A stretch of DNA of 64,000 nt from Vermamoeba vermiformis (taxonomy: Eukaryota): contig JBEWZL010000124.1 in NCBI GenBank assembly GCA_045837725.1, positions 310,001 to 374,000 of the forward strand, given 5' to 3'. Numbering within the stretch: the stretch's first letter is position 1; each line of letters begins with the position of its first letter. The translations under genes were made by a program, and so were the position numbers. Below the pieces are notes generated by a model. It saw only the letters and a list, made by a program, of their open reading frames with translations. It was not told the DNA's origin and ran no database searches. This document shows positions 1-64,000 of this stretch, piece after piece.

Positions 1-1412
1 TAATGGCTCGCGTTGAGTTGTGCGTAGCAGTCAAGAATAGGAATGACCCCTGAATTAACCACTGTGGCTGGTACAACGATCGGTGCGATTGGAGCAATAG
101 GCGTGGGACCTACGAGTGAAAAGTTTAAGGAATACGTCAGTCACCCTTTGCCAATCAGACTCACTAGCAATGTGAATGACGTAAACAGTGTTGAGCCAAA
201 TAACGTTGTTCGAGAAGCCAGTCTCAAAGACACCAAGTGCGAATCGGTAATAGCCAGGCACAGCACTCGTTAAATTGACTATCGCCAAGAATGTCTGACT
301 ACGGGAAGCTAAGTGTCACGTTTGTGAATTCGCTGACAGCAATGGCATTTGTCTTGTCGTAGAGAGGATAGACCAAGAACTGTAGTTCCCCCGATGTCAA
401 TCCAATGCCATTGCCAGCAAGCTCGAGGCTTAGGTACGTGTTTCCATCAGATTCTAGCAGACCAAAAGACACGCTTGGGTTGCTAACTATGATGCGGGCA
501 GGAGGTGCCAGAGGTGCGGTCAGCATATCAATAGTAACTCCGGCTCCAGGACCAGGTAACACGACACCATTGGAACCCCACGAATAAGCGCGAATGTAAT
601 CGATTTCCATCGTCACTGGGAACGGGGTCGTGCGAGTCTGGTGGACCGGCCCAGTCACCTCCAACAGCCAAGTTGGCCGAGATGTACATAGGCGTGTTGA
701 CGAATGCAAGTGGCATTAGCGTCGAATACCAATAAGTCATCAATGTACCAGTAGATCCGATCGGGAGTCCATTGGATGCCGTACTTGTGAAAATTTCCAT
801 CGGCCAAGCTTGCATTTTGAACGGTGCCAGTAGTCGGACCAGTATTATTGCAGTATCGTGCAAAATGAGCAGTATAAGGCGCGTCCAATGTGAATTGAAT
901 GTCCATGCCGTTAGTTCCTGAATTGCAAAGTTAGCTGCATCCGTTAAAATTAATTGACAGGTCGATAATTAAATCATTTCTGTGTGACAATTTAACATTA
1001 CTATTAGAGTAATAATGTTACCTATGAGGGTATCTTGCGGGAGAAGACTAAATGCAGCACGAAGACCTCTTGCTGTTGGCCATCTGGCTCGAAACTCGTA
1101 ATATCCAAATGTTTGAGTCCAACGGTCCTTCGTCGTAATTACTCCCGAAGTATATATTTGAGAACCCGCTTGGGTTTTACTGGCTATGATTCGTAAAGAA
1201 GTTGAAGTGAAATTGAACGCATCCGGCGAGTAAGTTTGAAGTTCGTTGTTACCAACTGGATCCGGCGACCAATGAAAGACTGGAATCCACGACGAGCCTA
1301 GCTGAGTTTGCCCATTAAACTCTTCTGAGAATGTTTGTGTCCATCCCGCAGCGGCAAATTGAATAGAGACTACGGAGATAAATAAAATAAATAAGCTAGC
1401 TCTTGCCGTCAT
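1..1412 (-). CDS. Secreted GH16 (laminarinase-like) domain protein with extra C-terminal domains; catalytic Glu residues apparently absent; 3' end outside the window; three apparent frameshifts
   Basis: N-terminal signal peptide. GH16 motifs FSEEF, YTSG, FGYYEFRARWP, FHKYGIQWTPDRIYWYID, PMYISANLAVGGDWAG and MEIDYIRAY. Intron 918-1021 joins LLPQDTLIG to TNGMDIQF. The frame changes near 700, 632 and 300 without splice signals. Confidence 0.8.
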
Positions 1413-1841
1413 CCTTTGCTCCTTAATTTAAGTTAAAACAATTGTGTCGACGAGCAAATTATTTGATTGAGACTCTTTTGTCACATAGAACTCATTTTTT
1501 GTCCAGAATGATCGGTTGACACGCGTCAAATGAGAATTTTCGATAATTAAATTAAATGCTCGAACTCATAACCGTTTACTATTACGATCTTACCTTTTGT
1601 GTGGTGGAACGGAATTGCATCTGGCCGAAACTTCGGAGCAGATTAACTTTGACTATCTGCCAAGTTGCGTGGCTGTCTTCGATCTTCTGCAACTACAACA
1701 TGCACTTGTTCGATCGAAATTAGTCAGATCCGCCCAAAAGTATGGCTTCCTTGTGTAACAGGACAAAAGTATTTTTTCTGCAGTTTCCGTTTGGCTTCTT
1801 TTGTTGAATTTATAAACCAACCAGCGCAATACAAGTAGAAG

Positions 1842-3560
1842 ATGAATACGTTGAGGTCATTTCTACAACGGTCTGTTACCCGTAGATGTTTGACAATCAG
1901 AAGATGCGCACCTGGTTCAAAAAGTATTTTTAGCGGTCACAGAGCTCAATTAAAAAATACGAAAAAATGTTATCCGTCATTTGTTAATATTACAGAGCCG
2001 ATTTCAATGCAAAGTAAGCGCAAACCAATTATTATTAGTGAAATCATTTTCATCGCGTGTCTGATCCAAGCTCTATCGGCATTCTAACACTTTATAAGAG
2101 CGATTTATACGTACCTCGATTGATGAGAAGAGCAATTCAACAACTAACAAAGAGGAAAATGACGATAATACCGGTAATTAGATCGGATCTCTGTCTCAAA
2201 GCATATTAATTCTAATAATTGCGATCAGAAATGCTTACCTCTTTAGGAAATGAATTAATGGCCCAGATGCGTTATCAAGAAGCCATTGAAGTGTTTGAAC
2301 GACTCTTTGCACAACATAAAAAATTGGCTCCAGAAGCTCTGCTCGAAGTTTTTAAGACCCTCACTACATTATACAGTAATTTGCGCTAGAATATATTTAT
2401 TGATGTATATTTAACGCTATTCTTATTATAGCTCGCGTTGGCCGCGGTGAAGAAGATTCTTTAACGTTGGTGTCAAAACTGATCGAGATTCGCGAAGGCT
2501 ACTCAGCGAGTGAACTGCTGGATAGAGCACGTGAATACGCCTCAGAAAAGCAATATGATAAAGAGTACCTATACCTTTGCAAAATGGCTTCTGCGTTTGC
2601 AGAGCACGTGAAAGATCCTCTGTTCGAAATTTTCCAAGCGAACCTTGAGTAAGTCTCGATCGATTACCTTATCTTTGTGTTAATTTATAGACTAATTTGG
2701 CAAAAAAGAGATAAGCATGAGGAAGTTATCAAACTGGTAGAAAAATTATCTGAAGATGAAATTGTACCGCAAATTTGGGATTTCTTGGCACAAGCTCAGC
2801 TCAATCTTGTAAGTGATACGGCTCTATATTATCACCTTTAATATTATACTCGATAAAATTACTCCTTGTGCCGTTCAATCGGATCCGACGTCCACATAAA
2901 TTTCATCCAAACAATAAGCTTTATCGCTCTTAACTATTTCATATTTTAGGGCAAGCCCGAAGAAGCATTAAAGTCCGTAGAAAAGGCGCTCGAGAATTCA
3001 CAAGATGAGAGTTACGTTGAACTGCGAAGGCCGTTCGTGAATACAAAAATTCAAGCGTTACTTCGATTAGGCAAGCCCGAAGAAGCTATGAACGTTAATG
3101 AAGACCAAGATCCTAACTACTTCATCACTCATCGATCGTTAGGACAAATTGCTTATGCCTTAGGTACCACCAAACTTTTTCAAGATCCAATCTGACTTTG
3201 TCCTCGATAGGCGAATTCGATGATGCGCTTACTTGCTTTAACGAGGCTATTGAATTGCATGAAACAGTACCTGTTGACGTCAATAGATACAAGTCATATT
3301 TACTTAAAGCAACCGCACTGGATGCAAAAGGAGATCTGCAAGAAGCAATCAACACTTACGAGTATGTATTGTGGATCAAACCTGATGAGCAAATATCAAT
3401 GGAACGATTGGCTGCGTTGTATTTAGACATCGATCGCATTGACAAAGCCAAAGGACTGCTCGAGAAGTTAATCGAGCTGCGACCAACTGATCAAAAACTA
3501 CTCAGCAAAATGGAATACGTCAAAGCGCGAGAGAATCGATCGAATAAACTACAAGAATAA
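1842..3560 (+). CDS. TPR-repeat protein with an Arg-rich, possibly mitochondrial, presequence
   Basis: Spliced TPR-like helices (LGNELMAQMRYQEAIEVFERLF, LGEFDDALTCFNEAIEL, KGDLQEAINTYEYVLWIKPD). The start and first exons are less certain. Confidence 0.7.
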
Positions 3561-3597
3561 AAACCGATGTAAATACTTGCGGCGATGATCAAAAGTT

Positions 3598-5052
3598 TTA
3601 CTTGGCTTGCAGTGTGACTTGACTCATTGCAGCAGTCGTATTATTCACAGTATTATCGGCATTAGCACCAGTTGTTGATGGTTCTGTTGTAGGCGGCAGT
3701 GACACGGCAGCAATAGATGTGAGGGGCTGATTGATGACTTTCTCATCGACACGTGACTTCAGCACTTGGAAGGCTGGCACAACCCAAGCACTGATTTAAA
3801 TGCATATTTAGTATAGTCAGATAGACGAGATATACTATATTATGCAGGATGTACTTACCCACAACTACATTGGAACCCGTCCCATCGATAAGAACCCACT
3901 CGACTCGCGCACTTCGGACACTGGATCTTGCCGTCCAATGAACTCAAATCGCCCATCCACTCCTTCTCTTCAATAAAGTGCGCTGTGCATGCGACTGGCT
4001 CACTCGTGTGCTTACTACAAACGAAGTTAGTCTCGTGTACTCGCTGTTGACACGTGTCACTTACGCTCGTTTGTTCCAGTCAAAAGACTGCTGGCCCTCA
4101 CCAGGCACGTGATCGACCATCTCGGTGTCATCGAACAGTCGTGTTCGGCACACACGGCACGTGTAGTATTTAGTCGGTTCAATCGTCTTTTCAATTTTTT
4201 CTTCATCAGCCAGTGCCGTTGTTTCCGGGGTATTGTTATTAGCCATAGTATTATTGGCGTCGCTATTAGTGGTATTTACAGAAGGTGTTTCAGCGGATGT
4301 GGTTTCAGGATTAGTTTCATTTGGTTTGGCCTCATTATCAGTGGTGGGTGGTGCCGGTGTAGGATTTTGTTTCTTCCACCGCTCGCTTAATTTTTTGTGA
4401 TATTGATTGAGTTGTTTGATGAATCCAGGGTTTGGACAGGCAGGAGGACATTTAGACTTGACAAATTCAAGTGCTTCGTCGACTGTGCATCTCTTTTTAC
4501 GCATGACGTATGCTGTAGCGATGGTAGGTGCGCGTGATACTCCGGCATTGCTAAACCAAAGATCAGATCGCGATCCGTCAAAAAATATTTTCAATGCGTG
4601 ACAATATAAAATTGGATCATTAACAGCATCTAAAGTCTTTGTAATATTTAAAATATTTTTGTAGGTATCAAACGGTCGGTGGAATTTTTCTGCCGTTTTT
4701 CCTTTATTTTCAATCATGCAGATCCCACGAATTTCTCAAAACAGCAGATATAACTACGAAAATATGCATATTATACTTACCAGTGAATTAAAACGCCACC
4801 AATTTCTCTTCCTTCTTCGATAAACGGTGCGCATTTATCAAAATATTTCATAATATTACTATCTTCCGTGTCCAATACGTCCTCGAGGATTGAATACTCA
4901 AAGTTGAATGGGAATGACTCGTCGAAATCACCAACAGCAATAATATGCGTAATGTCGAGCTTGATCAGCATCGGCTCGTTCTTCGAGTGCTTCAGATTTC
5001 CAACGAAGACTTTCGGCCAGACTTCGCAAGGTTGATCTCCGTGTTCTGCCAT
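3598..5052 (-). CDS. DUSP12: Dual-specificity phosphatase of the DUSP12/Yvh1 family with a C-terminal zinc-binding domain
   Basis: Removing intron 4551-4780 gives VLIHCNAGVSR. The C-terminus has CRVCR...GKIQCPKCASRVGSYRWDGFQCSCG..VVPAFQV. Confidence 0.92.
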
Positions 5053-5105
5053 GGTGTTCTAGGTTACGAATACTTCATAAACTGACAATTGGTGCTATTT
5101 GGGGT

Positions 5106-5119
5106 CGATCACGTGATCG
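5106..5119. promoter_or_regulatory. 14-bp perfect palindrome CGATCACGTGATCG (E-box core) in a ~130-bp divergent promoter
   Basis: Lies between the DUSP12 start (5052, -) and the start at 5183 (+). Confidence 0.5.
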
Positions 5120-5182
5120 CGCGGTGGTAATTTTTCCTGCAGGTCAATTTTTTCCAAGTCCATCCAAAACATACAAACACAA

Positions 5183-6309
5183 ATGAAGAGTATTATTTGT
5201 TTGTTAGTCCTCGCTCTTTGCGCTATTGCCTTAGCCGATTCTATTCAAGGCAAATGGGTGCTCCAGACCCAAACCCAATTCAAGCACAGCGGACCTGATT
5301 CATATCAATTCTGCGTGCCCGTTGGTGCTCGCGTTAAAACTGATAAGACCTTCATCAGCATGCAAGTCGTATTCGAGGAAGTCTTCCGTTATATGACTGT
5401 CGACTTTGACTTCAATGGCAAGGGCGAAGATCACATCGAAAATGTCGAAACCAACATTGTTACCTTTATGTTGAATGATTATCAAGGCAATGCTTTCAGC
5501 AACTGGAATAACATTGCTATTGCCAACGGCACTCTTACTGGCACTATCAAATCCGACAAAAAGCCCTTGAAGATTATTTTCTCTGTTGCAGTTAACAAGC
5601 CCACCGAATTGGAGCATGTTCCCAGAGGTAATTGGCATAATTATTTATAGACATTATTGGATATTTTGACGATAATTATAACGATAAACAAAGCAATCAA
5701 AATTCAATTTCGGATTTTGACCTCCGAATATTTCTGATCGAAATTTTTGTGATATTAGCCGTCGAGAAGTGCGAGCGATTCTATGTTGCTCAAGAGACCA
5801 CTACCACTACCGTTGAAACTGCCGGCGCTGTTGCTCGCTTCCACACCGGCATTGTTTTCTTCATCTTCTCCGCTTTTGGATCTTTCTTCTTGACTCTTAG
5901 CTGCTGCCTCTGCTGCTTCTTGATCGTTAGACGACGTGCCTGCAAGAAGGCTTGCGCCAACCAATCCAAGTTCTCCGATGAAGAGATGCAAGGCATGTAC
6001 CCAGGAGAAGTAAGCCAAATCCAACAAGAACAAGAGAAGATGCGCAAGGAAGAACCTGCTCCTGTGCAACAAGTGCCTCAACCTATCTTCTATATTGCTC
6101 CTCAAGTTCAAGACGGTCAACAGCCTTACTTCATGCCTCCTTCGCAGTTCTACCCCATGATGCAACCCCAATATGTCCAATTCGTTCCCGTAAGTATTTT
6201 TATTTAGCTTTTAATTATTTACGCTACAATGTCAGTGCAAAAATGATATTATTGTGGTTATAGAACTGTAACTAATTGATTTGTTCCGTGGCAGGCTCCT
6301 CAACAGTAA
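5183..6309 (+). CDS. Type I membrane protein of unknown function (signal peptide, beta-rich ectodomain, Cys-rich TM end, Pro/Gln/Tyr-rich tail)
   Basis: ORFs 5183-5650 and 5749-6207 are joined by a GT-AG intron. TM segment IVFFIFSAFGSFFLTLSCCLCCFLIV. A short last exon ends at TAA 6309. Confidence 0.75.
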
Positions 6310-6610
6310 GTTCATTACTGCTGACTCTGCGAATGGATTATGAGACTTAGTTATGTAGATAGTGCGCGAGACTATATGCGCATCATATTAGGTAAATAAA
6401 AAGACGTTTTGTCGAAGTTATTTGTGACGTCGCGTATGTGCTCCGAAGTGGTCGTTACAGCGACTACCACGAATGATTATTGATACACTAACTATAATTT
6501 TCAATGCGTCTTGTGTTACTTTATCGATATACAGGCCATGACGGCTGATAATAGTTACACAAGGTGATATTTACAAGTACAGATGTGGGCTTACATAGCG
6601 ATCTTGCAAC

Positions 6611-7600
6611 TTATTTCTTATTCTTTTGTTCCCATTCTGGATACTCTTTGCATGCTTGTTGCAGCTTTTTAATATAGCTAGGCACGGCTTTAGATAAAAC
6701 CCAGTTCTGCAACCACGAAGGAATCGAATCCATTTTAGGATCATCGAAGTAGTCAAAGAACAGCTAATATTAAGCATTAGTACTCAAAATACACTTAGTT
6801 TTAAGTTGTTTAATACATACTTCCATGTCGTTATCGCCCTTAGCTCTGAGTACTAAGACGGAGTTGTAGTGATCCACACGTACGAGCTTAGACTTCGTAT
6901 GCTTAAATCGCTCGTCTTCAATCGAGCGTCCTGCTAAAATCCATATACCTTTCTCTTCAATGACCTACAAAACAGAAGTTTGAGACTGGATCCCAGGCGT
7001 GCAACAAGAAAATTCGGATGTGCTTCGTGTAATTGACGAATTTCGGTGTTAATCCGTGCTTATACTTCACGAACTTACGGCAGGGAATTGCTTGAAGACA
7101 TATTCGCGGTTTGAAAAGGGAAAAGGGAACTTTACTACCCAGTAGATCACATCTCCGTCGTGCTTGACCAATTCTATCCGAAATAATATTAAATCATGGT
7201 GTTGATTGATTTTATGACGATATTTCCTCGTACCTGCAACGTGCTCGTCCCATTTTTTTCGATAGTCGAGATCCTGGTTGAATTTGAAGAATACCTTTGG
7301 GTCAATTCCGTTCATGACACCATGAGCACGATATTCATATAATCCACTCCCCTATTTTATGGAATTACATTTGATCAGAAGATTTCAACAACAATTTTAT
7401 TGAAAATAATTGAAAAACAATTAACGTCAAAAAAATGATTCAATTAGCTGTAGTATTGTTATGTAATATCAATGTACCTCTTTTTTCTTTCGCCAAATTT
7501 TGAAGCCATCTTTGTCGCTGACTTGGTCCCATCCCTCAAGATCCATCTTGTCAAAGATGCTTGCATAATAATCCTGTAATTTATTGTCGAAATCTGCCAT
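6611..7600 (-). CDS. START-domain lipid transfer protein (PCTP/StARD2/7-like)
   Basis: Motifs GWDQVSDKDGFKIWRK, DLDYRKKWD, VIYWVVKFPFPFSNREYVF and a C-terminal helix AVPSYIKKLQQACKEY. Confidence 0.85.
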
Positions 7601-7755
7601 CGTGCTATGATTTTTGCTTGGAAACGTGTTCGCTCGGGACAATTGTAGTTGAATTAATGAAAAATTGCGCTGGAACAATGTCACTCGAGCAAGACTGACG
7701 GGTACATAATTAAATTTACTCCTATTGAACGATGTTTATTTAGTCTATTGTCTTA

Positions 7756-8921
7756 TCATGACTTTTCTTCGCTAGCTAAGGTTTCATTCGGGATCCAGTT
7801 ATTAACACCAACAACATTCTTATTTGCGTCGGGGTTATACCGGTCATTAACGATCGGTTCTATAGGCAGTAGCTCTTTTGAATTCGGCAAGCTATTATTT
7901 ACAATATCTCCGGCGATTGTTTGCGCGTAATTTAGTTTGTTCTTGGTGACATCGTGGTTGACAAATATCGGGCTATTTTTAGCAGATTAATATACCTCTA
8001 AATCAATATAGTATATCGATCTCACTTACTTATTTACAAAGTTCTCGTTATACGTTGTTTTCTCGGGTTTCAACACTGCTACGTGTCGCGTCAGATTCGT
8101 CCAGGTCGTGAAACGTTTGTGGCCTACTGCGTGCATATTCTTACAATATACCTTAAGTAATGTTAGTATACCTACATTGATTAAAAATGAGGGCAATATT
8201 ACCCTATCTCCTTTCATTATAAGGCCGTCCCAGCCTCCTCGCAAAAGTTCTGGATCAATCCACAACTGTCCGTTCTTCCGTTCAAAATCTTGGTCTCGGG
8301 CCAATAAAGCAAAGCACTTCTTACACCGGAGGCCGAAATGATATGGTTTTTGCTGGTATAGTAACGATTATAATTCGTGAAACGGATCGACAGAAATTTC
8401 AAAAAGTCAATATGCATCATCAGGTTAATATTTACCTTTTTGCTCGCAGTTCCATCTTCTCCTCCAAGCCATGGTCCGTAAGTTCTTTTTTTCGGATTTT
8501 TTGGCTGATCCGCAGCTTCGGATGTTGATTTTTCTTCTCCTGAGTGGTCATCGATTTTGTTATTTGCATTAATAATATTATTAGCATCATTTCCCTCGGT
8601 ATTTGTAACTATGGTAGGAACTTTTGACTGTGATTTATCGTCATCAAGCCCAAAGTCTGATATCAAAGGCTCGGATTTTAACTGTCTCAATACGGAAGAT
8701 GTTCCCCGTAATATTCCTCTATTTACATTATTATCTACATTTTTTTTCTGCTCGTTTTGATCGTTTTCTTGTAAAAGTAAGTTTGGATCCGTACTACTTG
8801 AACTCAACGATCCACTCTGTCTGTTTTCTTTCCTCTTCTTCTGTTTATAATTTTTCTTCCTTAATTTTCTTTTCTCCACACTCGTCAATTCATTCACAAC
8901 GGGTTCTTGTATGGTCTCCAT
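7756..8921 (-). CDS. Hypothetical protein with a basic low-complexity N-terminus and a Yippee/CULT-like Cys/His zinc module
   Basis: Spliced product contains GLRCKKCFALLA...KVYCKNMHAVGHKRF. Lys-rich NLS-like N-terminus. Confidence 0.6.
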
Positions 8922-9063
8922 GTTGCGATAAAAATTAGAACTGAAAAGAACCGGCTGCCCGAATTTTCCTTTTAAGGAAAGATTTTGCATTGTACCAAAG
9001 AGAGGTAAGGACAAAATACGCGTGTATTAATCGTAATTTATATTTTGGTAGTATTTACAATGA

Positions 9064-9877
9064 TTATTTCGAGTGTTGCAGCTCCCGCAACAATTCTTTT
9101 TGTCTCCAAGCTTCCCACAGCAGCATTCCAACGCTCGTTGCTAAATTAAAAGAAGGTGTATCGAATGTGCGATGAGGGTTCTGTAATAATACGAGTTAGT
9201 TGATTTGCAAGATTGAAAAATGGATCGGATTCGAAGACGGTTGAGAGTTTCGTAGTTCAAATAGTACTTACGAGCATAGGAATATTTACAACTTTTTCAT
9301 TTTTTAGTTTTTCTTCGCCTAATAGTGAATAAACACCTTTAGACTCGCTACCAAAGATTAAAGTTACATCCTGTTCGAGAGACTTGGCGAATGTAGTGTG
9401 CATTAAGCTTTGTTGTCCAAATTTGGAAATAAAATAGCGATTAGGCATTTGAGGCAATGCTTCTTTTTCAAATTCCTCCCAATCTATTCACACCGCGTCA
9501 ACAAAATATGGATGCAACAACTCGCGTGCTTAGTAAGCTTACCCTTATATTGACGCAAGTCCACGTGCTGCCAATAATCAAGACCGGCACGCTTAACCTT
9601 TGATTCATCAAGGCTGAAGCCTAGAGGGCCTACCAGGTGCTGCAAAATTCGTTCGTTTAATTGGTGCATTTTATTAAATTATTTAATTGCTAAATTTGTC
9701 GCCCTAAGGTACATTATTATTTCGGCATTTATTTGATATTGTTTAATTAATTTTTTGAATTTTTAAAAGGTGTCAACTGAGTTCACGTACCAATCTGGCT
9801 CCAAAGCTGAGACAAGTCCTTCCAATAGCGCCTGTGTTCCATGGAATTAGTGGCCTTAATAATACAACGTGCAGCAT
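9064..9877 (-). CDS. trmL: SPOUT methyltransferase, bacterial TrmL (tRNA C34/U34 2'-O-methyltransferase)-like
   Basis: [58 protein letters not shown]...[18 protein letters not shown]. Three introns. Confidence 0.88.
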
Positions 9878-10009
9878 GGTCGTGTCTGCTCGGTTGTGTG
9901 CAAAATATTTTATAAAATTTAGTCGCTGCACAAAAACATCGCACGATCCAAGCTAGCCGACAAAATTTCCATAGAAGGAACAACACAATACATATATTGC
10001 GTATTAACA

Positions 10010-11042
10010 ATGAATACTAGATCTAATTGCGTTGCGCTGCTTATTGGCCTTCTAATTGCATGCACAGTTGCGAGCAAACAAAACGCTGCTTTTTTCGGCC
10101 TCTGTAATATATGTGTACGTATTAATACGACATTAATTATATAATAGAATACTTTAATTTTCATACTACTTCGAGTTCTGATCTGTCCGCAATTACTTAC
10201 TTAGGTTCCTTTGCTCGAGTACGAAGGCGGAGCGCTTAAAGATTTATTTCAAAGTAAGAGTATAATATAACTTAATTATAGCTGATGGAACTTAACTCGT
10301 TTAAAATAAAGGCGGTGAAACCGGTGATAGCTGCGCTTCCCTCTGTTCACGCCTTCCTGAACAAGCAAACGCAAGTTGCAATGGAGTGTGTAGCTTTATC
10401 GGCTTACAACAATTTATTGGCCTTATCAGCTTGTAAGTACTCATAATAATCCCTGATCCGGATTAAAAAATACTGATAAATTTCAAAATAACAATTGCAT
10501 TTAGAGCTCAGTTCAAGCCTCTCAAGAGCTGCGTGACGATGCGCATGTGCAAATACAACGAAAATGCGGCGGCCAATTTTACTTCATGGGCTGTTAATCC
10601 TTACGCTGCTGATCGAGGCTCAAAATTTTCGGTACAATTCACTTATACTCTCCAAAACGAATGGCCGATAGGAGAATTGAAGTATCAAGTCATGGATCTA
10701 GACGATAATATTATAGATGGTAGGTTTGCCTGACTTGTAACGATAAGTATTAATACTAAACGGATCGCAGAGGACCATCTTGATTATCTCGTTGGAAAAA
10801 AGCCTGGTGATTTTAAGAAATCATTCTCATTCAAGCCAAAAGATAAGCAGTACAAGGCTAATACAGACTACAAGGTCGTTGTTGGTACGTGCAGTTTTTT
10901 GAACTGTAGATCGACTTTTCTAACTTATATTAATTGAGGTTTATGCAACACCGATTGTGGTATTTCACCTATTGCAGAAGCTACTATCCAATTTCATATT
11001 AACAACGCAAAATTGGCGTCATCCGTTATACAGATCAACTAA
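10010..11042 (+). CDS. Countin-like secreted protein (saposin-like domain plus C-terminal beta domain)
   Basis: Signal peptide followed by CNIC...SCASLCSRLP..CNGVCSFIGLQQFIGLI..PLKSCVTMRMCKYNENAAA..VNP..GSKFSV..CNTDCG. The Cys pattern and motifs are collinear with Dictyostelium countin as recalled. Confidence 0.8.
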
Positions 11043-11303
11043 ATTGCACTTACGGATTCAAATAGCAGTACCTTAGTATAATTTGAAACGGAATATGCGC
11101 ACCGTACATCGATTTACAAACGGTACTATTTGTGTACCGCCACGTGCTATGACGTATCACGTGCTGAGCTTTTCTTACTTTTTTGGGTTTTTTTTTCATT
11201 CTCGCGAACTTCTCCACAGAGCAACGATATAATTGTATTTTATTTATTTATACGTAATTTATAGATTTAGACCCGGCATTTAGTTCGACCAAGATATAAA
11301 ATT

Positions 11304-13298
11304 ATGGATGGTGCCAACGAGGCCTTGCTTGGCGGTCTTAGTTCTATGTAAGTGATAATAATGACTCATATATTTATTTTTATCTTATTTTATCATCATA
11401 TTTAATTTTAAATCACTTTTAAAAATAATGCGCGTGTCAGACCGTTATAAATTGGGCGCGATTGAGGATCTACCCGTCTCCGCTTATCCATCCGATTACA
11501 GTCGTACTAATATAAATTATTAGAGAAAAGAAACAACATAAAAAAGAAAACAGAAGCAAGAAAGCTGCTCTGATCGTGATCGGCATCTTCACTTTCTTGT
11601 ATTGCATTGCTGAGCTTGCTGCAGGTACGTCTAAGGATTCCACGATGAAAACAGCATTAATGCAGTATTGTTAGCAATATACACATCGTCTCTCGCACTA
11701 CTGAGCGACGGATTTCACAATCTATCGGATGTGTTATCGCTAAGCATTGCTTATTGGGCCATACAGGCATGTAATAGTGATTATTTAATCTTTACAATTC
11801 TAGAAGTTTACAAAGTTGAGGCTCCAGAAGATTCTGACATTTGAGTTAGGCATCTGAGAAAGGCAAATCTGACTCGATGACTTATGGCTGGAAACGAACA
11901 GAAGTAATTGGAGGTCTTATTAACGGCACTTTCTTACTTGCATTGGCCTTATACATCATTATGGACGCGATTCCTCGCTTTATTGAGCCAGTCAAACTGC
12001 CTTCCGGCTACATCTTTATGATTGTTGCTGGCGCAGGCCTTTTTATTAATTTAATAGGCACTATAGTATTTGCAGGTAAGAGAAAAGATTCGATTTGAAA
12101 TATTGTAGAGATTCACACGAGCGCGTGGCCGGATAATTTACACTGATTTTTCTTAATTTAGCCACTGGAACTCATGCGCATCAACACGTGCACGAGGACG
12201 GAGACGATCATCACGGTCACAGCCACGGCCATGGTCATAGCCACGGTGCCAAGAAGAAGAAAAAACACGATCATAATGGTCACGACGAGCACAAGAAGGA
12301 TAAGAAAAAAGAAAAGAAACATGATCACGACCACGACCACGATCATGAACATGATTATGAGCATAAGAAAGACAAAAAGAAAAAGAAACACAATCATGAC
12401 CACGACCATGATCACGATCACGAAAAAACATACGACAAAGAAACAAGTACGTGGAAATCTATTCTAATGTTTCTGTGATAGCACTAACTTGCCGTTTAAT
12501 AGCCCAAGACTTCAATATGCGAGCCGTGTTCTTGCATTATTTGGGTGACGCAGTTTCATCGGGCCTAGTGTTGGGCACTGGTGTATTGATGCACTTTTAC
12601 GAGGATAAGAAGTGGATTGTATATGCTGATCCTGCATCAAGGTACGGACTATAGTACATCTTGCGAGGGTTTAATGACAATTACTGATCGCTCTTTAGTT
12701 TGCTCATTGTGGGCATTGTGTTGGCCACGACCATTCCTCTTGTACGAAGCTGTGCTGCCATTCTCATGCAACGTACACCTGGCCGTGTCGATATTAAGAA
12801 AATGAAACAAGATTTACGCACAGTACGTTAAGGAACCCCTAAGCAGTGACTTAGATCTGATCGGCTAACAACGACTTTTAGATCCCAGGCTTGGTGAACA
12901 TTCACGACTTGCACGTGTGGCAATTAGGTGACGATATGAGCATCGGAACAATTCACATTACTTGTCAACGAAGCGAGAATCCACGAGACTATGAGGACAT
13001 GCTCGATGAAGTCAAGCGAGTGTTCCACAAGTTCGGTGTTCATAGCACTACCGTGCAGCCTGAATTCGTGTCGGGGCCTGTGGTGCCTGAAGAGTGCCAG
13101 CAGAACTGCGTGGAGGAGTGCGAAGAAGATTGGTGTTGTAGGGAAGATGCGGTGGAGATGCCGAGTGTAAACACTAACTACAATACGTTCAATGGCAATA
13201 ATTCAGTTAATGCCGCTCCCCATGAAGTCTTATTCGGCAATTCACCAGCAAATCCAGCGGACATTAATAATCCAGCGGGCTACAACCACATTGTCTGA
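11304..13298 (+). CDS. Cation diffusion facilitator zinc transporter (ZnT1/Zrc1-like) with a long His/Lys-rich loop
   Basis: [53 protein letters not shown] and HSTTVQPE motifs, plus a Cys-rich tail. Confidence 0.93.
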
Positions 13299-13574
13299 AA
13301 CCTCTTTGTAAATAAAACAAAATGTTGAATAGAAGAACACAAGAGAACAGCTGTTAGCTTTGCTTGTATTATATATTCGTTGGACAATGTAGGATTGAAC
13401 TTTCACGTGGCCATTCCGGCAGACAAGAATTTTATCGCTCCATCTGCTTAGAAAACTCTACGGACCCAAAACAAAAACCGAGAAATTTTCCAATGCTGCC
13501 ATTCTAAAATGTAAGCATTATATACAAATATATATTTATCTTACTATCCATTACGAATCCCTACAAACCACTAA

Positions 13575-16214
13575 ATGATGGCTTTAAAACTCACTGGAAA
13601 GAGAAATCGTTGCGCCGATTTTGGATTTGACATGGACGAGCCCTCAGCAAAGCGTCAATGCACAAAAAGTACGTAATTGAATATAGATATTATTAATATA
13701 GATATTATAAATTAATTGCAATTCACCAAGGACAGATCTAACCTCTTGATCATTTTTAGGTAACCAGAACGAAGACATCCAAAAAAGACGCGAGAAATTA
13801 TTTGCTTGGAGCCAAAATATGAAAACTGAAGAGCCGCCTGCTACTAATAACTCTTCAAATGTGGCTAACGAAGTTGATACTTTGGATGCATTCATGGTTG
13901 GCATTGAAAACAAGGTACAGCAACTGCGCAATGAGTCGCTGATGAAAATAAATGCCGAGAGCCAAATGGTAAGTTTATTATGATTAGTAATAATGAGCAC
14001 AAGATACTTACACCTAACTCTTTGCCTCGTAGAAAGTCGAGATCGAGGAGCCGCAGGTTGAAAAGTCTAGTGATCAAGCGATCGCGTTTATTAACAAGAC
14101 CGGCAAGAAGAACTTAGAGCAAGTAGACCACGCGACAATGGACTATATTGCATTCAGAAAAGACTTGTACGTTGAGGTGCCGGACATCGCTAAAATGACC
14201 GACGAGCAAGTCTCTGCTTATAGAGCTCAATTAGACGACATTAAGATTAGGGTAAGTATTAGCATTGTTATACCATATTCTTTCCTTTACTAAAACAAGA
14301 TACGAAACAGCTTTTTTTTCATAGGGAAAAGATTGTCCTAAGCCAATCAAGAACTTCAGCCAGTGTGGCTTAAATTCTAAAATGTAAGTATTATACAAAA
14401 ATATATATTTATTTTGCTAACGGCGCGAAATATAACAGAACAGAGCTACAACACAATTTTTTTGTTAATCTAGATTGTCCGTGCTGAAGAAGTCTGAGAT
14501 CGATAAGCCAACTCCTATTCAAGCTCAAGCCTTGCCTGCAATCATGAGTGGACGAGACGTGATTGGCATTGCTAAGACAGGCTCGGGCAAGACTTTGGCG
14601 TACTTGTTGCCCCTGATCAGACACATCTTGGACCAACCTCCACGCACCCCAAGTGACGGACCTATCGCATTAATTATGGCCCCAACGCACGAGCTTGTCA
14701 TTCAAATCAACGACGAGTTGAAAAAGTTCAAGGCTGTCACCGGCATCAGAAGCACGGCTGTGTACGGTGGTGCAGGAGTGGCCAGTCAAATTGGAGACTT
14801 GAAGCGTGGTGCTGAAGTGGTCGTGTGCACTCCTGGACGCATGATTGATCTGTTGTGCAAGAACAAAGGACGAATCACAAACCTTAAGCGCGTTACTTTC
14901 GTCGTTTTGGACGAAGCTGATCGCATGTTCGACATGGGATTTGAAGTGCAAATTCGAAAGATCATCGCCAACATCAGACCTGAACGACAAGTGGTCATGT
15001 TCTCTGCAACTTTTCCACGGGTAGTTGAGACCGCAGCTCGTTCTCTCTTGTCCAACCCTCTTGAAGTCACTGTCCAAGGCAAAACTATCGTTGCTGATAC
15101 CATCGACCAGTTCGTTGAAGTTGTGACTGAAGAGCAGAAACTGGCACGTGCAATGGAAGTGATAACAGCTTGGTACGACAAGGGCAGCATTCTCATCTTC
15201 GTGGACACGCAACAAGCAGCAGACCTGTTGTTCAGAGACATCATCAGATCTGGCTACGCTTGTGTCACACTCCACGGAGGAAAAGAACAAGTTGATCGTG
15301 AAGCCACCATTTCTGACTTTCGACGTGGTCACGTGAAGATTATGATAGCTACATCAGTCGCAGCACGTGGTCTAGATGTGCCATCCATTCGCTTGGTGCT
15401 TAACTACGATGTGCCGAATCACTTGCAAGATTACATTCATCGCGTGGGGCGTACCGGACGTGCTGGTAACCACGGCACAGCCATCACTTTCATCACGCCA
15501 GAAGAGGACCAATACTCGCCAGACCTCGTCAAAGCTCTCAAAGACGCAAAGTTGGCCATTCCCTCACCGTTGGAAGAGTTGTACAATCAATTCCAAGCCA
15601 AACTTCATCAAGGTACAGCTCGACGCCATGTGGGAGGCTACTTGAGAGTGCAGGACAAATCCGCAAAGAAAGAAGAGGAACGCAAACGCGAGAGAAAGAG
15701 ACAGATGATGTTGGCTGACGAGGAGTATGTTGACAGTGATGACGAGCTCTCAGCTGGACACGAGAGCGAAGAGCAAGAAGAGGTCGAGTGCAAGGCCGTG
15801 GCCGAGAAGTCAATGCCTACACGTCCCAATGAAGGCGCGATGACCAGTCAAATGGCCACCATTGAAATGTTGAAGCAGCGATTGAATGCCAAGCTGCAGC
15901 AATCAAACACAGTACTAAGCGAGCATGAAGAGTTCGAAATCAACGAGTACCCGCAGAATGTGCTGTATAAAGTCACAAACAAAGAAGCGCTGCGCCAGAT
16001 CCAAGATATCACCGGATGCAACGTGACAAAGAAAGGTTTTTACGTCGCACCTGGTCGCAAGCCTCCTACCGGCGAGAGAAAGTTGTACTTGTTAATTGAA
16101 GGCAACAACCTCGAAATTCAAACAGCTAAGGCAGAAATCAAGAAAAGGTTGGAAGAAGCCGTTTGTAACATGCATCCCGAAAGATCCGTTGAAAGAAGAT
16201 TTACCGTTGTATAA
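13575..16214 (+). CDS. DDX46: DEAD-box RNA helicase Prp5/DDX46
   Basis: AKTGSGKT, APTHEL, DEADRMFDMGF, SAT and HRVGRTGRAG motifs. N-terminal EVDTLDAFM (DPLD-like) and C-terminal EINEYPQ..YKVT KH-like domain. Confidence 0.9.
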
Positions 16215-16357
16215 CACCTTGTTATCGAAGTGTGTAACCTCTACCATATTATAAACATCAGAATTATTTTCGCTAATTTCTATTTTTGGTAAAGCAAAAA
16301 ACTTTAAAAAGTAATTACGAAGTTTTTACTTCTTAATCACAAGCAAGTAACAACAAT

Positions 16358-16594
16358 ATGTCAGCCACAAGCGGAAAAAAATTAAAGAAGATCACCCCGG
16401 GGGGTACTTGCCTTCAATCATACCCTTGCCAGCATCCAGAAACAGTGCTCGAGTACGAAGACGGAACGACTGAAGTAGTTGATTTGGGCGGAGGTCGGGC
16501 AGTAGACCTGTGTCGTGAGCATAAAATTCCAGTTCCATCTCATTGGAAATATGTAGCGAGAAAAAGGAAACGTGTAACCTGCCAAATCATCTAA
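16358..16594 (+). CDS. Small intronless hypothetical protein with a CLQSYPCQH motif and C-terminal CaaX (CQII)
   Basis: 78-aa ORF with coding-like composition and an A-rich start context, flanked by AT-rich DNA. Confidence 0.6.
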   Translation: MSATSGKKLKKITPGGTCLQSYPCQHPETVLEYEDGTTEVVDLGGGRAVDLCREHKIPVPSHWKYVARKRKRVTCQII

Positions 16595-16805
16595 AAATAA
16601 TATTTTAAACCAACTTTGCGTGAAACCAAATCCAACTTCAATCCAACCGAATCCAAAATAACGACCGAATTTCAAGGTGATAACCAAGAATTAGGTTGTT
16701 TATGATTATAAACACCTATTCTCATTGTGCCAAGGCCAATTTTGTTGTGTATGCCTAATTTTTATCGAACTACCGACGCGCGAACCAAAAAAAAAAAAAA
16801 TTCAA

Positions 16806-16884
16806 TTTGTACGGCTGGATTCGAACTTGGAAAATTTACTGTTTACAGTACATGATAAATAAAAATAAACTAAGTTACGTCCCT
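16806..16884 (-). pseudogene. Degenerate tRNA-like relic (possible GTA anticodon) followed by a poly-T tract
   Basis: The minus strand has an A-box-like TAACTTAG, a CTGTAAA loop and a B-box-like GTTCGAATCC at tRNA-like spacing, then T13 (16788-16800). The stems pair poorly. Confidence 0.3.
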
Positions 16885-17148
16885 CATTAAAATATCGCTG
16901 AAGCTGTTGAGCATCGCTTGCACAATTAAAATTAGCTTTTTAAGTAATTTTCGACATGTATCCAATAGCAGCAAAAGCTATATATCTGACTTTACCTATA
17001 AATACATTGAAAAAAACTTTGCTTATAAATCCCAGCCAATTATAATTAATTTCGAAATTCGGCAAAATTTATTTTCAATTCCAAAATAAATCCGTGACAT
17101 TAATAAGCTTAAGAACTCAGAAATAATACTGTATCACTACACACCAAC

Positions 17149-17457
17149 TTATTTCATCTTGTTAAATGGAGCGAAATACATCTCAACCAGTTCCCAATCA
17201 TCAAAATAACCAGGAACTGTATTTTGCCGTATGGTTACAGATACTCCAGAAGGCTGGGGATACAACTCTATCCTTTCTTGAGTCTTGGAGTCCAAGGTTC
17301 TATAAACAAGCCAAACATCATCCCTTTTGGTCGCATTTTCGTAAGTTAGGCCCTGATAACGAAGAGGAGGGTTATTTTTGGGGCCAAACCATTCCCACAG
17401 TGTGCTTGTATGTGAAGGAGTGAACTTGATAGGGTGTTGTGGGTTGTCAAATTGCAT
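17149..17457 (-). CDS. Intronless hypothetical protein (~102 aa)
   Basis: ORF from MQFDNPQHP to FAPFNKMK with globular-looking composition; no recognised motif. Confidence 0.5.
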   Translation of the reverse strand: MQFDNPQHPIKFTPSHTSTLWEWFGPKNNPPLRYQGLTYENATKRDDVWLVYRTLDSKTQERIELYPQPSGVSVTIRQNTVPGYFDDWELVEMYFAPFNKMK

Positions 17458-17854
17458 ATTGAATAATGACAAAAATGGGCGCCGGAAACAAATACTTTTG
17501 CTGTTTATTGCAAGACGACGGAAGGAGTTGCAGTTATTCTGAGTACGCAATCTGTATCAACTGTCTACGACCTCCCACCTTGAAAATAATACCTACGAAT
17601 CTCTACAAAACGAACTTTGTACGATGGTGCTTATGTTGTCGTTGCTGGAAACTTCTGGCCCAAATAAATTCCCAAATTTCACTAGGCAACTGTATTGTGC
17701 GTTAGGCTTGTACTCCATAAGGCTGTATATTTGAACAATCTTGGGTTAAATAATATATTAATGGTTAATGCGTTGACGATGAGATTCTCCGGACGGTTAG
17801 ATCTATGCTAAAAAAATGTTTAACTCTAAAATCACAAATGGTATTCAGCTCTAT

Positions 17855-18956
17855 TTAAGACTTGGCAAAAGTAATAACGAGAGCGTGATCGTTGTCCATT
17901 CTGAAGCCCTGCAGACTGCCCATAGCCACACCCGATTGAATTTCATCGTCGAATTCTACGAAGGCAATGCCCTTGCGGCCCGGCACCATAGCGACGTCCT
18001 TGAAGCCAGTGAAGGGCTGGAATATCGCGACAACTTGTTCTTTCGTCGTCTCTTCGGGCACGTTTTGAAGGAAAAGAATTTTGTTTGGCATCTCCATCTG
18101 GGTCGGCATAATGACCTGTTGAGGTTGTTGTGCGCGTGCTGCTTCTGTTTCTTGTCGCTTGTTAGGTCCTTGGTTCTTATCTATTCATCAATTAGCGTTA
18201 GTATTGTTCGTAAAGCAGATCCAGCGGTCGCGTAACGGATCGGATCCTTAACGAGTCTTGCTCTGTAAGGCTTGTTATACGTATATAATGAACTTACTAT
18301 CTTCAGCTTTTCGTTTTTTATCTTCCTTTCGCTTCTGACGAGGTACGTAAGTGCCATCAAGACGAGCTACGACATCCGACTTGGCGCGAGCATAAGAAAC
18401 TTTCTAAAATTCCAAATAATATTAATATCGTATATAATATCATTTAGTCACCGCCTACTACGCATATATTATTTTAAAATTATTCTGAGTACTTACAATT
18501 GGTTTTTCGAAAAAGTTGAAGTTGCCCATCTGTCGAACGGCAGCGGCGGCTGAAGCAATGTCCTTAAACACGATAAAGGCTTGTCCTCGCATCTTCCAAT
18601 TTCGGCTAGCGTGAATGTCCAAAATCGGTCCGAATTGTGAGAACAAAGCGTAAAGTGCGCGCCTCAAATCTGTGGTTACGAAATATTAGAATTATTCGAT
18701 TATTAATTATTGTAAAATGATATTTATGCGTATTGTGAATACTCTACGCCATATAGCAAATGAGAGAAGCAATTACAAAAATTATTGAAAAAAATATCAG
18801 ATTAATTTTCGAAATAATATTACGATTGCATATTGAGCACTATACGCATCAACAAATAATTAATAAAATATAATTACCATCTTCTTTGATTTTATCGTTG
18901 ATATTATTGATATAAACAGTCTGATTCGGCAAAGCATCCTCTGTTTTTGTGGCCAT
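17855..18956 (-). CDS. U1A/U2B''/SNF-family snRNP protein (two RRMs)
   Basis: PNQTVYINNINDKIK, LYALFSQFGPILDI, KMRGQAFIVF in RRM1. PNKILFLQNVP..VAMVPGRKGIAFVEF..ITFAK in RRM2. Confidence 0.93.
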
Positions 18957-19148
18957 GTTGTCTTATTGTATTTAAATAACTAAGAACCAATGGGGATGTT
19001 GATTATAGGTCGAATAAACAAGCCAAATCAACGCAGAAAAATTCTTTCGCTTTTGGCAAGAGAAAGCAAAATTTGATCGTCAAATTTTTTTGGATCGAGG
19101 TTTTGACAGGCAAAATCGGCTCTAATTGTTGCAATAAGGCCTATAATC

Positions 19149-21245
19149 ATGACCACATTACCAGCAGCCTTAGAAAAGTTCTTTGTATTTTGTCCTCGGC
19201 TCGGTCCACGAGAAGAAACCGAGCATGAAAAAGTATTATTTTTTTATCCACTAGATGCGAGTTCAAATCAGCAGCAATCCGACATTGGCATTACAGAAGC
19301 ATTTGTTAATTTTGCTAAGTAAGAATTGTAATTTTGCGTTTAAGCTCAACTGCAGATCTGCCATTAAAATTCAAATTAAATATTGGATATTATTGTTTAC
19401 GCACGCTATTAATTTCCTCATATTTTATACCCTATATTAATAATAAATTGACATTTAATCAGAACTTTCTCGGATGTACCGTGCGATTATGTCCACACCG
19501 AAAAACATCGCAAAGCTATTATAGAGCCCGAAGAAGGCATTTGGTTTGTCTTAGTAGGTCTTATATACACTATAATTACATTATTATATGCTTATAATAT
19601 TGACATTAGGACATTCGAAACTCGTGTACAATTAAAAGCAACAAAGAAATTGAATGGCACGGCGATGAACTCGACGATATTGGCCTCAAAACATTAGTCA
19701 AACAAATGTACAAAATATTTACCGTAAGTACAATATTATAATCGTATTAATAAGGCGGATCTAATGCCCGCGTTAGTTTTTCAATGGCACTTGCGAACAA
19801 ATACTCAAAGAAAAATCAGCAGACGAGCTGCGCAACAAATTGAAATCGACATTGATGCAGTACTTGCCGCTAATCAATTTAGATCACGTGGATATATTCA
19901 CTGCATTGGACGGTACGGGCCTTTACAGTTCACTGAAAATTATCAACTACTTACCTCATTCATAATTGACGTTAGAACGCGTGATAATACGTTAAATAGA
20001 TAATATTGTAACTCATTAGCAGCTCTCTTTCATCGTTAAACTGCCATTGTTGTCGGATCTGATTTTGACGATTTTATTTTCTAGGTATTAAGTTCCATCC
20101 AGTGAACAAGAATATATACTTGAAGATCCAATCGTTCGTTAATGGCGTCGAGCATAGTTTTGAACAAATTCATTACACTTGTTTCTTATTCAAAGATAGT
20201 TTAATATGGAGTGGATTAGAACAAGACGATATTAAGATTTTAATCAAGTTTTTGGTACGTATAATATCGTAGTATTAGTATATTGTTGTATAATGATATT
20301 TATATGCATATAGAATGACAATAGGTCTCGACTTGATGGAAAAACTGAATTCGTAACGGGACCTGATGATTTAAATATGAAAAACGCGAAGATTAATGCA
20401 CCAAAAGTATTCGTGGGCGATGCTTCTAAGAATAAGCTGGCCGCTTATCATTTAATTATCTACCAGGTACCTCCCTATTTGAAATGCTTCAGGATCTAGT
20501 TGCCCGCTCAAAATTTGTTTCTTTACGTTCGCTTTAAATCGATAATATAATCTAATATTTATATCTTTATATAGCTTATGGGCATTACATGCGTATATTT
20601 GATCGACGTAAACGCGCCAATCACGCCACAGTTTTTCCATCAATTAAGAGGGGTAATTAAGCCTCAAATTGAGTTCTTAGCACCGATTATAGAGAACAAT
20701 TATACACCAGGGTACGTTATACCATAATATATTATCGCGTTTTGTACGTATTGCTAACGTTGTTGTCCCGTGTAGCGGCGAGCAAAACTACAAGTACATC
20801 TACTTCAACCAAATGAACTTGGCCATGAAAACATCGCTAGTATCGCCGATGAATAGTCCTAAAATCAACAAAGTACTCACGCAGATGCATTCTGACTTTG
20901 AAACGTAAGCAGATCTCTCGTGTGCAGATTCGGAAATTTAACTTGCAGTTTCGGTGCTCTAACACTCAGTGCAATTTTGTTACTTATACTTTATTTATAG
21001 TGCTACTGACGGCTTGAGCGAAGTTATTGTACGCACGGCTGAAGACACTTGGATCGTCGGTAAAAAGTCCGATCAACGAGAGCTGTTTGTTATTTTTGAT
21101 CAAAAGAATGCCAATTTGATGGATATTAATAGTAAGTCTCGGTAATTATCGTTGCGTTTTCTTATAGCTAAAAACTAATTATTTTCGAACAGATGAGGTC
21201 AAAGAACTTAGTGCTACATACTTCAACAATATTTTCATCGAATAA
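19149..21245 (+). CDS. CCZ1: Vacuolar fusion protein CCZ1 (Mon1-Ccz1 Rab7 GEF subunit)
   Basis: FFVFCPRLGPREETEHEKVLFFYP..IGITEAFVNF, EPEEGIWF, LIWSGLEQDD, YKYIYFNQMNLAMKTSL, WIVGKKSDQRELFV and YFNNIFIE*. Confidence 0.92.
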
Positions 21246-21270
21246 AACTGAGCGATTAATTAATCATTTA

Positions 21271-21633
21271 TTATTTAAATGAATAGAAAATAGTTGTCGC
21301 GAGTACCGCTAAAGCGAACCAAGCAAAGAAGCGAAGAGCAGCGCGTGAGCAGGCGTTAGCTTTCTCGACTTCTAAGTCTACAATCGTCTGGCAATTGCGG
21401 CACCTCATGTGAGAGTACTCCTTGGCCACAGCATGCACTAAACAGATCAGCTCTTGACAACCACGGCACTTGGTGTGTGCAGCAAGGGTGCAGTCTGCGA
21501 TGGAACAGGCAGGTGCGTGAATAGCTATGCGAACTTCTTTCGCTTTAGAAGACTTTTCGTTGTCGCATGGCGTGGCACTGGCTCGTGGACCTGATTGTGG
21601 CGGAGTTTGTAGTTGTGATGCAGTAGTTTGCAT
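21271..21633 (-). CDS. Small tail-anchored protein with a Cys/His zinc-finger-like cluster
   Basis: Intronless 120-aa ORF with C-x4-C..C-x2-C-x4-C-x2-H..C-x2-C and a C-terminal hydrophobic helix. Confidence 0.65.
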   Translation of the reverse strand: MQTTASQLQTPPQSGPRASATPCDNEKSSKAKEVRIAIHAPACSIADCTLAAHTKCRGCQELICLVHAVAKEYSHMRCRNCQTIVDLEVEKANACSRAALRFFAWFALAVLATTIFYSFK

Positions 21634-22069
21634 GTCTTAATTGATGATGTTGGGTTTGGGTTGTGGTAGTTGCGGTGAATATTAGACGATTCTAATCGAC
21701 CTCGTCTTATATCCCGAGACTTGCGCACATTTGCAGCTTTTACCAAGTTGCGCGTTTCGAATTTACGTAACTCTCAAATGTTCCGCGATAAATCATGTAC
21801 TGGCCTACCGCTCGAAACTGAAGGCCTGTTGTGACGAACAACTACATAAATATTACTTAAAAGACAATCCTATCGTGTGGCGAGGCTTCTAATTATGCTA
21901 AAGGTTTGCAAACGAAATTAAAGATTCGGACGGATAGTGTTCGGGCTCCAAAGTGCAGACTTGGTTCTTATATAGAAAATTTTAATGCGGTTAGTTAATT
22001 GCTTTGTACAAAAGGATGTTTGGCTGGAAATATTACAAGTTCTGAGTTCGAACGGATCGCTCGAGCTGA

Positions 22070-22460
22070 TTATTTTTTTTGCTGAGAAGCGGCGAGCATG
22101 CACTTGTTATAAGCATCTCGCTCTTTCTTGCAAAGCAAAATACCTCTCAATGCGGCATCGTCGTCCTAAGTAATTGTACTGTAAGCCACTTCGATAAGCA
22201 AAAAGTGTTTTTCATGATCGGATCCAAAATAATCCACAAAAAATCGAAATAATTATAATTAGCTCATGTATGTGACTTACTTGATCACTTTTCATTTCTC
22301 CATTGGTTGTAAAGCAAAAGAAAAATCGAGCAGCGACTTCACGGCATTCTTTTTTGGTTGTAGGAAAGAAATCCGCTAATTGGACGTCCTCAACGCGTGG
22401 TCGTTGATTTAATGGCTCTACTACAGTAGTATTCGTGTTGGTATTGGTGCTTGTAGACAT
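22070..22460 (-). CDS. Twin CX9C (CHCH-type) mitochondrial intermembrane-space protein
   Basis: Two exons give C-REVAARFFF-C and C-KKERDAYNK-C; the stop codon is at 22070-22072. Confidence 0.75.
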
Positions 22461-23100
22461 GGTGCTCTTTTCTGGTGCTAAATGAAGAATGAAGAATCGT
22501 AAACTCACTTTCACTATGTTTACGGGAGTTGTACGCACTTAACTCAAAAGCTCCCTACAATAATATGATATTCTAGAGCATTAATTATAACTGCTGGTGC
22601 CAGATGCAGAGTTTGGATCTAGATTCGGTCGATCAAGTTTGCACCGGTTTTCGATAACTTCGATTGCCTTAATATGGAATGGTTGTCCATGGCTTTATAT
22701 TGCTCATTTTCGTGAGTGACTGGATGTGATACAATGCTGATCCAAACAAAAGATTTGACAAGCAGTGACACTTTCGATATTTTTTCTGACACTTCCCAAA
22801 CCCATTTACTGCAATTCTCGTATTCGAGCGCACAATAGGAGCCTGTTATAATAGAGTGCTAGTATTTGCTAATTACGCGGGTATTGGCTAGTGGCTCTCT
22901 GACTTACGTAAGATGCGATTGCGATCTTCGCGCATTTTACGTTTGTGAAATTGTGATAGTAATATAATGCAATAATATTTGATAGACACAATATTTGACG
23001 GAATATTAACACGCTAATCAATAGTTCAACTGCGTAACTGTCCAAGCAGAATTCTAATAATATTCCAATTAGGCCATCAGATCACGATTAAATTAATAAT

Positions 23101-26100
23101 ATGGCCACTAAAGAAAGTCCTAAAAGCCCGCGCGAGGCACCGAAGAGTCCTCGTGATGGTCCAAAGAGCCCTAAAGTTGATACTTGTACGATCTGATCAG
23201 TTTATGCGATTGACAACGGTAATTAATTCTATTTTTAGCTGGACCGTGCGCGCCATTATTTCAAGGATATTTAAGCAAAAAAGGAGGCAGCAAAGGAGGC
23301 AGAAGAAATTGGTAAGTAATCACGCAATTAATTATTTTTAATTGTGATCCTTGCTCGTTAATAATCCGCAGTAATCTATAGTAGAGCTTAGTAGTGTAAT
23401 AATATTTTGTCTATTAGGAAGAAGAGATATTTTGTTTTAACAGGGGATGATTTACGATACTATGAAAATTATCAGGTAAATATTTTTTAACGCCCGTGCG
23501 TATAAAATTGTTAATTATACAAAATCATATATATGACCGATACTATAATAATATATAGCCGATTTAGGCTCTTATTATTGAAATTTATTTAACATGACAC
23601 TTTGACATTTTAACGGATCTCGTTTCTGCAATTTCGAGTCACTAATGTTACGATATAGGCATTCATATCAAAACCTACTCAACCAAAAGGTGCAGTAGCA
23701 CTGCGATATTATGACAAGATTTTGGACAGTACCGAAACGAGCAATGACGCGCATCCGTTTTGCTTTGTGTTAGAAGCTGGCGAAAGGTAAAATTATTCTA
23801 TTATTATTTTAATATTTAATACTACTCGTTCATAATAATCCTTTATAATTTCTTCAATACGAAATTACTTCATGAAGTAATTTCCTGCCGCGGTATTAAT
23901 AGTCTCATGATGCATAGGAAGCTGTTTATGAGTTCAGCCGCTAGAATGAGCAAAGGCGAGTGGATAGACGCAATTGCATCCATCGGAGAAATGCACAAAT
24001 TTATGGTCGCGAAGACCGAAAGATCCAGCATTATGTTAGGCACCGTAGAAAATGGATTGATAGAAATCAGCTTTAAATTGCTAGAAAAAGTATCAATAGT
24101 AGTCTCTAATGTATATTCATTCGTAGATGAGGTAAGATAACGCTCGAAACAATAATTGAACATTTTGAATACAAAATCTATTTTTATAATTCGATTCGAA
24201 AGGGTCCGTTAGAACTCTTATATGAAAATAAGTCGTTAATATAACATATTGCATCATTAGGTCAACTCCAAAGACCCTAATGTTAGCAACATTTTGACTG
24301 TAGTCAAAGATCTGGGTCTCAGCACTTGTTTGTCGATGAGAGCCTTCTTGCGCGCAATCAAATTCGTTGGAGAATACAATCTACAAGCATGTCTATTGAA
24401 TGCTGATAAGATCATTGGCATATTAAGGAAGCTAGAAGAAGTGACGCGTACTGCCGTAGAAAAGGCCGCTCAAACTCAAAAAGTCTCATTAATTACAAAT
24501 ATGCTAGTACGTAATATTGATCATTTATATATACGCCACAAGATTGACTGTTTAATTAGGGCGTTAAAACATTGCTTTCAGAAGATCTGAAAAGAATTAC
24601 AAACTTGGCGCCAAGAAATCGAGCGCAATCTACAGACCGTCCATTGCCCAAAAAAGGAAAAGAGAAAGACCCTAATGTCGATAGCGCATTGGACGCACTG
24701 AGCGAGATGGCCTTTGATAACACATTGCAAGGCGGTCAAAACAATCCTTTGTACGGACATGATAGCGCGACCAATTCACCCATGGCAACGCGCAAGAAGA
24801 CCTTGTCGACACTCATTAACCTCGCCAATGCACACGTGGATGTGGCCAATGACACCGTCGAGTCCATGGAGAACACACTAAATCTGAATATGAGTCGTCA
24901 ACTGACCAACACACCGCGGTCACCTGGGCCGAGTCCAATGGCCTCACCGCGCCCGAACAATGGAGTCGTGGAGAACGGAGCGGGCAACAATACCAATGTA
25001 CAACCTGCCGCTGAGAACGGGGAGACCAAACCTGTTGAAGTGGATGGTGTTCCCGAGCCTGTATTCACGCACAGCAATGCCGCATATGGCGTGCAACTAC
25101 AACTAGACGGAACATTAGGTCCCAACAACACCTCTGCAAACACTACAGTTGAGCCAGTTAAGGCGACTACTCCGAGGACCCCACGTGCTCCCGAAAGCGA
25201 CATCAAAGCAGCTGACATCGAGTTATTGAAGCAAGATATTGGACTGCTAAGTCAGTTCTTGACTATTGGAAGTCCATTCGAGCCTAATGACGATGATCCC
25301 ATTGAAATGTTAGAAGAAAATGTCAAGCGAATCAGCATTAACGACGAGATATTAGACGAGGTTGATTTTGACCTCACAAAGCCCAAAGAAACAGCACCTG
25401 AAGTTCCAAAGCCTGTTGAAGAGCCTGTCTCCAATGGACCTGTCGATACTACTCCGGAGTCCAAGCCTGAAGATGATGAAGTCGGTGACAGCTCGTCCTC
25501 ATCAGAAGAATACGTCGAAGAGGAATCAGACGACGATGCTGTCATTAGTGTCATTGCCCCAAAGACACCGCGTGACATTGTACTACCGAGCATCGCGAAG
25601 GAACCAACGCCTGTTACGCAAGCAGCTGCTACCGAGCAACCTGCACCTGAAGAACCTGCGCAACAACCACAAGAACAGCCCTTTCGCAGTGGAGACCTCG
25701 TAAGGGGCGACTCGAGTGAGGTCTCACACACTGCTGCTGTGACGACGCAACAAACACAAGCTGAAACACCTGCCGTGGAGTCACCACCCCGCAGCACTCC
25801 TGTAGAGCAAGGTCCCCTCTCCAGCACTTCACAGAGCTCGCAATCAAGTGAGCGCTCGAGCGCCTCAGCGCCTAGGTCCTCTGAAGTCTCAGCACCCAAA
25901 CCTATTGTCGAGTACAAGGGCAATAACTCCTCGCCTTCCACGCCCAGAGGATTGGCTCAGATTGAAATCCCCAAGGTCCGCACGTCTTCGTTGAGATCTA
26001 AAGGCGATAGAATGCCTGACATTACATTCACAACACCTTCAAAGACTTCAGTTGGTGACGAAGGTCCGCTCTCAAGCACGTACACGCCAAGTGTCAAAGT

Positions 26101-26743
26101 GTCACTCACGACTGCAAACGATAAGCGTGCATCCTTTGCTGAAGAAGAGACAGATACCTTCAGACTGTCAATGACTTACGCGCCAGGTCAAAATCAGCTC
26201 GGTGCTAAGAAGACTGAAGCAAAAAGCTGGCGTCGTTCAACGAGGTTTTCGAGCCGCATCAGTGATCTATCTAACCGACAGCCCGAGGCTCAGACAACCG
26301 CATCTGTTCCATCTGCCAGTACTAGTGTAGAGAACAATACTAATGCCCCAAATAACAATAACAACGCGGACCAGCCCTTGCGACAACCAGCACTCAGCGA
26401 TGTTAGCAACCGAGCCATGAGCAAATCCAGCGGATACTTCATTAGCGTGGTCTATATTAATGGGCTGCACAGGTTGAATGTTGAAACACATCCTATGAGT
26501 CCATATTTGGACATTTTGGAAGAAGGTCGAACGGATGTGTTCATCTCGTTACAACGTGGAATCTACGCGGCTTGGAACAAACGAAAAGCAGCTGATAACC
26601 AAGAACCTCCTAAGGAAAATAATGTTAGTAATAATAATACTAATGACGAGGCTTCAAGTTCTAGCAGCAGCGATGAAAGCCAAAGCCAAAACAGTGGTGA
26701 GCCAAAAGATCCGTTGCATGAAGAAGAAAAGAAAGCAGAATGA
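23101..26743 (+). CDS. PH-domain protein with a helical region and a long Ser/Pro/Glu-rich disordered C-terminus
   Basis: Spliced FQGYLSKKGGSKGGRRNWKKRYFVL..LRYY..PKGAVAL..FCFVL..EWIDAI. Long final exon ~24560-26743. Confidence 0.85.
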
Positions 26744-26879
26744 AGTAAATTTTGTTTGTATAGTAGTATCCTTATAAACGCTCTTATTTATTAGAACGCC
26801 AAGTTCGGCTAAGCCCTGGTTTGTGTTCGATCCAGTTATTTTATTGCCAAAGTCTACCTGATCAACAACACTGCCGAAA

Positions 26880-28528
26880 ATGATGAAAGCATTGATTAAA
26901 CGAGATGCTAAGTCCTCATATGAACTCGTAGACCTTCCTATTCCCAAGCCTAAGGAAGACGAGATCTTAATTAAAGTCGAAAAAGTTTCAATTTGCGGCT
27001 CGGATATTCCCTTTATATAAATGGGACGAAACTGGCAAAAAAATTGCAAAATTGCCGTTCACTCCTGGTCACGAAATGTTTGGCACTGTATGTAAAGCTT
27101 GATAGTAATTTTTTAATTGATTTTTTTATTCACAAAATTCTTCACGACTTGTTATATCTTTAATTAAATATGAATGAGTATATTTAAATTTTGGTGAATA
27201 TAAATTGATAAAAAAATCATAGGTTGTTGAGGTTGGTGCTAAGGCAGCAGATTTCAAAGTGGGTGATCGCGTGTGCGTCGATACTCACTTGCCTTGTGAA
27301 GAATGCTGGCAATGCAAGAACGGCGTTAAGGTATTTATCAAATTAAATCCAATCGTTGCTAATCTAAAGAACACATCCGGCTTAACAAAATCTTTATCGA
27401 AAGGGTATTTGCGCTAATATGGGTCTGTTTGGTCATGGCGTCAAGACTGACCAAGGTGGCTGCTCGCAATATGCTACTGCTCCTATTAATGCTGTCTACA
27501 AGCTCAAGTAAGTAAACTTTTAGCGGATCCTCAGATTCGCTTCGGCCCTTACAAAAACTCACAAAAATTCATTCACAACAATAGAATATTATCACATATA
27601 ATATATACTGACTTTAGTACTAAGGACTGATTTGCCAGCTCGTTTGGCTTGTCTTTTGGAACCTTTCGGTGTGTCTCACAATGCCTGCGAAGACATCAAG
27701 CCTGAAGGCAGTGACATGTTGATTACTGGCTGTGGTCCTATTGGTCTGTTCGCTATTCCTATCGCCAAACAAATGGGCGCTACTAGAGGTAAGATCCGAT
27801 CCAGTACACGACGAGAAGATCTCAATTCTACGACCACTAATATGCTCTTTATAGTTACACCTTTGTATATACTAACTTATTGTACTATAGTCATTGCAGT
27901 TGATGTTGTCGATTACAGATTACAAAAGGCCAAGGAGGTTGGCGCGGATGTGGTCATCAATGCTAAGACTAAGGAAGAGCTCTACGATGCAATCATGAAG
28001 GAGACTAGTACGTACTATATACTCACCTTTGAAATCGATGCAGGTGGCTAATTAATTTTTCTACTCAGATGGCGTTGGTGTTGGTCGCTTGATCGAGTGC
28101 AGTGGTGCGCCAATGATCGTGAACAACTGCTTCTCACTGCTCAGAAAAGGTGGTCGCTGCGTATTGGTTGGTTTGCCTAAAGAACCGCTGCACGTGGACA
28201 ACGTGTTGGCTTCGTTCATTTTCAGATCCATCACTGGTAATTGATTTTCTTTCATTTATATTCCTGTATAATACTAATTGGTGCGATATATAGTCAAGAC
28301 TATTCACGGTCGTAAAATGTTCTCGACTTGGGAGCAATCTGAAGAGTTGTTGGCAAAGTAAGATCCCATCCACTTTTCGAGTCGGTCGTAACGCTTTATT
28401 TTAACAGGAACTTGGTGAATATTGATCCTATTGTTACGCATGAGTTCCCAATGACTAAATTTGAAGAGGCATTCAGTACCCTCTTCAGCGGCAATGCTTG
28501 CAAGATCGTGTTGGATCCGCAAGCTTAA
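26880..28528 (+). CDS. tdh: Zn-dependent L-threonine 3-dehydrogenase (MDR family, bacterial Tdh-like) with an apparent +1 frameshift near 27010
   Basis: ICGSDI, LYKWD, TPGHEMFG, CEECWQCKNG..IC, LLEPFG, GCGPIG, IHGRKMFSTW, DPIVTHEFP and ACKIVL motifs. Confidence 0.82.
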
Positions 28529-28755
28529 AAATTTTGCGCTTGTATTCTTAGGACTAATAAGACCTTATATGATTAGATAATGCTGAATTACTCACTTTAA
28601 GACAATTAACTGCTAGAGAACGAACGCCACCAAGCATTTTCCTAAAAAGGAAAGTAGGTTTTCTGAAAGCACGTGAGCAGAAAAATTCGAACGAAAATGT
28701 GAACGATTTTATTATTGTTATCCGAATCATATAGACAACATTATAGCCTATAATA

Positions 28756-29656
28756 ATGCGAGCTTCAATCCTTTGCTTCGTCATCGCATCTGTTTTGATC
28801 GCAGTTTGCGCCCAAACACCCACAAATCCAGTCGTCCCCAACCAATTTACTTGCAATAACTGCACCTACACATTCTCTTATGGTGGCGTGAAGTACTCTT
28901 CCCCTGGTCGCTGGTGGTAAGTTGTTATCTTTTTTGTAACGGATCAGACTGTTACGCTTCCGCAGATCGCTTTAAAACGCCCTACAAAATCGTTTAAAAA
29001 ATCGTGAACATCTATAACTTATATATGTTATCATTTAGCTGATTTCAACGCAGGTCTGCATTTTCTAATTTTTTTTGTACCAGGTACGACGCTGTTGCCA
29101 ATATGAACCGCCAAGACTACCTTGATAGCTCAAACGTTCAACTTGAATTCCTGGAAGCCATCGGCCTTACTGTAAGCAAGAATTTCTTTGCCAACGAAAA
29201 GCTAGATCGAACTATGAATCTGACCCGAAAAATTAATTTAGGGCACTGGCTACGTATGCTGGATCTATCCTAAGCTCACTCCTCCTACTTGCGCCACTTC
29301 CGACATTTTTGGTCCTATTTCTATTGATATTTTCAGCTCTTTTTACGCTGGCAGTGGTGCCTCGTACATCGGTAAGCTAACGTTTTCGCGGCCCTATTGT
29401 ACAATTACATATACTTACCAACACTTTATATACAGGTACTGAGAAGGTAGACGGCGTTCAGTGCGATCACTGGCAGGTCCCGGGTGAAGAGGAGACCTAT
29501 GACCTGTGGGTTCAATCGTCCAATGTGAACAATCCCATCAGATTGAAAGAGACTTCGTTCAAGGGCGATTACGTCATTATTGATATTCACCAACTCGTGC
29601 CCGGCAAGCCTCAAGCGGGTATCTTCAAAATTCCTTCTTTCTGCAAGACTAACTAA
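28756..29656 (+). CDS. Secreted ependymin-related (EPDR/LolA-fold-like) protein
   Basis: Signal peptide, then PVVPNQF..GRWWYD..YIGTEKVDGVQCDHW..NPIRL..IFKIPSFC, a typical EPDR-like layout. Confidence 0.7.
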
Positions 29657-29866
29657 TAGCTATCAATTGGATTCCGGGCACCTGAATAAAAATGCTGATC
29701 TGATCTAGGTCGTGTCTAACTTTCGCTTTATTCTTTTGACGTTGATTCCAACCTCCATTCTCTAATAGTGTGATCGTGGCGTGCAAGGCTCCTATAACCA
29801 TTTGTTTTGCAAAAGCAGCACGGTTTTTATTTCGATGCCAAGAAAAATAGTCTATACTCAAATAGT

Positions 29867-31919
29867 CTACACGTCACACTTTGTCGGCATTTTCATGAAT
29901 ATCGAGCCATTAATTATGATAACTTGATCGTAAGCAACGTGCAGCGATTCAACTGGCACCTGTTGAGTTTGAGCGAGTGGATGGAACGTGGATCCGATCA
30001 GTCGAGCTGTCTCCCAATGGAATGCCTATCAGTTATAAACATCACATTAGCACTGTATGAACGCAACACTGATCGTGTATCATTGCTCACGTGAACGAAT
30101 TGAGAATCAGCAACGAACAAAAGTTTCTCGGACTTGTTGAATGTCATTGCACGCACGTCATTCGGACACACCATACGACTCGTCCATCGATTCATTTGCA
30201 AGTCAAACACTGTGATCTTCTTGCCTGACGCCAGCACGATCTTGTCTATATCATTGATGGTTAGTTCATTGATCATAGTGAAGTAACATGACGCACTCTT
30301 TTTGGGTATCCACATTCGTTTCCGAACGATACCCAGTTTGAACTGATGTGCAAAGTTGTTCAGGTCGACGATGCGAGTGTATTGGCCCATATCAAAGCAC
30401 AGCCAGTGGTACTCATCGATCACGTGCTCGCTGAAGTTTGTGGCCAACACTTCTTTCTCATTTTTGAATTTGATGCAGTTTGTTTCATTCAATCCTTCAC
30501 CTGCCGTCCATATAGCTAGTTTAGGATAACACACGTAATGGCCTGTTGACTTCTTCTCATCTGGCTCGCGTAACATGAATACAATCTTCTCGGGCACGAG
30601 TTGCGATGCAAATACTCCGAGCACTCCGAAAGGCGTGTTGATCGTGTGATCTTTGCATCTCTGGACTTTTTCTAGCCAAATTGAGTATGACCTTCGGTAC
30701 CGCAACGGGTGATTCTCGTCCCTATGTATAACTATTAGTCATGAATGATGCTTTCATCGAATGTCCAACTCACTTTATCTCATTAGCGTAATTCCGTTGC
30801 CACACGATGTCCTTCGATTGGTCTTTGAAGCACGGCATCACGTGGCTGCACGTGCTTTGAAAATCAAAAATCTCGTGCTTGACTGATTGCTGCTGGTAAT
30901 ATCGCCGCGTGTCAGCCACCACTGCATAGCGTGAATTGAAAGAGCCAATGTAAGAAGGAAACTCTTCCCAAGGACGCGATTTGTCGTTAGCTTTGAGCAC
31001 AGTGCCGCATTGAGTCACGTGATGCTCAGCTGGGCTCTGTGTAGCCATGTGTTCGCAGTCGTACAAACTCCACTTCTTGTCAGCCTCAACTAGAAACTTT
31101 CCTTTGCCTAATTAGGACATGTCAGCTACAGATGCATAACTCTATTTTAACAATATTACCATTTGAGGCCAGCAATTTGTACTGCGACTCAATGAACTCG
31201 AACGTGTTAGGATAACGAACGCGAGGAAATAGCCATTGTCTGTCTTGTGGTATAACTGGATCGCGTCTCATATGTACGATTTTTCCCGCCATTCTGTACC
31301 GATAAAATCGATTAATATCATCGTTGAAAAGCGCGTTAGATCCAGCCTTACTTGACATCCACACTAAAAGTTCGAGTGTGAATGTACTGGCGACTAGGAC
31401 CGAGTTCGATAGGCCCCACTGCTTTGAACTGCTTTTGGGGTACTTCGTAGGTGAGTTGCGTTGAAGGAAAGGTTCTAACAAAGCAGATCGGGTTAAATTT
31501 CAATTCTCGAAGAATTGAGTGATTCTTACTTGGACCATCGATGTCCTTTGCGCAAAGATATAAACTACATCTCAAAATTAGATGACTATGAAGAAATATT
31601 TGGTTTGGTACGTACGAGTGGTTTCCATTCGAAGTTTTGAGTCAGATCGACATTCTTCGGCGATAATGCACCAAAAAAATGCTCCGACATCTTCTTCCAC
31701 ATTTCCTTAGCCTCAAAATAAGCATTCCACGACTTACATACTAGTGTGACGTAAACAGTATCTTCGAGAGACAAGAACGAGAAAACTAGCTCTGCGATCT
31801 CAGGAGGCAAAATGTCTTCGAAGAAATTCCATGCTAAAAAGATGAGTAGTATTAGTACTGATAAGAATTGTCCAACGCAGGTAAATAGAACGGCTTGTAC
31901 CTTCGAGTTCCTTTGCCAT
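29867..31919 (-). CDS. F-box protein with a putative beta-propeller C-terminus (tandem copy 1, intact)
   Basis: F-box FEDILPPEIAELVFSFLSLEDTVYVTLVCKSWN..EMWK. The exons splice in frame to TAG at 29867. Confidence 0.82.
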
Positions 31920-32223
31920 CTGGCTTAGGTTTTCGACTCGAGCTTCAGCTGTGGCTATCAGTTATGATCTGAACTTAAAATGACCGAAAATACTCTTTTA
32001 AACACGAAAATGAGCACAAAATAGTACACAACCCGAAGAATTGCCTCCACAAATTTCCTAATCAAATAATTTTAATTCTTTCAAACGAAAGATATCATCA
32101 TTGTTATTCACTGGTAAGACTTCATTACCTACTTTATATAAACTGCTCCAGATCGCATTTCAGAAGCGGGATCTACTAATTGTTTGAACATCAAATCCGC
32201 GACGATTACTGACGCTTTTGATC

Positions 32224-34322
32224 TACACGTCGCACTTTGGCATCTTCATAAATATTCTACCATTAATTACAATGACCTGATCGTAGGAAATGTGAAGTGA
32301 TTGAACCAAGGCTGTCCTTGAGCGAGTGGATGTAGAATGGATGAGATCAGTCGAGCTGTCTCCCAATGAAATGCCTATCAGTTATGGTTAATACCTCATA
32401 TTCATGAGCATATTATGACTTACATGCACGAATTGCGAATCAGCAACGAACAAAAGTTTCTCAGACTTGTTGAATGTCATTGCACGCACGTCATTCGGAC
32501 ACACCATACGACTCGTCCATCGATTCATTTGCAAGTCAAACACTGTGATCTTCTTGCCTGACACCAGTACGATCTTGTCTATATCATTGATAGTTAGTTC
32601 ACTGATCATAGTCAAGCGGCATTACGCACTCTTTTTGGGTATCCACATTCGTTTCTGAACGAGATCCAGTTTGAACTGATGTGCAAAGTTGTTCAAATCG
32701 ACGATGCGAGTGTATTGGCCCATATCAAAGCACAGCCAGTGGTACTCGTCGATCACGTGCTCGCTGAAGTTTGTGACTTCTATGGCACTGTCATGTTTGA
32801 ATGCAAGACTATCCTTTTCGTTCAGACCTTCACTAGATGTCCATATAGCTAGTTTAGGATAGAACACGTATCGTCCAACTGACCTCTTCTCATCTGGCTC
32901 GCGTAACATGAAGACAATCTTCTCGGGCACAAGTTTTGATGCAAATACTCCGAGCACTCCGAACGGTGTGTTGAGCAAGTGGTCTTTGCATCTGTGTTTG
33001 TCAGAACGTAATTTGGAGCAATTATTGTTATAATTAACTTACAAGATTGCTCCTGTACGAAGCCGTTCGAATTTCTTTTGTTGCTGCGGGTCTTTGTACA
33101 AAGGTTTCACGTGACTGCACGTGCTTTGCAAATCAAAAATCACGTGGCGTACTGGCCTCTTGACGAAGAACATCGTAGTGTTTGCCTACAGGAACTACAG
33201 TGAGTTTAACGAACGTAAAGGTAGCGCCGACTGATGTGGTACCAGAACAACAAAGCGTGAATTGAAGGAACCAAGATCGGCAGGAAACTCTTCGTGAGGG
33301 TTTTCAACGGCCGTAACGAGGTTGTTTACTAAGATCGGAGTTTCAGGCAGCAATTTGAGTTGAATCACGTGGTGGTCAGTGAAGGGAGTGGTTACGAAAT
33401 GTTCACAGTCGTACAAATACCACGCTTTGCGGGCAGGGTACTCCTCGAACAAGAACTTGCCTTTACCTAATTAGGAAGTGTTATCCATGAAGCAGTGAAT
33501 ATCGACTCCATAAATAAATGAACTTGCCATCGGCATTCAAAAGTCTTTGGTAAGACTCTCCAACAAGATAATCACATTGGGCTAACCATTGTCTGTCGTG
33601 AAGTGTGATTGGCTCTCGCTTCATATGCACGATTTTTCCCGCCATTCTGTAAACGCGGATTAATAACAACATCTCGTGTTAGACACAGCTTCGATATCGT
33701 GTCATTTCCTGAATCCAGCCTTACTTGAGGTCCACACTGTAAGCTCGAGTATGAAGGTACTGGCCACTAGGACCGATCTCAGGTAGCCCAACTGTTTGCA
33801 CTTGATAGGGAACTTCATAGCTAGTGTGCGTCGTTGAAAAAGATCTAAAAAAATGCGGTTATTTTCTAACATACAATACAATTCCAAAGAACAATTCTTA
33901 CTTGGACCAGCGATGAGCATTATACAAAGCAAAGAACTATATTAATAGTATTATCAATATTAGGACAGATTAGATGTTAACGCACGATTCGTTTCCAACG
34001 GAAGTTCTGAGTCAGATCGACATTCTTCGGCGATATTTCGCCATAATAATGCTCTGATATCCTCTTCCAAATATCTTTGGTGTCAAAATAGATATTCCAC
34101 GACTTGCAAACGATGGAGACGTAAACAATATCTTCGAGAGACAAGTACGAGAAAACGAGCTCTGCGATCTCAGGAGGCAAAATGTCTTCGAAGAAATTCC
34201 ACGCTGTAAATATATATTTACGTTAGAGCACTATTAGACAATCAATAATTAAATATTATTTGGCAGAATCGAAATTAATTAAAAATATACTGAAGAAAAT
34301 TACCTTCACCCTCATTCTCCAT
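32224..34322 (-). pseudogene. F-box protein tandem copy 2, disrupted or C-terminally truncated
   Basis: Paralog of copy 1. In-frame TAA at 32622-32624 where copy 1 has TCA, plus indels near 32310 and 32240. Confidence 0.7.
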
Positions 34323-34760
34323 TGGAAGTCTTATATACGATATATTGCTGTCTGCTACTATGATTATAATTACAAATGACGCTAATGACCGCAAAATTTT
34401 TTATGAGAACAAAAATAGAATGGCACGTGTCTCGACCGAGTACTGCAGCCATATTTGTAAGCTTACTTACTTTAAAAACGCACTTAACATTCATCTTTAG
34501 GAACAAGCTACCGATTATGATAACCTGATCCAAACTGACTCGCTAATGTCGGGAACACGTGTCGTCTGTGCAACGGAATCCCATCGATAGGATAGTAGCA
34601 ATACAATAAGTTGTTTGAAATAATAAATATATGGACACGTTAATGAAGGGGGAGAAAATAAAGAGGGAGAAACAAATATAAAAGAGAGAATTAGGAATGG
34701 GGCGATGAAGTCAAAAAGAAATGTCAAGTTGTTTATCAATCTCGTATTATTTAATTAGTA

Positions 34761-37571
34761 TTATACATCTCTCTCATTGCGCAGCGGTACAATCGAGCAA
34801 TTGCCATCCCCAGACAGTTGCAACTTGACAGAATGATATTTCTCCAGCTGTAATTGAACGCATAAGACAATATATTCGAAAAATATTAGTACTTACTGAA
34901 GGTCTATGCGCGACACTAATAATCGTTATGCCTGCTGCTTCACATGCCTCCATACACCGTGCTTCCGTGTCCAGATCTGATTTTTGAAATTTCCGATTAG
35001 TCTAACCGGTTAACATTACTTGATATAATTCTTACCTAATGCACTAGTAGCCTCGTCCAATATGACAAATGTAGGCTTATGGAAGAGAAGTCGAGCGAAT
35101 CCAAGGCGTTGAACTTCACCGGGACTCAACACGTCTTCCCATTGTGCAACCTCGTCCAAATCAAACCTATAACGATAATATTATAATTACGTATAGTTAA
35201 GTATTTTTATGAAGTCACGTACTTTCGCAAAACTTGATCGAGACCAACCACGTGTAAAAGCTCTCGCAAGTGTTCGTTGCTCGCGTGCGACTCTTTATCG
35301 TCATTTGGATATAGAATTTGTTGCTCTAAGTGAGCCTAACACTATGTAGGACCTAAAATAAGGTGTTATAAGTCCGAAAATACGTAGATCCAATCCAGTA
35401 CGCGTACTTTTGAGGCAAGTAAAATATTTTGTTAGTTGCAGCTGGTCGCGTAATAGTACCCAGTGCAGGTGTCCAGAGACCACTAATAGTTCTTAACAAT
35501 GAGCTCTTGCCGATACCACTGGATGCAGATGGGGTCAAATAAACGCCTACATTAGAGTGTTTGAATTAACGCTACCTAGGTCCAGTGATGACAACGTTTT
35601 TTCCTTTGTTGATGGCTAGCGTAAGATCCTTAATAAGCGTGATTCCCTTTGGTGAAACAACGTGTACGTGATCCATAGAAATTTCATCGAAAGGAGTAGT
35701 CATCGTATTAGCTTCTTTTGATTGTTTCTTGGAATCGACGTAAGTGCATGCTTCAACCAATTGACCTAATTTCATATTAATTTATTTTCTTCTCTCTAGA
35801 AAAAAAAATTCGTACCAACACGATGGATGTAGCCAGCAAAAATTCCAAGCGTCGCAATCAACCCCGGAATGGCCATTAAAACTTCTAATAATGATCGAGT
35901 AGCTATGCACATGTTAATATCAGCAGTTTAGCGTGCTTCTAGTGATTACCAGCCGCTTGAGACATTACGCCAGAGCTCGAAAAAGTGCAGCTTTTATCTC
36001 TATAAAGCGTTAAAAGAATCGCTATACAATATGTTAATACAACAGCAAGAGATATATGAGCAGATAGTCTTACGTATATAAGGAAAGATAGCGGATCCAC
36101 CAGACATGAACGAGTCCGCTAGGCCTAATGGAATCAACATGCCATATAGTCGTTTTTGTGACGTAAAAAGATCGTCGAATCTCTGTTATAAATACGAATA
36201 TTCAATAATCAAGACAAGTAATGATAAATCTGTTTTTGTAAGGCGGATGTCACTTACCTCGTCCAAGATCTCTTTTTCTCGTGATTCTCCGCCAAAAAAT
36301 GCAATCGACTCAGCATATGTTCTGACGCGCACTTGAGCATATCGGAAAGACCCTTCAAATTGTTCAATTTTGTACTGTTGTTTCGGGATGCGCATTGACA
36401 ACAATACTTTGATGACTGTAGCAAAGACAAATAACCTAAAATATGCATATTTAATTCCACAAAATCTGGAATATCAAATTCATCAAACAAGACGTACCCG
36501 TAGGGAGTAACAATGCCGATCCAGCCTTGGGCAGTGAGCGCTATCATTGTAAAGATGACGATGCTGACTGCATATTATAATATGTTAGATACTAAGGTAC
36601 ATTGATGATCAGAGGTACTTACGAATCATGCCAAGAATAGCAAGGACGAGCTGATCCCCGATCAACGTTTGAGCGAACAATTGAGTATCGGCAGCAATAC
36701 GCTGATCAATGTTATCCTAGTAGTAATGCGCGTTAGAGGGTGTAATATATAGATTAACGAAACACAAATACGATATAACGTACCAAGTTCAAGTCCATGC
36801 CGACCAGATCGTAAAGCAATTTTTTGTTCATTATATCGTTCTGAAGCTTTGAAGTAATGTTCTTTCGAACATTTATATTCGCAATGTTACCTAGCATATA
36901 TTGGTGGTCAATTAGGAAGTTAAGTTATTTTGACCGATCTAGATCTTACTGCAGTAGGTACTAAAAGTTTGGAGTACTACCATGGCCCCCATAATTGCCA
37001 TAAGCCATCCACCTGCTATTAAAGCTTGCATAGCCGGATTATCTTTGTATTCCGGGTTTGGGCAATCACAAGTCAACGAGCAAACAAATTGACCGAACTA
37101 AATTTATACGACCGTTAGCCAGAAAGTTAGAAAAAATATAATATTATAATATTATAATACTGATCGTTGTAAATGGAACGCAGATATTCATAATTTGATC
37201 AGTACTTTGGATAAATATATAATAAATTGACAGGGAACGGAACCGGCTTTTACTTACCAAAGCAGGGAAAAGCCCATTTATTAGCGATTTCACGATAGTA
37301 AAGATAATAGCAAAGTACATCGAAATACTTGCAGCTGAAACCGGCGATCGAAATCCGATCTTAAGCAGAGTAAAAAATCGACCCCAAACGCCCCTTGCAT
37401 CTAAATCACGCAATCGTTAGTTCCACATTTTATTTACTCGCGTGACTCACCTGGATTATAGTCGGAATAAAAGCGGTTGAGGAGATCGTTGTCAGATTTG
37501 ATCGAAGAATACTCCGACCTAGACTTCGATCTGTTTCTAATCTGCGTATCAATGTAGATATTGTTATCCAT
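34761..37571 (-). CDS. ABCD-family half transporter
   Basis: [34 protein letters not shown] (EAA-like), [39 protein letters not shown] and SVAHRP motifs. Confidence 0.93.
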
Positions 37572-38064
37572 TGTCTCACGTCTAAAAAATAATACTTTGT
37601 TAACGCTGTCAGTGCTTGCTACATTTTAATGTGTTTCTTAAACAGAAAACGCTTCCAAATCGGAAAATTACAGGTAAAAGCAACAAAATAAACGAACAAA
37701 GGCATGAGCATGAGGATGCTTCGGAATCATACGTACTATTCGCTACAGTACTTACGTAAGTGCATTGCTGGAGGTTCACAATGCAATTTTGTGCAGCGCA
37801 GTACATAAACCCGTTCTAGATCAAAGATCCAGCACTGTTATCATTATTCGGGGGTATCGTTCTTCGTTTTGGTACTCAAAATTGATGTATATGTGATCCG
37901 ATCAGATGGAGTGCCCACAGATGAGCATACAAATCTTGAAATTTCACGAGTGTACCGGTCCAAGCAGAGAAGTCGAAAGAAAAGTTCAAAAAATTAATTA
38001 CGATATACCTTAAGAAGGAGTAAGAACGCTGCGAAATGTGAAATTGTAACGTATATTTGACCTA

Positions 38065-40673
38065 ATGGAAGCAAACAAAGAACACTTGGAGAGTGACATC
38101 GTTGCTGAAAAGCCGGATGTTGCCGCGAGACAAAAAATCGCTAAAAACGAAGCAAATCTTCGATCAGATCTCGCGAAATGCAGTAAAATTAAAACGCTTA
38201 AAGTAGATGAGAACGATATCTCTTATTTTCGAATGTTATTCTACATTCCAAGTCAGACAGGACTGATGTTGTTAGGTAAAAAATGAGACAAGCTTGCCAT
38301 CGCCAATACTAATTATTTAAAAGCGGCCATTTGCTCGATATGTTCAGGAGCAATCACACAAATATTCTCGCTATTCTTTGGTCAACTTTTCAACGTATTT
38401 CTGATTCAAGATCCAGCCGTACTGGAAACAGAAGCAAGAAAAATCATTATAATATTCGTAGGCATTGGTGTTGGTGCGTTGATATTTGGTTATTCCGCAC
38501 CAATATTGTGGTGAGTCTAACAGATTTGCAAATCCGTCAACTAAAAAAAATTAGGTATGTCGTTGGCAATAGAACTGCCCGTAAATTAAAGCTTCAATTC
38601 TACGAGAGTTTAATGCACCAAGAGATCGCATACTTTGATACACATAAGACAGGCGAAATAACAATGAAATTAAATATGTCTTTTGGCCTCGTAATGCCAG
38701 CCTTAACCTCAACGCCACATCAAGTACTCAGCCAGTCTTCAACATTAATATCGGGCTTTGTTATTGCCTTCTTATCGAGCTGGAAAATGACCCTCGTAAG
38801 TTTAAGACATAAATTTGGAGCTGATCTAAAATTTCCGTTTAGGTAATGCTATCAATTACACCGTTAGTCATAGGAGCCATCGTAGTGCAATCAAAGTTAT
38901 TCCGCAAATTAATTCAAGCTTCTCAAAAAGCAACTAGCGAGTACAATCAAGTCTCAATTGAAGGCGTTGGTGGAATCCGAACGATAATCGGATTTGTCGC
39001 TGAAAATCGTTTTCTGTTGCTATTTTTCAAGCAAACGAACAGATTATATCGTTTAGGAGTGCTTACTGGTCATTTAGTCGGTGGTGTTTCCGTAAGTAAT
39101 GCATTGAAATATTTTTGTATCTATTCTAATATATATTAGGGCTTTATGCAACTTGCGAGCTATGTATCTTATGCCGTTGGATTTTGGTACGCCGTGGTGC
39201 TAATTTTAGCAGGAGAATTACTTCCAGGTACGGATCTTACATAAATTGTCAGTACGTGCTTATTTTTTCTCAATAGGAGCTGCTCTGAGTGTTTTTTTTA
39301 GCAGCTTTACGGCGGCTTCTAACATCGGCACAATCATATCACAGATAACTGACGTCGTTAAAGCTAAAGTTGTAGCACGAGGAATTTTCGAACTGATCAA
39401 CAAGTACGATCTGCTAACTAACAACTCTGAAACTAATTTTTTTGCCATAGAAAACCTGACATTGATCCCAATATCAATGGAGAAACGATACCTGACCTCA
39501 AAGGCGCTATGGAATTTAAAGACTTGGTTTTTAGTTATCCAACTAGACCGACAACCCAAGTATTGAAAAACCTCAGTTTAAAGGTAAAATACGATAACCA
39601 TATTCAAACTCGTGCTAATGATGATTTCTAGATTGAGCCTGGACAAAGGGTAGCGTTTGGTACGAAATTTCTATTGTTCTTCAGATCAAACCCAATCTAA
39701 CTTTTACTCGTAGTTGGAAAGAGTGGAAGTGGAAAAAGCACGATAATCAACCTCATTCAACGATTTTACGATCCTAATGAAGGTATTCATATTTAAATAA
39801 TGTCAGATTCGGATCTAACAACGTATGTTCAGGAATAATTACTGTTGACGGAGTTGATCATAAGCAATTAAATCTCTATTGGTTGCGATCGCTCATTGGC
39901 ATCGTCAGTCAAGAGCCCACACTATTTAGCGGGACTATTGAAGACAATATAAAACTCGGAATGCCGGATGCGACCGAAAAACAAGTTATTGAAGCCGCTA
40001 CGGTAAGTAATATCATATTTAAATATATATATGGTATTCATTAATTAATATTCTAGATTGCAAATGCTCACGACTTCATTTCTAAACTGCAAGATGGTTA
40101 CAAAACCGAATGCGGCGAAAAAGGTGTTCAATTAAGGTACTTAGTTCTATTAATCGCAAGACATTGATATATTAATCGTTGTAATCTATAGCGGCGGTCA
40201 AAAACAACGAATTGCAATCGCTCGTGCCGTCATCCGAAATCCAAGGGCAAGTTGATCGCGATCTAATGTCGTATTTTTATCAACATCGAAGGATATTACT
40301 CATAATAGTAACATTTCTTTAGATTTTGCTTCTTGACGAAGCCACGTCCGCTTTGGATACGGAAAGCGAGCGCTTAGTGCAAGCAGCGTTGGATCGTGCC
40401 AGTGAAGGCCGAACAACTATAGTCATTGCTCATCGTCTTTCAACAATAAGAAACGTCGATAAAATATTTGTAATGATCGACGGGGCTATAGTTGAGTCTG
40501 GCACGCACGAGCAGCTCGTGGATTTGCACGGTGTTTATGCGCAGCTTGTGCAAGATCAAAACGGCGATATGGATGCATCAAATACGACTCCAATAACGAA
40601 AGAATCGAGCAAGAAAAAGAAAAAAGACAAAAAGAAGAGAAACAAGCCCAAGAAGGAAGAAGATCGAGATTGA
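38065..40673 (+). CDS. ABCB (MDR/P-glycoprotein-like) half transporter, single TMD-NBD
   Basis: [58 protein letters not shown] and IAHRLST motifs. Confidence 0.93.
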
Positions 40674-41520
40674 ATACGGTCCGGAGATAAAATTTGTACT
40701 TAAATAAACTAGTAATATATTAAAAACATCTACGTACCAATCATGTGCCGATTGGGTGTCGTTGCATCAATTGAAGTCAGATTTTGCGTCTATGACATGC
40801 AAGGGTTAGTTATTTTGCTTCTCGCCACGCCAAAAATCATAATGAAAATCCTCTAATTAAATTATCATACTTGAAAATACTTACATTTTTAGTTTTGGAG
40901 TTCAAAACCGTGTAGGCCCCTACCAAAAAAACGGCTAGATCTGCCTGATCTGCCTGCATACATGATCAGTATGCATATTAATACGCATTTTGTTTATATA
41001 GGCTTTTGTTCGTGGTCGTGGAAAGCAGGTCACATAAAAATGGCGGCTTTTGGAAACAGTCGATTAGGCAAATTAATAGGAGCCACAGGCTGCCGAGCCA
41101 CAAAATTAGACACTGACACTACGCGACAAGAAAGCGAGAAGCCACGCGGCGTGAGAAGTTGCCGTACAAAAACTAAAACAATTTGCTAACACTTAGATGT
41201 TCTTTGCAATGTAAAAATCATTAAATTATTTAAAGGAATAGCTAAAGGGCTCTTTACATAATGATTTTATTAATAAGCGAGCAAAATCACATACATAAAT
41301 AGGGGTACCCCACTGAAGAAAATTACCAGATCGAAGGATGTGTTTCTGCTATTTTTCGCAAGTGTGGGGTTATTTATGTACTCACTCGCCAGTGTAATAA
41401 ATCAATATCGGATTGATTGAATCCTGTAGCATTACAAATAGTGACGTGTCTTGTGTTTGAGAACGTGTTAACGAGGTTGATCTATTTTGTTTATTTTACG
41501 GTTTACTCAACAACACAGCT

Positions 41521-44195
41521 ATGGCCGATAACAACAACAAGCCTGAGGCTCAAGCCAAGCAACAGAAAGCCCCAAAGGAGGCTAAGCCCAAGAAGAAGGG
41601 ATTCAATCTCAACGACTATCCTTTGCCTGAATACGTCCAACACCGTCTTCAAGTCTGGGACGAGGTTAAGAAGAGCCAAGAAGCTGTTAATGCAGGTACG
41701 CATCTAATATTGCATTTAATTGTGGTGCATTATTGAATCTTGGATCCCAGAGCAAAAGAAGCCGATCAAGATTACTTTGCCCGACGGTAGCGTAAAGGAT
41801 GGTGTTGCCTTCGAGACATCTCCTTACGACATTGCTCGTGCTATTAGCAAGAGCTTGGCTGAGTCCTGCGTTGCTGCCAAGGTAAACGTCGATCTGAAAA
41901 TATTAGTAAAACGTTAAATTATCTTTTCATGGTCTAAAATTGCAGCTAAAATATTTGTTAACATTACGCACACGTATAATAATTTTTTGTCGCTAAAATG
42001 TCCAAAAAGTTTTATCGTTTTACTGCTCGCAGTGCATCCACAAATTATTTACTTTAGTCACCACCAAATCATATCAAATATCGTTATTAATATATTAATT
42101 AAATTAAACAGGTCAACGGTGAGGTTCGTGACCTTAACAGACCCTTCGAAGCAGATTCAACTCTTGAACTCCTCAAGTTTGACTCAGAAGACGGCAAACA
42201 CGTAAGCTTTGCAAACTCTATCGTGCATAATATTTATTGAACATCTATACCATTGTTACTGATTGAAAATGATTGAGATCTGTATTATTACGGGTTGACG
42301 CTAATGCACACTATCTTAGGTCTTCTGGCACAGCAGCGCTCACATTTTGGGTCAAGCCCTTGAACGCAAATACAAAGCCAAGTAAGTTGCCTGGTTATAA
42401 CATGAATATGAGCATATATTAACATTTCTCTAGCCTGTGCATTGGTCCTCCAATTGACGACGGTGGTTTCTACTACGATATGGCCAGCGAGCAGTAAGTG
42501 CGATAGTGATGGTGTGGCCAATAACGTGATACTAATCCTCTTTAGACCCGTCGCTCCTGAAGACTACGAAGACATTCAAGGAATCGTCTCTGCTATTATC
42601 GCCGAGAAACAGCCCTTCGAACGTCTTAGCATCCCCAAAGAAAAGGCTATGGAAATGTTCAAATTCAACAAATACAAGCTCGAAATCATCAAGAACAAGG
42701 TCCCCGATGGTGCTAACTGCACTGCCTACCGTTGCGGTCCTTTGATCGATTTGTGCAAGGGCCCTCACTTGCCCAACACTGGTGTCGCCAAGGCCTTCGC
42801 CGTTACCAAGAACTCCAGCGCTTACTGGCTCGGTAACGCCAAGAACGACGCTTTGCAACGCGTCTACGGTATCTCTTTCCCCGATAAGAAGCAACTCGCT
42901 GAGTGGGAAGAGTTCCAACGCGAGGCTGCCAAGCGCGATCACCGTAACATTGGCAAGGCTCAAGAGTTGTTCTTTGTTCACCCCTACTCCCCTGGTAGCT
43001 CTTTCTTCTTGCCCCACGGCACCAAGGTCTACAACAAGCTCGTCGACTTCTTGCGCAAGGAGTACCGCAAGCGTGGCTTCACTGAAGTTATCACGCCCAA
43101 CATGTTCAACAGCGAGTTGTGGCAACAATCAGGACACTGGGCCAAGTACAAGGACAACATGTTCAACCTCAAGGTCGACGAACAAGACTTTGCTCTCAAG
43201 CCCATGAACTGCCCCGGTCACTGCTTGATGTTCGATCACACTTCCCGCTCTTACCGTGACTTGCCCATCAGATTCGCTGACTTTGGTGTCTTGCACCGTA
43301 ATGAGGCTCACGGTGCCTTGACTGGTTTGACTCGTGTTCGCCGCTTCCAACAAGACGATGCTCACATCTTCTGCACCCAAGATCAGGTTCGTAACGGCTA
43401 CATATTGATTAGATCTTCCGATCCCGTACATCTGACCCATGACTTACTTTTATATCCGCATAGATCTCCCAAGAGATTCAAGGTGCTCTTGAGTTCATGA
43501 GCTCTGTCTACGGCATTTTCGGCTTCGAGTTCACCCTCGAATTGTCTACTCGCCCCGAGAACTACCTCGGTGAGTTGGCTGTTTGGGACAAGGCTGAAGC
43601 TGCTTTGAAGGAGGCCCTTGACAAGTTCGGCAAGGGCTGGAAGTTGAACCCTGGTGATGGTGCTTTCTACGGTCCCAAGATCGACATCCACGTCACCGAC
43701 GCCTTGAAGCGTGAGCACCAATGCGCCACTATTCAACTCGACTTCAACTTGCCCGTCCGCTTCGGTTTGAACTACCGCAACAACGACGACAGCATGGAGC
43801 GCCCTGTCATCATTCACCGTGCCATTCTCGGATCTGTCGAGCGATTTATGGCTATTTTGATCGAGCACTGTGCTGGCAAATGGCCTTTCTGGGTTTCTCC
43901 TCGCCAAGCCATCGTCGTCAACGTCTCTGAGAAGTCTTCTGAGTACGCCACTCAATTGCACAAACAATTGTGGAGCGAAGGCTTCGAAGTCGAGATCGAC
44001 ATCACTGACAAGACTTTGCAAAAGAAGATTCGTGAGGCTCAATTGGCTCAGTTCAACTTCATCTTGGTCGTTGGTGAAGAAGAGGCCAAGAACGGCACTG
44101 TCAACGTCAGAACAAGAGACAACGTTGTTCACGGCACTAAGCCGATCGCCGAGCTGATCGCTGAGTTCCACCAACTCGAAGCTGAGCACAAATAA
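41521..44195 (+). CDS. TARS: Threonyl-tRNA synthetase, cytosolic type
   Basis: TGS domain, [48 protein letters not shown] and the anticodon-binding domain. Strong C-ending codon bias. Confidence 0.97.
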
Positions 44196-44362
44196 GATGC
44201 AAGTTGTAGTTCTGGCACGTGACATATTTGCTTTGTAACCGCTGTAGTTGAATGAAGGCACTTCTAGAATTCCATTTTTAGATTTTTTTTTTTGACTGGT
44301 CAAGCTTGCAACAATTTTCCATTCTTTTAGTCTCAAACCCATTGCAAACACACTAACACAAC

Positions 44363-45953
44363 ATGTCTTATCCTCCCCAACAAGGTGGTTACCCTCCTCA
44401 AGGTCAACCTGGCCAACCTGGCTATCCTCCTCAAGGACAACCCGGCCAACCCGGTCAACCCGGATATCCTCCTCAACAAGGCGGCTACCCTCCTCAACAA
44501 GGTGGCTATCCTCCTCAAGGTCAGCCTGGCCAACCTGGCTACCCTCCTCAACAAGGCGGCTATCCTCCTCAAGGTAAGCATCTGGTGGCTTGAAAGGCGA
44601 ATTTCAATTTACGAACTTGCCAATCTGCTTAGGTCAACCCGGTCAACCTGGCCAACCCGGCTATCCTCCTCAACAAGGTGGTTATCCCCCTCAACAGGGT
44701 GGCTATCCTCCCCAACAAGGTAAGTGAAGAGCTTACTCACAACGAAATTCATTTGTTGCTGATATTTTAAATCTGCCGAAAAAATTTTCAATGCCTTAGA
44801 GATTATGATCATCATGTTACCTGCGTAAACATGTGTTTGAAAAACACGATCATGCACCGCCAGATTTTTTCCAAAATCTCTGAAGCGAAAATGAAAGTAA
44901 ATCTGATTTTTTATGAAAGGTGGCTATCCCCCTCAACAAGGCGGCTATCCTCCTCAAGGTCAACCTGGTCAAGCCGGTCAACCCTGGTACGGCCAATACA
45001 ATCAAGGAATTGATGCTCAAAAGATGCAAACCTTGAGAGTACGTATCAATCATTTACACAAATCTGGAATTCCTCGTTACTGAGTGACTAATAATTCTTA
45101 TTTTAATTATAGGCTTGGTTCGATAGCGTCGATAAGTAAGTTTATCAATCTTTACACTGCCCTTCTCGATCAGTAAATAACGGCTAATTTTCCGTCAGGG
45201 ATCGCTCCGGTCAAGTTAGCGCTGTTGAATTGGCTCAAGTTCAATTCGGTGGCAAGCCTTTGGGTGCCGAGACCGCCGCCAAGTTCATTAAGGTCTACGA
45301 TCGGTAAGTTTTCGCTATGTTTCAACTTCGCGGATTCGACCGTATTTGTTAACCCTTGTGCGTATTCAGTGACAACACCAAGAGCATCGACTTCAACGAG
45401 TACGTTGCTTTGCACCAAATGCTCGAGAAGTTGAGCAATGCTTTCTTCTCTGCCGATGCTGATCGCAGCGGTACTCTCGATGCACGCGAGATCTACACCG
45501 CCATCCAACAAGCTGGTTTCCAAGGCCTCTCTCCTCAAACTATTGACGCTTTCGGTCGCAAGATCCAAGCCCAAACCAAGCCTTTCCCTCAACCCGGTCA
45601 ACCTGGCGGCTATCCTCCTCAACAACCTGGCTATCCTGGCCAACCTGGTTATCCTCCTCAACAGCCCGGTCAACCTGGCTACCCTCCTCAAGGACAACCT
45701 CAACAAGGCGGTACGTATCTTATGCTGCTAGAACGGAGACTAGACTGTAGTTGTTGCATTGGATCGCTAACATGTGCGCGCATTAGGTTATCCTCCAGTC
45801 ACTGTTGCCATCACTTTCCAACAATTCCTCGACATCTGCGCGCAATTGGCGTTGATTAAGAGCATTTTTGACCTCGCTGACACTGACAGAGACGGTCGTG
45901 TTACTTTCACTTGGGACCAATTGGCTTTCTCCACTGTCGATTTGAACGCTTGA
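44363..45953 (+). CDS. Penta-EF-hand protein (peflin/ALG-2/sorcin-like) with GYPPQ repeats
   Basis: N-terminal GYPPQ repeats, then [37 protein letters not shown] and [13 protein letters not shown] loops. Confidence 0.88.
44366..44987 (+). repeat. Coding tandem repeats encoding (G/PG)YPPQQG and QPGQPG
   Basis: Units such as ggctatcctcctcaacaag recur across three exons. Confidence 0.9.
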
Positions 45954-46270
45954 CTAAGTTAATCGGATCTCTATTGAGTTGTAATAATAGGAGTAATTAA
46001 AAGACAATTCACTCCGCACATTCACGAGGTAACTTCTACTTCAAGATGATTAATAACATCGAAAAATCAATGAGTTGTCCTTGTCAAAAGCTACATTGAA
46101 CTTGGATAAGAAACGATCCGAGAAAGATTGACCATCAAGTGTGTTCGAGACGCGAGAAAGAACTTATATTTGCTGTTTATTTGAATGAAACGCTTAACAG
46201 TATCATCGTTTATCATTTGTACACTTGGCGTAGTTTATTTACATTGGCTGCAACGCAGATATGCTCTCTT

Positions 46271-49200
46271 TTAAATTTCCCACTTTTCTACCTGTGCCCG
46301 CATATCAATTTGCGTTTGTTGTACGCGCAGGTAATTGAACACGCAAACAGGACACGCGAGATTCATGACGCGCTGTTGATATTCACCGAGCAACAGCTTC
46401 GTGGTGACTGGCACTGCGATGGGCAACTGTTCCGCACGTGATTTAAACTGCGGCAAGATTCTGTCTTGGTAATCATCGCGCGCAAAGTAATGGCCGCACG
46501 TGAATGCAACGTGCTATATGAAGGGTTGATTAGAAACAGTGGACTAACAAAGGAAAGTGAGCGGATGTATTTACGGTAGGATCTTCCGGATTGACATTAG
46601 TAGGGCCTTTAATAGGCGCTAACATAGTAGACAAGGCGATCTTATCTTTAACATCGACGTCTTTGTTCAAATTGTTGCGGATCGAGGCCAACAATTTCTC
46701 TTCCGGAACTTTCTCGCTTTGTTCTATTAATAGGTTAGATTTTGTAGCGAACAGATGATGCAATCTTACCTTTGCGGAAGTTTTCGTCCATAATTTGGGT
46801 ATATGAGGTGACTACAGCAAAATAAATGTCTTGCGAGAGCGTGACGCATAACGGAGACTTGTCAGATCCAGCTGGAACTTCTTGAAGGAGTAACAGCTCA
46901 CCTAATAGTGGCGCAAGTACTCTTATATTGTCCTTAATATGTTCTTCAAGCGGTTCTAACGGCAATTTTCTTTCGTGCCAGAATTGTAAAATCTACGAAG
47001 CAGATCCGTTAGTTTTGCTCGAACAAAATTCAGTTGACGTACTTGATATAAGAGCTCTTCACGGTTAGGGACATTGGCAAGGTCCTTCACGATGAAAGTT
47101 AAGCAGTCCGAGCAGGGACAAGGTCTCATCAGTGCGGTCCTCATCGTTGGCTTGGAACATGGTCTCGTAAGACTTGAGCGTGCAGTACACCGCTAACAGC
47201 CAGCGACGCGTTTGAAGTGCGACAATAGATGCCGCTGAAAAGTTGTTCCACTCGAGGGCTTTGTCGAGCACAAGGTGCGGACGATACGGTACTGTCGCGT
47301 GTTGACCAGGGCCAGTCGATGCAGCCAAGGCATTGGAGCTGTTCAGCGTGCCAGCTTGTGGTGCGTCCCAACCTCGCAGTGTAGCTTCAATCATGGCTGG
47401 ACCATAGAGCTCCTCATCTGTCATGCGATTAGTACAATAATACATTAAATATCACTACTTCGCTTACCGTGATCAAAGGCCAAATGTTTCTTCTGCGTGC
47501 CATTGACTTCAGCGCCGTTGACTTCAGTTCCATTGGTCTTTTTGTCGTTCGTATTTGAATCCCCGCCAAACACACGGTAATTCACCACTTCGTTCAGCGA
47601 ATCAACAAGACGTGGTGCCCACTCGTCGTTAAGACTATTGTGTCCTAATTGGCCGAAGCGACCTGATCCCCAGGTGTAGACATGACCTCGTTCTGTGCAG
47701 TCATAAGCACGTGTAATGAGGTTAAATATGTCATGACATACCAGTCAGTACTACGTTGAACTCATCACCGCAGCAGATCTGTTTGATTCGTTTGCCTTTG
47801 AGCGCTAAGATCGGTGTGGGCACTTCACTGAACATTTCAGCAATTGAGCGCTGTCGCTCATTGGACTTTTGCGATTTGTTCGCCGAGAAGCTTTTGCCCC
47901 ACATGTATACTTTGCCTTGCGCTAGTGTTTGCATAGATTAGTGCCGCTGACTTAAGAGCAGTTAAGAGGCCTTACCGCTGACAACAACAGTGTGGAAGTG
48001 GCCTGTGGCAATCAACGAGGCCTGTTTGCCCATCAAGAACTCGATCAACTTGGGCTCGAGTTGGTCTTCGTAGCGCTCTTGTTCCACTTTTGACTTCTTC
48101 ATTGCACGGCCCCACAGGTAGATGTTACCCAAATCTGGTCATATTAGCGAGAGGTCTTGCAACTAAATGAGACTAGACTTACCATTGACAGCGACAGTGT
48201 GGAATGAGCCACACGCCACGGACGTGAAGTGCGTGCCCACGAGTGCTGAGAGCAGGCGAGGGATCAACAAGTCCTCGCTGTCACCGTGCCCCAATTGACC
48301 GTACAGTCCGCTGCCCCACGTGTACACATTGCCGTTGTCCAACAGCAGTGCGTTGTGACTGAAGCCGCACGAGACTGCTTTCCACTGCGCCACTTTGCTG
48401 CCCTCAAGGAATGCAATCAGATGTGGCGCGTGTTTGTCATCACGATCGCCGAGGCCAAGCTGACCGTGACTACCCGCACCAAACACCCACAGTCCTTTGT
48501 CTGTCAAAATCATGCTGTGCGACCAGCCACACGCGAGGGACTTGACGCGCACTTGACCGAGTTCAGTGATTGCTGTCGGCACTGTTCGTGGCTCTGTGTC
48601 ACCGAGACCCAGTTGACCATGGTCATTTGCACCCCACGCATACACCGTGCCACTCTCTGTGTGGCTATTGTTAGTGACCTGATGATGAAATAGTTGCAAT
48701 GGTTGACATACCATCCACGGCAATAGTGTGTTCACCACCGCATGCAATGTGCGTGATGTTGACAGATGACAGCGAGGACACCTTTTGCGGCGTGAATCTA
48801 AATGCAAGTGTTAGAGCCAAAGTCAATATTATTGCATAGCTTGCGTACTTGTGCTCTGAGTGGCCGAGTCCCAGTTGTGCCGAATTATTCCGCCCCCAAA
48901 TATAGACTTGACCGTCCTCTGTGATGACTGCCGTGTGACCCCAGCCACATGTCACTTTTGACACTTTTTTCTCGTTGAAAGACTGCACCATTTGATATTG
49001 CACTGATTTGGCTGGCAAAAACAGTTAGCTTAATTAGGCAAATGAGAAGGGGTTGTTTTTACCTTTTTTGGCTTGAGGCTCAGAGCGCTGTTGTCTGCGG
49101 TAGTTCAACACGAATAAAGTGGCTAAAAATAGCTCGACGTATTCTTCTTTAGTCGCAGCGTGCTCCTCTTCAACAGTCTCTTTGCTCATGTACGAGCTGT

Positions 49201-52200
49201 TGTTCAGTGAATTGGTGCTATTTATAGTCGCGCTTGAATTGTTCAGTGAACCGCCTTGGACTTCGAGCTCCATAATCTTGGCTGTTTTAGAAGTCGCGAA
49301 GCTGAACACTTTCATCATATTTTCACCGAGCGGATCAAAATAACTCGCGATTTGGATCTAATATTGAAGCGTTAGCATTGCGACTACTAAATAAGGAAAT
49401 GCTATTATAATACGTACCAAGACCTCTTCAGTAAGATAGGGCAACAACGAGTATATTCTGCTGAAGTATTTGTGGACTGTAATAGGATCGGCTAAATATA
49501 GCTATAAAAGATGAAGGGTTAATATTAGCTTTAATACTATAGTGGATATGACCGCGTACTTGGATCTGTTCAGACGCAGGCAAACTCTTCGCCAATGCGC
49601 CATTAGCACCGCTTTTCAGATGTTCGAGCAAGAAGTTTTCCTAAAGGAGGTATTGTTAGATGGATCTCTTGCAGTACACGATCAGCTATAGAGCACGTAC
49701 AGTTAAGTATTTGATCTCTTCGGGGCCTATGTTCAACGAGCCTCGTTCAGTGGCTAACAACTGCATTGCTCGCGGCATTAAATTGCGTGCATCTCCGACC
49801 TAAATAACGAAAATTAATTCCTGGAATAAAATTCTCAATAAGCCGGCTTATTGACGTACCAATAAGAAATATCGCATCAAACCATGCTCCAAGAACAACG
49901 CCAGTGCCTTGGTAGCATCATAGTCTTCATTCTTCCGCAGAAATTTTTGGAACTCTTCATCGAGGTATTGGAACTCTTTGCTTTGCAATAGTTTCTGTAA
50001 ATAACACTGTAGTAGTGTGTTGGATAATCTTCGTCGTTCACTCATGGATAAAGCTGTAATAATACAATTATTAATAATTAGTTCAGATTAGTATTAGGGC
50101 CAGATCCGTACCAGTAGGTTCACCAAGAGTGCTTCGTAATCGCGTAATAATTACATCCATGCGTCCTACTTCTAAGAACTTGGCGACTAATTTGCTCGTC
50201 TGTACATTGGAGAGATAATACAAACTAAATTATAGAATAAGTATTAGGTAGCTACTAAAGGCTATAACGTACTCTAATGCACGACCATAGTCACCGCGAT
50301 GTATATGGGAATCAGCAGCGGCTTCGTAGAGTGCTAACAGGTCCAAAGCGAAGGTCTTTCCGAGTGCTTCAGCGGATGCGGATCTCTGGTGCACCAACTC
50401 GAAGAAAATCTGTTCTGGAGGAGTCTAGAAGCAATTTTAAGGATATTACATCACATATTTAACGACGGAGTATGTATTTGTACTTACTCTAGGGCGCACT
50501 TCATAGACTGAATCGCGCGTGTAAATGAACATGCCCTCGAGAGGCTCACTCGTCATTGAATCATTGCCAGAGCTGTCGCATAATCAATATTTGAATACAA
50601 ATATTACCGTCTATGGCAATTTGATATATTTAAATCAGCTTACGTCTTAGCTGCAGCTTGTTGCTCGCGGATCGTCTGATCAATGATGGTAAATTCGAGT
50701 TGGTCGCCCATACTCGCAGTTGGTGATGATAGACTAGGAGCTTGTTGACTACTAGGCACATGAGCCTTGGGCGCTACGAATGCTGGCAAGTGGCCTGCGA
50801 TCCGTTCATTTAGCCCGAATTTAAACTCTTGGAGCTTTGATTCTTTTTGATATTTCGACATCCCTATTATTAATTAGATTATTATAGTGCCAGTAAAGGT
50901 ATGAATCTCTATGTTTTCAACTTACATCGCGGATTTGCTGAAGCTCCTGAAAGTAGACGAGAAATTACGCCTAATTTCCAGCCATCTTCGTCTGTTAAAT
51001 GTGAAATGTTAATTATTATGCAAGATTGAGGTCGTATATGATTATTCTAAATGCTCTAAGCCAATTATTGCAATGGAATACGGATCTGTAGTTAGCTGAA
51101 AGTTGGTACGTACCAGTTCTAAGAGTGAATATAACCTTATCAGTGAGATATACATTCTTAATATCGCTATCGAATAGTTGAAACACGAATAAAGGAAATT
51201 TTGTAAGCAGTGCGTCGTAGATCTCTAACTTGTTGCTGGATTTGTCGTAAGCGCCGATCACTTGCTCGCTTTGATGCATGCGTTGTTGACTAAGTGCCTA
51301 TAGGATAGTATTGGTTAATAAGAGCGAGTCATATTCATTGTTCTACGTACAGTTTCAGGTCCGAATTTGTTGATCTGAGTGAGGACAAAAGGAGGCTTGT
51401 TAAACTGCTTGATAATCGATTGGTAACTTGTGCCACCGACATTTTGTTCTAAAGTAAGCTTCCAGTAACCCCCGCCGATTGTATTAAGCAACAAATACTA
51501 AACAATAAAATTCATTGTCAGTACAGATCCAATTCAAATTTTAATTCTGAGTTTAAATTCGAAGAAAAACTGATTAAATTAATAATGTTTAGATCATATA
51601 AAGCAATTATTAACGTACCTTAGAGGTCTTAGTGGTGTCCTCGATGATTTCTACTTTTGATATCGGATATTTCATCTTCAGTCGCAGTCGTTCTTTTGTC
51701 GCTAAATTTACAATGCGAATGCTGCCTGTCTCCGAGCCGAATATGCCTATATTTGGGCATTAGTTTACTTGATTAGGTATATTCAACAAAGCAAACAAAT
51801 TTTCTTTTCGGAAGTATTATTAATTACTTAAACATAACTCTTAATACTATATATCTAATAATAATAACTATAATAATTATTCTATATTCATTGACGCACC
51901 ATAGTCCTCGCTCGAATTATAAGGCCTCCACCAAACACAATGATTGAAATGTCTCGTGGCATTGCTCTTTGATGAGGCCGAGAACATTTTAATGTCGTTG
52001 AATGAATTCATCATGCTATATATAATGTTACTTAGTATTGTTCATATTAATCGTAATGGAGCGGATCCAGGTACTTTATAAATACTATTTGTATGATCGT
52101 TACCTGTTCGATTCTTGACTCTTAAACATGATGAAATAAATAGGAATCAAGACTATATTTCTGTCGTGAGTGACGCACAACAGCCACTGCGCTGTTGGAT

Positions 52201-52746
52201 TGAATGCCATTGCTGTTATTTTCTTGGCTGGATCCTGCAGTCGAAATTGAAATGAGTATCTAGCTAGTAATATAGGAATGTTATTATAGTGTACCTTTAG
52301 CCATGGCAATCTTCGCACTAATGGCACGCCACTCTCGCCAACATGTCGAAAAATAAAGTGATCTTTCCAAAGAATTGTTAGCAAAGTAAAAATAATTGAT
52401 TATAATCGCCACATTATGTATTATAATTAATATGAACGTATTAAAGTGAGAAAAAGGTATAATAATTTTAAATAAAATATTTAGATATTTTTTTTATCGA
52501 TTAATTACCATTCGAGCAATAAAGGGCTAAAAATTCATGGCCAAGATATCCGCCCTGTGCCACCACATCAATAGTCACATCTTGTTTATTGTTCAGACTA
52601 TTTGCATCGATTTTTCCTTTTGGTTTGGCTTTAGATCCGGACGACACGCTCAAAATTTTGACCAACGAAAATAAGCCAAAGTTATGAGCCTTGACGTCGA
52701 ACGACCCAGATACTCTGTTGTTATTATTGCTAGAAGATCTATTCAT
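46271..52746 (-). CDS. Large RCC1-repeat protein, Claret-like (N-terminal propeller-like region, RCC1 repeats, C-terminal Cys/His finger)
   Basis: RCC1 repeats (VYAWGANDHGQLGLG, CGWSHS, VYTWGSGLYGQLGHG). N-terminal RLPWLKDPAKKITAMAFNPTAQWLL and C-terminal FTCGH..ACPVC. The Claret assignment is from memory. Confidence 0.78.
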
Positions 52747-52820
52747 CGCATCTCTCCTGTTGCATCCGCTCTCAATTAAATAGAAATTTGCAATGAATTT
52801 TTCTTTTAGTTCAAATTAAC

Positions 52821-55721
52821 ATGAGCGAGCCAGCACACGTCCCTGCTATCAATATAGACCTCGTACATGATTTAAATAATAATTTAAATGTAAATAACTC
52901 ACCTTTGCCGCCGATCGAGGAAGAACCAGTGACACCAACAGATCTCAAAAAGACAGGCGAGATCCGCGCACCTGAACTGCATGAAGAGGTCACACCCGCA
53001 CATGCCTCGGGTATGCGCGCTATTAAGTCCGAAGAAGCACTATTCAAGTCTCCGCTGAGTACGCCAAGCACGCCAGGCACATCTGGCACTACATCTCCCA
53101 CGCACGGCTTGTCGAGCAGCACGAGCAGCATACCGCGCAAGACTAGGAAGAGAACGAATAGCTTGCCTGATGAACGACTATCACCGAGCAATACTAAGCC
53201 TGTGCCTGCGATCAAAACTGTTGCGTTCAAAGGGATCAAAGAAGGTAAGGTTTATTTAATTGTTACAATAGAGACACGCATGAATATGATATAGATAGAA
53301 TATATTTATTGCCATGATCAATCTAATTAATATTTTAAATTTATTTTTCCTTGACCGCCAAATTATTCGTGCCACGTCAGCGATCTGCATCGTTATTAAG
53401 ACCTACTATCGATATAAAATAGATCATATTATTTTTCTAAATAATATTAATGACAAATGACTACCGAACTCGATCCAGTAAGCAACTTTGGCTGACATCC
53501 GGACTTACCATCTATTCTATTAACAGAATCTGATGGCACTAGCTCACCTAGACGATCACCGCGATTAAGTCCGACGATTAATAGGCGCAAAGGATTTATG
53601 GACTGGGCTGTTGAAGAGGTCACTGGAAGTCAAATGGATGGCAAACAGAACCAGCTCAGCAAGACTAGAGACGATGTATATAACTTTATTAGAGTGCCTT
53701 GGCAATTAGAAAAGGTAATGAGTCATATTAAATGTGATACTATCCTCGCGTAACGGTTTTTTTGTAACGGGATCGGATCTTGCTTACAAATTGCAAATGA
53801 AGTGGGCTAATATGTTATTATCGTTCATTATAGGCATGCACATTTGGATTCTTTGCGTGCATGGACGCATTTCTGTTCTATTTCACGTTCTTCCCGATCC
53901 GCATCCTGCTCGCAATATTTTTATTCTTGAAGAAGATCGTACAGCCTAGCAAGTAAGATATGCCGATTAAATAATACAATATCATTTAATTATTTCATTT
54001 TGAACGTAAAATAATTGTATGGTTCTTCGTGTAATCGATTTTTGTTTTGACGTGGATCAGATCCGCGTCATGACGGATGTTTAACTAACTGAAAATCTAT
54101 TATTATAGGACTGAACTAACACCAGGTCATATATACGACTTGCTGCGCTTTGTTATTGGTTGTTTTTCGTGCTGGATCTTGTCGTTCATCGACGCTTCAA
54201 TTTTGTATCATTTTATCAAGGGCCAAGCTGTTATTAAGCTCTACGTCATATTCAACGCGATAGAGGTACGTATTTTAGCATATTTAAGTCGCTCAATATC
54301 ATCCCACAATATAATTCTTGGAGTTTTGTTCGAACAAATTTTTTCTTTGTGGATCCGATGTAGTTTGAACTATTTGAATATTATTATCGTAGTATTCATA
54401 TTCAACATGATGTGTGTCGTGTGTCCTGACCTCTGAATCAATCATGTAGTCAGCATTTACACGAGCTGAATTTGAATTTTTATTTTTTTTTCTTTGCCCT
54501 AATTTGGCTATTTTTTCTTAACCATGCAATAAACTGAGCTAATCTAATCTTTGCAGATATTCGACAAGCTATGCTGCGCATTCGGTCAAGACGTGTTTGA
54601 CTCGTTGTTTTTGATTGTGAGGCCCGAAAAAGACTCGCACAAGACACGGCTCAGACCAATCACGCACTTTGTGGTGTCGCTGGTATACACTGGTATACGA
54701 CGCTATGCCCATATTTGGCAATCTAATCACTGACAATCTTTGCAGCTATTCACTCCGTGCTGATCTACGTGCGCGTGATCACGATGAATGTCGCGGTGAA
54801 TTCGTACAACAACGCGCTGTTGACGCTGTTGGTGTCGAACAACTTCATCGAGGTCAAGTCGAGTGTGTTCAAGAACTACCGAGAGGAGAACTTGTTTCAA
54901 GTCACCTGCAGCGGTACGTCCTCCGTACTTAGCGTTAAAATGATATCGTTGGATCCGAGACATTAGGCTCATAGTTCGAGAGGCCTATTAGTTTGTATTA
55001 TCAATACTAATGATGTCGTTTATGTCCCTTTAGACGTGCTCGAGCGATTTCAGCTGTTGGCGTACCTGTTCATCGTCATCTTTCACAACATGCACGACCT
55101 CGAGTGGAACATATCCATGAATGTGTTTCTCATGAACGTGTGGGTGGTACGTCTGTCATGGATGTGCACCATGCATGTTCATATTTAACTGTTGCTATTC
55201 AGGTTGGCATAGTGTTGGGCAGTGAGTTCGTGGTGGATTGGATCAAGCACTGTTTCATTCTCAAATTCAACAATATGAGTGCTGATATCTACGCCAAGTT
55301 CTCAATGATCCTCAGATCTGACGTCCTTGATGCTCGCAACGAGGTACTTAACGAGCTAATTCTTTAACAATGCTTCACAAACTGACTTGTTCAAGGGCTT
55401 TTTGGATCCGTCCTCGAATGTGGCACGACGCATTGGCTTTATTCCACTGCCCCTAGCATGCTTAGTACTGCGCGTATTCTTCCACATCTTCCCACTATCA
55501 GGCTGGCTCGGAGTAGTACTGCTATTGGTGTTCTGTTTGGTGATTGCTGCGCTCAAAGTGCTCATTCGTATCTTGTTGCTCGGCAGTTGTCTCACCAAGT
55601 TTGAAAAGCTCAAGGTAATGCTGGAAATACTCGCAACACCTATTTCATACGACTAACCTTTTGTGCTTAGGCTGAGAGCAAAAAACTGTCACAGATCAGC
55701 ACACCGTACCAAAAGGTCTAG
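52821..55721 (+). CDS. TAPT1: TAPT1/Emp65 (DUF747) membrane protein
   Basis: VPWQLEK, LYHFIKGQAVIKLYVIFN, DKLCCAFGQD, NVAVNSYNNALLTLLVSNNFIEVKSSVFK, VDWIKHCFILKFN and RRIGFIPLPL motifs. Confidence 0.93.
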
Positions 55722-55824
55722 CGAGGCTATTATTGGCCTATTTGTTCATCTTTCGTTGTATCATTGTAAATTACTGTAAATAAGTTTCAAACCAAATTCG
55801 TGTTCATTATTACAACCAGGTACA

Positions 55825-58800
55825 TTATTTTCTTATGTATACATCTTGAACACCATACACTGATATTTTTTCCAACGTTTCAAACGACGGCTTGTCAAGG
55901 TGTTCAGCTGAGTTAGGGAAACAAATACGCAAATGCGTCAACTTCTTTTTGCAGCCAATGCAGTGTTTAGTCTAAGCATTGGTGAGAGGTGTTAATTACT
56001 GTGAAATTTTATGAATTTGTTTGTGATTGATTACCTTCAAGCTCTCGACGAACTTAGCATCCAAGTTGGCGTGTTCGTTACCGCAATCCAGATTGAACAA
56101 CGTGAGAATGCTCTGGTAGTTGTAGAACTCACCGCAAGGCACGTGATACAAACACTTGCTGTCGAGTGGTTGGCGACACGCGTCCACGACTGTTGCTGAC
56201 CACTCACCGGTTTGACCTAGCGATGCGTTAGCTACACGCCCTTCAAGCTCATTGCACGCCATTAGCAGGACTTACTCTTTGACAGCCTGGTGTTCGATGG
56301 ATTGAGTGGCACGAGCTCTTCCACTCTGAATGTCTCGCGGTCCAAACTGCAGTAGCTGAGTGTGACCGTTGATTCTTTGTCGCCAATGTGTCCGCACGGC
56401 AACAGTTGTGGATTGCGCATGGTTTGCATCAGAATCAAATCTTGCCAGCCAAGTGCCTTGGTGCCCTTTTTGCGTGTGAAATATACTGGGAGATTGTTAG
56501 TGACACTAAAAATAATAAAAGTTCTTGTGGGCAACCATACCAGTTTTCAGCCTAGGACATCGAGAACCAACGTCAGTCAGCCAATTGTTGTCCAACACTT
56601 CACTCGTGTCAACAACACTCAAAACCTGATTAAAAGACGTTAGAACATACTCCTCGAGCATGGATGGAACTCACTTCTAGTGCTGGGATCTTTTCTTTTT
56701 TAGAGAGCAACGAGAAAACTTTTTCACCGCTCTTTTTGAGCTCGTAGCAGTGGTCTAAATACAACTCACGGAGATTGGTGAGACGATAAAGTGACAGCAG
56801 TGAGCGAGCACTGGTCTGTGTGCCTGTCAAATTCAAAATCTCGACCTGCACACGCGTTAGCAAGATCTGAAATGGCGCGACATTGATTGACCTACTTCGT
56901 TCTCGCGATGAATGGGGTGTCCTTTGCCATTAGTGCCGTTGAAAATTGCACGCATTGAAGACTCAGTGTTTGACAGGTCAATCTCTGAGAACACAATGCG
57001 AACTTTGTGCAGTTGATAAGCAAACGAGAGAATTCGATCGAGAATTTTCACCACCAAGTCCTGTGCACCAACCGTGAGTTGACACATAAATAACGAATGC
57101 ACAAGCGTACCTTGGCCTTTTCGCGTTGTTGTTCGGGTGTGCCTTCAATTTTGTTGGGTTGTAAGAAGGGCCAGTTCGCGAATGAAATGCGCATCTTGGC
57201 ACGCACTTCCAGCTTGAGATCAGCACTCGCTGAGAGCGGCGAATCTGAGTGCGGTGACGAGCCTTTAACAGGACTGCTCGTGGGTGTTGTGTTGCTGCTG
57301 GGCACTGACAACGAGCCCTCGCCGTCCTCGTTGTTGTTGCTCGCACTGACGCGGTCTTCAGGCCCGAGGTCCACGGACTTGATCTCAAGCACGGGCAACA
57401 CGACTTTAGACTCCTCAGTGCCTGTCCATCGCGCAACTTCGCGCAACAAAGGCGCTGAAATGTCACGCTCTAGCCTCCTTCGACCATTAGCAGTCTCGAA
57501 CTCTTTGAGCGCTGAGTCCAAGTCGAGTGACTGTGATGTGTGGAGGGGCGAGCGGCTTTGTTTGGGACTGCCGCGGTGTTGATTGTCGGAGTTGAGCACA
57601 GCGTCAGTACTCTGCACGAGTGGTGGCTGCGGAATAACTTTTTGTGGGCTTGGTGCAGGTTTAATTCCACTGCTGGTGGCTCGCTTTGACCTAGTGCTGC
57701 CTGTAGTGGGAGGGTTGGTGGTTGGCGTGTTGGGGACTATTGGAATTGGTTCACTTTTGTGAGCTGGTTCAGGGGCATTGCTGTTGGTGTTGCTAGTATT
57801 GGTGCTAGTATTGTTGCTGGTGTTGTTGCCAGTGTTGTTGTTCGTCCTGTTCGTGCTGGGACTGTCAGTGCTCGAAGTACTTGAGCGCAAGAGATCCTCC
57901 GTCGAGCCATGCGACGAGTTGCTCCGCGCCAATTGCAACGCATGCACTATTTGCGTGTATTCGGGGAACAACTTCAAGAAGGCGGGACTGCGCGAGTTAA
58001 AGGCCAAAGATTCGCGCGCATACATTCGCTTCTGCGTGTCATCGGTGTCAATCGTCCCGATCAGTTCTTCGTCGTCAAGCTACAAGTAGCGCCCACATTA
58101 GCATCATATAATTTACTTACTAGTGTGTGTCTAATACGTACCAGTGCGAATAGTATTCCATATAGCAAACTATTGAAACAAAGTACTGTCAGATCCACGC
58201 CGGATCGCGAGAACAATTCTCAATTGTGACTCACCTTGAGAGTGTCCAATTTGGATTCCAGTGGTCGGGGTGGACTGAAGATATTCAATAGAGCCGTTAG
58301 TTTCGCGAAGATAACGCAGGAGTTTTCAGGATCGATGAAAAAATGAAGAAAAAATATCCGCTTACAGTCACTCATGCTGAGGCACAAACGAGTATCAGTT
58401 TTAAAGCGACCACTCGGAGTAATCATGTATATGCCTAAGTAATGATTAGCACACAATCGCGATTGTTATAACAGAATTCCAATTTTTTGGGACTAATGGA
58501 CAAAAATAGCTTGCGATCGGCTTACTTGGAGGTTTGTTCGGGTATTCTGGCGGGAATTTAATAAGGCCATGATATATACCTCCTGTTTAGTATTGAATGA
58601 ATGAGTCGAGGGCAGGAAGAAGCGCATTTTGATTTTTAAGGTTTGCGGATCTAACGTGTAAGGATTGTTTGCTCCGCAGTTATAATTTATATAAACATTA
58701 TTTATCCTTATTAAATGACCATACGATCGTGCCGTAAGAGGTTATTAGGTCTTGAAGAGTAAATTTTAAAATCGATTTTGCATAGTCAATTACCTTTGAA

Positions 58801-59058
58801 CGGAGTACCATCGGGGCCCAAGATTAAAAAATGCCAAGTAAAAATATCATCATTGTCATATCTCGCTAAATATAAATTTAATTATTTAGCAGTGCGTAAG
58901 TGATGAAAATTGAATTAAAATATTTAACGGTCCCAATGCTGTTACTCACCCACTATGCCTTGCAATGGCTCTTTAAATATACTAAGTGCTTCTTTGGCGA
59001 GTCGTTTTTGAGCTTCTTTCGATATTCCGTTATCTTTTGCTGGCTGATTTGACTCCAT
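55825..59058 (-). CDS. Ubc6/UBE2J-type E2 fused to LRRs and two degenerate RING/U-box-like domains
   Basis: [49 protein letters not shown]. The frame continues through GT-AG introns into LxxLxL repeats and the PCGH and PCGE..CIGC modules. Confidence 0.82.
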
Positions 59059-59358
59059 TTTCAATTTGTGACGGTATTATTTATCCTCATCAAAGGTCTA
59101 ATATATTTACAAATTTATGCTGATGAGGTCGTCCAAATCGTGTTCCTATTGTTCTGATCCTTGAAAACGTCAACCCTTCGTTGAACAAATCACGTGCGCG
59201 AGATACAGTATTATGGACGTGCGGTCCCAAAGGTAGACAAGGTAGTCATAGGAACAGGACTGTTAACAAAGATCTATAAAGACTGCTTGGTCTTGACTGG
59301 CGAATTACCCCAGAAGGATCGGAGATCGGATAGTTTATTCGCTTAAAGGACGTAAGTC

Positions 59359-61262
59359 TTATTGCTTGCTCCACATCTGCTTATGGTCATTGATTATCTT
59401 AACATAACTTTGCGAGCCGGCTCGTAGCACTCGTTTAAGATCGGGATCGTTCGCGAAATCTATTTTGGCAAGCCCGAAACATTGATTATATGATTCGACC
59501 CACTCTGCAAAGCATTGAGTCAGTAACGATGCATATGAAAGTAAGGTTCGTACCAAAATTGTCCATGAGAGACCAGTAATAAAATCCTCGCACGTCCACG
59601 CCTTCTTTGATCGCACGTGACACAGCGTAGAGGTATCTAATAAGGCAGTGTTAAATATGGGCTCGATCGATAGAACTATGAATTACCGCTTGATCCAAGT
59701 TTCGCGCAGTACGTCTTTGCTGTCAGGAGCACCTACAATACATGTCAGGTGTGGTGCGAGATGACAAGCCAACCAATACGTACCGTTCTCAGTGATTATA
59801 ATGGGCTTGCCTAGCTCTTTGACGCGGTGCAATGCTCTGTAGATGCCTTCAGCATAGATGGCGTATTCGAACTCCGTAACCATTTCACCTTAAACACCTG
59901 TGAGCCTGGCACCCGTTCAATGTGTCAAAACCAAATTACCTTTCTTTGCAGGACACAGATCAATAGGCTTGTTCGAGACAATAGGTGACACAGCATAGTA
60001 GTGCGAGTAGTAATTGAGACCGAAAGAAGTCATTCGCGCCCTTAGCCTGCTCATTGACGAAGCGATTGTTCACAGCAAAGGGAATGTTGATCTGAAACAC
60101 ACCCGTCTTGAAGAACTGAATGAGATGTTAGTCACGTTGTTCACATCATCGTGCACGTACTCCCAGCACACTCTCATTCATGAATGCGTCGAAGTACTTG
60201 GCGACCAAACGATTGATGGGATTCCACCAGTTGTAGGGGTCAAATTGAGTCAAACTGTGCTGCTATTAGTCACTTATCTCGCAATGAGGTCTTACTTACT
60301 TGTGCACAATACCCACTCGAGCATTGTTGCCTCCAGGAAGGGCTTTAATCATGCGATAGACTTGCACATGAGCTTCGCACAGATTCTTCAATACTTCACT
60401 CGCTAGCTGCATGTTGCGTACTCCAGGCGGGAATCGACCTTCAATGTATCCAACTCTGGCGCGATGTCAATAGCTGTCAGCTTGTAAGTTACAGTGATCT
60501 TACCCTGTGTAGACTGTAGGCTCGTTAATGGTGCACCACCACTTGACTTTGGATTGATACTCTTTGAATACTACCTGCGTAACGTTATTGTTAGAGAATT
60601 GGCGCGCAATATGACGTAGCCCATCTTACTTCGCAAAACTTGACGAAGAATTCAATGTTGCTAGTTTTTTCCCAACTGCCCATGTCATTGAACCAGATTG
60701 GATGCGTGAAATGGTGGAAGGTAACCATGGGTTCGATATTAGCTTCGATCAATGCGTCTATCATTTCATGATAATGTTTCAAAACTTCGTGATCCACCTC
60801 GCCTGTCCAATAGGATTAGTCGGGATTATAAAATTGCTGCATTATTGTATTACCTCTCTTGGGCTCGATCTTGCTCCACTCGACACTGAATCTGTAGCTG
60901 GTGAGTCCAATTTCTTTCATTAATGCAATGTCTTCTTTGTACAGATTCCACGAGTCGCAAGCACGGCCACTCAATGCCTTCGTCTTGCCCTTAGTTTCCC
61001 ACACGTGCCAATTATTGTTTGTGCAATTTCCCTCGACTAAACGAGGATCAGAAAATTGGAAAAAATTTTTATAACTTACTTTGATGCGCTGCGGTGGCTG
61101 CTCCCCACATAAAATTGGGTGGAAATCTAGATTATTAAGTTAATTTGATTTTTTTTCTTTTGGCGTGGTCAGATCCGTATCAAACAATAATCCTTACTTG
61201 ACATCATCTGTATTGATAGTGTCCCAATCCCATCGAATCTCTTGAAAATGATCGATTTCCAT
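59359..61262 (-). CDS. Glycoside hydrolase family 1 beta-glucosidase
   Basis: FMWGAATAAHQIEG, YRFSVEWSKIEP, TFHHFTHP, TINEP (acid/base), ITENG (nucleophile) and WSLMDNFEW. Confidence 0.93.
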
Positions 61263-61447
61263 GATTATTATTGATATTTGTTGTGGAGTGTAAAAGCGAA
61301 AATCGAAAATGACGTGTATCAAATTTTAGAGCTGGCCCGGAATTATTTCAGCTTTCCGTGCACTCGAGTCATACAGTGATAGTGAAAGAAGAGTGTTTTA
61401 TTAATTACAATCAGATCCAGCAGTAAGTACAAAGCATTCTTCAAGCT

Positions 61448-63064
61448 TTAGACTTTGCTGTAGTTCATCTTGGACTCGAGTTTCTTGCTCTCTTGCACCT
61501 TTCTGACGGCCTTCATAAAGTCTTCTTGCAGCACGTAGTCTCGTTCAGCACGAATAGCGGCCATACCAGCTTCTGTGACTACGTTACGAAGATCTGCTCC
61601 GTTAAAGCCATCGGCCAACTTGCAAATAGCTTCATAGTCTAGTGCAGCTAAGTTAATACTTCTGCGTACTTAGTAACATCGCGTTAATACTTACCAATTT
61701 CACCTTGCTTAGTGATCTTTGCGGAGTGAATCTTCAACACATCCACACGACCTTGCTCGTTGGGCAAGGGAATTTCAATCTTTCTGTCCAAACGACCAGG
61801 TCGCAACAAAGCAGGATCCAAGACGTCTAGGTAGAACGTTAGGTATTGTTACAAGGATACGAGCAATAATACAAGCTCACATACCAGGTCTGTTAGTAGC
61901 CATGATAACTTTCACTTTGCCAAGCTGGTCGAAACCGTCCATTTGATTCAAGAGCTCCATCAATGTACGTTGAATTTCACGATCGGCAGATGTACCTTCT
62001 GAGAAACGTCGACCACCGATAGCGTCGATTTCGTCCATAAAAATTACACAAGGCTGGTGTTCACGAGCATAAGCAAACATTTCACGAATGACACGTGCAC
62101 TTTCACCAATATATTTGTCGACAATAGCTGAGGACACGACCTTCAAGAAGTTGGCGTCGAGATTGCAAGCGACGGCACGAGCCAAGAGGGTCTTGCCAGT
62201 ACCAGGAGGACCATAGAGCAGAACACCCTTGGGAGGCTTAATACCGACACGTTGGAACAGTTCAGGATTTGTGAGGGGCAATTCAATAACCTGCAGCACA
62301 AAGGTGAGTCGCACAAGTACAAAAATGTCACGTGCAAAACAGTACCTCTCTGAGTTCTCTAATTTGATCGCTGAGACCACCGACTTCGTTGTAAGCGACT
62401 TGACCAGGGTCTTCAGTTAACATGTTGAATACCACTAAAGGTAACATTTTGGTTAGGAACAAAAATTCTCGAGACTCGCTGAAAATGACTTACAAGGATC
62501 AACTTCACGAGGCAATGATCGCATAATTGTGAGAGTGGTCATATCCAAGGCAACACGGGTACCTTGCTTCAGGCCGTCTTTGTTCACTTTGTTTCTGCAT
62601 CCAACAACATAGCGAGGGCCACTAGAAGCCTTCACAATAACTAATATAATATAAGAAATTTGTTAAGAATATTTAAACGTGATATTTGTGGTCGAAAGTA
62701 GAATTTGTTAAATTGCAAGAGAAAAAATTGCTGATGCAGATTGAAAAATTTTTCAGATTCAAACTTACATTTCTCCTCATCCAATTTTTTTAATACTTCT
62801 CCGACAATTTGTCCAACACTTTGAAGAGCCTTCAAATCATCTTCTGATTTATCATAGTCTCCTTTCAATTTTCTCATCTCCTCTCGGACTGAAAAATTAC
62901 TTTGTTAGCAACAAAACAACGCCATAATTTGATTAATAATTTAGCAGTATTATTTAGTAATACTTACGGTTTTTAACTTTAGTTTCATATTCTCTGTGTT
63001 GAAGGAGCTTGCTGCGATAATTTTCAAGAGCCTTTTGCTTCTTTTGTTCTTCTGTTTCAGCCAT
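61448..63064 (-). CDS. PSMC6: 26S proteasome AAA-ATPase Rpt4/PSMC6
   Basis: [62 protein letters not shown]. Confidence 0.97.
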
Positions 63065-63351
63065 TGTGCTTATTATATTATTTTACGCCACACAAATAGG
63101 TCAATAAGAGTGGTGTTCTAATTTAAATGATATAATTTTTGAATTTTTTCAAGCTGACAAAAATTTTGCTAGCGAAGCAAGTTGGGTGTCATTTCCTCAC
63201 GCACGTGATCGACTGACTGCCAAGTATCGACCAAAAGTTCGCATGAATAGGGGACCCTTTTGTTGATGAGAAGGGAAGGTCTTGGATTTGGGTGATCAAG
63301 CATCCAGAGAAAAGCACACCAACTTAAAATAAAAATAATATTTTACAGGGT

Positions 63352-64000
63352 TTATTGATCGGCTAAATCTAACAGTATCGAAGACAGGTGCTGCGCTGAG
63401 AGGCTAAATAAGACTCAATTAGTTTTCCATCGCTTGGATGCAACACAAAGTAACGTACTCTTGGACAGGCGGAGCACCTTCTTTGAGAATCTGTTCTACA
63501 CTTGACTGAGGTCGCTTCAACATCTGTACAACGCGTTGTGTCTCTTCGACCTTGGCCTTGGTAGGAGGCAGCTGTTCTCGTACATTATCGTAGTTCTTCA
63601 TTAACTGACTGGCACGTGTTTCATTCGCCTTTAATTGTTTGCTCAGCTCCATATCCTGCACATCAACAAACATTAGTAAGAGTAACAAGTGTATTCTAGA
63701 ATTGCGTGATATAGTTCTGTCTGAACGTACCTCTTGTATGGCTTCATAAGACTCCTCGTCACTTTCTTCATCGCGATTCTGTTCGTAGCCAGTAATCGCT
63801 TCACTCTCGCGCTTAAGTTTCTGTGCAAGATGTTCTGTAATAGCTGTAGAAGCTTGCGCCCTAGTAGCGTGAGAGTCAGTATAAGTGTCAAGGGTATTGG
63901 CCAGTAGTTCGAATTACCATGTGTCCTCTAGTCGCTTTACTGCTACGGCGAGTTGTTCGTCGTAATTAGCGAGTGATTCCAAAGGGTTTGGAACGTCTTT
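63352..64000 (-). CDS. 3' part of a coiled-coil protein of unknown function (5' end outside the window)
   Basis: Several spliceable exons encode heptad-like sequence (ELSKQLKANETRASQLMKNYDNVREQL) and end at TAA 63352. Confidence 0.6.

Follow-up and report, generated by a model that had tools for sequence, protein, structure and literature searches.

A 64,000-nucleotide stretch of Vermamoeba vermiformis DNA (hereafter the window) carries on its minus strand a single nuclear gene whose product appears, from its sequence and from predicted models, to be a self-contained soluble protein combining an E2, an LRR receptor and a tandem RING-like E3, a reading to which we assign a probability of about 0.55. 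To our knowledge, an E2 and a RING E3 hardly ever share one polypeptide. The 767-aa product would consist of four parts: a Ubc6-type E2, a tether of about 240 aa, an LRR domain and two degenerate RING units that would each hold a single zinc.

Gene model

Manual splicing yields one open frame of 767 codons that runs on the minus strand from an ATG at 59058-59056 to a stop codon ending at 55825. The coding region (55825..59058, minus strand) is divided into 13 exons and specifies 767 aa plus the stop; its 12 introns all have GT..AG ends and range in length from 49 to 211 nt. An earlier sequence-only reading of the window had proposed an uninterrupted spliced frame here, and its limits were reproduced exactly. 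The transcribed parts are as follows.

59059..59140, minus strand: 5' untranslated stretch, covered by intron-free contigs (X2 record 8 to 59140, X3 record 12 to 59138)
59058-58950, 58865-58794, 58582-58526, 58434-58366 and 58274-58235, minus strand: exons 1-5
58169-58142, 58079-57111, 57060-56896 and 56845-56675, minus strand: exons 6-9
56625-56541, 56485-56276, 56216-56035 and 55971-55825, minus strand: exons 10-13

Each of the 12 introns is absent from Logan contigs of at least two of three public sequencing runs (X1, X2 and X3), the sources of these intron-free contigs, which are not on record as RNA runs. Ten introns are skipped in all three runs alike, intron 55971/56035 is skipped in X1 and X3 only, and intron 56214/56274 in X2 and X3 only. 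The intron-free pieces overlap and tile the region (X2 record 8, 57542-59140; X1 record 4, 57165-57684; X2 record 7, 56274-57542; X3 record 9, 56035-57329), and no single contig among those listed spans the whole gene. In the contig comparison the joint at 58431/58523 is reported as displaced by 3 nt with non-canonical ends, which a synonymous AGC>AGT difference in relatives would explain; P0001, an orthologue, reads PPSIYM at this joint, the same as the window. The raw RNA run X24 yields only 45 reads with 90-95% likeness, and reads so scarce and divergent cannot define the transcript.

Differences between the window and the contigs give a second view of the frame. Among the 35 exonic differences that are listed, from a total of 100, 3 are nonsynonymous, located near the N-terminus and in RING unit 1, and the listed differences within the linker are all synonymous. 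Since the remaining 32 of the 35 are synonymous as well, and since the two linker length differences between strains (24 and 36 nt) are both in frame, chance does not account for this ORF. Proteins P0001, P0159 and P0160 (757-758 aa) are single-ORF orthologues with 90% identity. The parts keep the same order in these three proteins and in transcripts from Rhizamoeba, Arcella and Echinamoeba, which are likewise single ORFs; in all, transcriptomes from four genera of amoebae contain full-length orthologues in one ORF. The E2 part and the C-terminal part are one transcript and not two genes, as had been proposed from the sequence. An artefact of the gene model, in which optimistic splicing has joined adjacent E2 and LRR-RING genes or a pseudogene, could appeal to the lack of a contig spanning the gene and to the record of the three runs, but it is contradicted by the open 969-nt joining exon, by the tiling of the intron-free contigs, by the synonymous and in-frame differences and by the single-ORF orthologues, and is considered extremely improbable.

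The ORFs upstream of the gene (59359-59889, minus strand) were considered separately as a GH1 glucosidase and rejected, with no Pfam match at E<=0.001.

E2 domain

Two features define the N-terminal part of the protein.

57930..59019, minus strand: Ubc6/UBE2J-type UBC domain with C-terminal helical extension (aa 14-175, exons 1-7)
58382..58384, minus strand: codon of catalytic Cys97, aligned with the Cys column of 14 canonical UBE2J-like E2s

By its sequence, this domain clearly belongs to the Ubc6/UBE2J family. In P0001, which is 95% identical to the window over aa 1-175, Pfam UQ_con is matched with an E-value of 4e-17 (62.6 bits; cut-off 27), and the PDB entries closest in sequence are Ubc6 (9en5_A, E 1.1e-49) and UBE2J2 (2f4w_A, E 4e-48), with UBE2O and BIRC6 not among the best 60. 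The active-site string RLCLSMSD is identical to that of canonical UBE2J-like members, and TPSGRF at aa 85-90, which fits the family pattern TP(S/N)GRF and stands in place of HPN, aligns with the same members. These matches and the presence of Cys97 bear out the Ubc6/UBE2J-type catalytic domain with an active Cys that the sequence-only reading had described. Because the whole active-site segment of the Ubc6 type is preserved, with 95% conservation, and the differences listed for the E2 core and the adjoining exon are synonymous apart from the three near the N-terminus and in unit 1, catalysis has probably been kept, and the E2 domain in the window looks active.

Ubc6, UBE2J1 and UBE2J2 are ER tail-anchored E2s of ERAD. 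They share with the window the catalytic-domain family, TPSGRF for HPN and the RLCLSMSD active site, but where they carry an ER tail anchor the window has an extension of about 590 aa made up of the linker, the LRR and the two RING-like units. No transmembrane-like segment is present, the best 19-residue Kyte-Doolittle mean being 1.27 and located inside the E2 core, and no hydrophobic segment follows aa 135; the C-terminal tail anchor of the UBE2J family is therefore absent, in agreement with the initial description. The excerpted text of PMC9527308 describes UBE2J2 as lacking HPN.

Linker and LRR domain

The central part of the protein comprises two regions.

57213..57929, minus strand: disordered S/T/P/N-rich linker (aa 176-414, 239 aa), inside the 969-nt exon 7
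56542..57212, minus strand: cap (short beta-sheet and long helix) followed by about five LRR rungs (aa 415-588)

The linker contains 45 S, 26 T, 25 P and 22 N among its 239 aa, a composition in keeping with the S/T/N/P-rich linker read from the sequence. It is 77% identical to P0001, compared with 89-98% in the folded parts, and includes a partly conserved helix near aa 312-345. Structures were predicted not on the window's own spliced protein but on orthologue fragments from a cluster that shares 92% identity with it: the AF2 model of P0161, which covers the LRR, has a pLDDT of 85.8 and a pTM of 0.84, and the model of P0162, which covers the tandem RING-like units (235 aa), has a pLDDT of 93.9 and a pTM of 0.89. 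In the linker part of the P0161 model (residues 56-102) the pLDDT falls below 50.

The strings VRIVFSEID, ILNL, ELYL, VLSV and VYFT make up the LRR pattern within aa 415-588, and the segment that precedes the repeats is predicted to form one long helix and a small sheet. A Foldseek search with the LRR model retrieves Skp2 (1fs2_A, probability 1.00, 147 columns, rmsd 3.8) and also FBXL2, KDM2A/B and TIR1. The LRR-like strings quoted in the sequence-only reading are present in the protein, and in the predicted model they fold like the LRRs of Skp2 and the FBXL proteins. At the sequence level, Pfam LRR_4 matches the region below cut-off only, and the alignment profile A2 finds FBXL5 (E 0.012) and the TRIM21 RING (E 0.94) among PDB sequences, values too weak to stand alone. 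The predicted domain resembles an FBXL-type LRR solenoid without an F-box, and we infer that it is the substrate-binding part of the protein. It has in common with the FBXL receptors (Skp2, FBXL2, KDM2A/B) the LRR fold and short Cys-containing repeats. Since no F-box is detected among the Pfam matches of P0001 at E<=1, nothing suggests recruitment of Skp1 or a cullin; unlike the FBXL receptors, the protein seems to carry a ligase part of its own.

Tandem RING-like units

The C-terminal part is made up of two units and a tail.

56295..56541, minus strand: degenerate RING unit 1 (aa 589-652)
55909..56214, minus strand: degenerate RING unit 2 (aa 660-740), split by the last intron (56034-55972)
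55828..55908, minus strand: C-terminal tail with a conserved helix F..L....Y (aa 741-767), conserved columns in alignments A1 and A2

The putative zinc ligands of unit 1 are C619, H621, C634 and D637, with Arg638 in the linchpin position. In alignment A3 (62 rows) the first three ligands are kept as C in 55/55, H in 55/56 and C in 57/57 sequences, and the fourth is C or D in 57/58 (34 C, 23 D), so that CSLDR alternates in relatives with CPLCR, CPICR and CSFCR. The linchpin position holds R or K in 46/57 and the hydrophobic I/V position is kept in 42/53. No Cys pair precedes this ligand set in the alignments of relatives, and the unit displays one retained zinc-site pattern, C-x-H...C-x2-C/D, as in proteins of the SP-RING/Rtf2 type (Nse2/Mms21, PIAS, Rtf2). 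Those proteins differ in being SUMO ligases or replication factors that work with Ubc9 or other partners, whereas here a ubiquitin E2 is fused. For unit 2 the putative ligands are H683, C686, C723 and C726, conserved as H in 62/62, C in 62/62, C in 61/62 and C in 61/61 of the 62-row alignment, in which the residue after the last Cys varies and no conserved linchpin is seen. Across the 62 sequences each unit thus has four conserved positions rather than the eight-ligand cross-braced pattern of a canonical RING (C3HC4/RING-H2). The conserved Cys/His set argues for bound zinc, unlike in the U-box, a zinc-free fold that salt bridges hold together. Both segments singled out from the sequence, a U-box-like unit (WQDLILMQ...LLPCGH...YCSLDRE, 56447-56337) and a second RING-like unit (LYHVPCG...KHCIGCKK, 56145-55951), prove to be RING-like by the predicted model and by ligand conservation.

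In the P0162 model both units take a RING fold. The best structural match is the fused RNF4 RING dimer 4ap4_A, which aligns 109 residues over model residues 67-206 with an rmsd of 3.2 and a Z of 9.3, only modestly above the 7-8 often reached by models without a clear match; sequence identity of the matched pairs is 12-20%. This chain ranks first among Foldseek's 996 aligned chains, for which all E-values with the 235-aa model exceed 1e-3, and first among 48,161 PDB representatives searched without Foldseek. Other matches that cover the pair are 7dvq_9 and 8i0r_9 (Z 8.3-8.6, with 8.6 for 7dvq_9), 8c6j_CN (Z 8.5) and the RING1B-BMI1 fusion 6wi7 (Z 6.4); we take 7dvq_9 and 8i0r_9 to be the PPIL2 tandem U-box and 8c6j_CN and 9fmd_NO to be NOSIP. 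Taken one at a time, unit 1 (model residues 68-121) is matched by single RINGs and U-boxes with a Z of 4-4.8, and unit 2 (residues 132-215) by the RINGs of Ring1b, TRIM25, Nse1 and Slx1 with a Z of 2.9-3.6; the tail helix occupies residues 220-227. All top structural matches of the model are RING or U-box proteins, and the two units are predicted to pack like an intramolecular RING dimer.

Pfam searches give a sparser picture. P0162, the closest sequence, matches no RING-clan model at E<=0.01, and in searches with single exons the only matches, LRR_4 (E 0.018) and zf-RING_UBOX (E 0.058), stay below threshold. Among the 62 members, matches at E<=0.01 comprise Rtf2 RING in 12, zf-RING_UBOX in 4, zf-Nse in 2 and U-box in 2, with all Rtf2 RING matches below the 27.4 cut-off where scores are shown. 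For U-box, the relative P0016 is the only member above the cut-off (21.7 bits against 21.4), as is the relative P0062 for zf-Nse (28.1 against 27).

RING-like folds without E3 activity exist, and the two units might be structural or binding zinc modules of this kind, in which case the protein would simply be a soluble E2 of the Ubc6 type, targeted by a domain that contains an LRR. The presence of only four ligands per unit, the missing RING-clan match of P0162 and the middling Z of the fold matches agree with this alternative. It is nevertheless judged improbable in view of the linchpin and I/V positions kept in most sequences, the two relatives above curated U-box and zf-Nse cut-offs, and the predicted superposition of the paired units on active RING dimers.

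Relatives and the role of the E2

The architecture recurs in Tubulinea amoebae, the group to which, judging from the named relatives, the amoeba of the window probably also belongs, and the E2-like domain differs among its bearers. Seven other E2-bearing relatives were aligned, and four of them, namely P0016, P0019 (Rhizamoeba), P0020 and P0021, have no Cys in the catalytic column; the residue is likewise missing, as read by eye, from P0167 (Arcella) and P0183 (Echinamoeba). In P0012, P0007 and P0009 a Cys lies 1-2 positions off, and the HP..WNP segment is missing. Because most relatives are without the catalytic Cys, the conserved job of the C-terminal module does not require an active E2 in cis. 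An E2-less homologue of the module, P0102, is present in a Chlamydiota genome, and a related-locus search with it returned only its own MAG. Branches of the E2-domain tree measure 2.8-7 substitutions/site for the Cys-less relatives versus 0.8 for the branch leading to the pair of the window and P0001; owing to the long pseudo-E2 branches the tree is unresolved and neither supports nor opposes a single origin of the fusion. Comparison with a protein atlas gave scores of about 0.80 throughout, which serve as leads only.

These relatives bear on an alternative that we regard as rather unlikely, namely that the tandem RING-like module has genuine E3 activity but draws on a separate E2 in trans, with the N-terminal Ubc6-like domain as an accessory. 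Such a domain could bind ubiquitin or be a regulatory (pseudo-)E2, as FANCL exemplifies, could occupy unit 1 as an autoinhibitor, or could at most be a priming E2 that works alongside an elongating one. The loss of the Cys in most relatives together with their long branches speaks for this alternative, as do E2-less versions of the module such as P0102. FANCL, as described in parts of PMC4543658 and PMC7273913, combines an inactive E2-like domain with a UBC-RWD domain and a RING in one chain, much as the Cys-less relatives would pair such a domain with RING-like units, and the ubiquitin-binding role of its E2-like fold (PMC4543658) provides a precedent; it differs in that no sequence relation to it was found and in that the E2 of the window looks active. 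A further supporting point is that Ubc7 is required for chain extension by Ubc6, as reported in the excerpted text of PMC9527308. On the other side, neither the window nor its close orthologues show any loss in the active-site segment of the Ubc6 type, and the simplest role for an active E2 tethered beside a RING-like module is that of its partner.

Proposed mechanism

Under the preferred reading, that of a self-contained E2, LRR receptor and RING-like E3, E1 would charge Cys97, and the tether would allow the charged E2 to dock on unit 1, be it in cis or on another molecule, whereupon ubiquitin would pass to a protein bound by the LRR. In RING E3s the Arg after the last ligand clamps E2~Ub, and unit 1, which keeps this Arg and the hydrophobic I/V position, would be the clamping unit. 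Unit 2 would serve as its structural partner, in the manner of BMI1 or BARD1 in heterodimeric RINGs. The analysis shows the structure of the gene, the continuity of its transcript, the identity of the domains and their conservation; we infer that the E2 docks on the RING, that the module acts as an E3 and that the LRR binds the substrate. A complex prediction between the P0001 E2 (aa 1-175) and P0162 returned a score of 0.00, with alignments unused and the partner's own fold uncertain, and so counts neither for nor against binding. Ubc6 and UBE2J2 are described in parts of PMC9527308 as priming enzymes that also modify Ser/Thr, and for that reason the product would most likely be a first ubiquitin that another E2 could extend.

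A broader version of this proposal is offered tentatively. It holds that the protein may be the first natural case in which an active E2 is covalently fused to a RING-type E3 of its own and to a substrate receptor, that it would mark LRR-bound cytosolic targets with E1 and ubiquitin only and possibly on Ser/Thr, and that the arrangement would be Tubulinea-wide, with the E2 repeatedly decayed to a pseudo-E2 and the LRR-tandem-RING module exchanged with amoeba-dwelling Chlamydiota.

Comparison with known systems

The sequence-only reading did not recognise this architecture. In agreement with it, a literature search found no natural E2-RING fusion, only UBE2O, BIRC6 and engineered chimeras; older surveys of E2 architecture fell outside its scope, so absence from print is not established. 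The selection and activation of E2s by RINGs have been studied with engineered fusions. The gp78RING-Ube2g2 chimera, which like the protein in the window tethers a RING covalently to an ERAD E2, is characterized in the excerpted text of PMC10630674 as a highly processive E2-E3; it is man-made, with a single canonical RING, a Ubc7-type E2 and no substrate-binding domain. UBE2O and BIRC6 are presented in part of PMC13061254 as natural E2/E3 hybrids that unite a UBC domain with substrate-selecting or ligase functions in one chain, but they belong to other E2 families and have no RING-type module, whereas the window joins a UBE2J-type E2 to an LRR and a RING-like pair. In the predicted model the two units superpose on RING/U-box pairs such as those of PPIL2, NOSIP, LubX, RING1B-BMI1 and RNF4. 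These pairs are without a fused E2 or LRR, and the units of the window keep one four-ligand site each. A tandem U-box has been described in PPIL2 (excerpts of PMC10208982 and PMC13061254) and likened there to an active RING dimer (PMC13061254).

Implications

If the proposed reading is true, studies of mechanism and structure would gain a minimal ubiquitination machine that comes ready for use, as well as a natural experiment on the effect of tethering on E2 specificity. The protein would also represent a Ubc6-type enzyme that works away from the ER membrane. The relatives form a series in which the conversion of an active E2 to a pseudo-E2 can be followed within the same scaffold, and the Chlamydiota homologue hints that symbionts of amoebae use the same ligase module.

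Gene structure

Scripted splicing yields a single frame of 767 codons on the minus strand, composed of 13 exons and 12 GT..AG introns of 49-211 nt, with its ATG at 59058 and its stop ending at 55825. This model reproduces exactly the limits and uninterrupted frame proposed by an earlier, sequence-only reading of the window. The gene's linker repeat, its neighbors and other window genes are as follows; those without a strand are ordinary eukaryotic nuclear genes.

57794-57831, minus strand: Asn/Thr-rich repeat in the linker exon, shortened in frame in related strains by 24 nt in X1 and by 36 nt in X2 and X3
55014-55656, plus strand: convergent neighbor; two exon ORFs hit DUF747 (E 4e-15 and 8e-9), a family of eukaryotic membrane proteins; spliced joint 55341/55394 in X24, X2 and X3
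59359-59889, minus strand: upstream neighbor on the same strand; splicing seen at 59504/59554 in X1-X3; the two ORF pieces tried give no Pfam match at E<=0.001
4061-4735: dual-specificity phosphatase
14469-16214: DEAD-box helicase with KH domain
42412-43500: threonyl-tRNA-synthetase-like
48163-48810: RCC1 repeats
61877-62416: AAA ATPase
24560-26743, plus strand, and 43398-44603, minus strand: two extended open frames (727 and 401 aa), neither with a Pfam match at E<=0.001

Transcript continuity was evaluated by comparing window region 55300-59700 with four public sequencing runs, using the Logan contigs of X1, X2 and X3 and the raw RNA reads of X24. The run search listed 24 runs, and none of the runs containing matching contigs is recorded as RNA. 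The X1-X3 contigs are mostly 95-99% alike to the window and therefore derive from close relatives or strains. Each of the 12 introns is missing from contigs of at least two runs, and ten of them from those of X1, X2 and X3 alike. At one joint the reported position is shifted by 3 nt and the ends are non-canonical, an effect that a synonymous AGC>AGT difference among the relatives would account for. Among the pieces listed, none covers the whole gene, which is tiled by overlapping intron-free pieces.

Intron-free contig pieces
X2 record 8: 57542-59140
X1 record 4: 57165-57684
X2 record 7: 56274-57542
X3 record 9: 56035-57329

The raw RNA run contributes only 45 reads of 90-95% likeness, one of which crosses the 56623/56673 joint. 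Exonic base differences from the contigs are synonymous in 32 of the 35 listed (65 more occur beyond that list), including all those listed in the linker exon, and the two linker length differences, of 24 and 36 nt, are both in frame. The pattern is that of a coding frame under purifying selection from end to end. Given the absent introns, the synonymous differences and the in-frame indels, a division into two genes is very unlikely, and we regard an artefactual gene model as highly improbable.

Catalytic domain and linker

Searching with the 69-aa exon that holds the first RING-like unit (unit 1) recovers P0001, a 757-aa single ORF on a public contig with the source name 'E2 J2'. Over its length it shares 90% identity with the window's model (by region: 95% in the E2 domain, 77% in the linker, 98% in the cap and LRR, 93% in unit 1 and 89% in unit 2). 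The same 90% cluster contains two fragments that share 92% identity with the window, P0161 (456 aa) and P0162 (235 aa). The fold results were all obtained with these two stand-ins, in which every putative ligand residue is the same as in the window.

Pfam UQ_con matches P0001 (E 4e-17), and its residues 14-175 match the solved structures of Ubc6 (9en5_A, E 1.1e-49) and UBE2J2 (2f4w_A, E 4e-48). When the window's E2 domain is aligned with 14 canonical UBE2J-like E2s, it displays TPSGRF and a 19-residue segment whose Cys97 falls in the catalytic column, in agreement with the intact Ubc6/UBE2J-type domain and active cysteine first noticed by eye. The localization of Ubc6 and UBE2J is set by a tail anchor, whereas no 19-residue stretch of the window protein has a Kyte-Doolittle mean above 1.27, a peak that falls inside the E2 core; the anchor is thus absent, as had been claimed. 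The linker (aa 176-414) has a high S, T, P and N content, again as described, and is the part least conserved relative to P0001. It is predicted to be disordered where modeled (pLDDT <50, P0161 residues 56-102).

Leucine-rich repeats and RING-like units

The P0161 model (55 sequences; pLDDT 85.8, pTM 0.84) consists of a small sheet, a long helix, about five LRR rungs and then both units. The rungs, which correspond to the LRR-like units of the sequence-only reading, resemble Skp2 (1fs2_A, probability 1.00, 147 columns, rmsd 3.8), with further matches to FBXL2, KDM2A/B and TIR1. The LRR fold is therefore like that of the FBXL proteins (Skp2, FBXL2, KDM2A/B), but no F-box family is found among the Pfam matches of P0001 at E<=1.

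For the P0162 model (62-sequence alignment; pLDDT 93.9, pTM 0.89), RING or U-box proteins account for all the leading Foldseek matches (E values of 1e-3 and above), consistent with the two degenerate RING/U-box-like units originally proposed. After re-alignment the first is the linearly fused RNF4 RING dimer (4ap4_A, Z 9.3, rmsd 3.2, 109 residues, model 67-206), followed by 7dvq_9 and 8i0r_9 (Z 8.3-8.6), 8c6j_CN (Z 8.5) and a RING1B-BMI1 fusion (Z 6.4). The identification of 7dvq_9, 8i0r_9 and 7qtt_u as PPIL2, and of 8c6j_CN and 9fmd_NO as NOSIP, is our inference, since these matches carry entry titles alone. Unit 1 matches single RINGs and U-boxes (TRAF6, Prp19, CHIP, E4B, a CTLH subunit) at Z 4-4.8. 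A Foldseek-independent search of 48,161 representatives again places 4ap4_A first and matches unit 2 to the RINGs of Ring1b, TRIM25, Nse1 and Slx1 (Z 2.9-3.6). The Z values of the two-unit model are only moderately above background, so the RING case rests jointly on the uniform matches, the ligand pattern and the relatives' profile matches. An excerpt of PMC10208982 describes the N-terminal tandem U-box of PPIL2, which the available part of PMC13061254 likens to an active RING dimer.

Conservation of putative ligands and nearby residues over the 62 rows of alignment A3
Unit 1, first Cys: 55/55
Unit 1, His: 55/56
Unit 1, second Cys: 57/57
Unit 1, fourth ligand: 57/58 (Cys in 34, Asp in 23)
Unit 1, Arg or Lys after the fourth ligand: 46/57
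Unit 1, I/V where 'CPI' has its Ile: 42/53
Unit 2, His: 62/62
Unit 2, three Cys: 62/62, 61/62, 61/61
Unit 2, position following the final Cys: variable

These counts indicate one putative four-ligand site per unit, a pattern that points to a degenerate RING of the SP-RING or Rtf2 type and not to a canonical RING or a zinc-free U-box. At the fourth ligand of unit 1, CSLDR alternates with CPLCR, CPICR or CSFCR among relatives, as would be expected of a metal ligand position. Curated Pfam cut-offs are reached by neither the window's exons nor P0162; relatives pass those for U-box (P0016, 21.7 vs 21.4) and zf-Nse (P0062, 28.1 vs 27). At E<=0.01, the 62 members match Rtf2 RING (12), zf-RING_UBOX (4), zf-Nse, U-box, zf-C3HC4_3 and Prok-RING_4 (2 each) and zf-RING_2 (1). 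Unit 1 keeps the features of a RING that activates E2~Ub, and unit 2 looks like a structural partner. That both units are non-catalytic zinc modules seems improbable.

Relatives and loss of the E2 cysteine

A profile search of 1.84 billion representatives finds 46 proteins at E<=1e-30; the E2 was part of the profile, so ordinary E2s enter its larger counts. The named members belong to four Tubulinea amoebae (Rhizamoeba saxonica, Arcella intermedia, Amoeba proteus and Echinamoeba exundans), which makes a Tubulinea amoeba the probable source of the window as well. In full-length members the E2-like domain is followed by the linker, the LRR and the two units. The catalytic column lacks Cys in P0016, P0019, P0020 and P0021 by alignment and in P0167 and P0183 as read by eye, while P0012, P0007 and P0009 have a Cys 1-2 positions off and lack the HP..WNP segment. 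Among the members compared, only the window and the P0001 cluster keep the canonical active site. The E2-like domain of most members is therefore a pseudo-E2 within the same architecture; the pseudo-E2 branches are 2.8-7 substitutions per site long, which keeps the E2 tree from resolving. Against a simple 'all-in-one enzyme' reading of the whole family, the missing cysteine is the chief evidence; it has no bearing on whether the window's own member is active.

A Chlamydiota protein, P0102 (444 aa; L001:3001-4335, annotated in a Chlamydiota MAG), has the LRR and both units without an E2, and matches profile A1, which was built without it, at E 6.6e-19. Its gene lies between rpsB-tsf and a UMP-kinase-like gene, a bacterial chromosomal setting. 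P0102 may be a symbiont effector sharing ancestry with the amoeba module. The accessible portion of PMC4209131 reports ubiquitin-related expansions in Chlamydiae that include families with an N-terminal RING/U-box before the LRR, the opposite order to P0102.

Proposed function and precedents

We assign a probability of roughly 0.55 to the window protein being a soluble E2-E3 in one chain. Cys97 would be charged by E1, the E2~Ub would dock on unit 1 via the tether, in cis or between molecules, and substrate would be presented by the LRR. An engineered gp78RING-Ube2g2 chimera, in which a RING is tethered to an ERAD E2, is a very active enzyme according to the part of PMC10630674 consulted. Alternatively, the RING pair may serve another E2, with the N-terminal domain an accessory like the E2-like fold of FANCL (PMC4543658, in extract); we consider this rather unlikely.

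No natural E2-RING or E2-LRR fusion, and no architecture like the one that the sequence-only reading did not recognize, was found in the literature searched, which covered papers outside subscription-only access. The precedents found there are the natural E2/E3 hybrids UBE2O and BIRC6 and, otherwise, engineered chimeras; neither natural hybrid joins an E2 to a RING-type module or an LRR. The proposed single-chain E2-E3 would be an E2/E3 hybrid with a new architecture, unless described earlier. Ubc6 and UBE2J2 lack HPN, favor Ser/Thr in addition to Lys and chiefly attach the first ubiquitin (PMC9527308, in the portion available), so that, by analogy, a priming role is plausible for the window protein.
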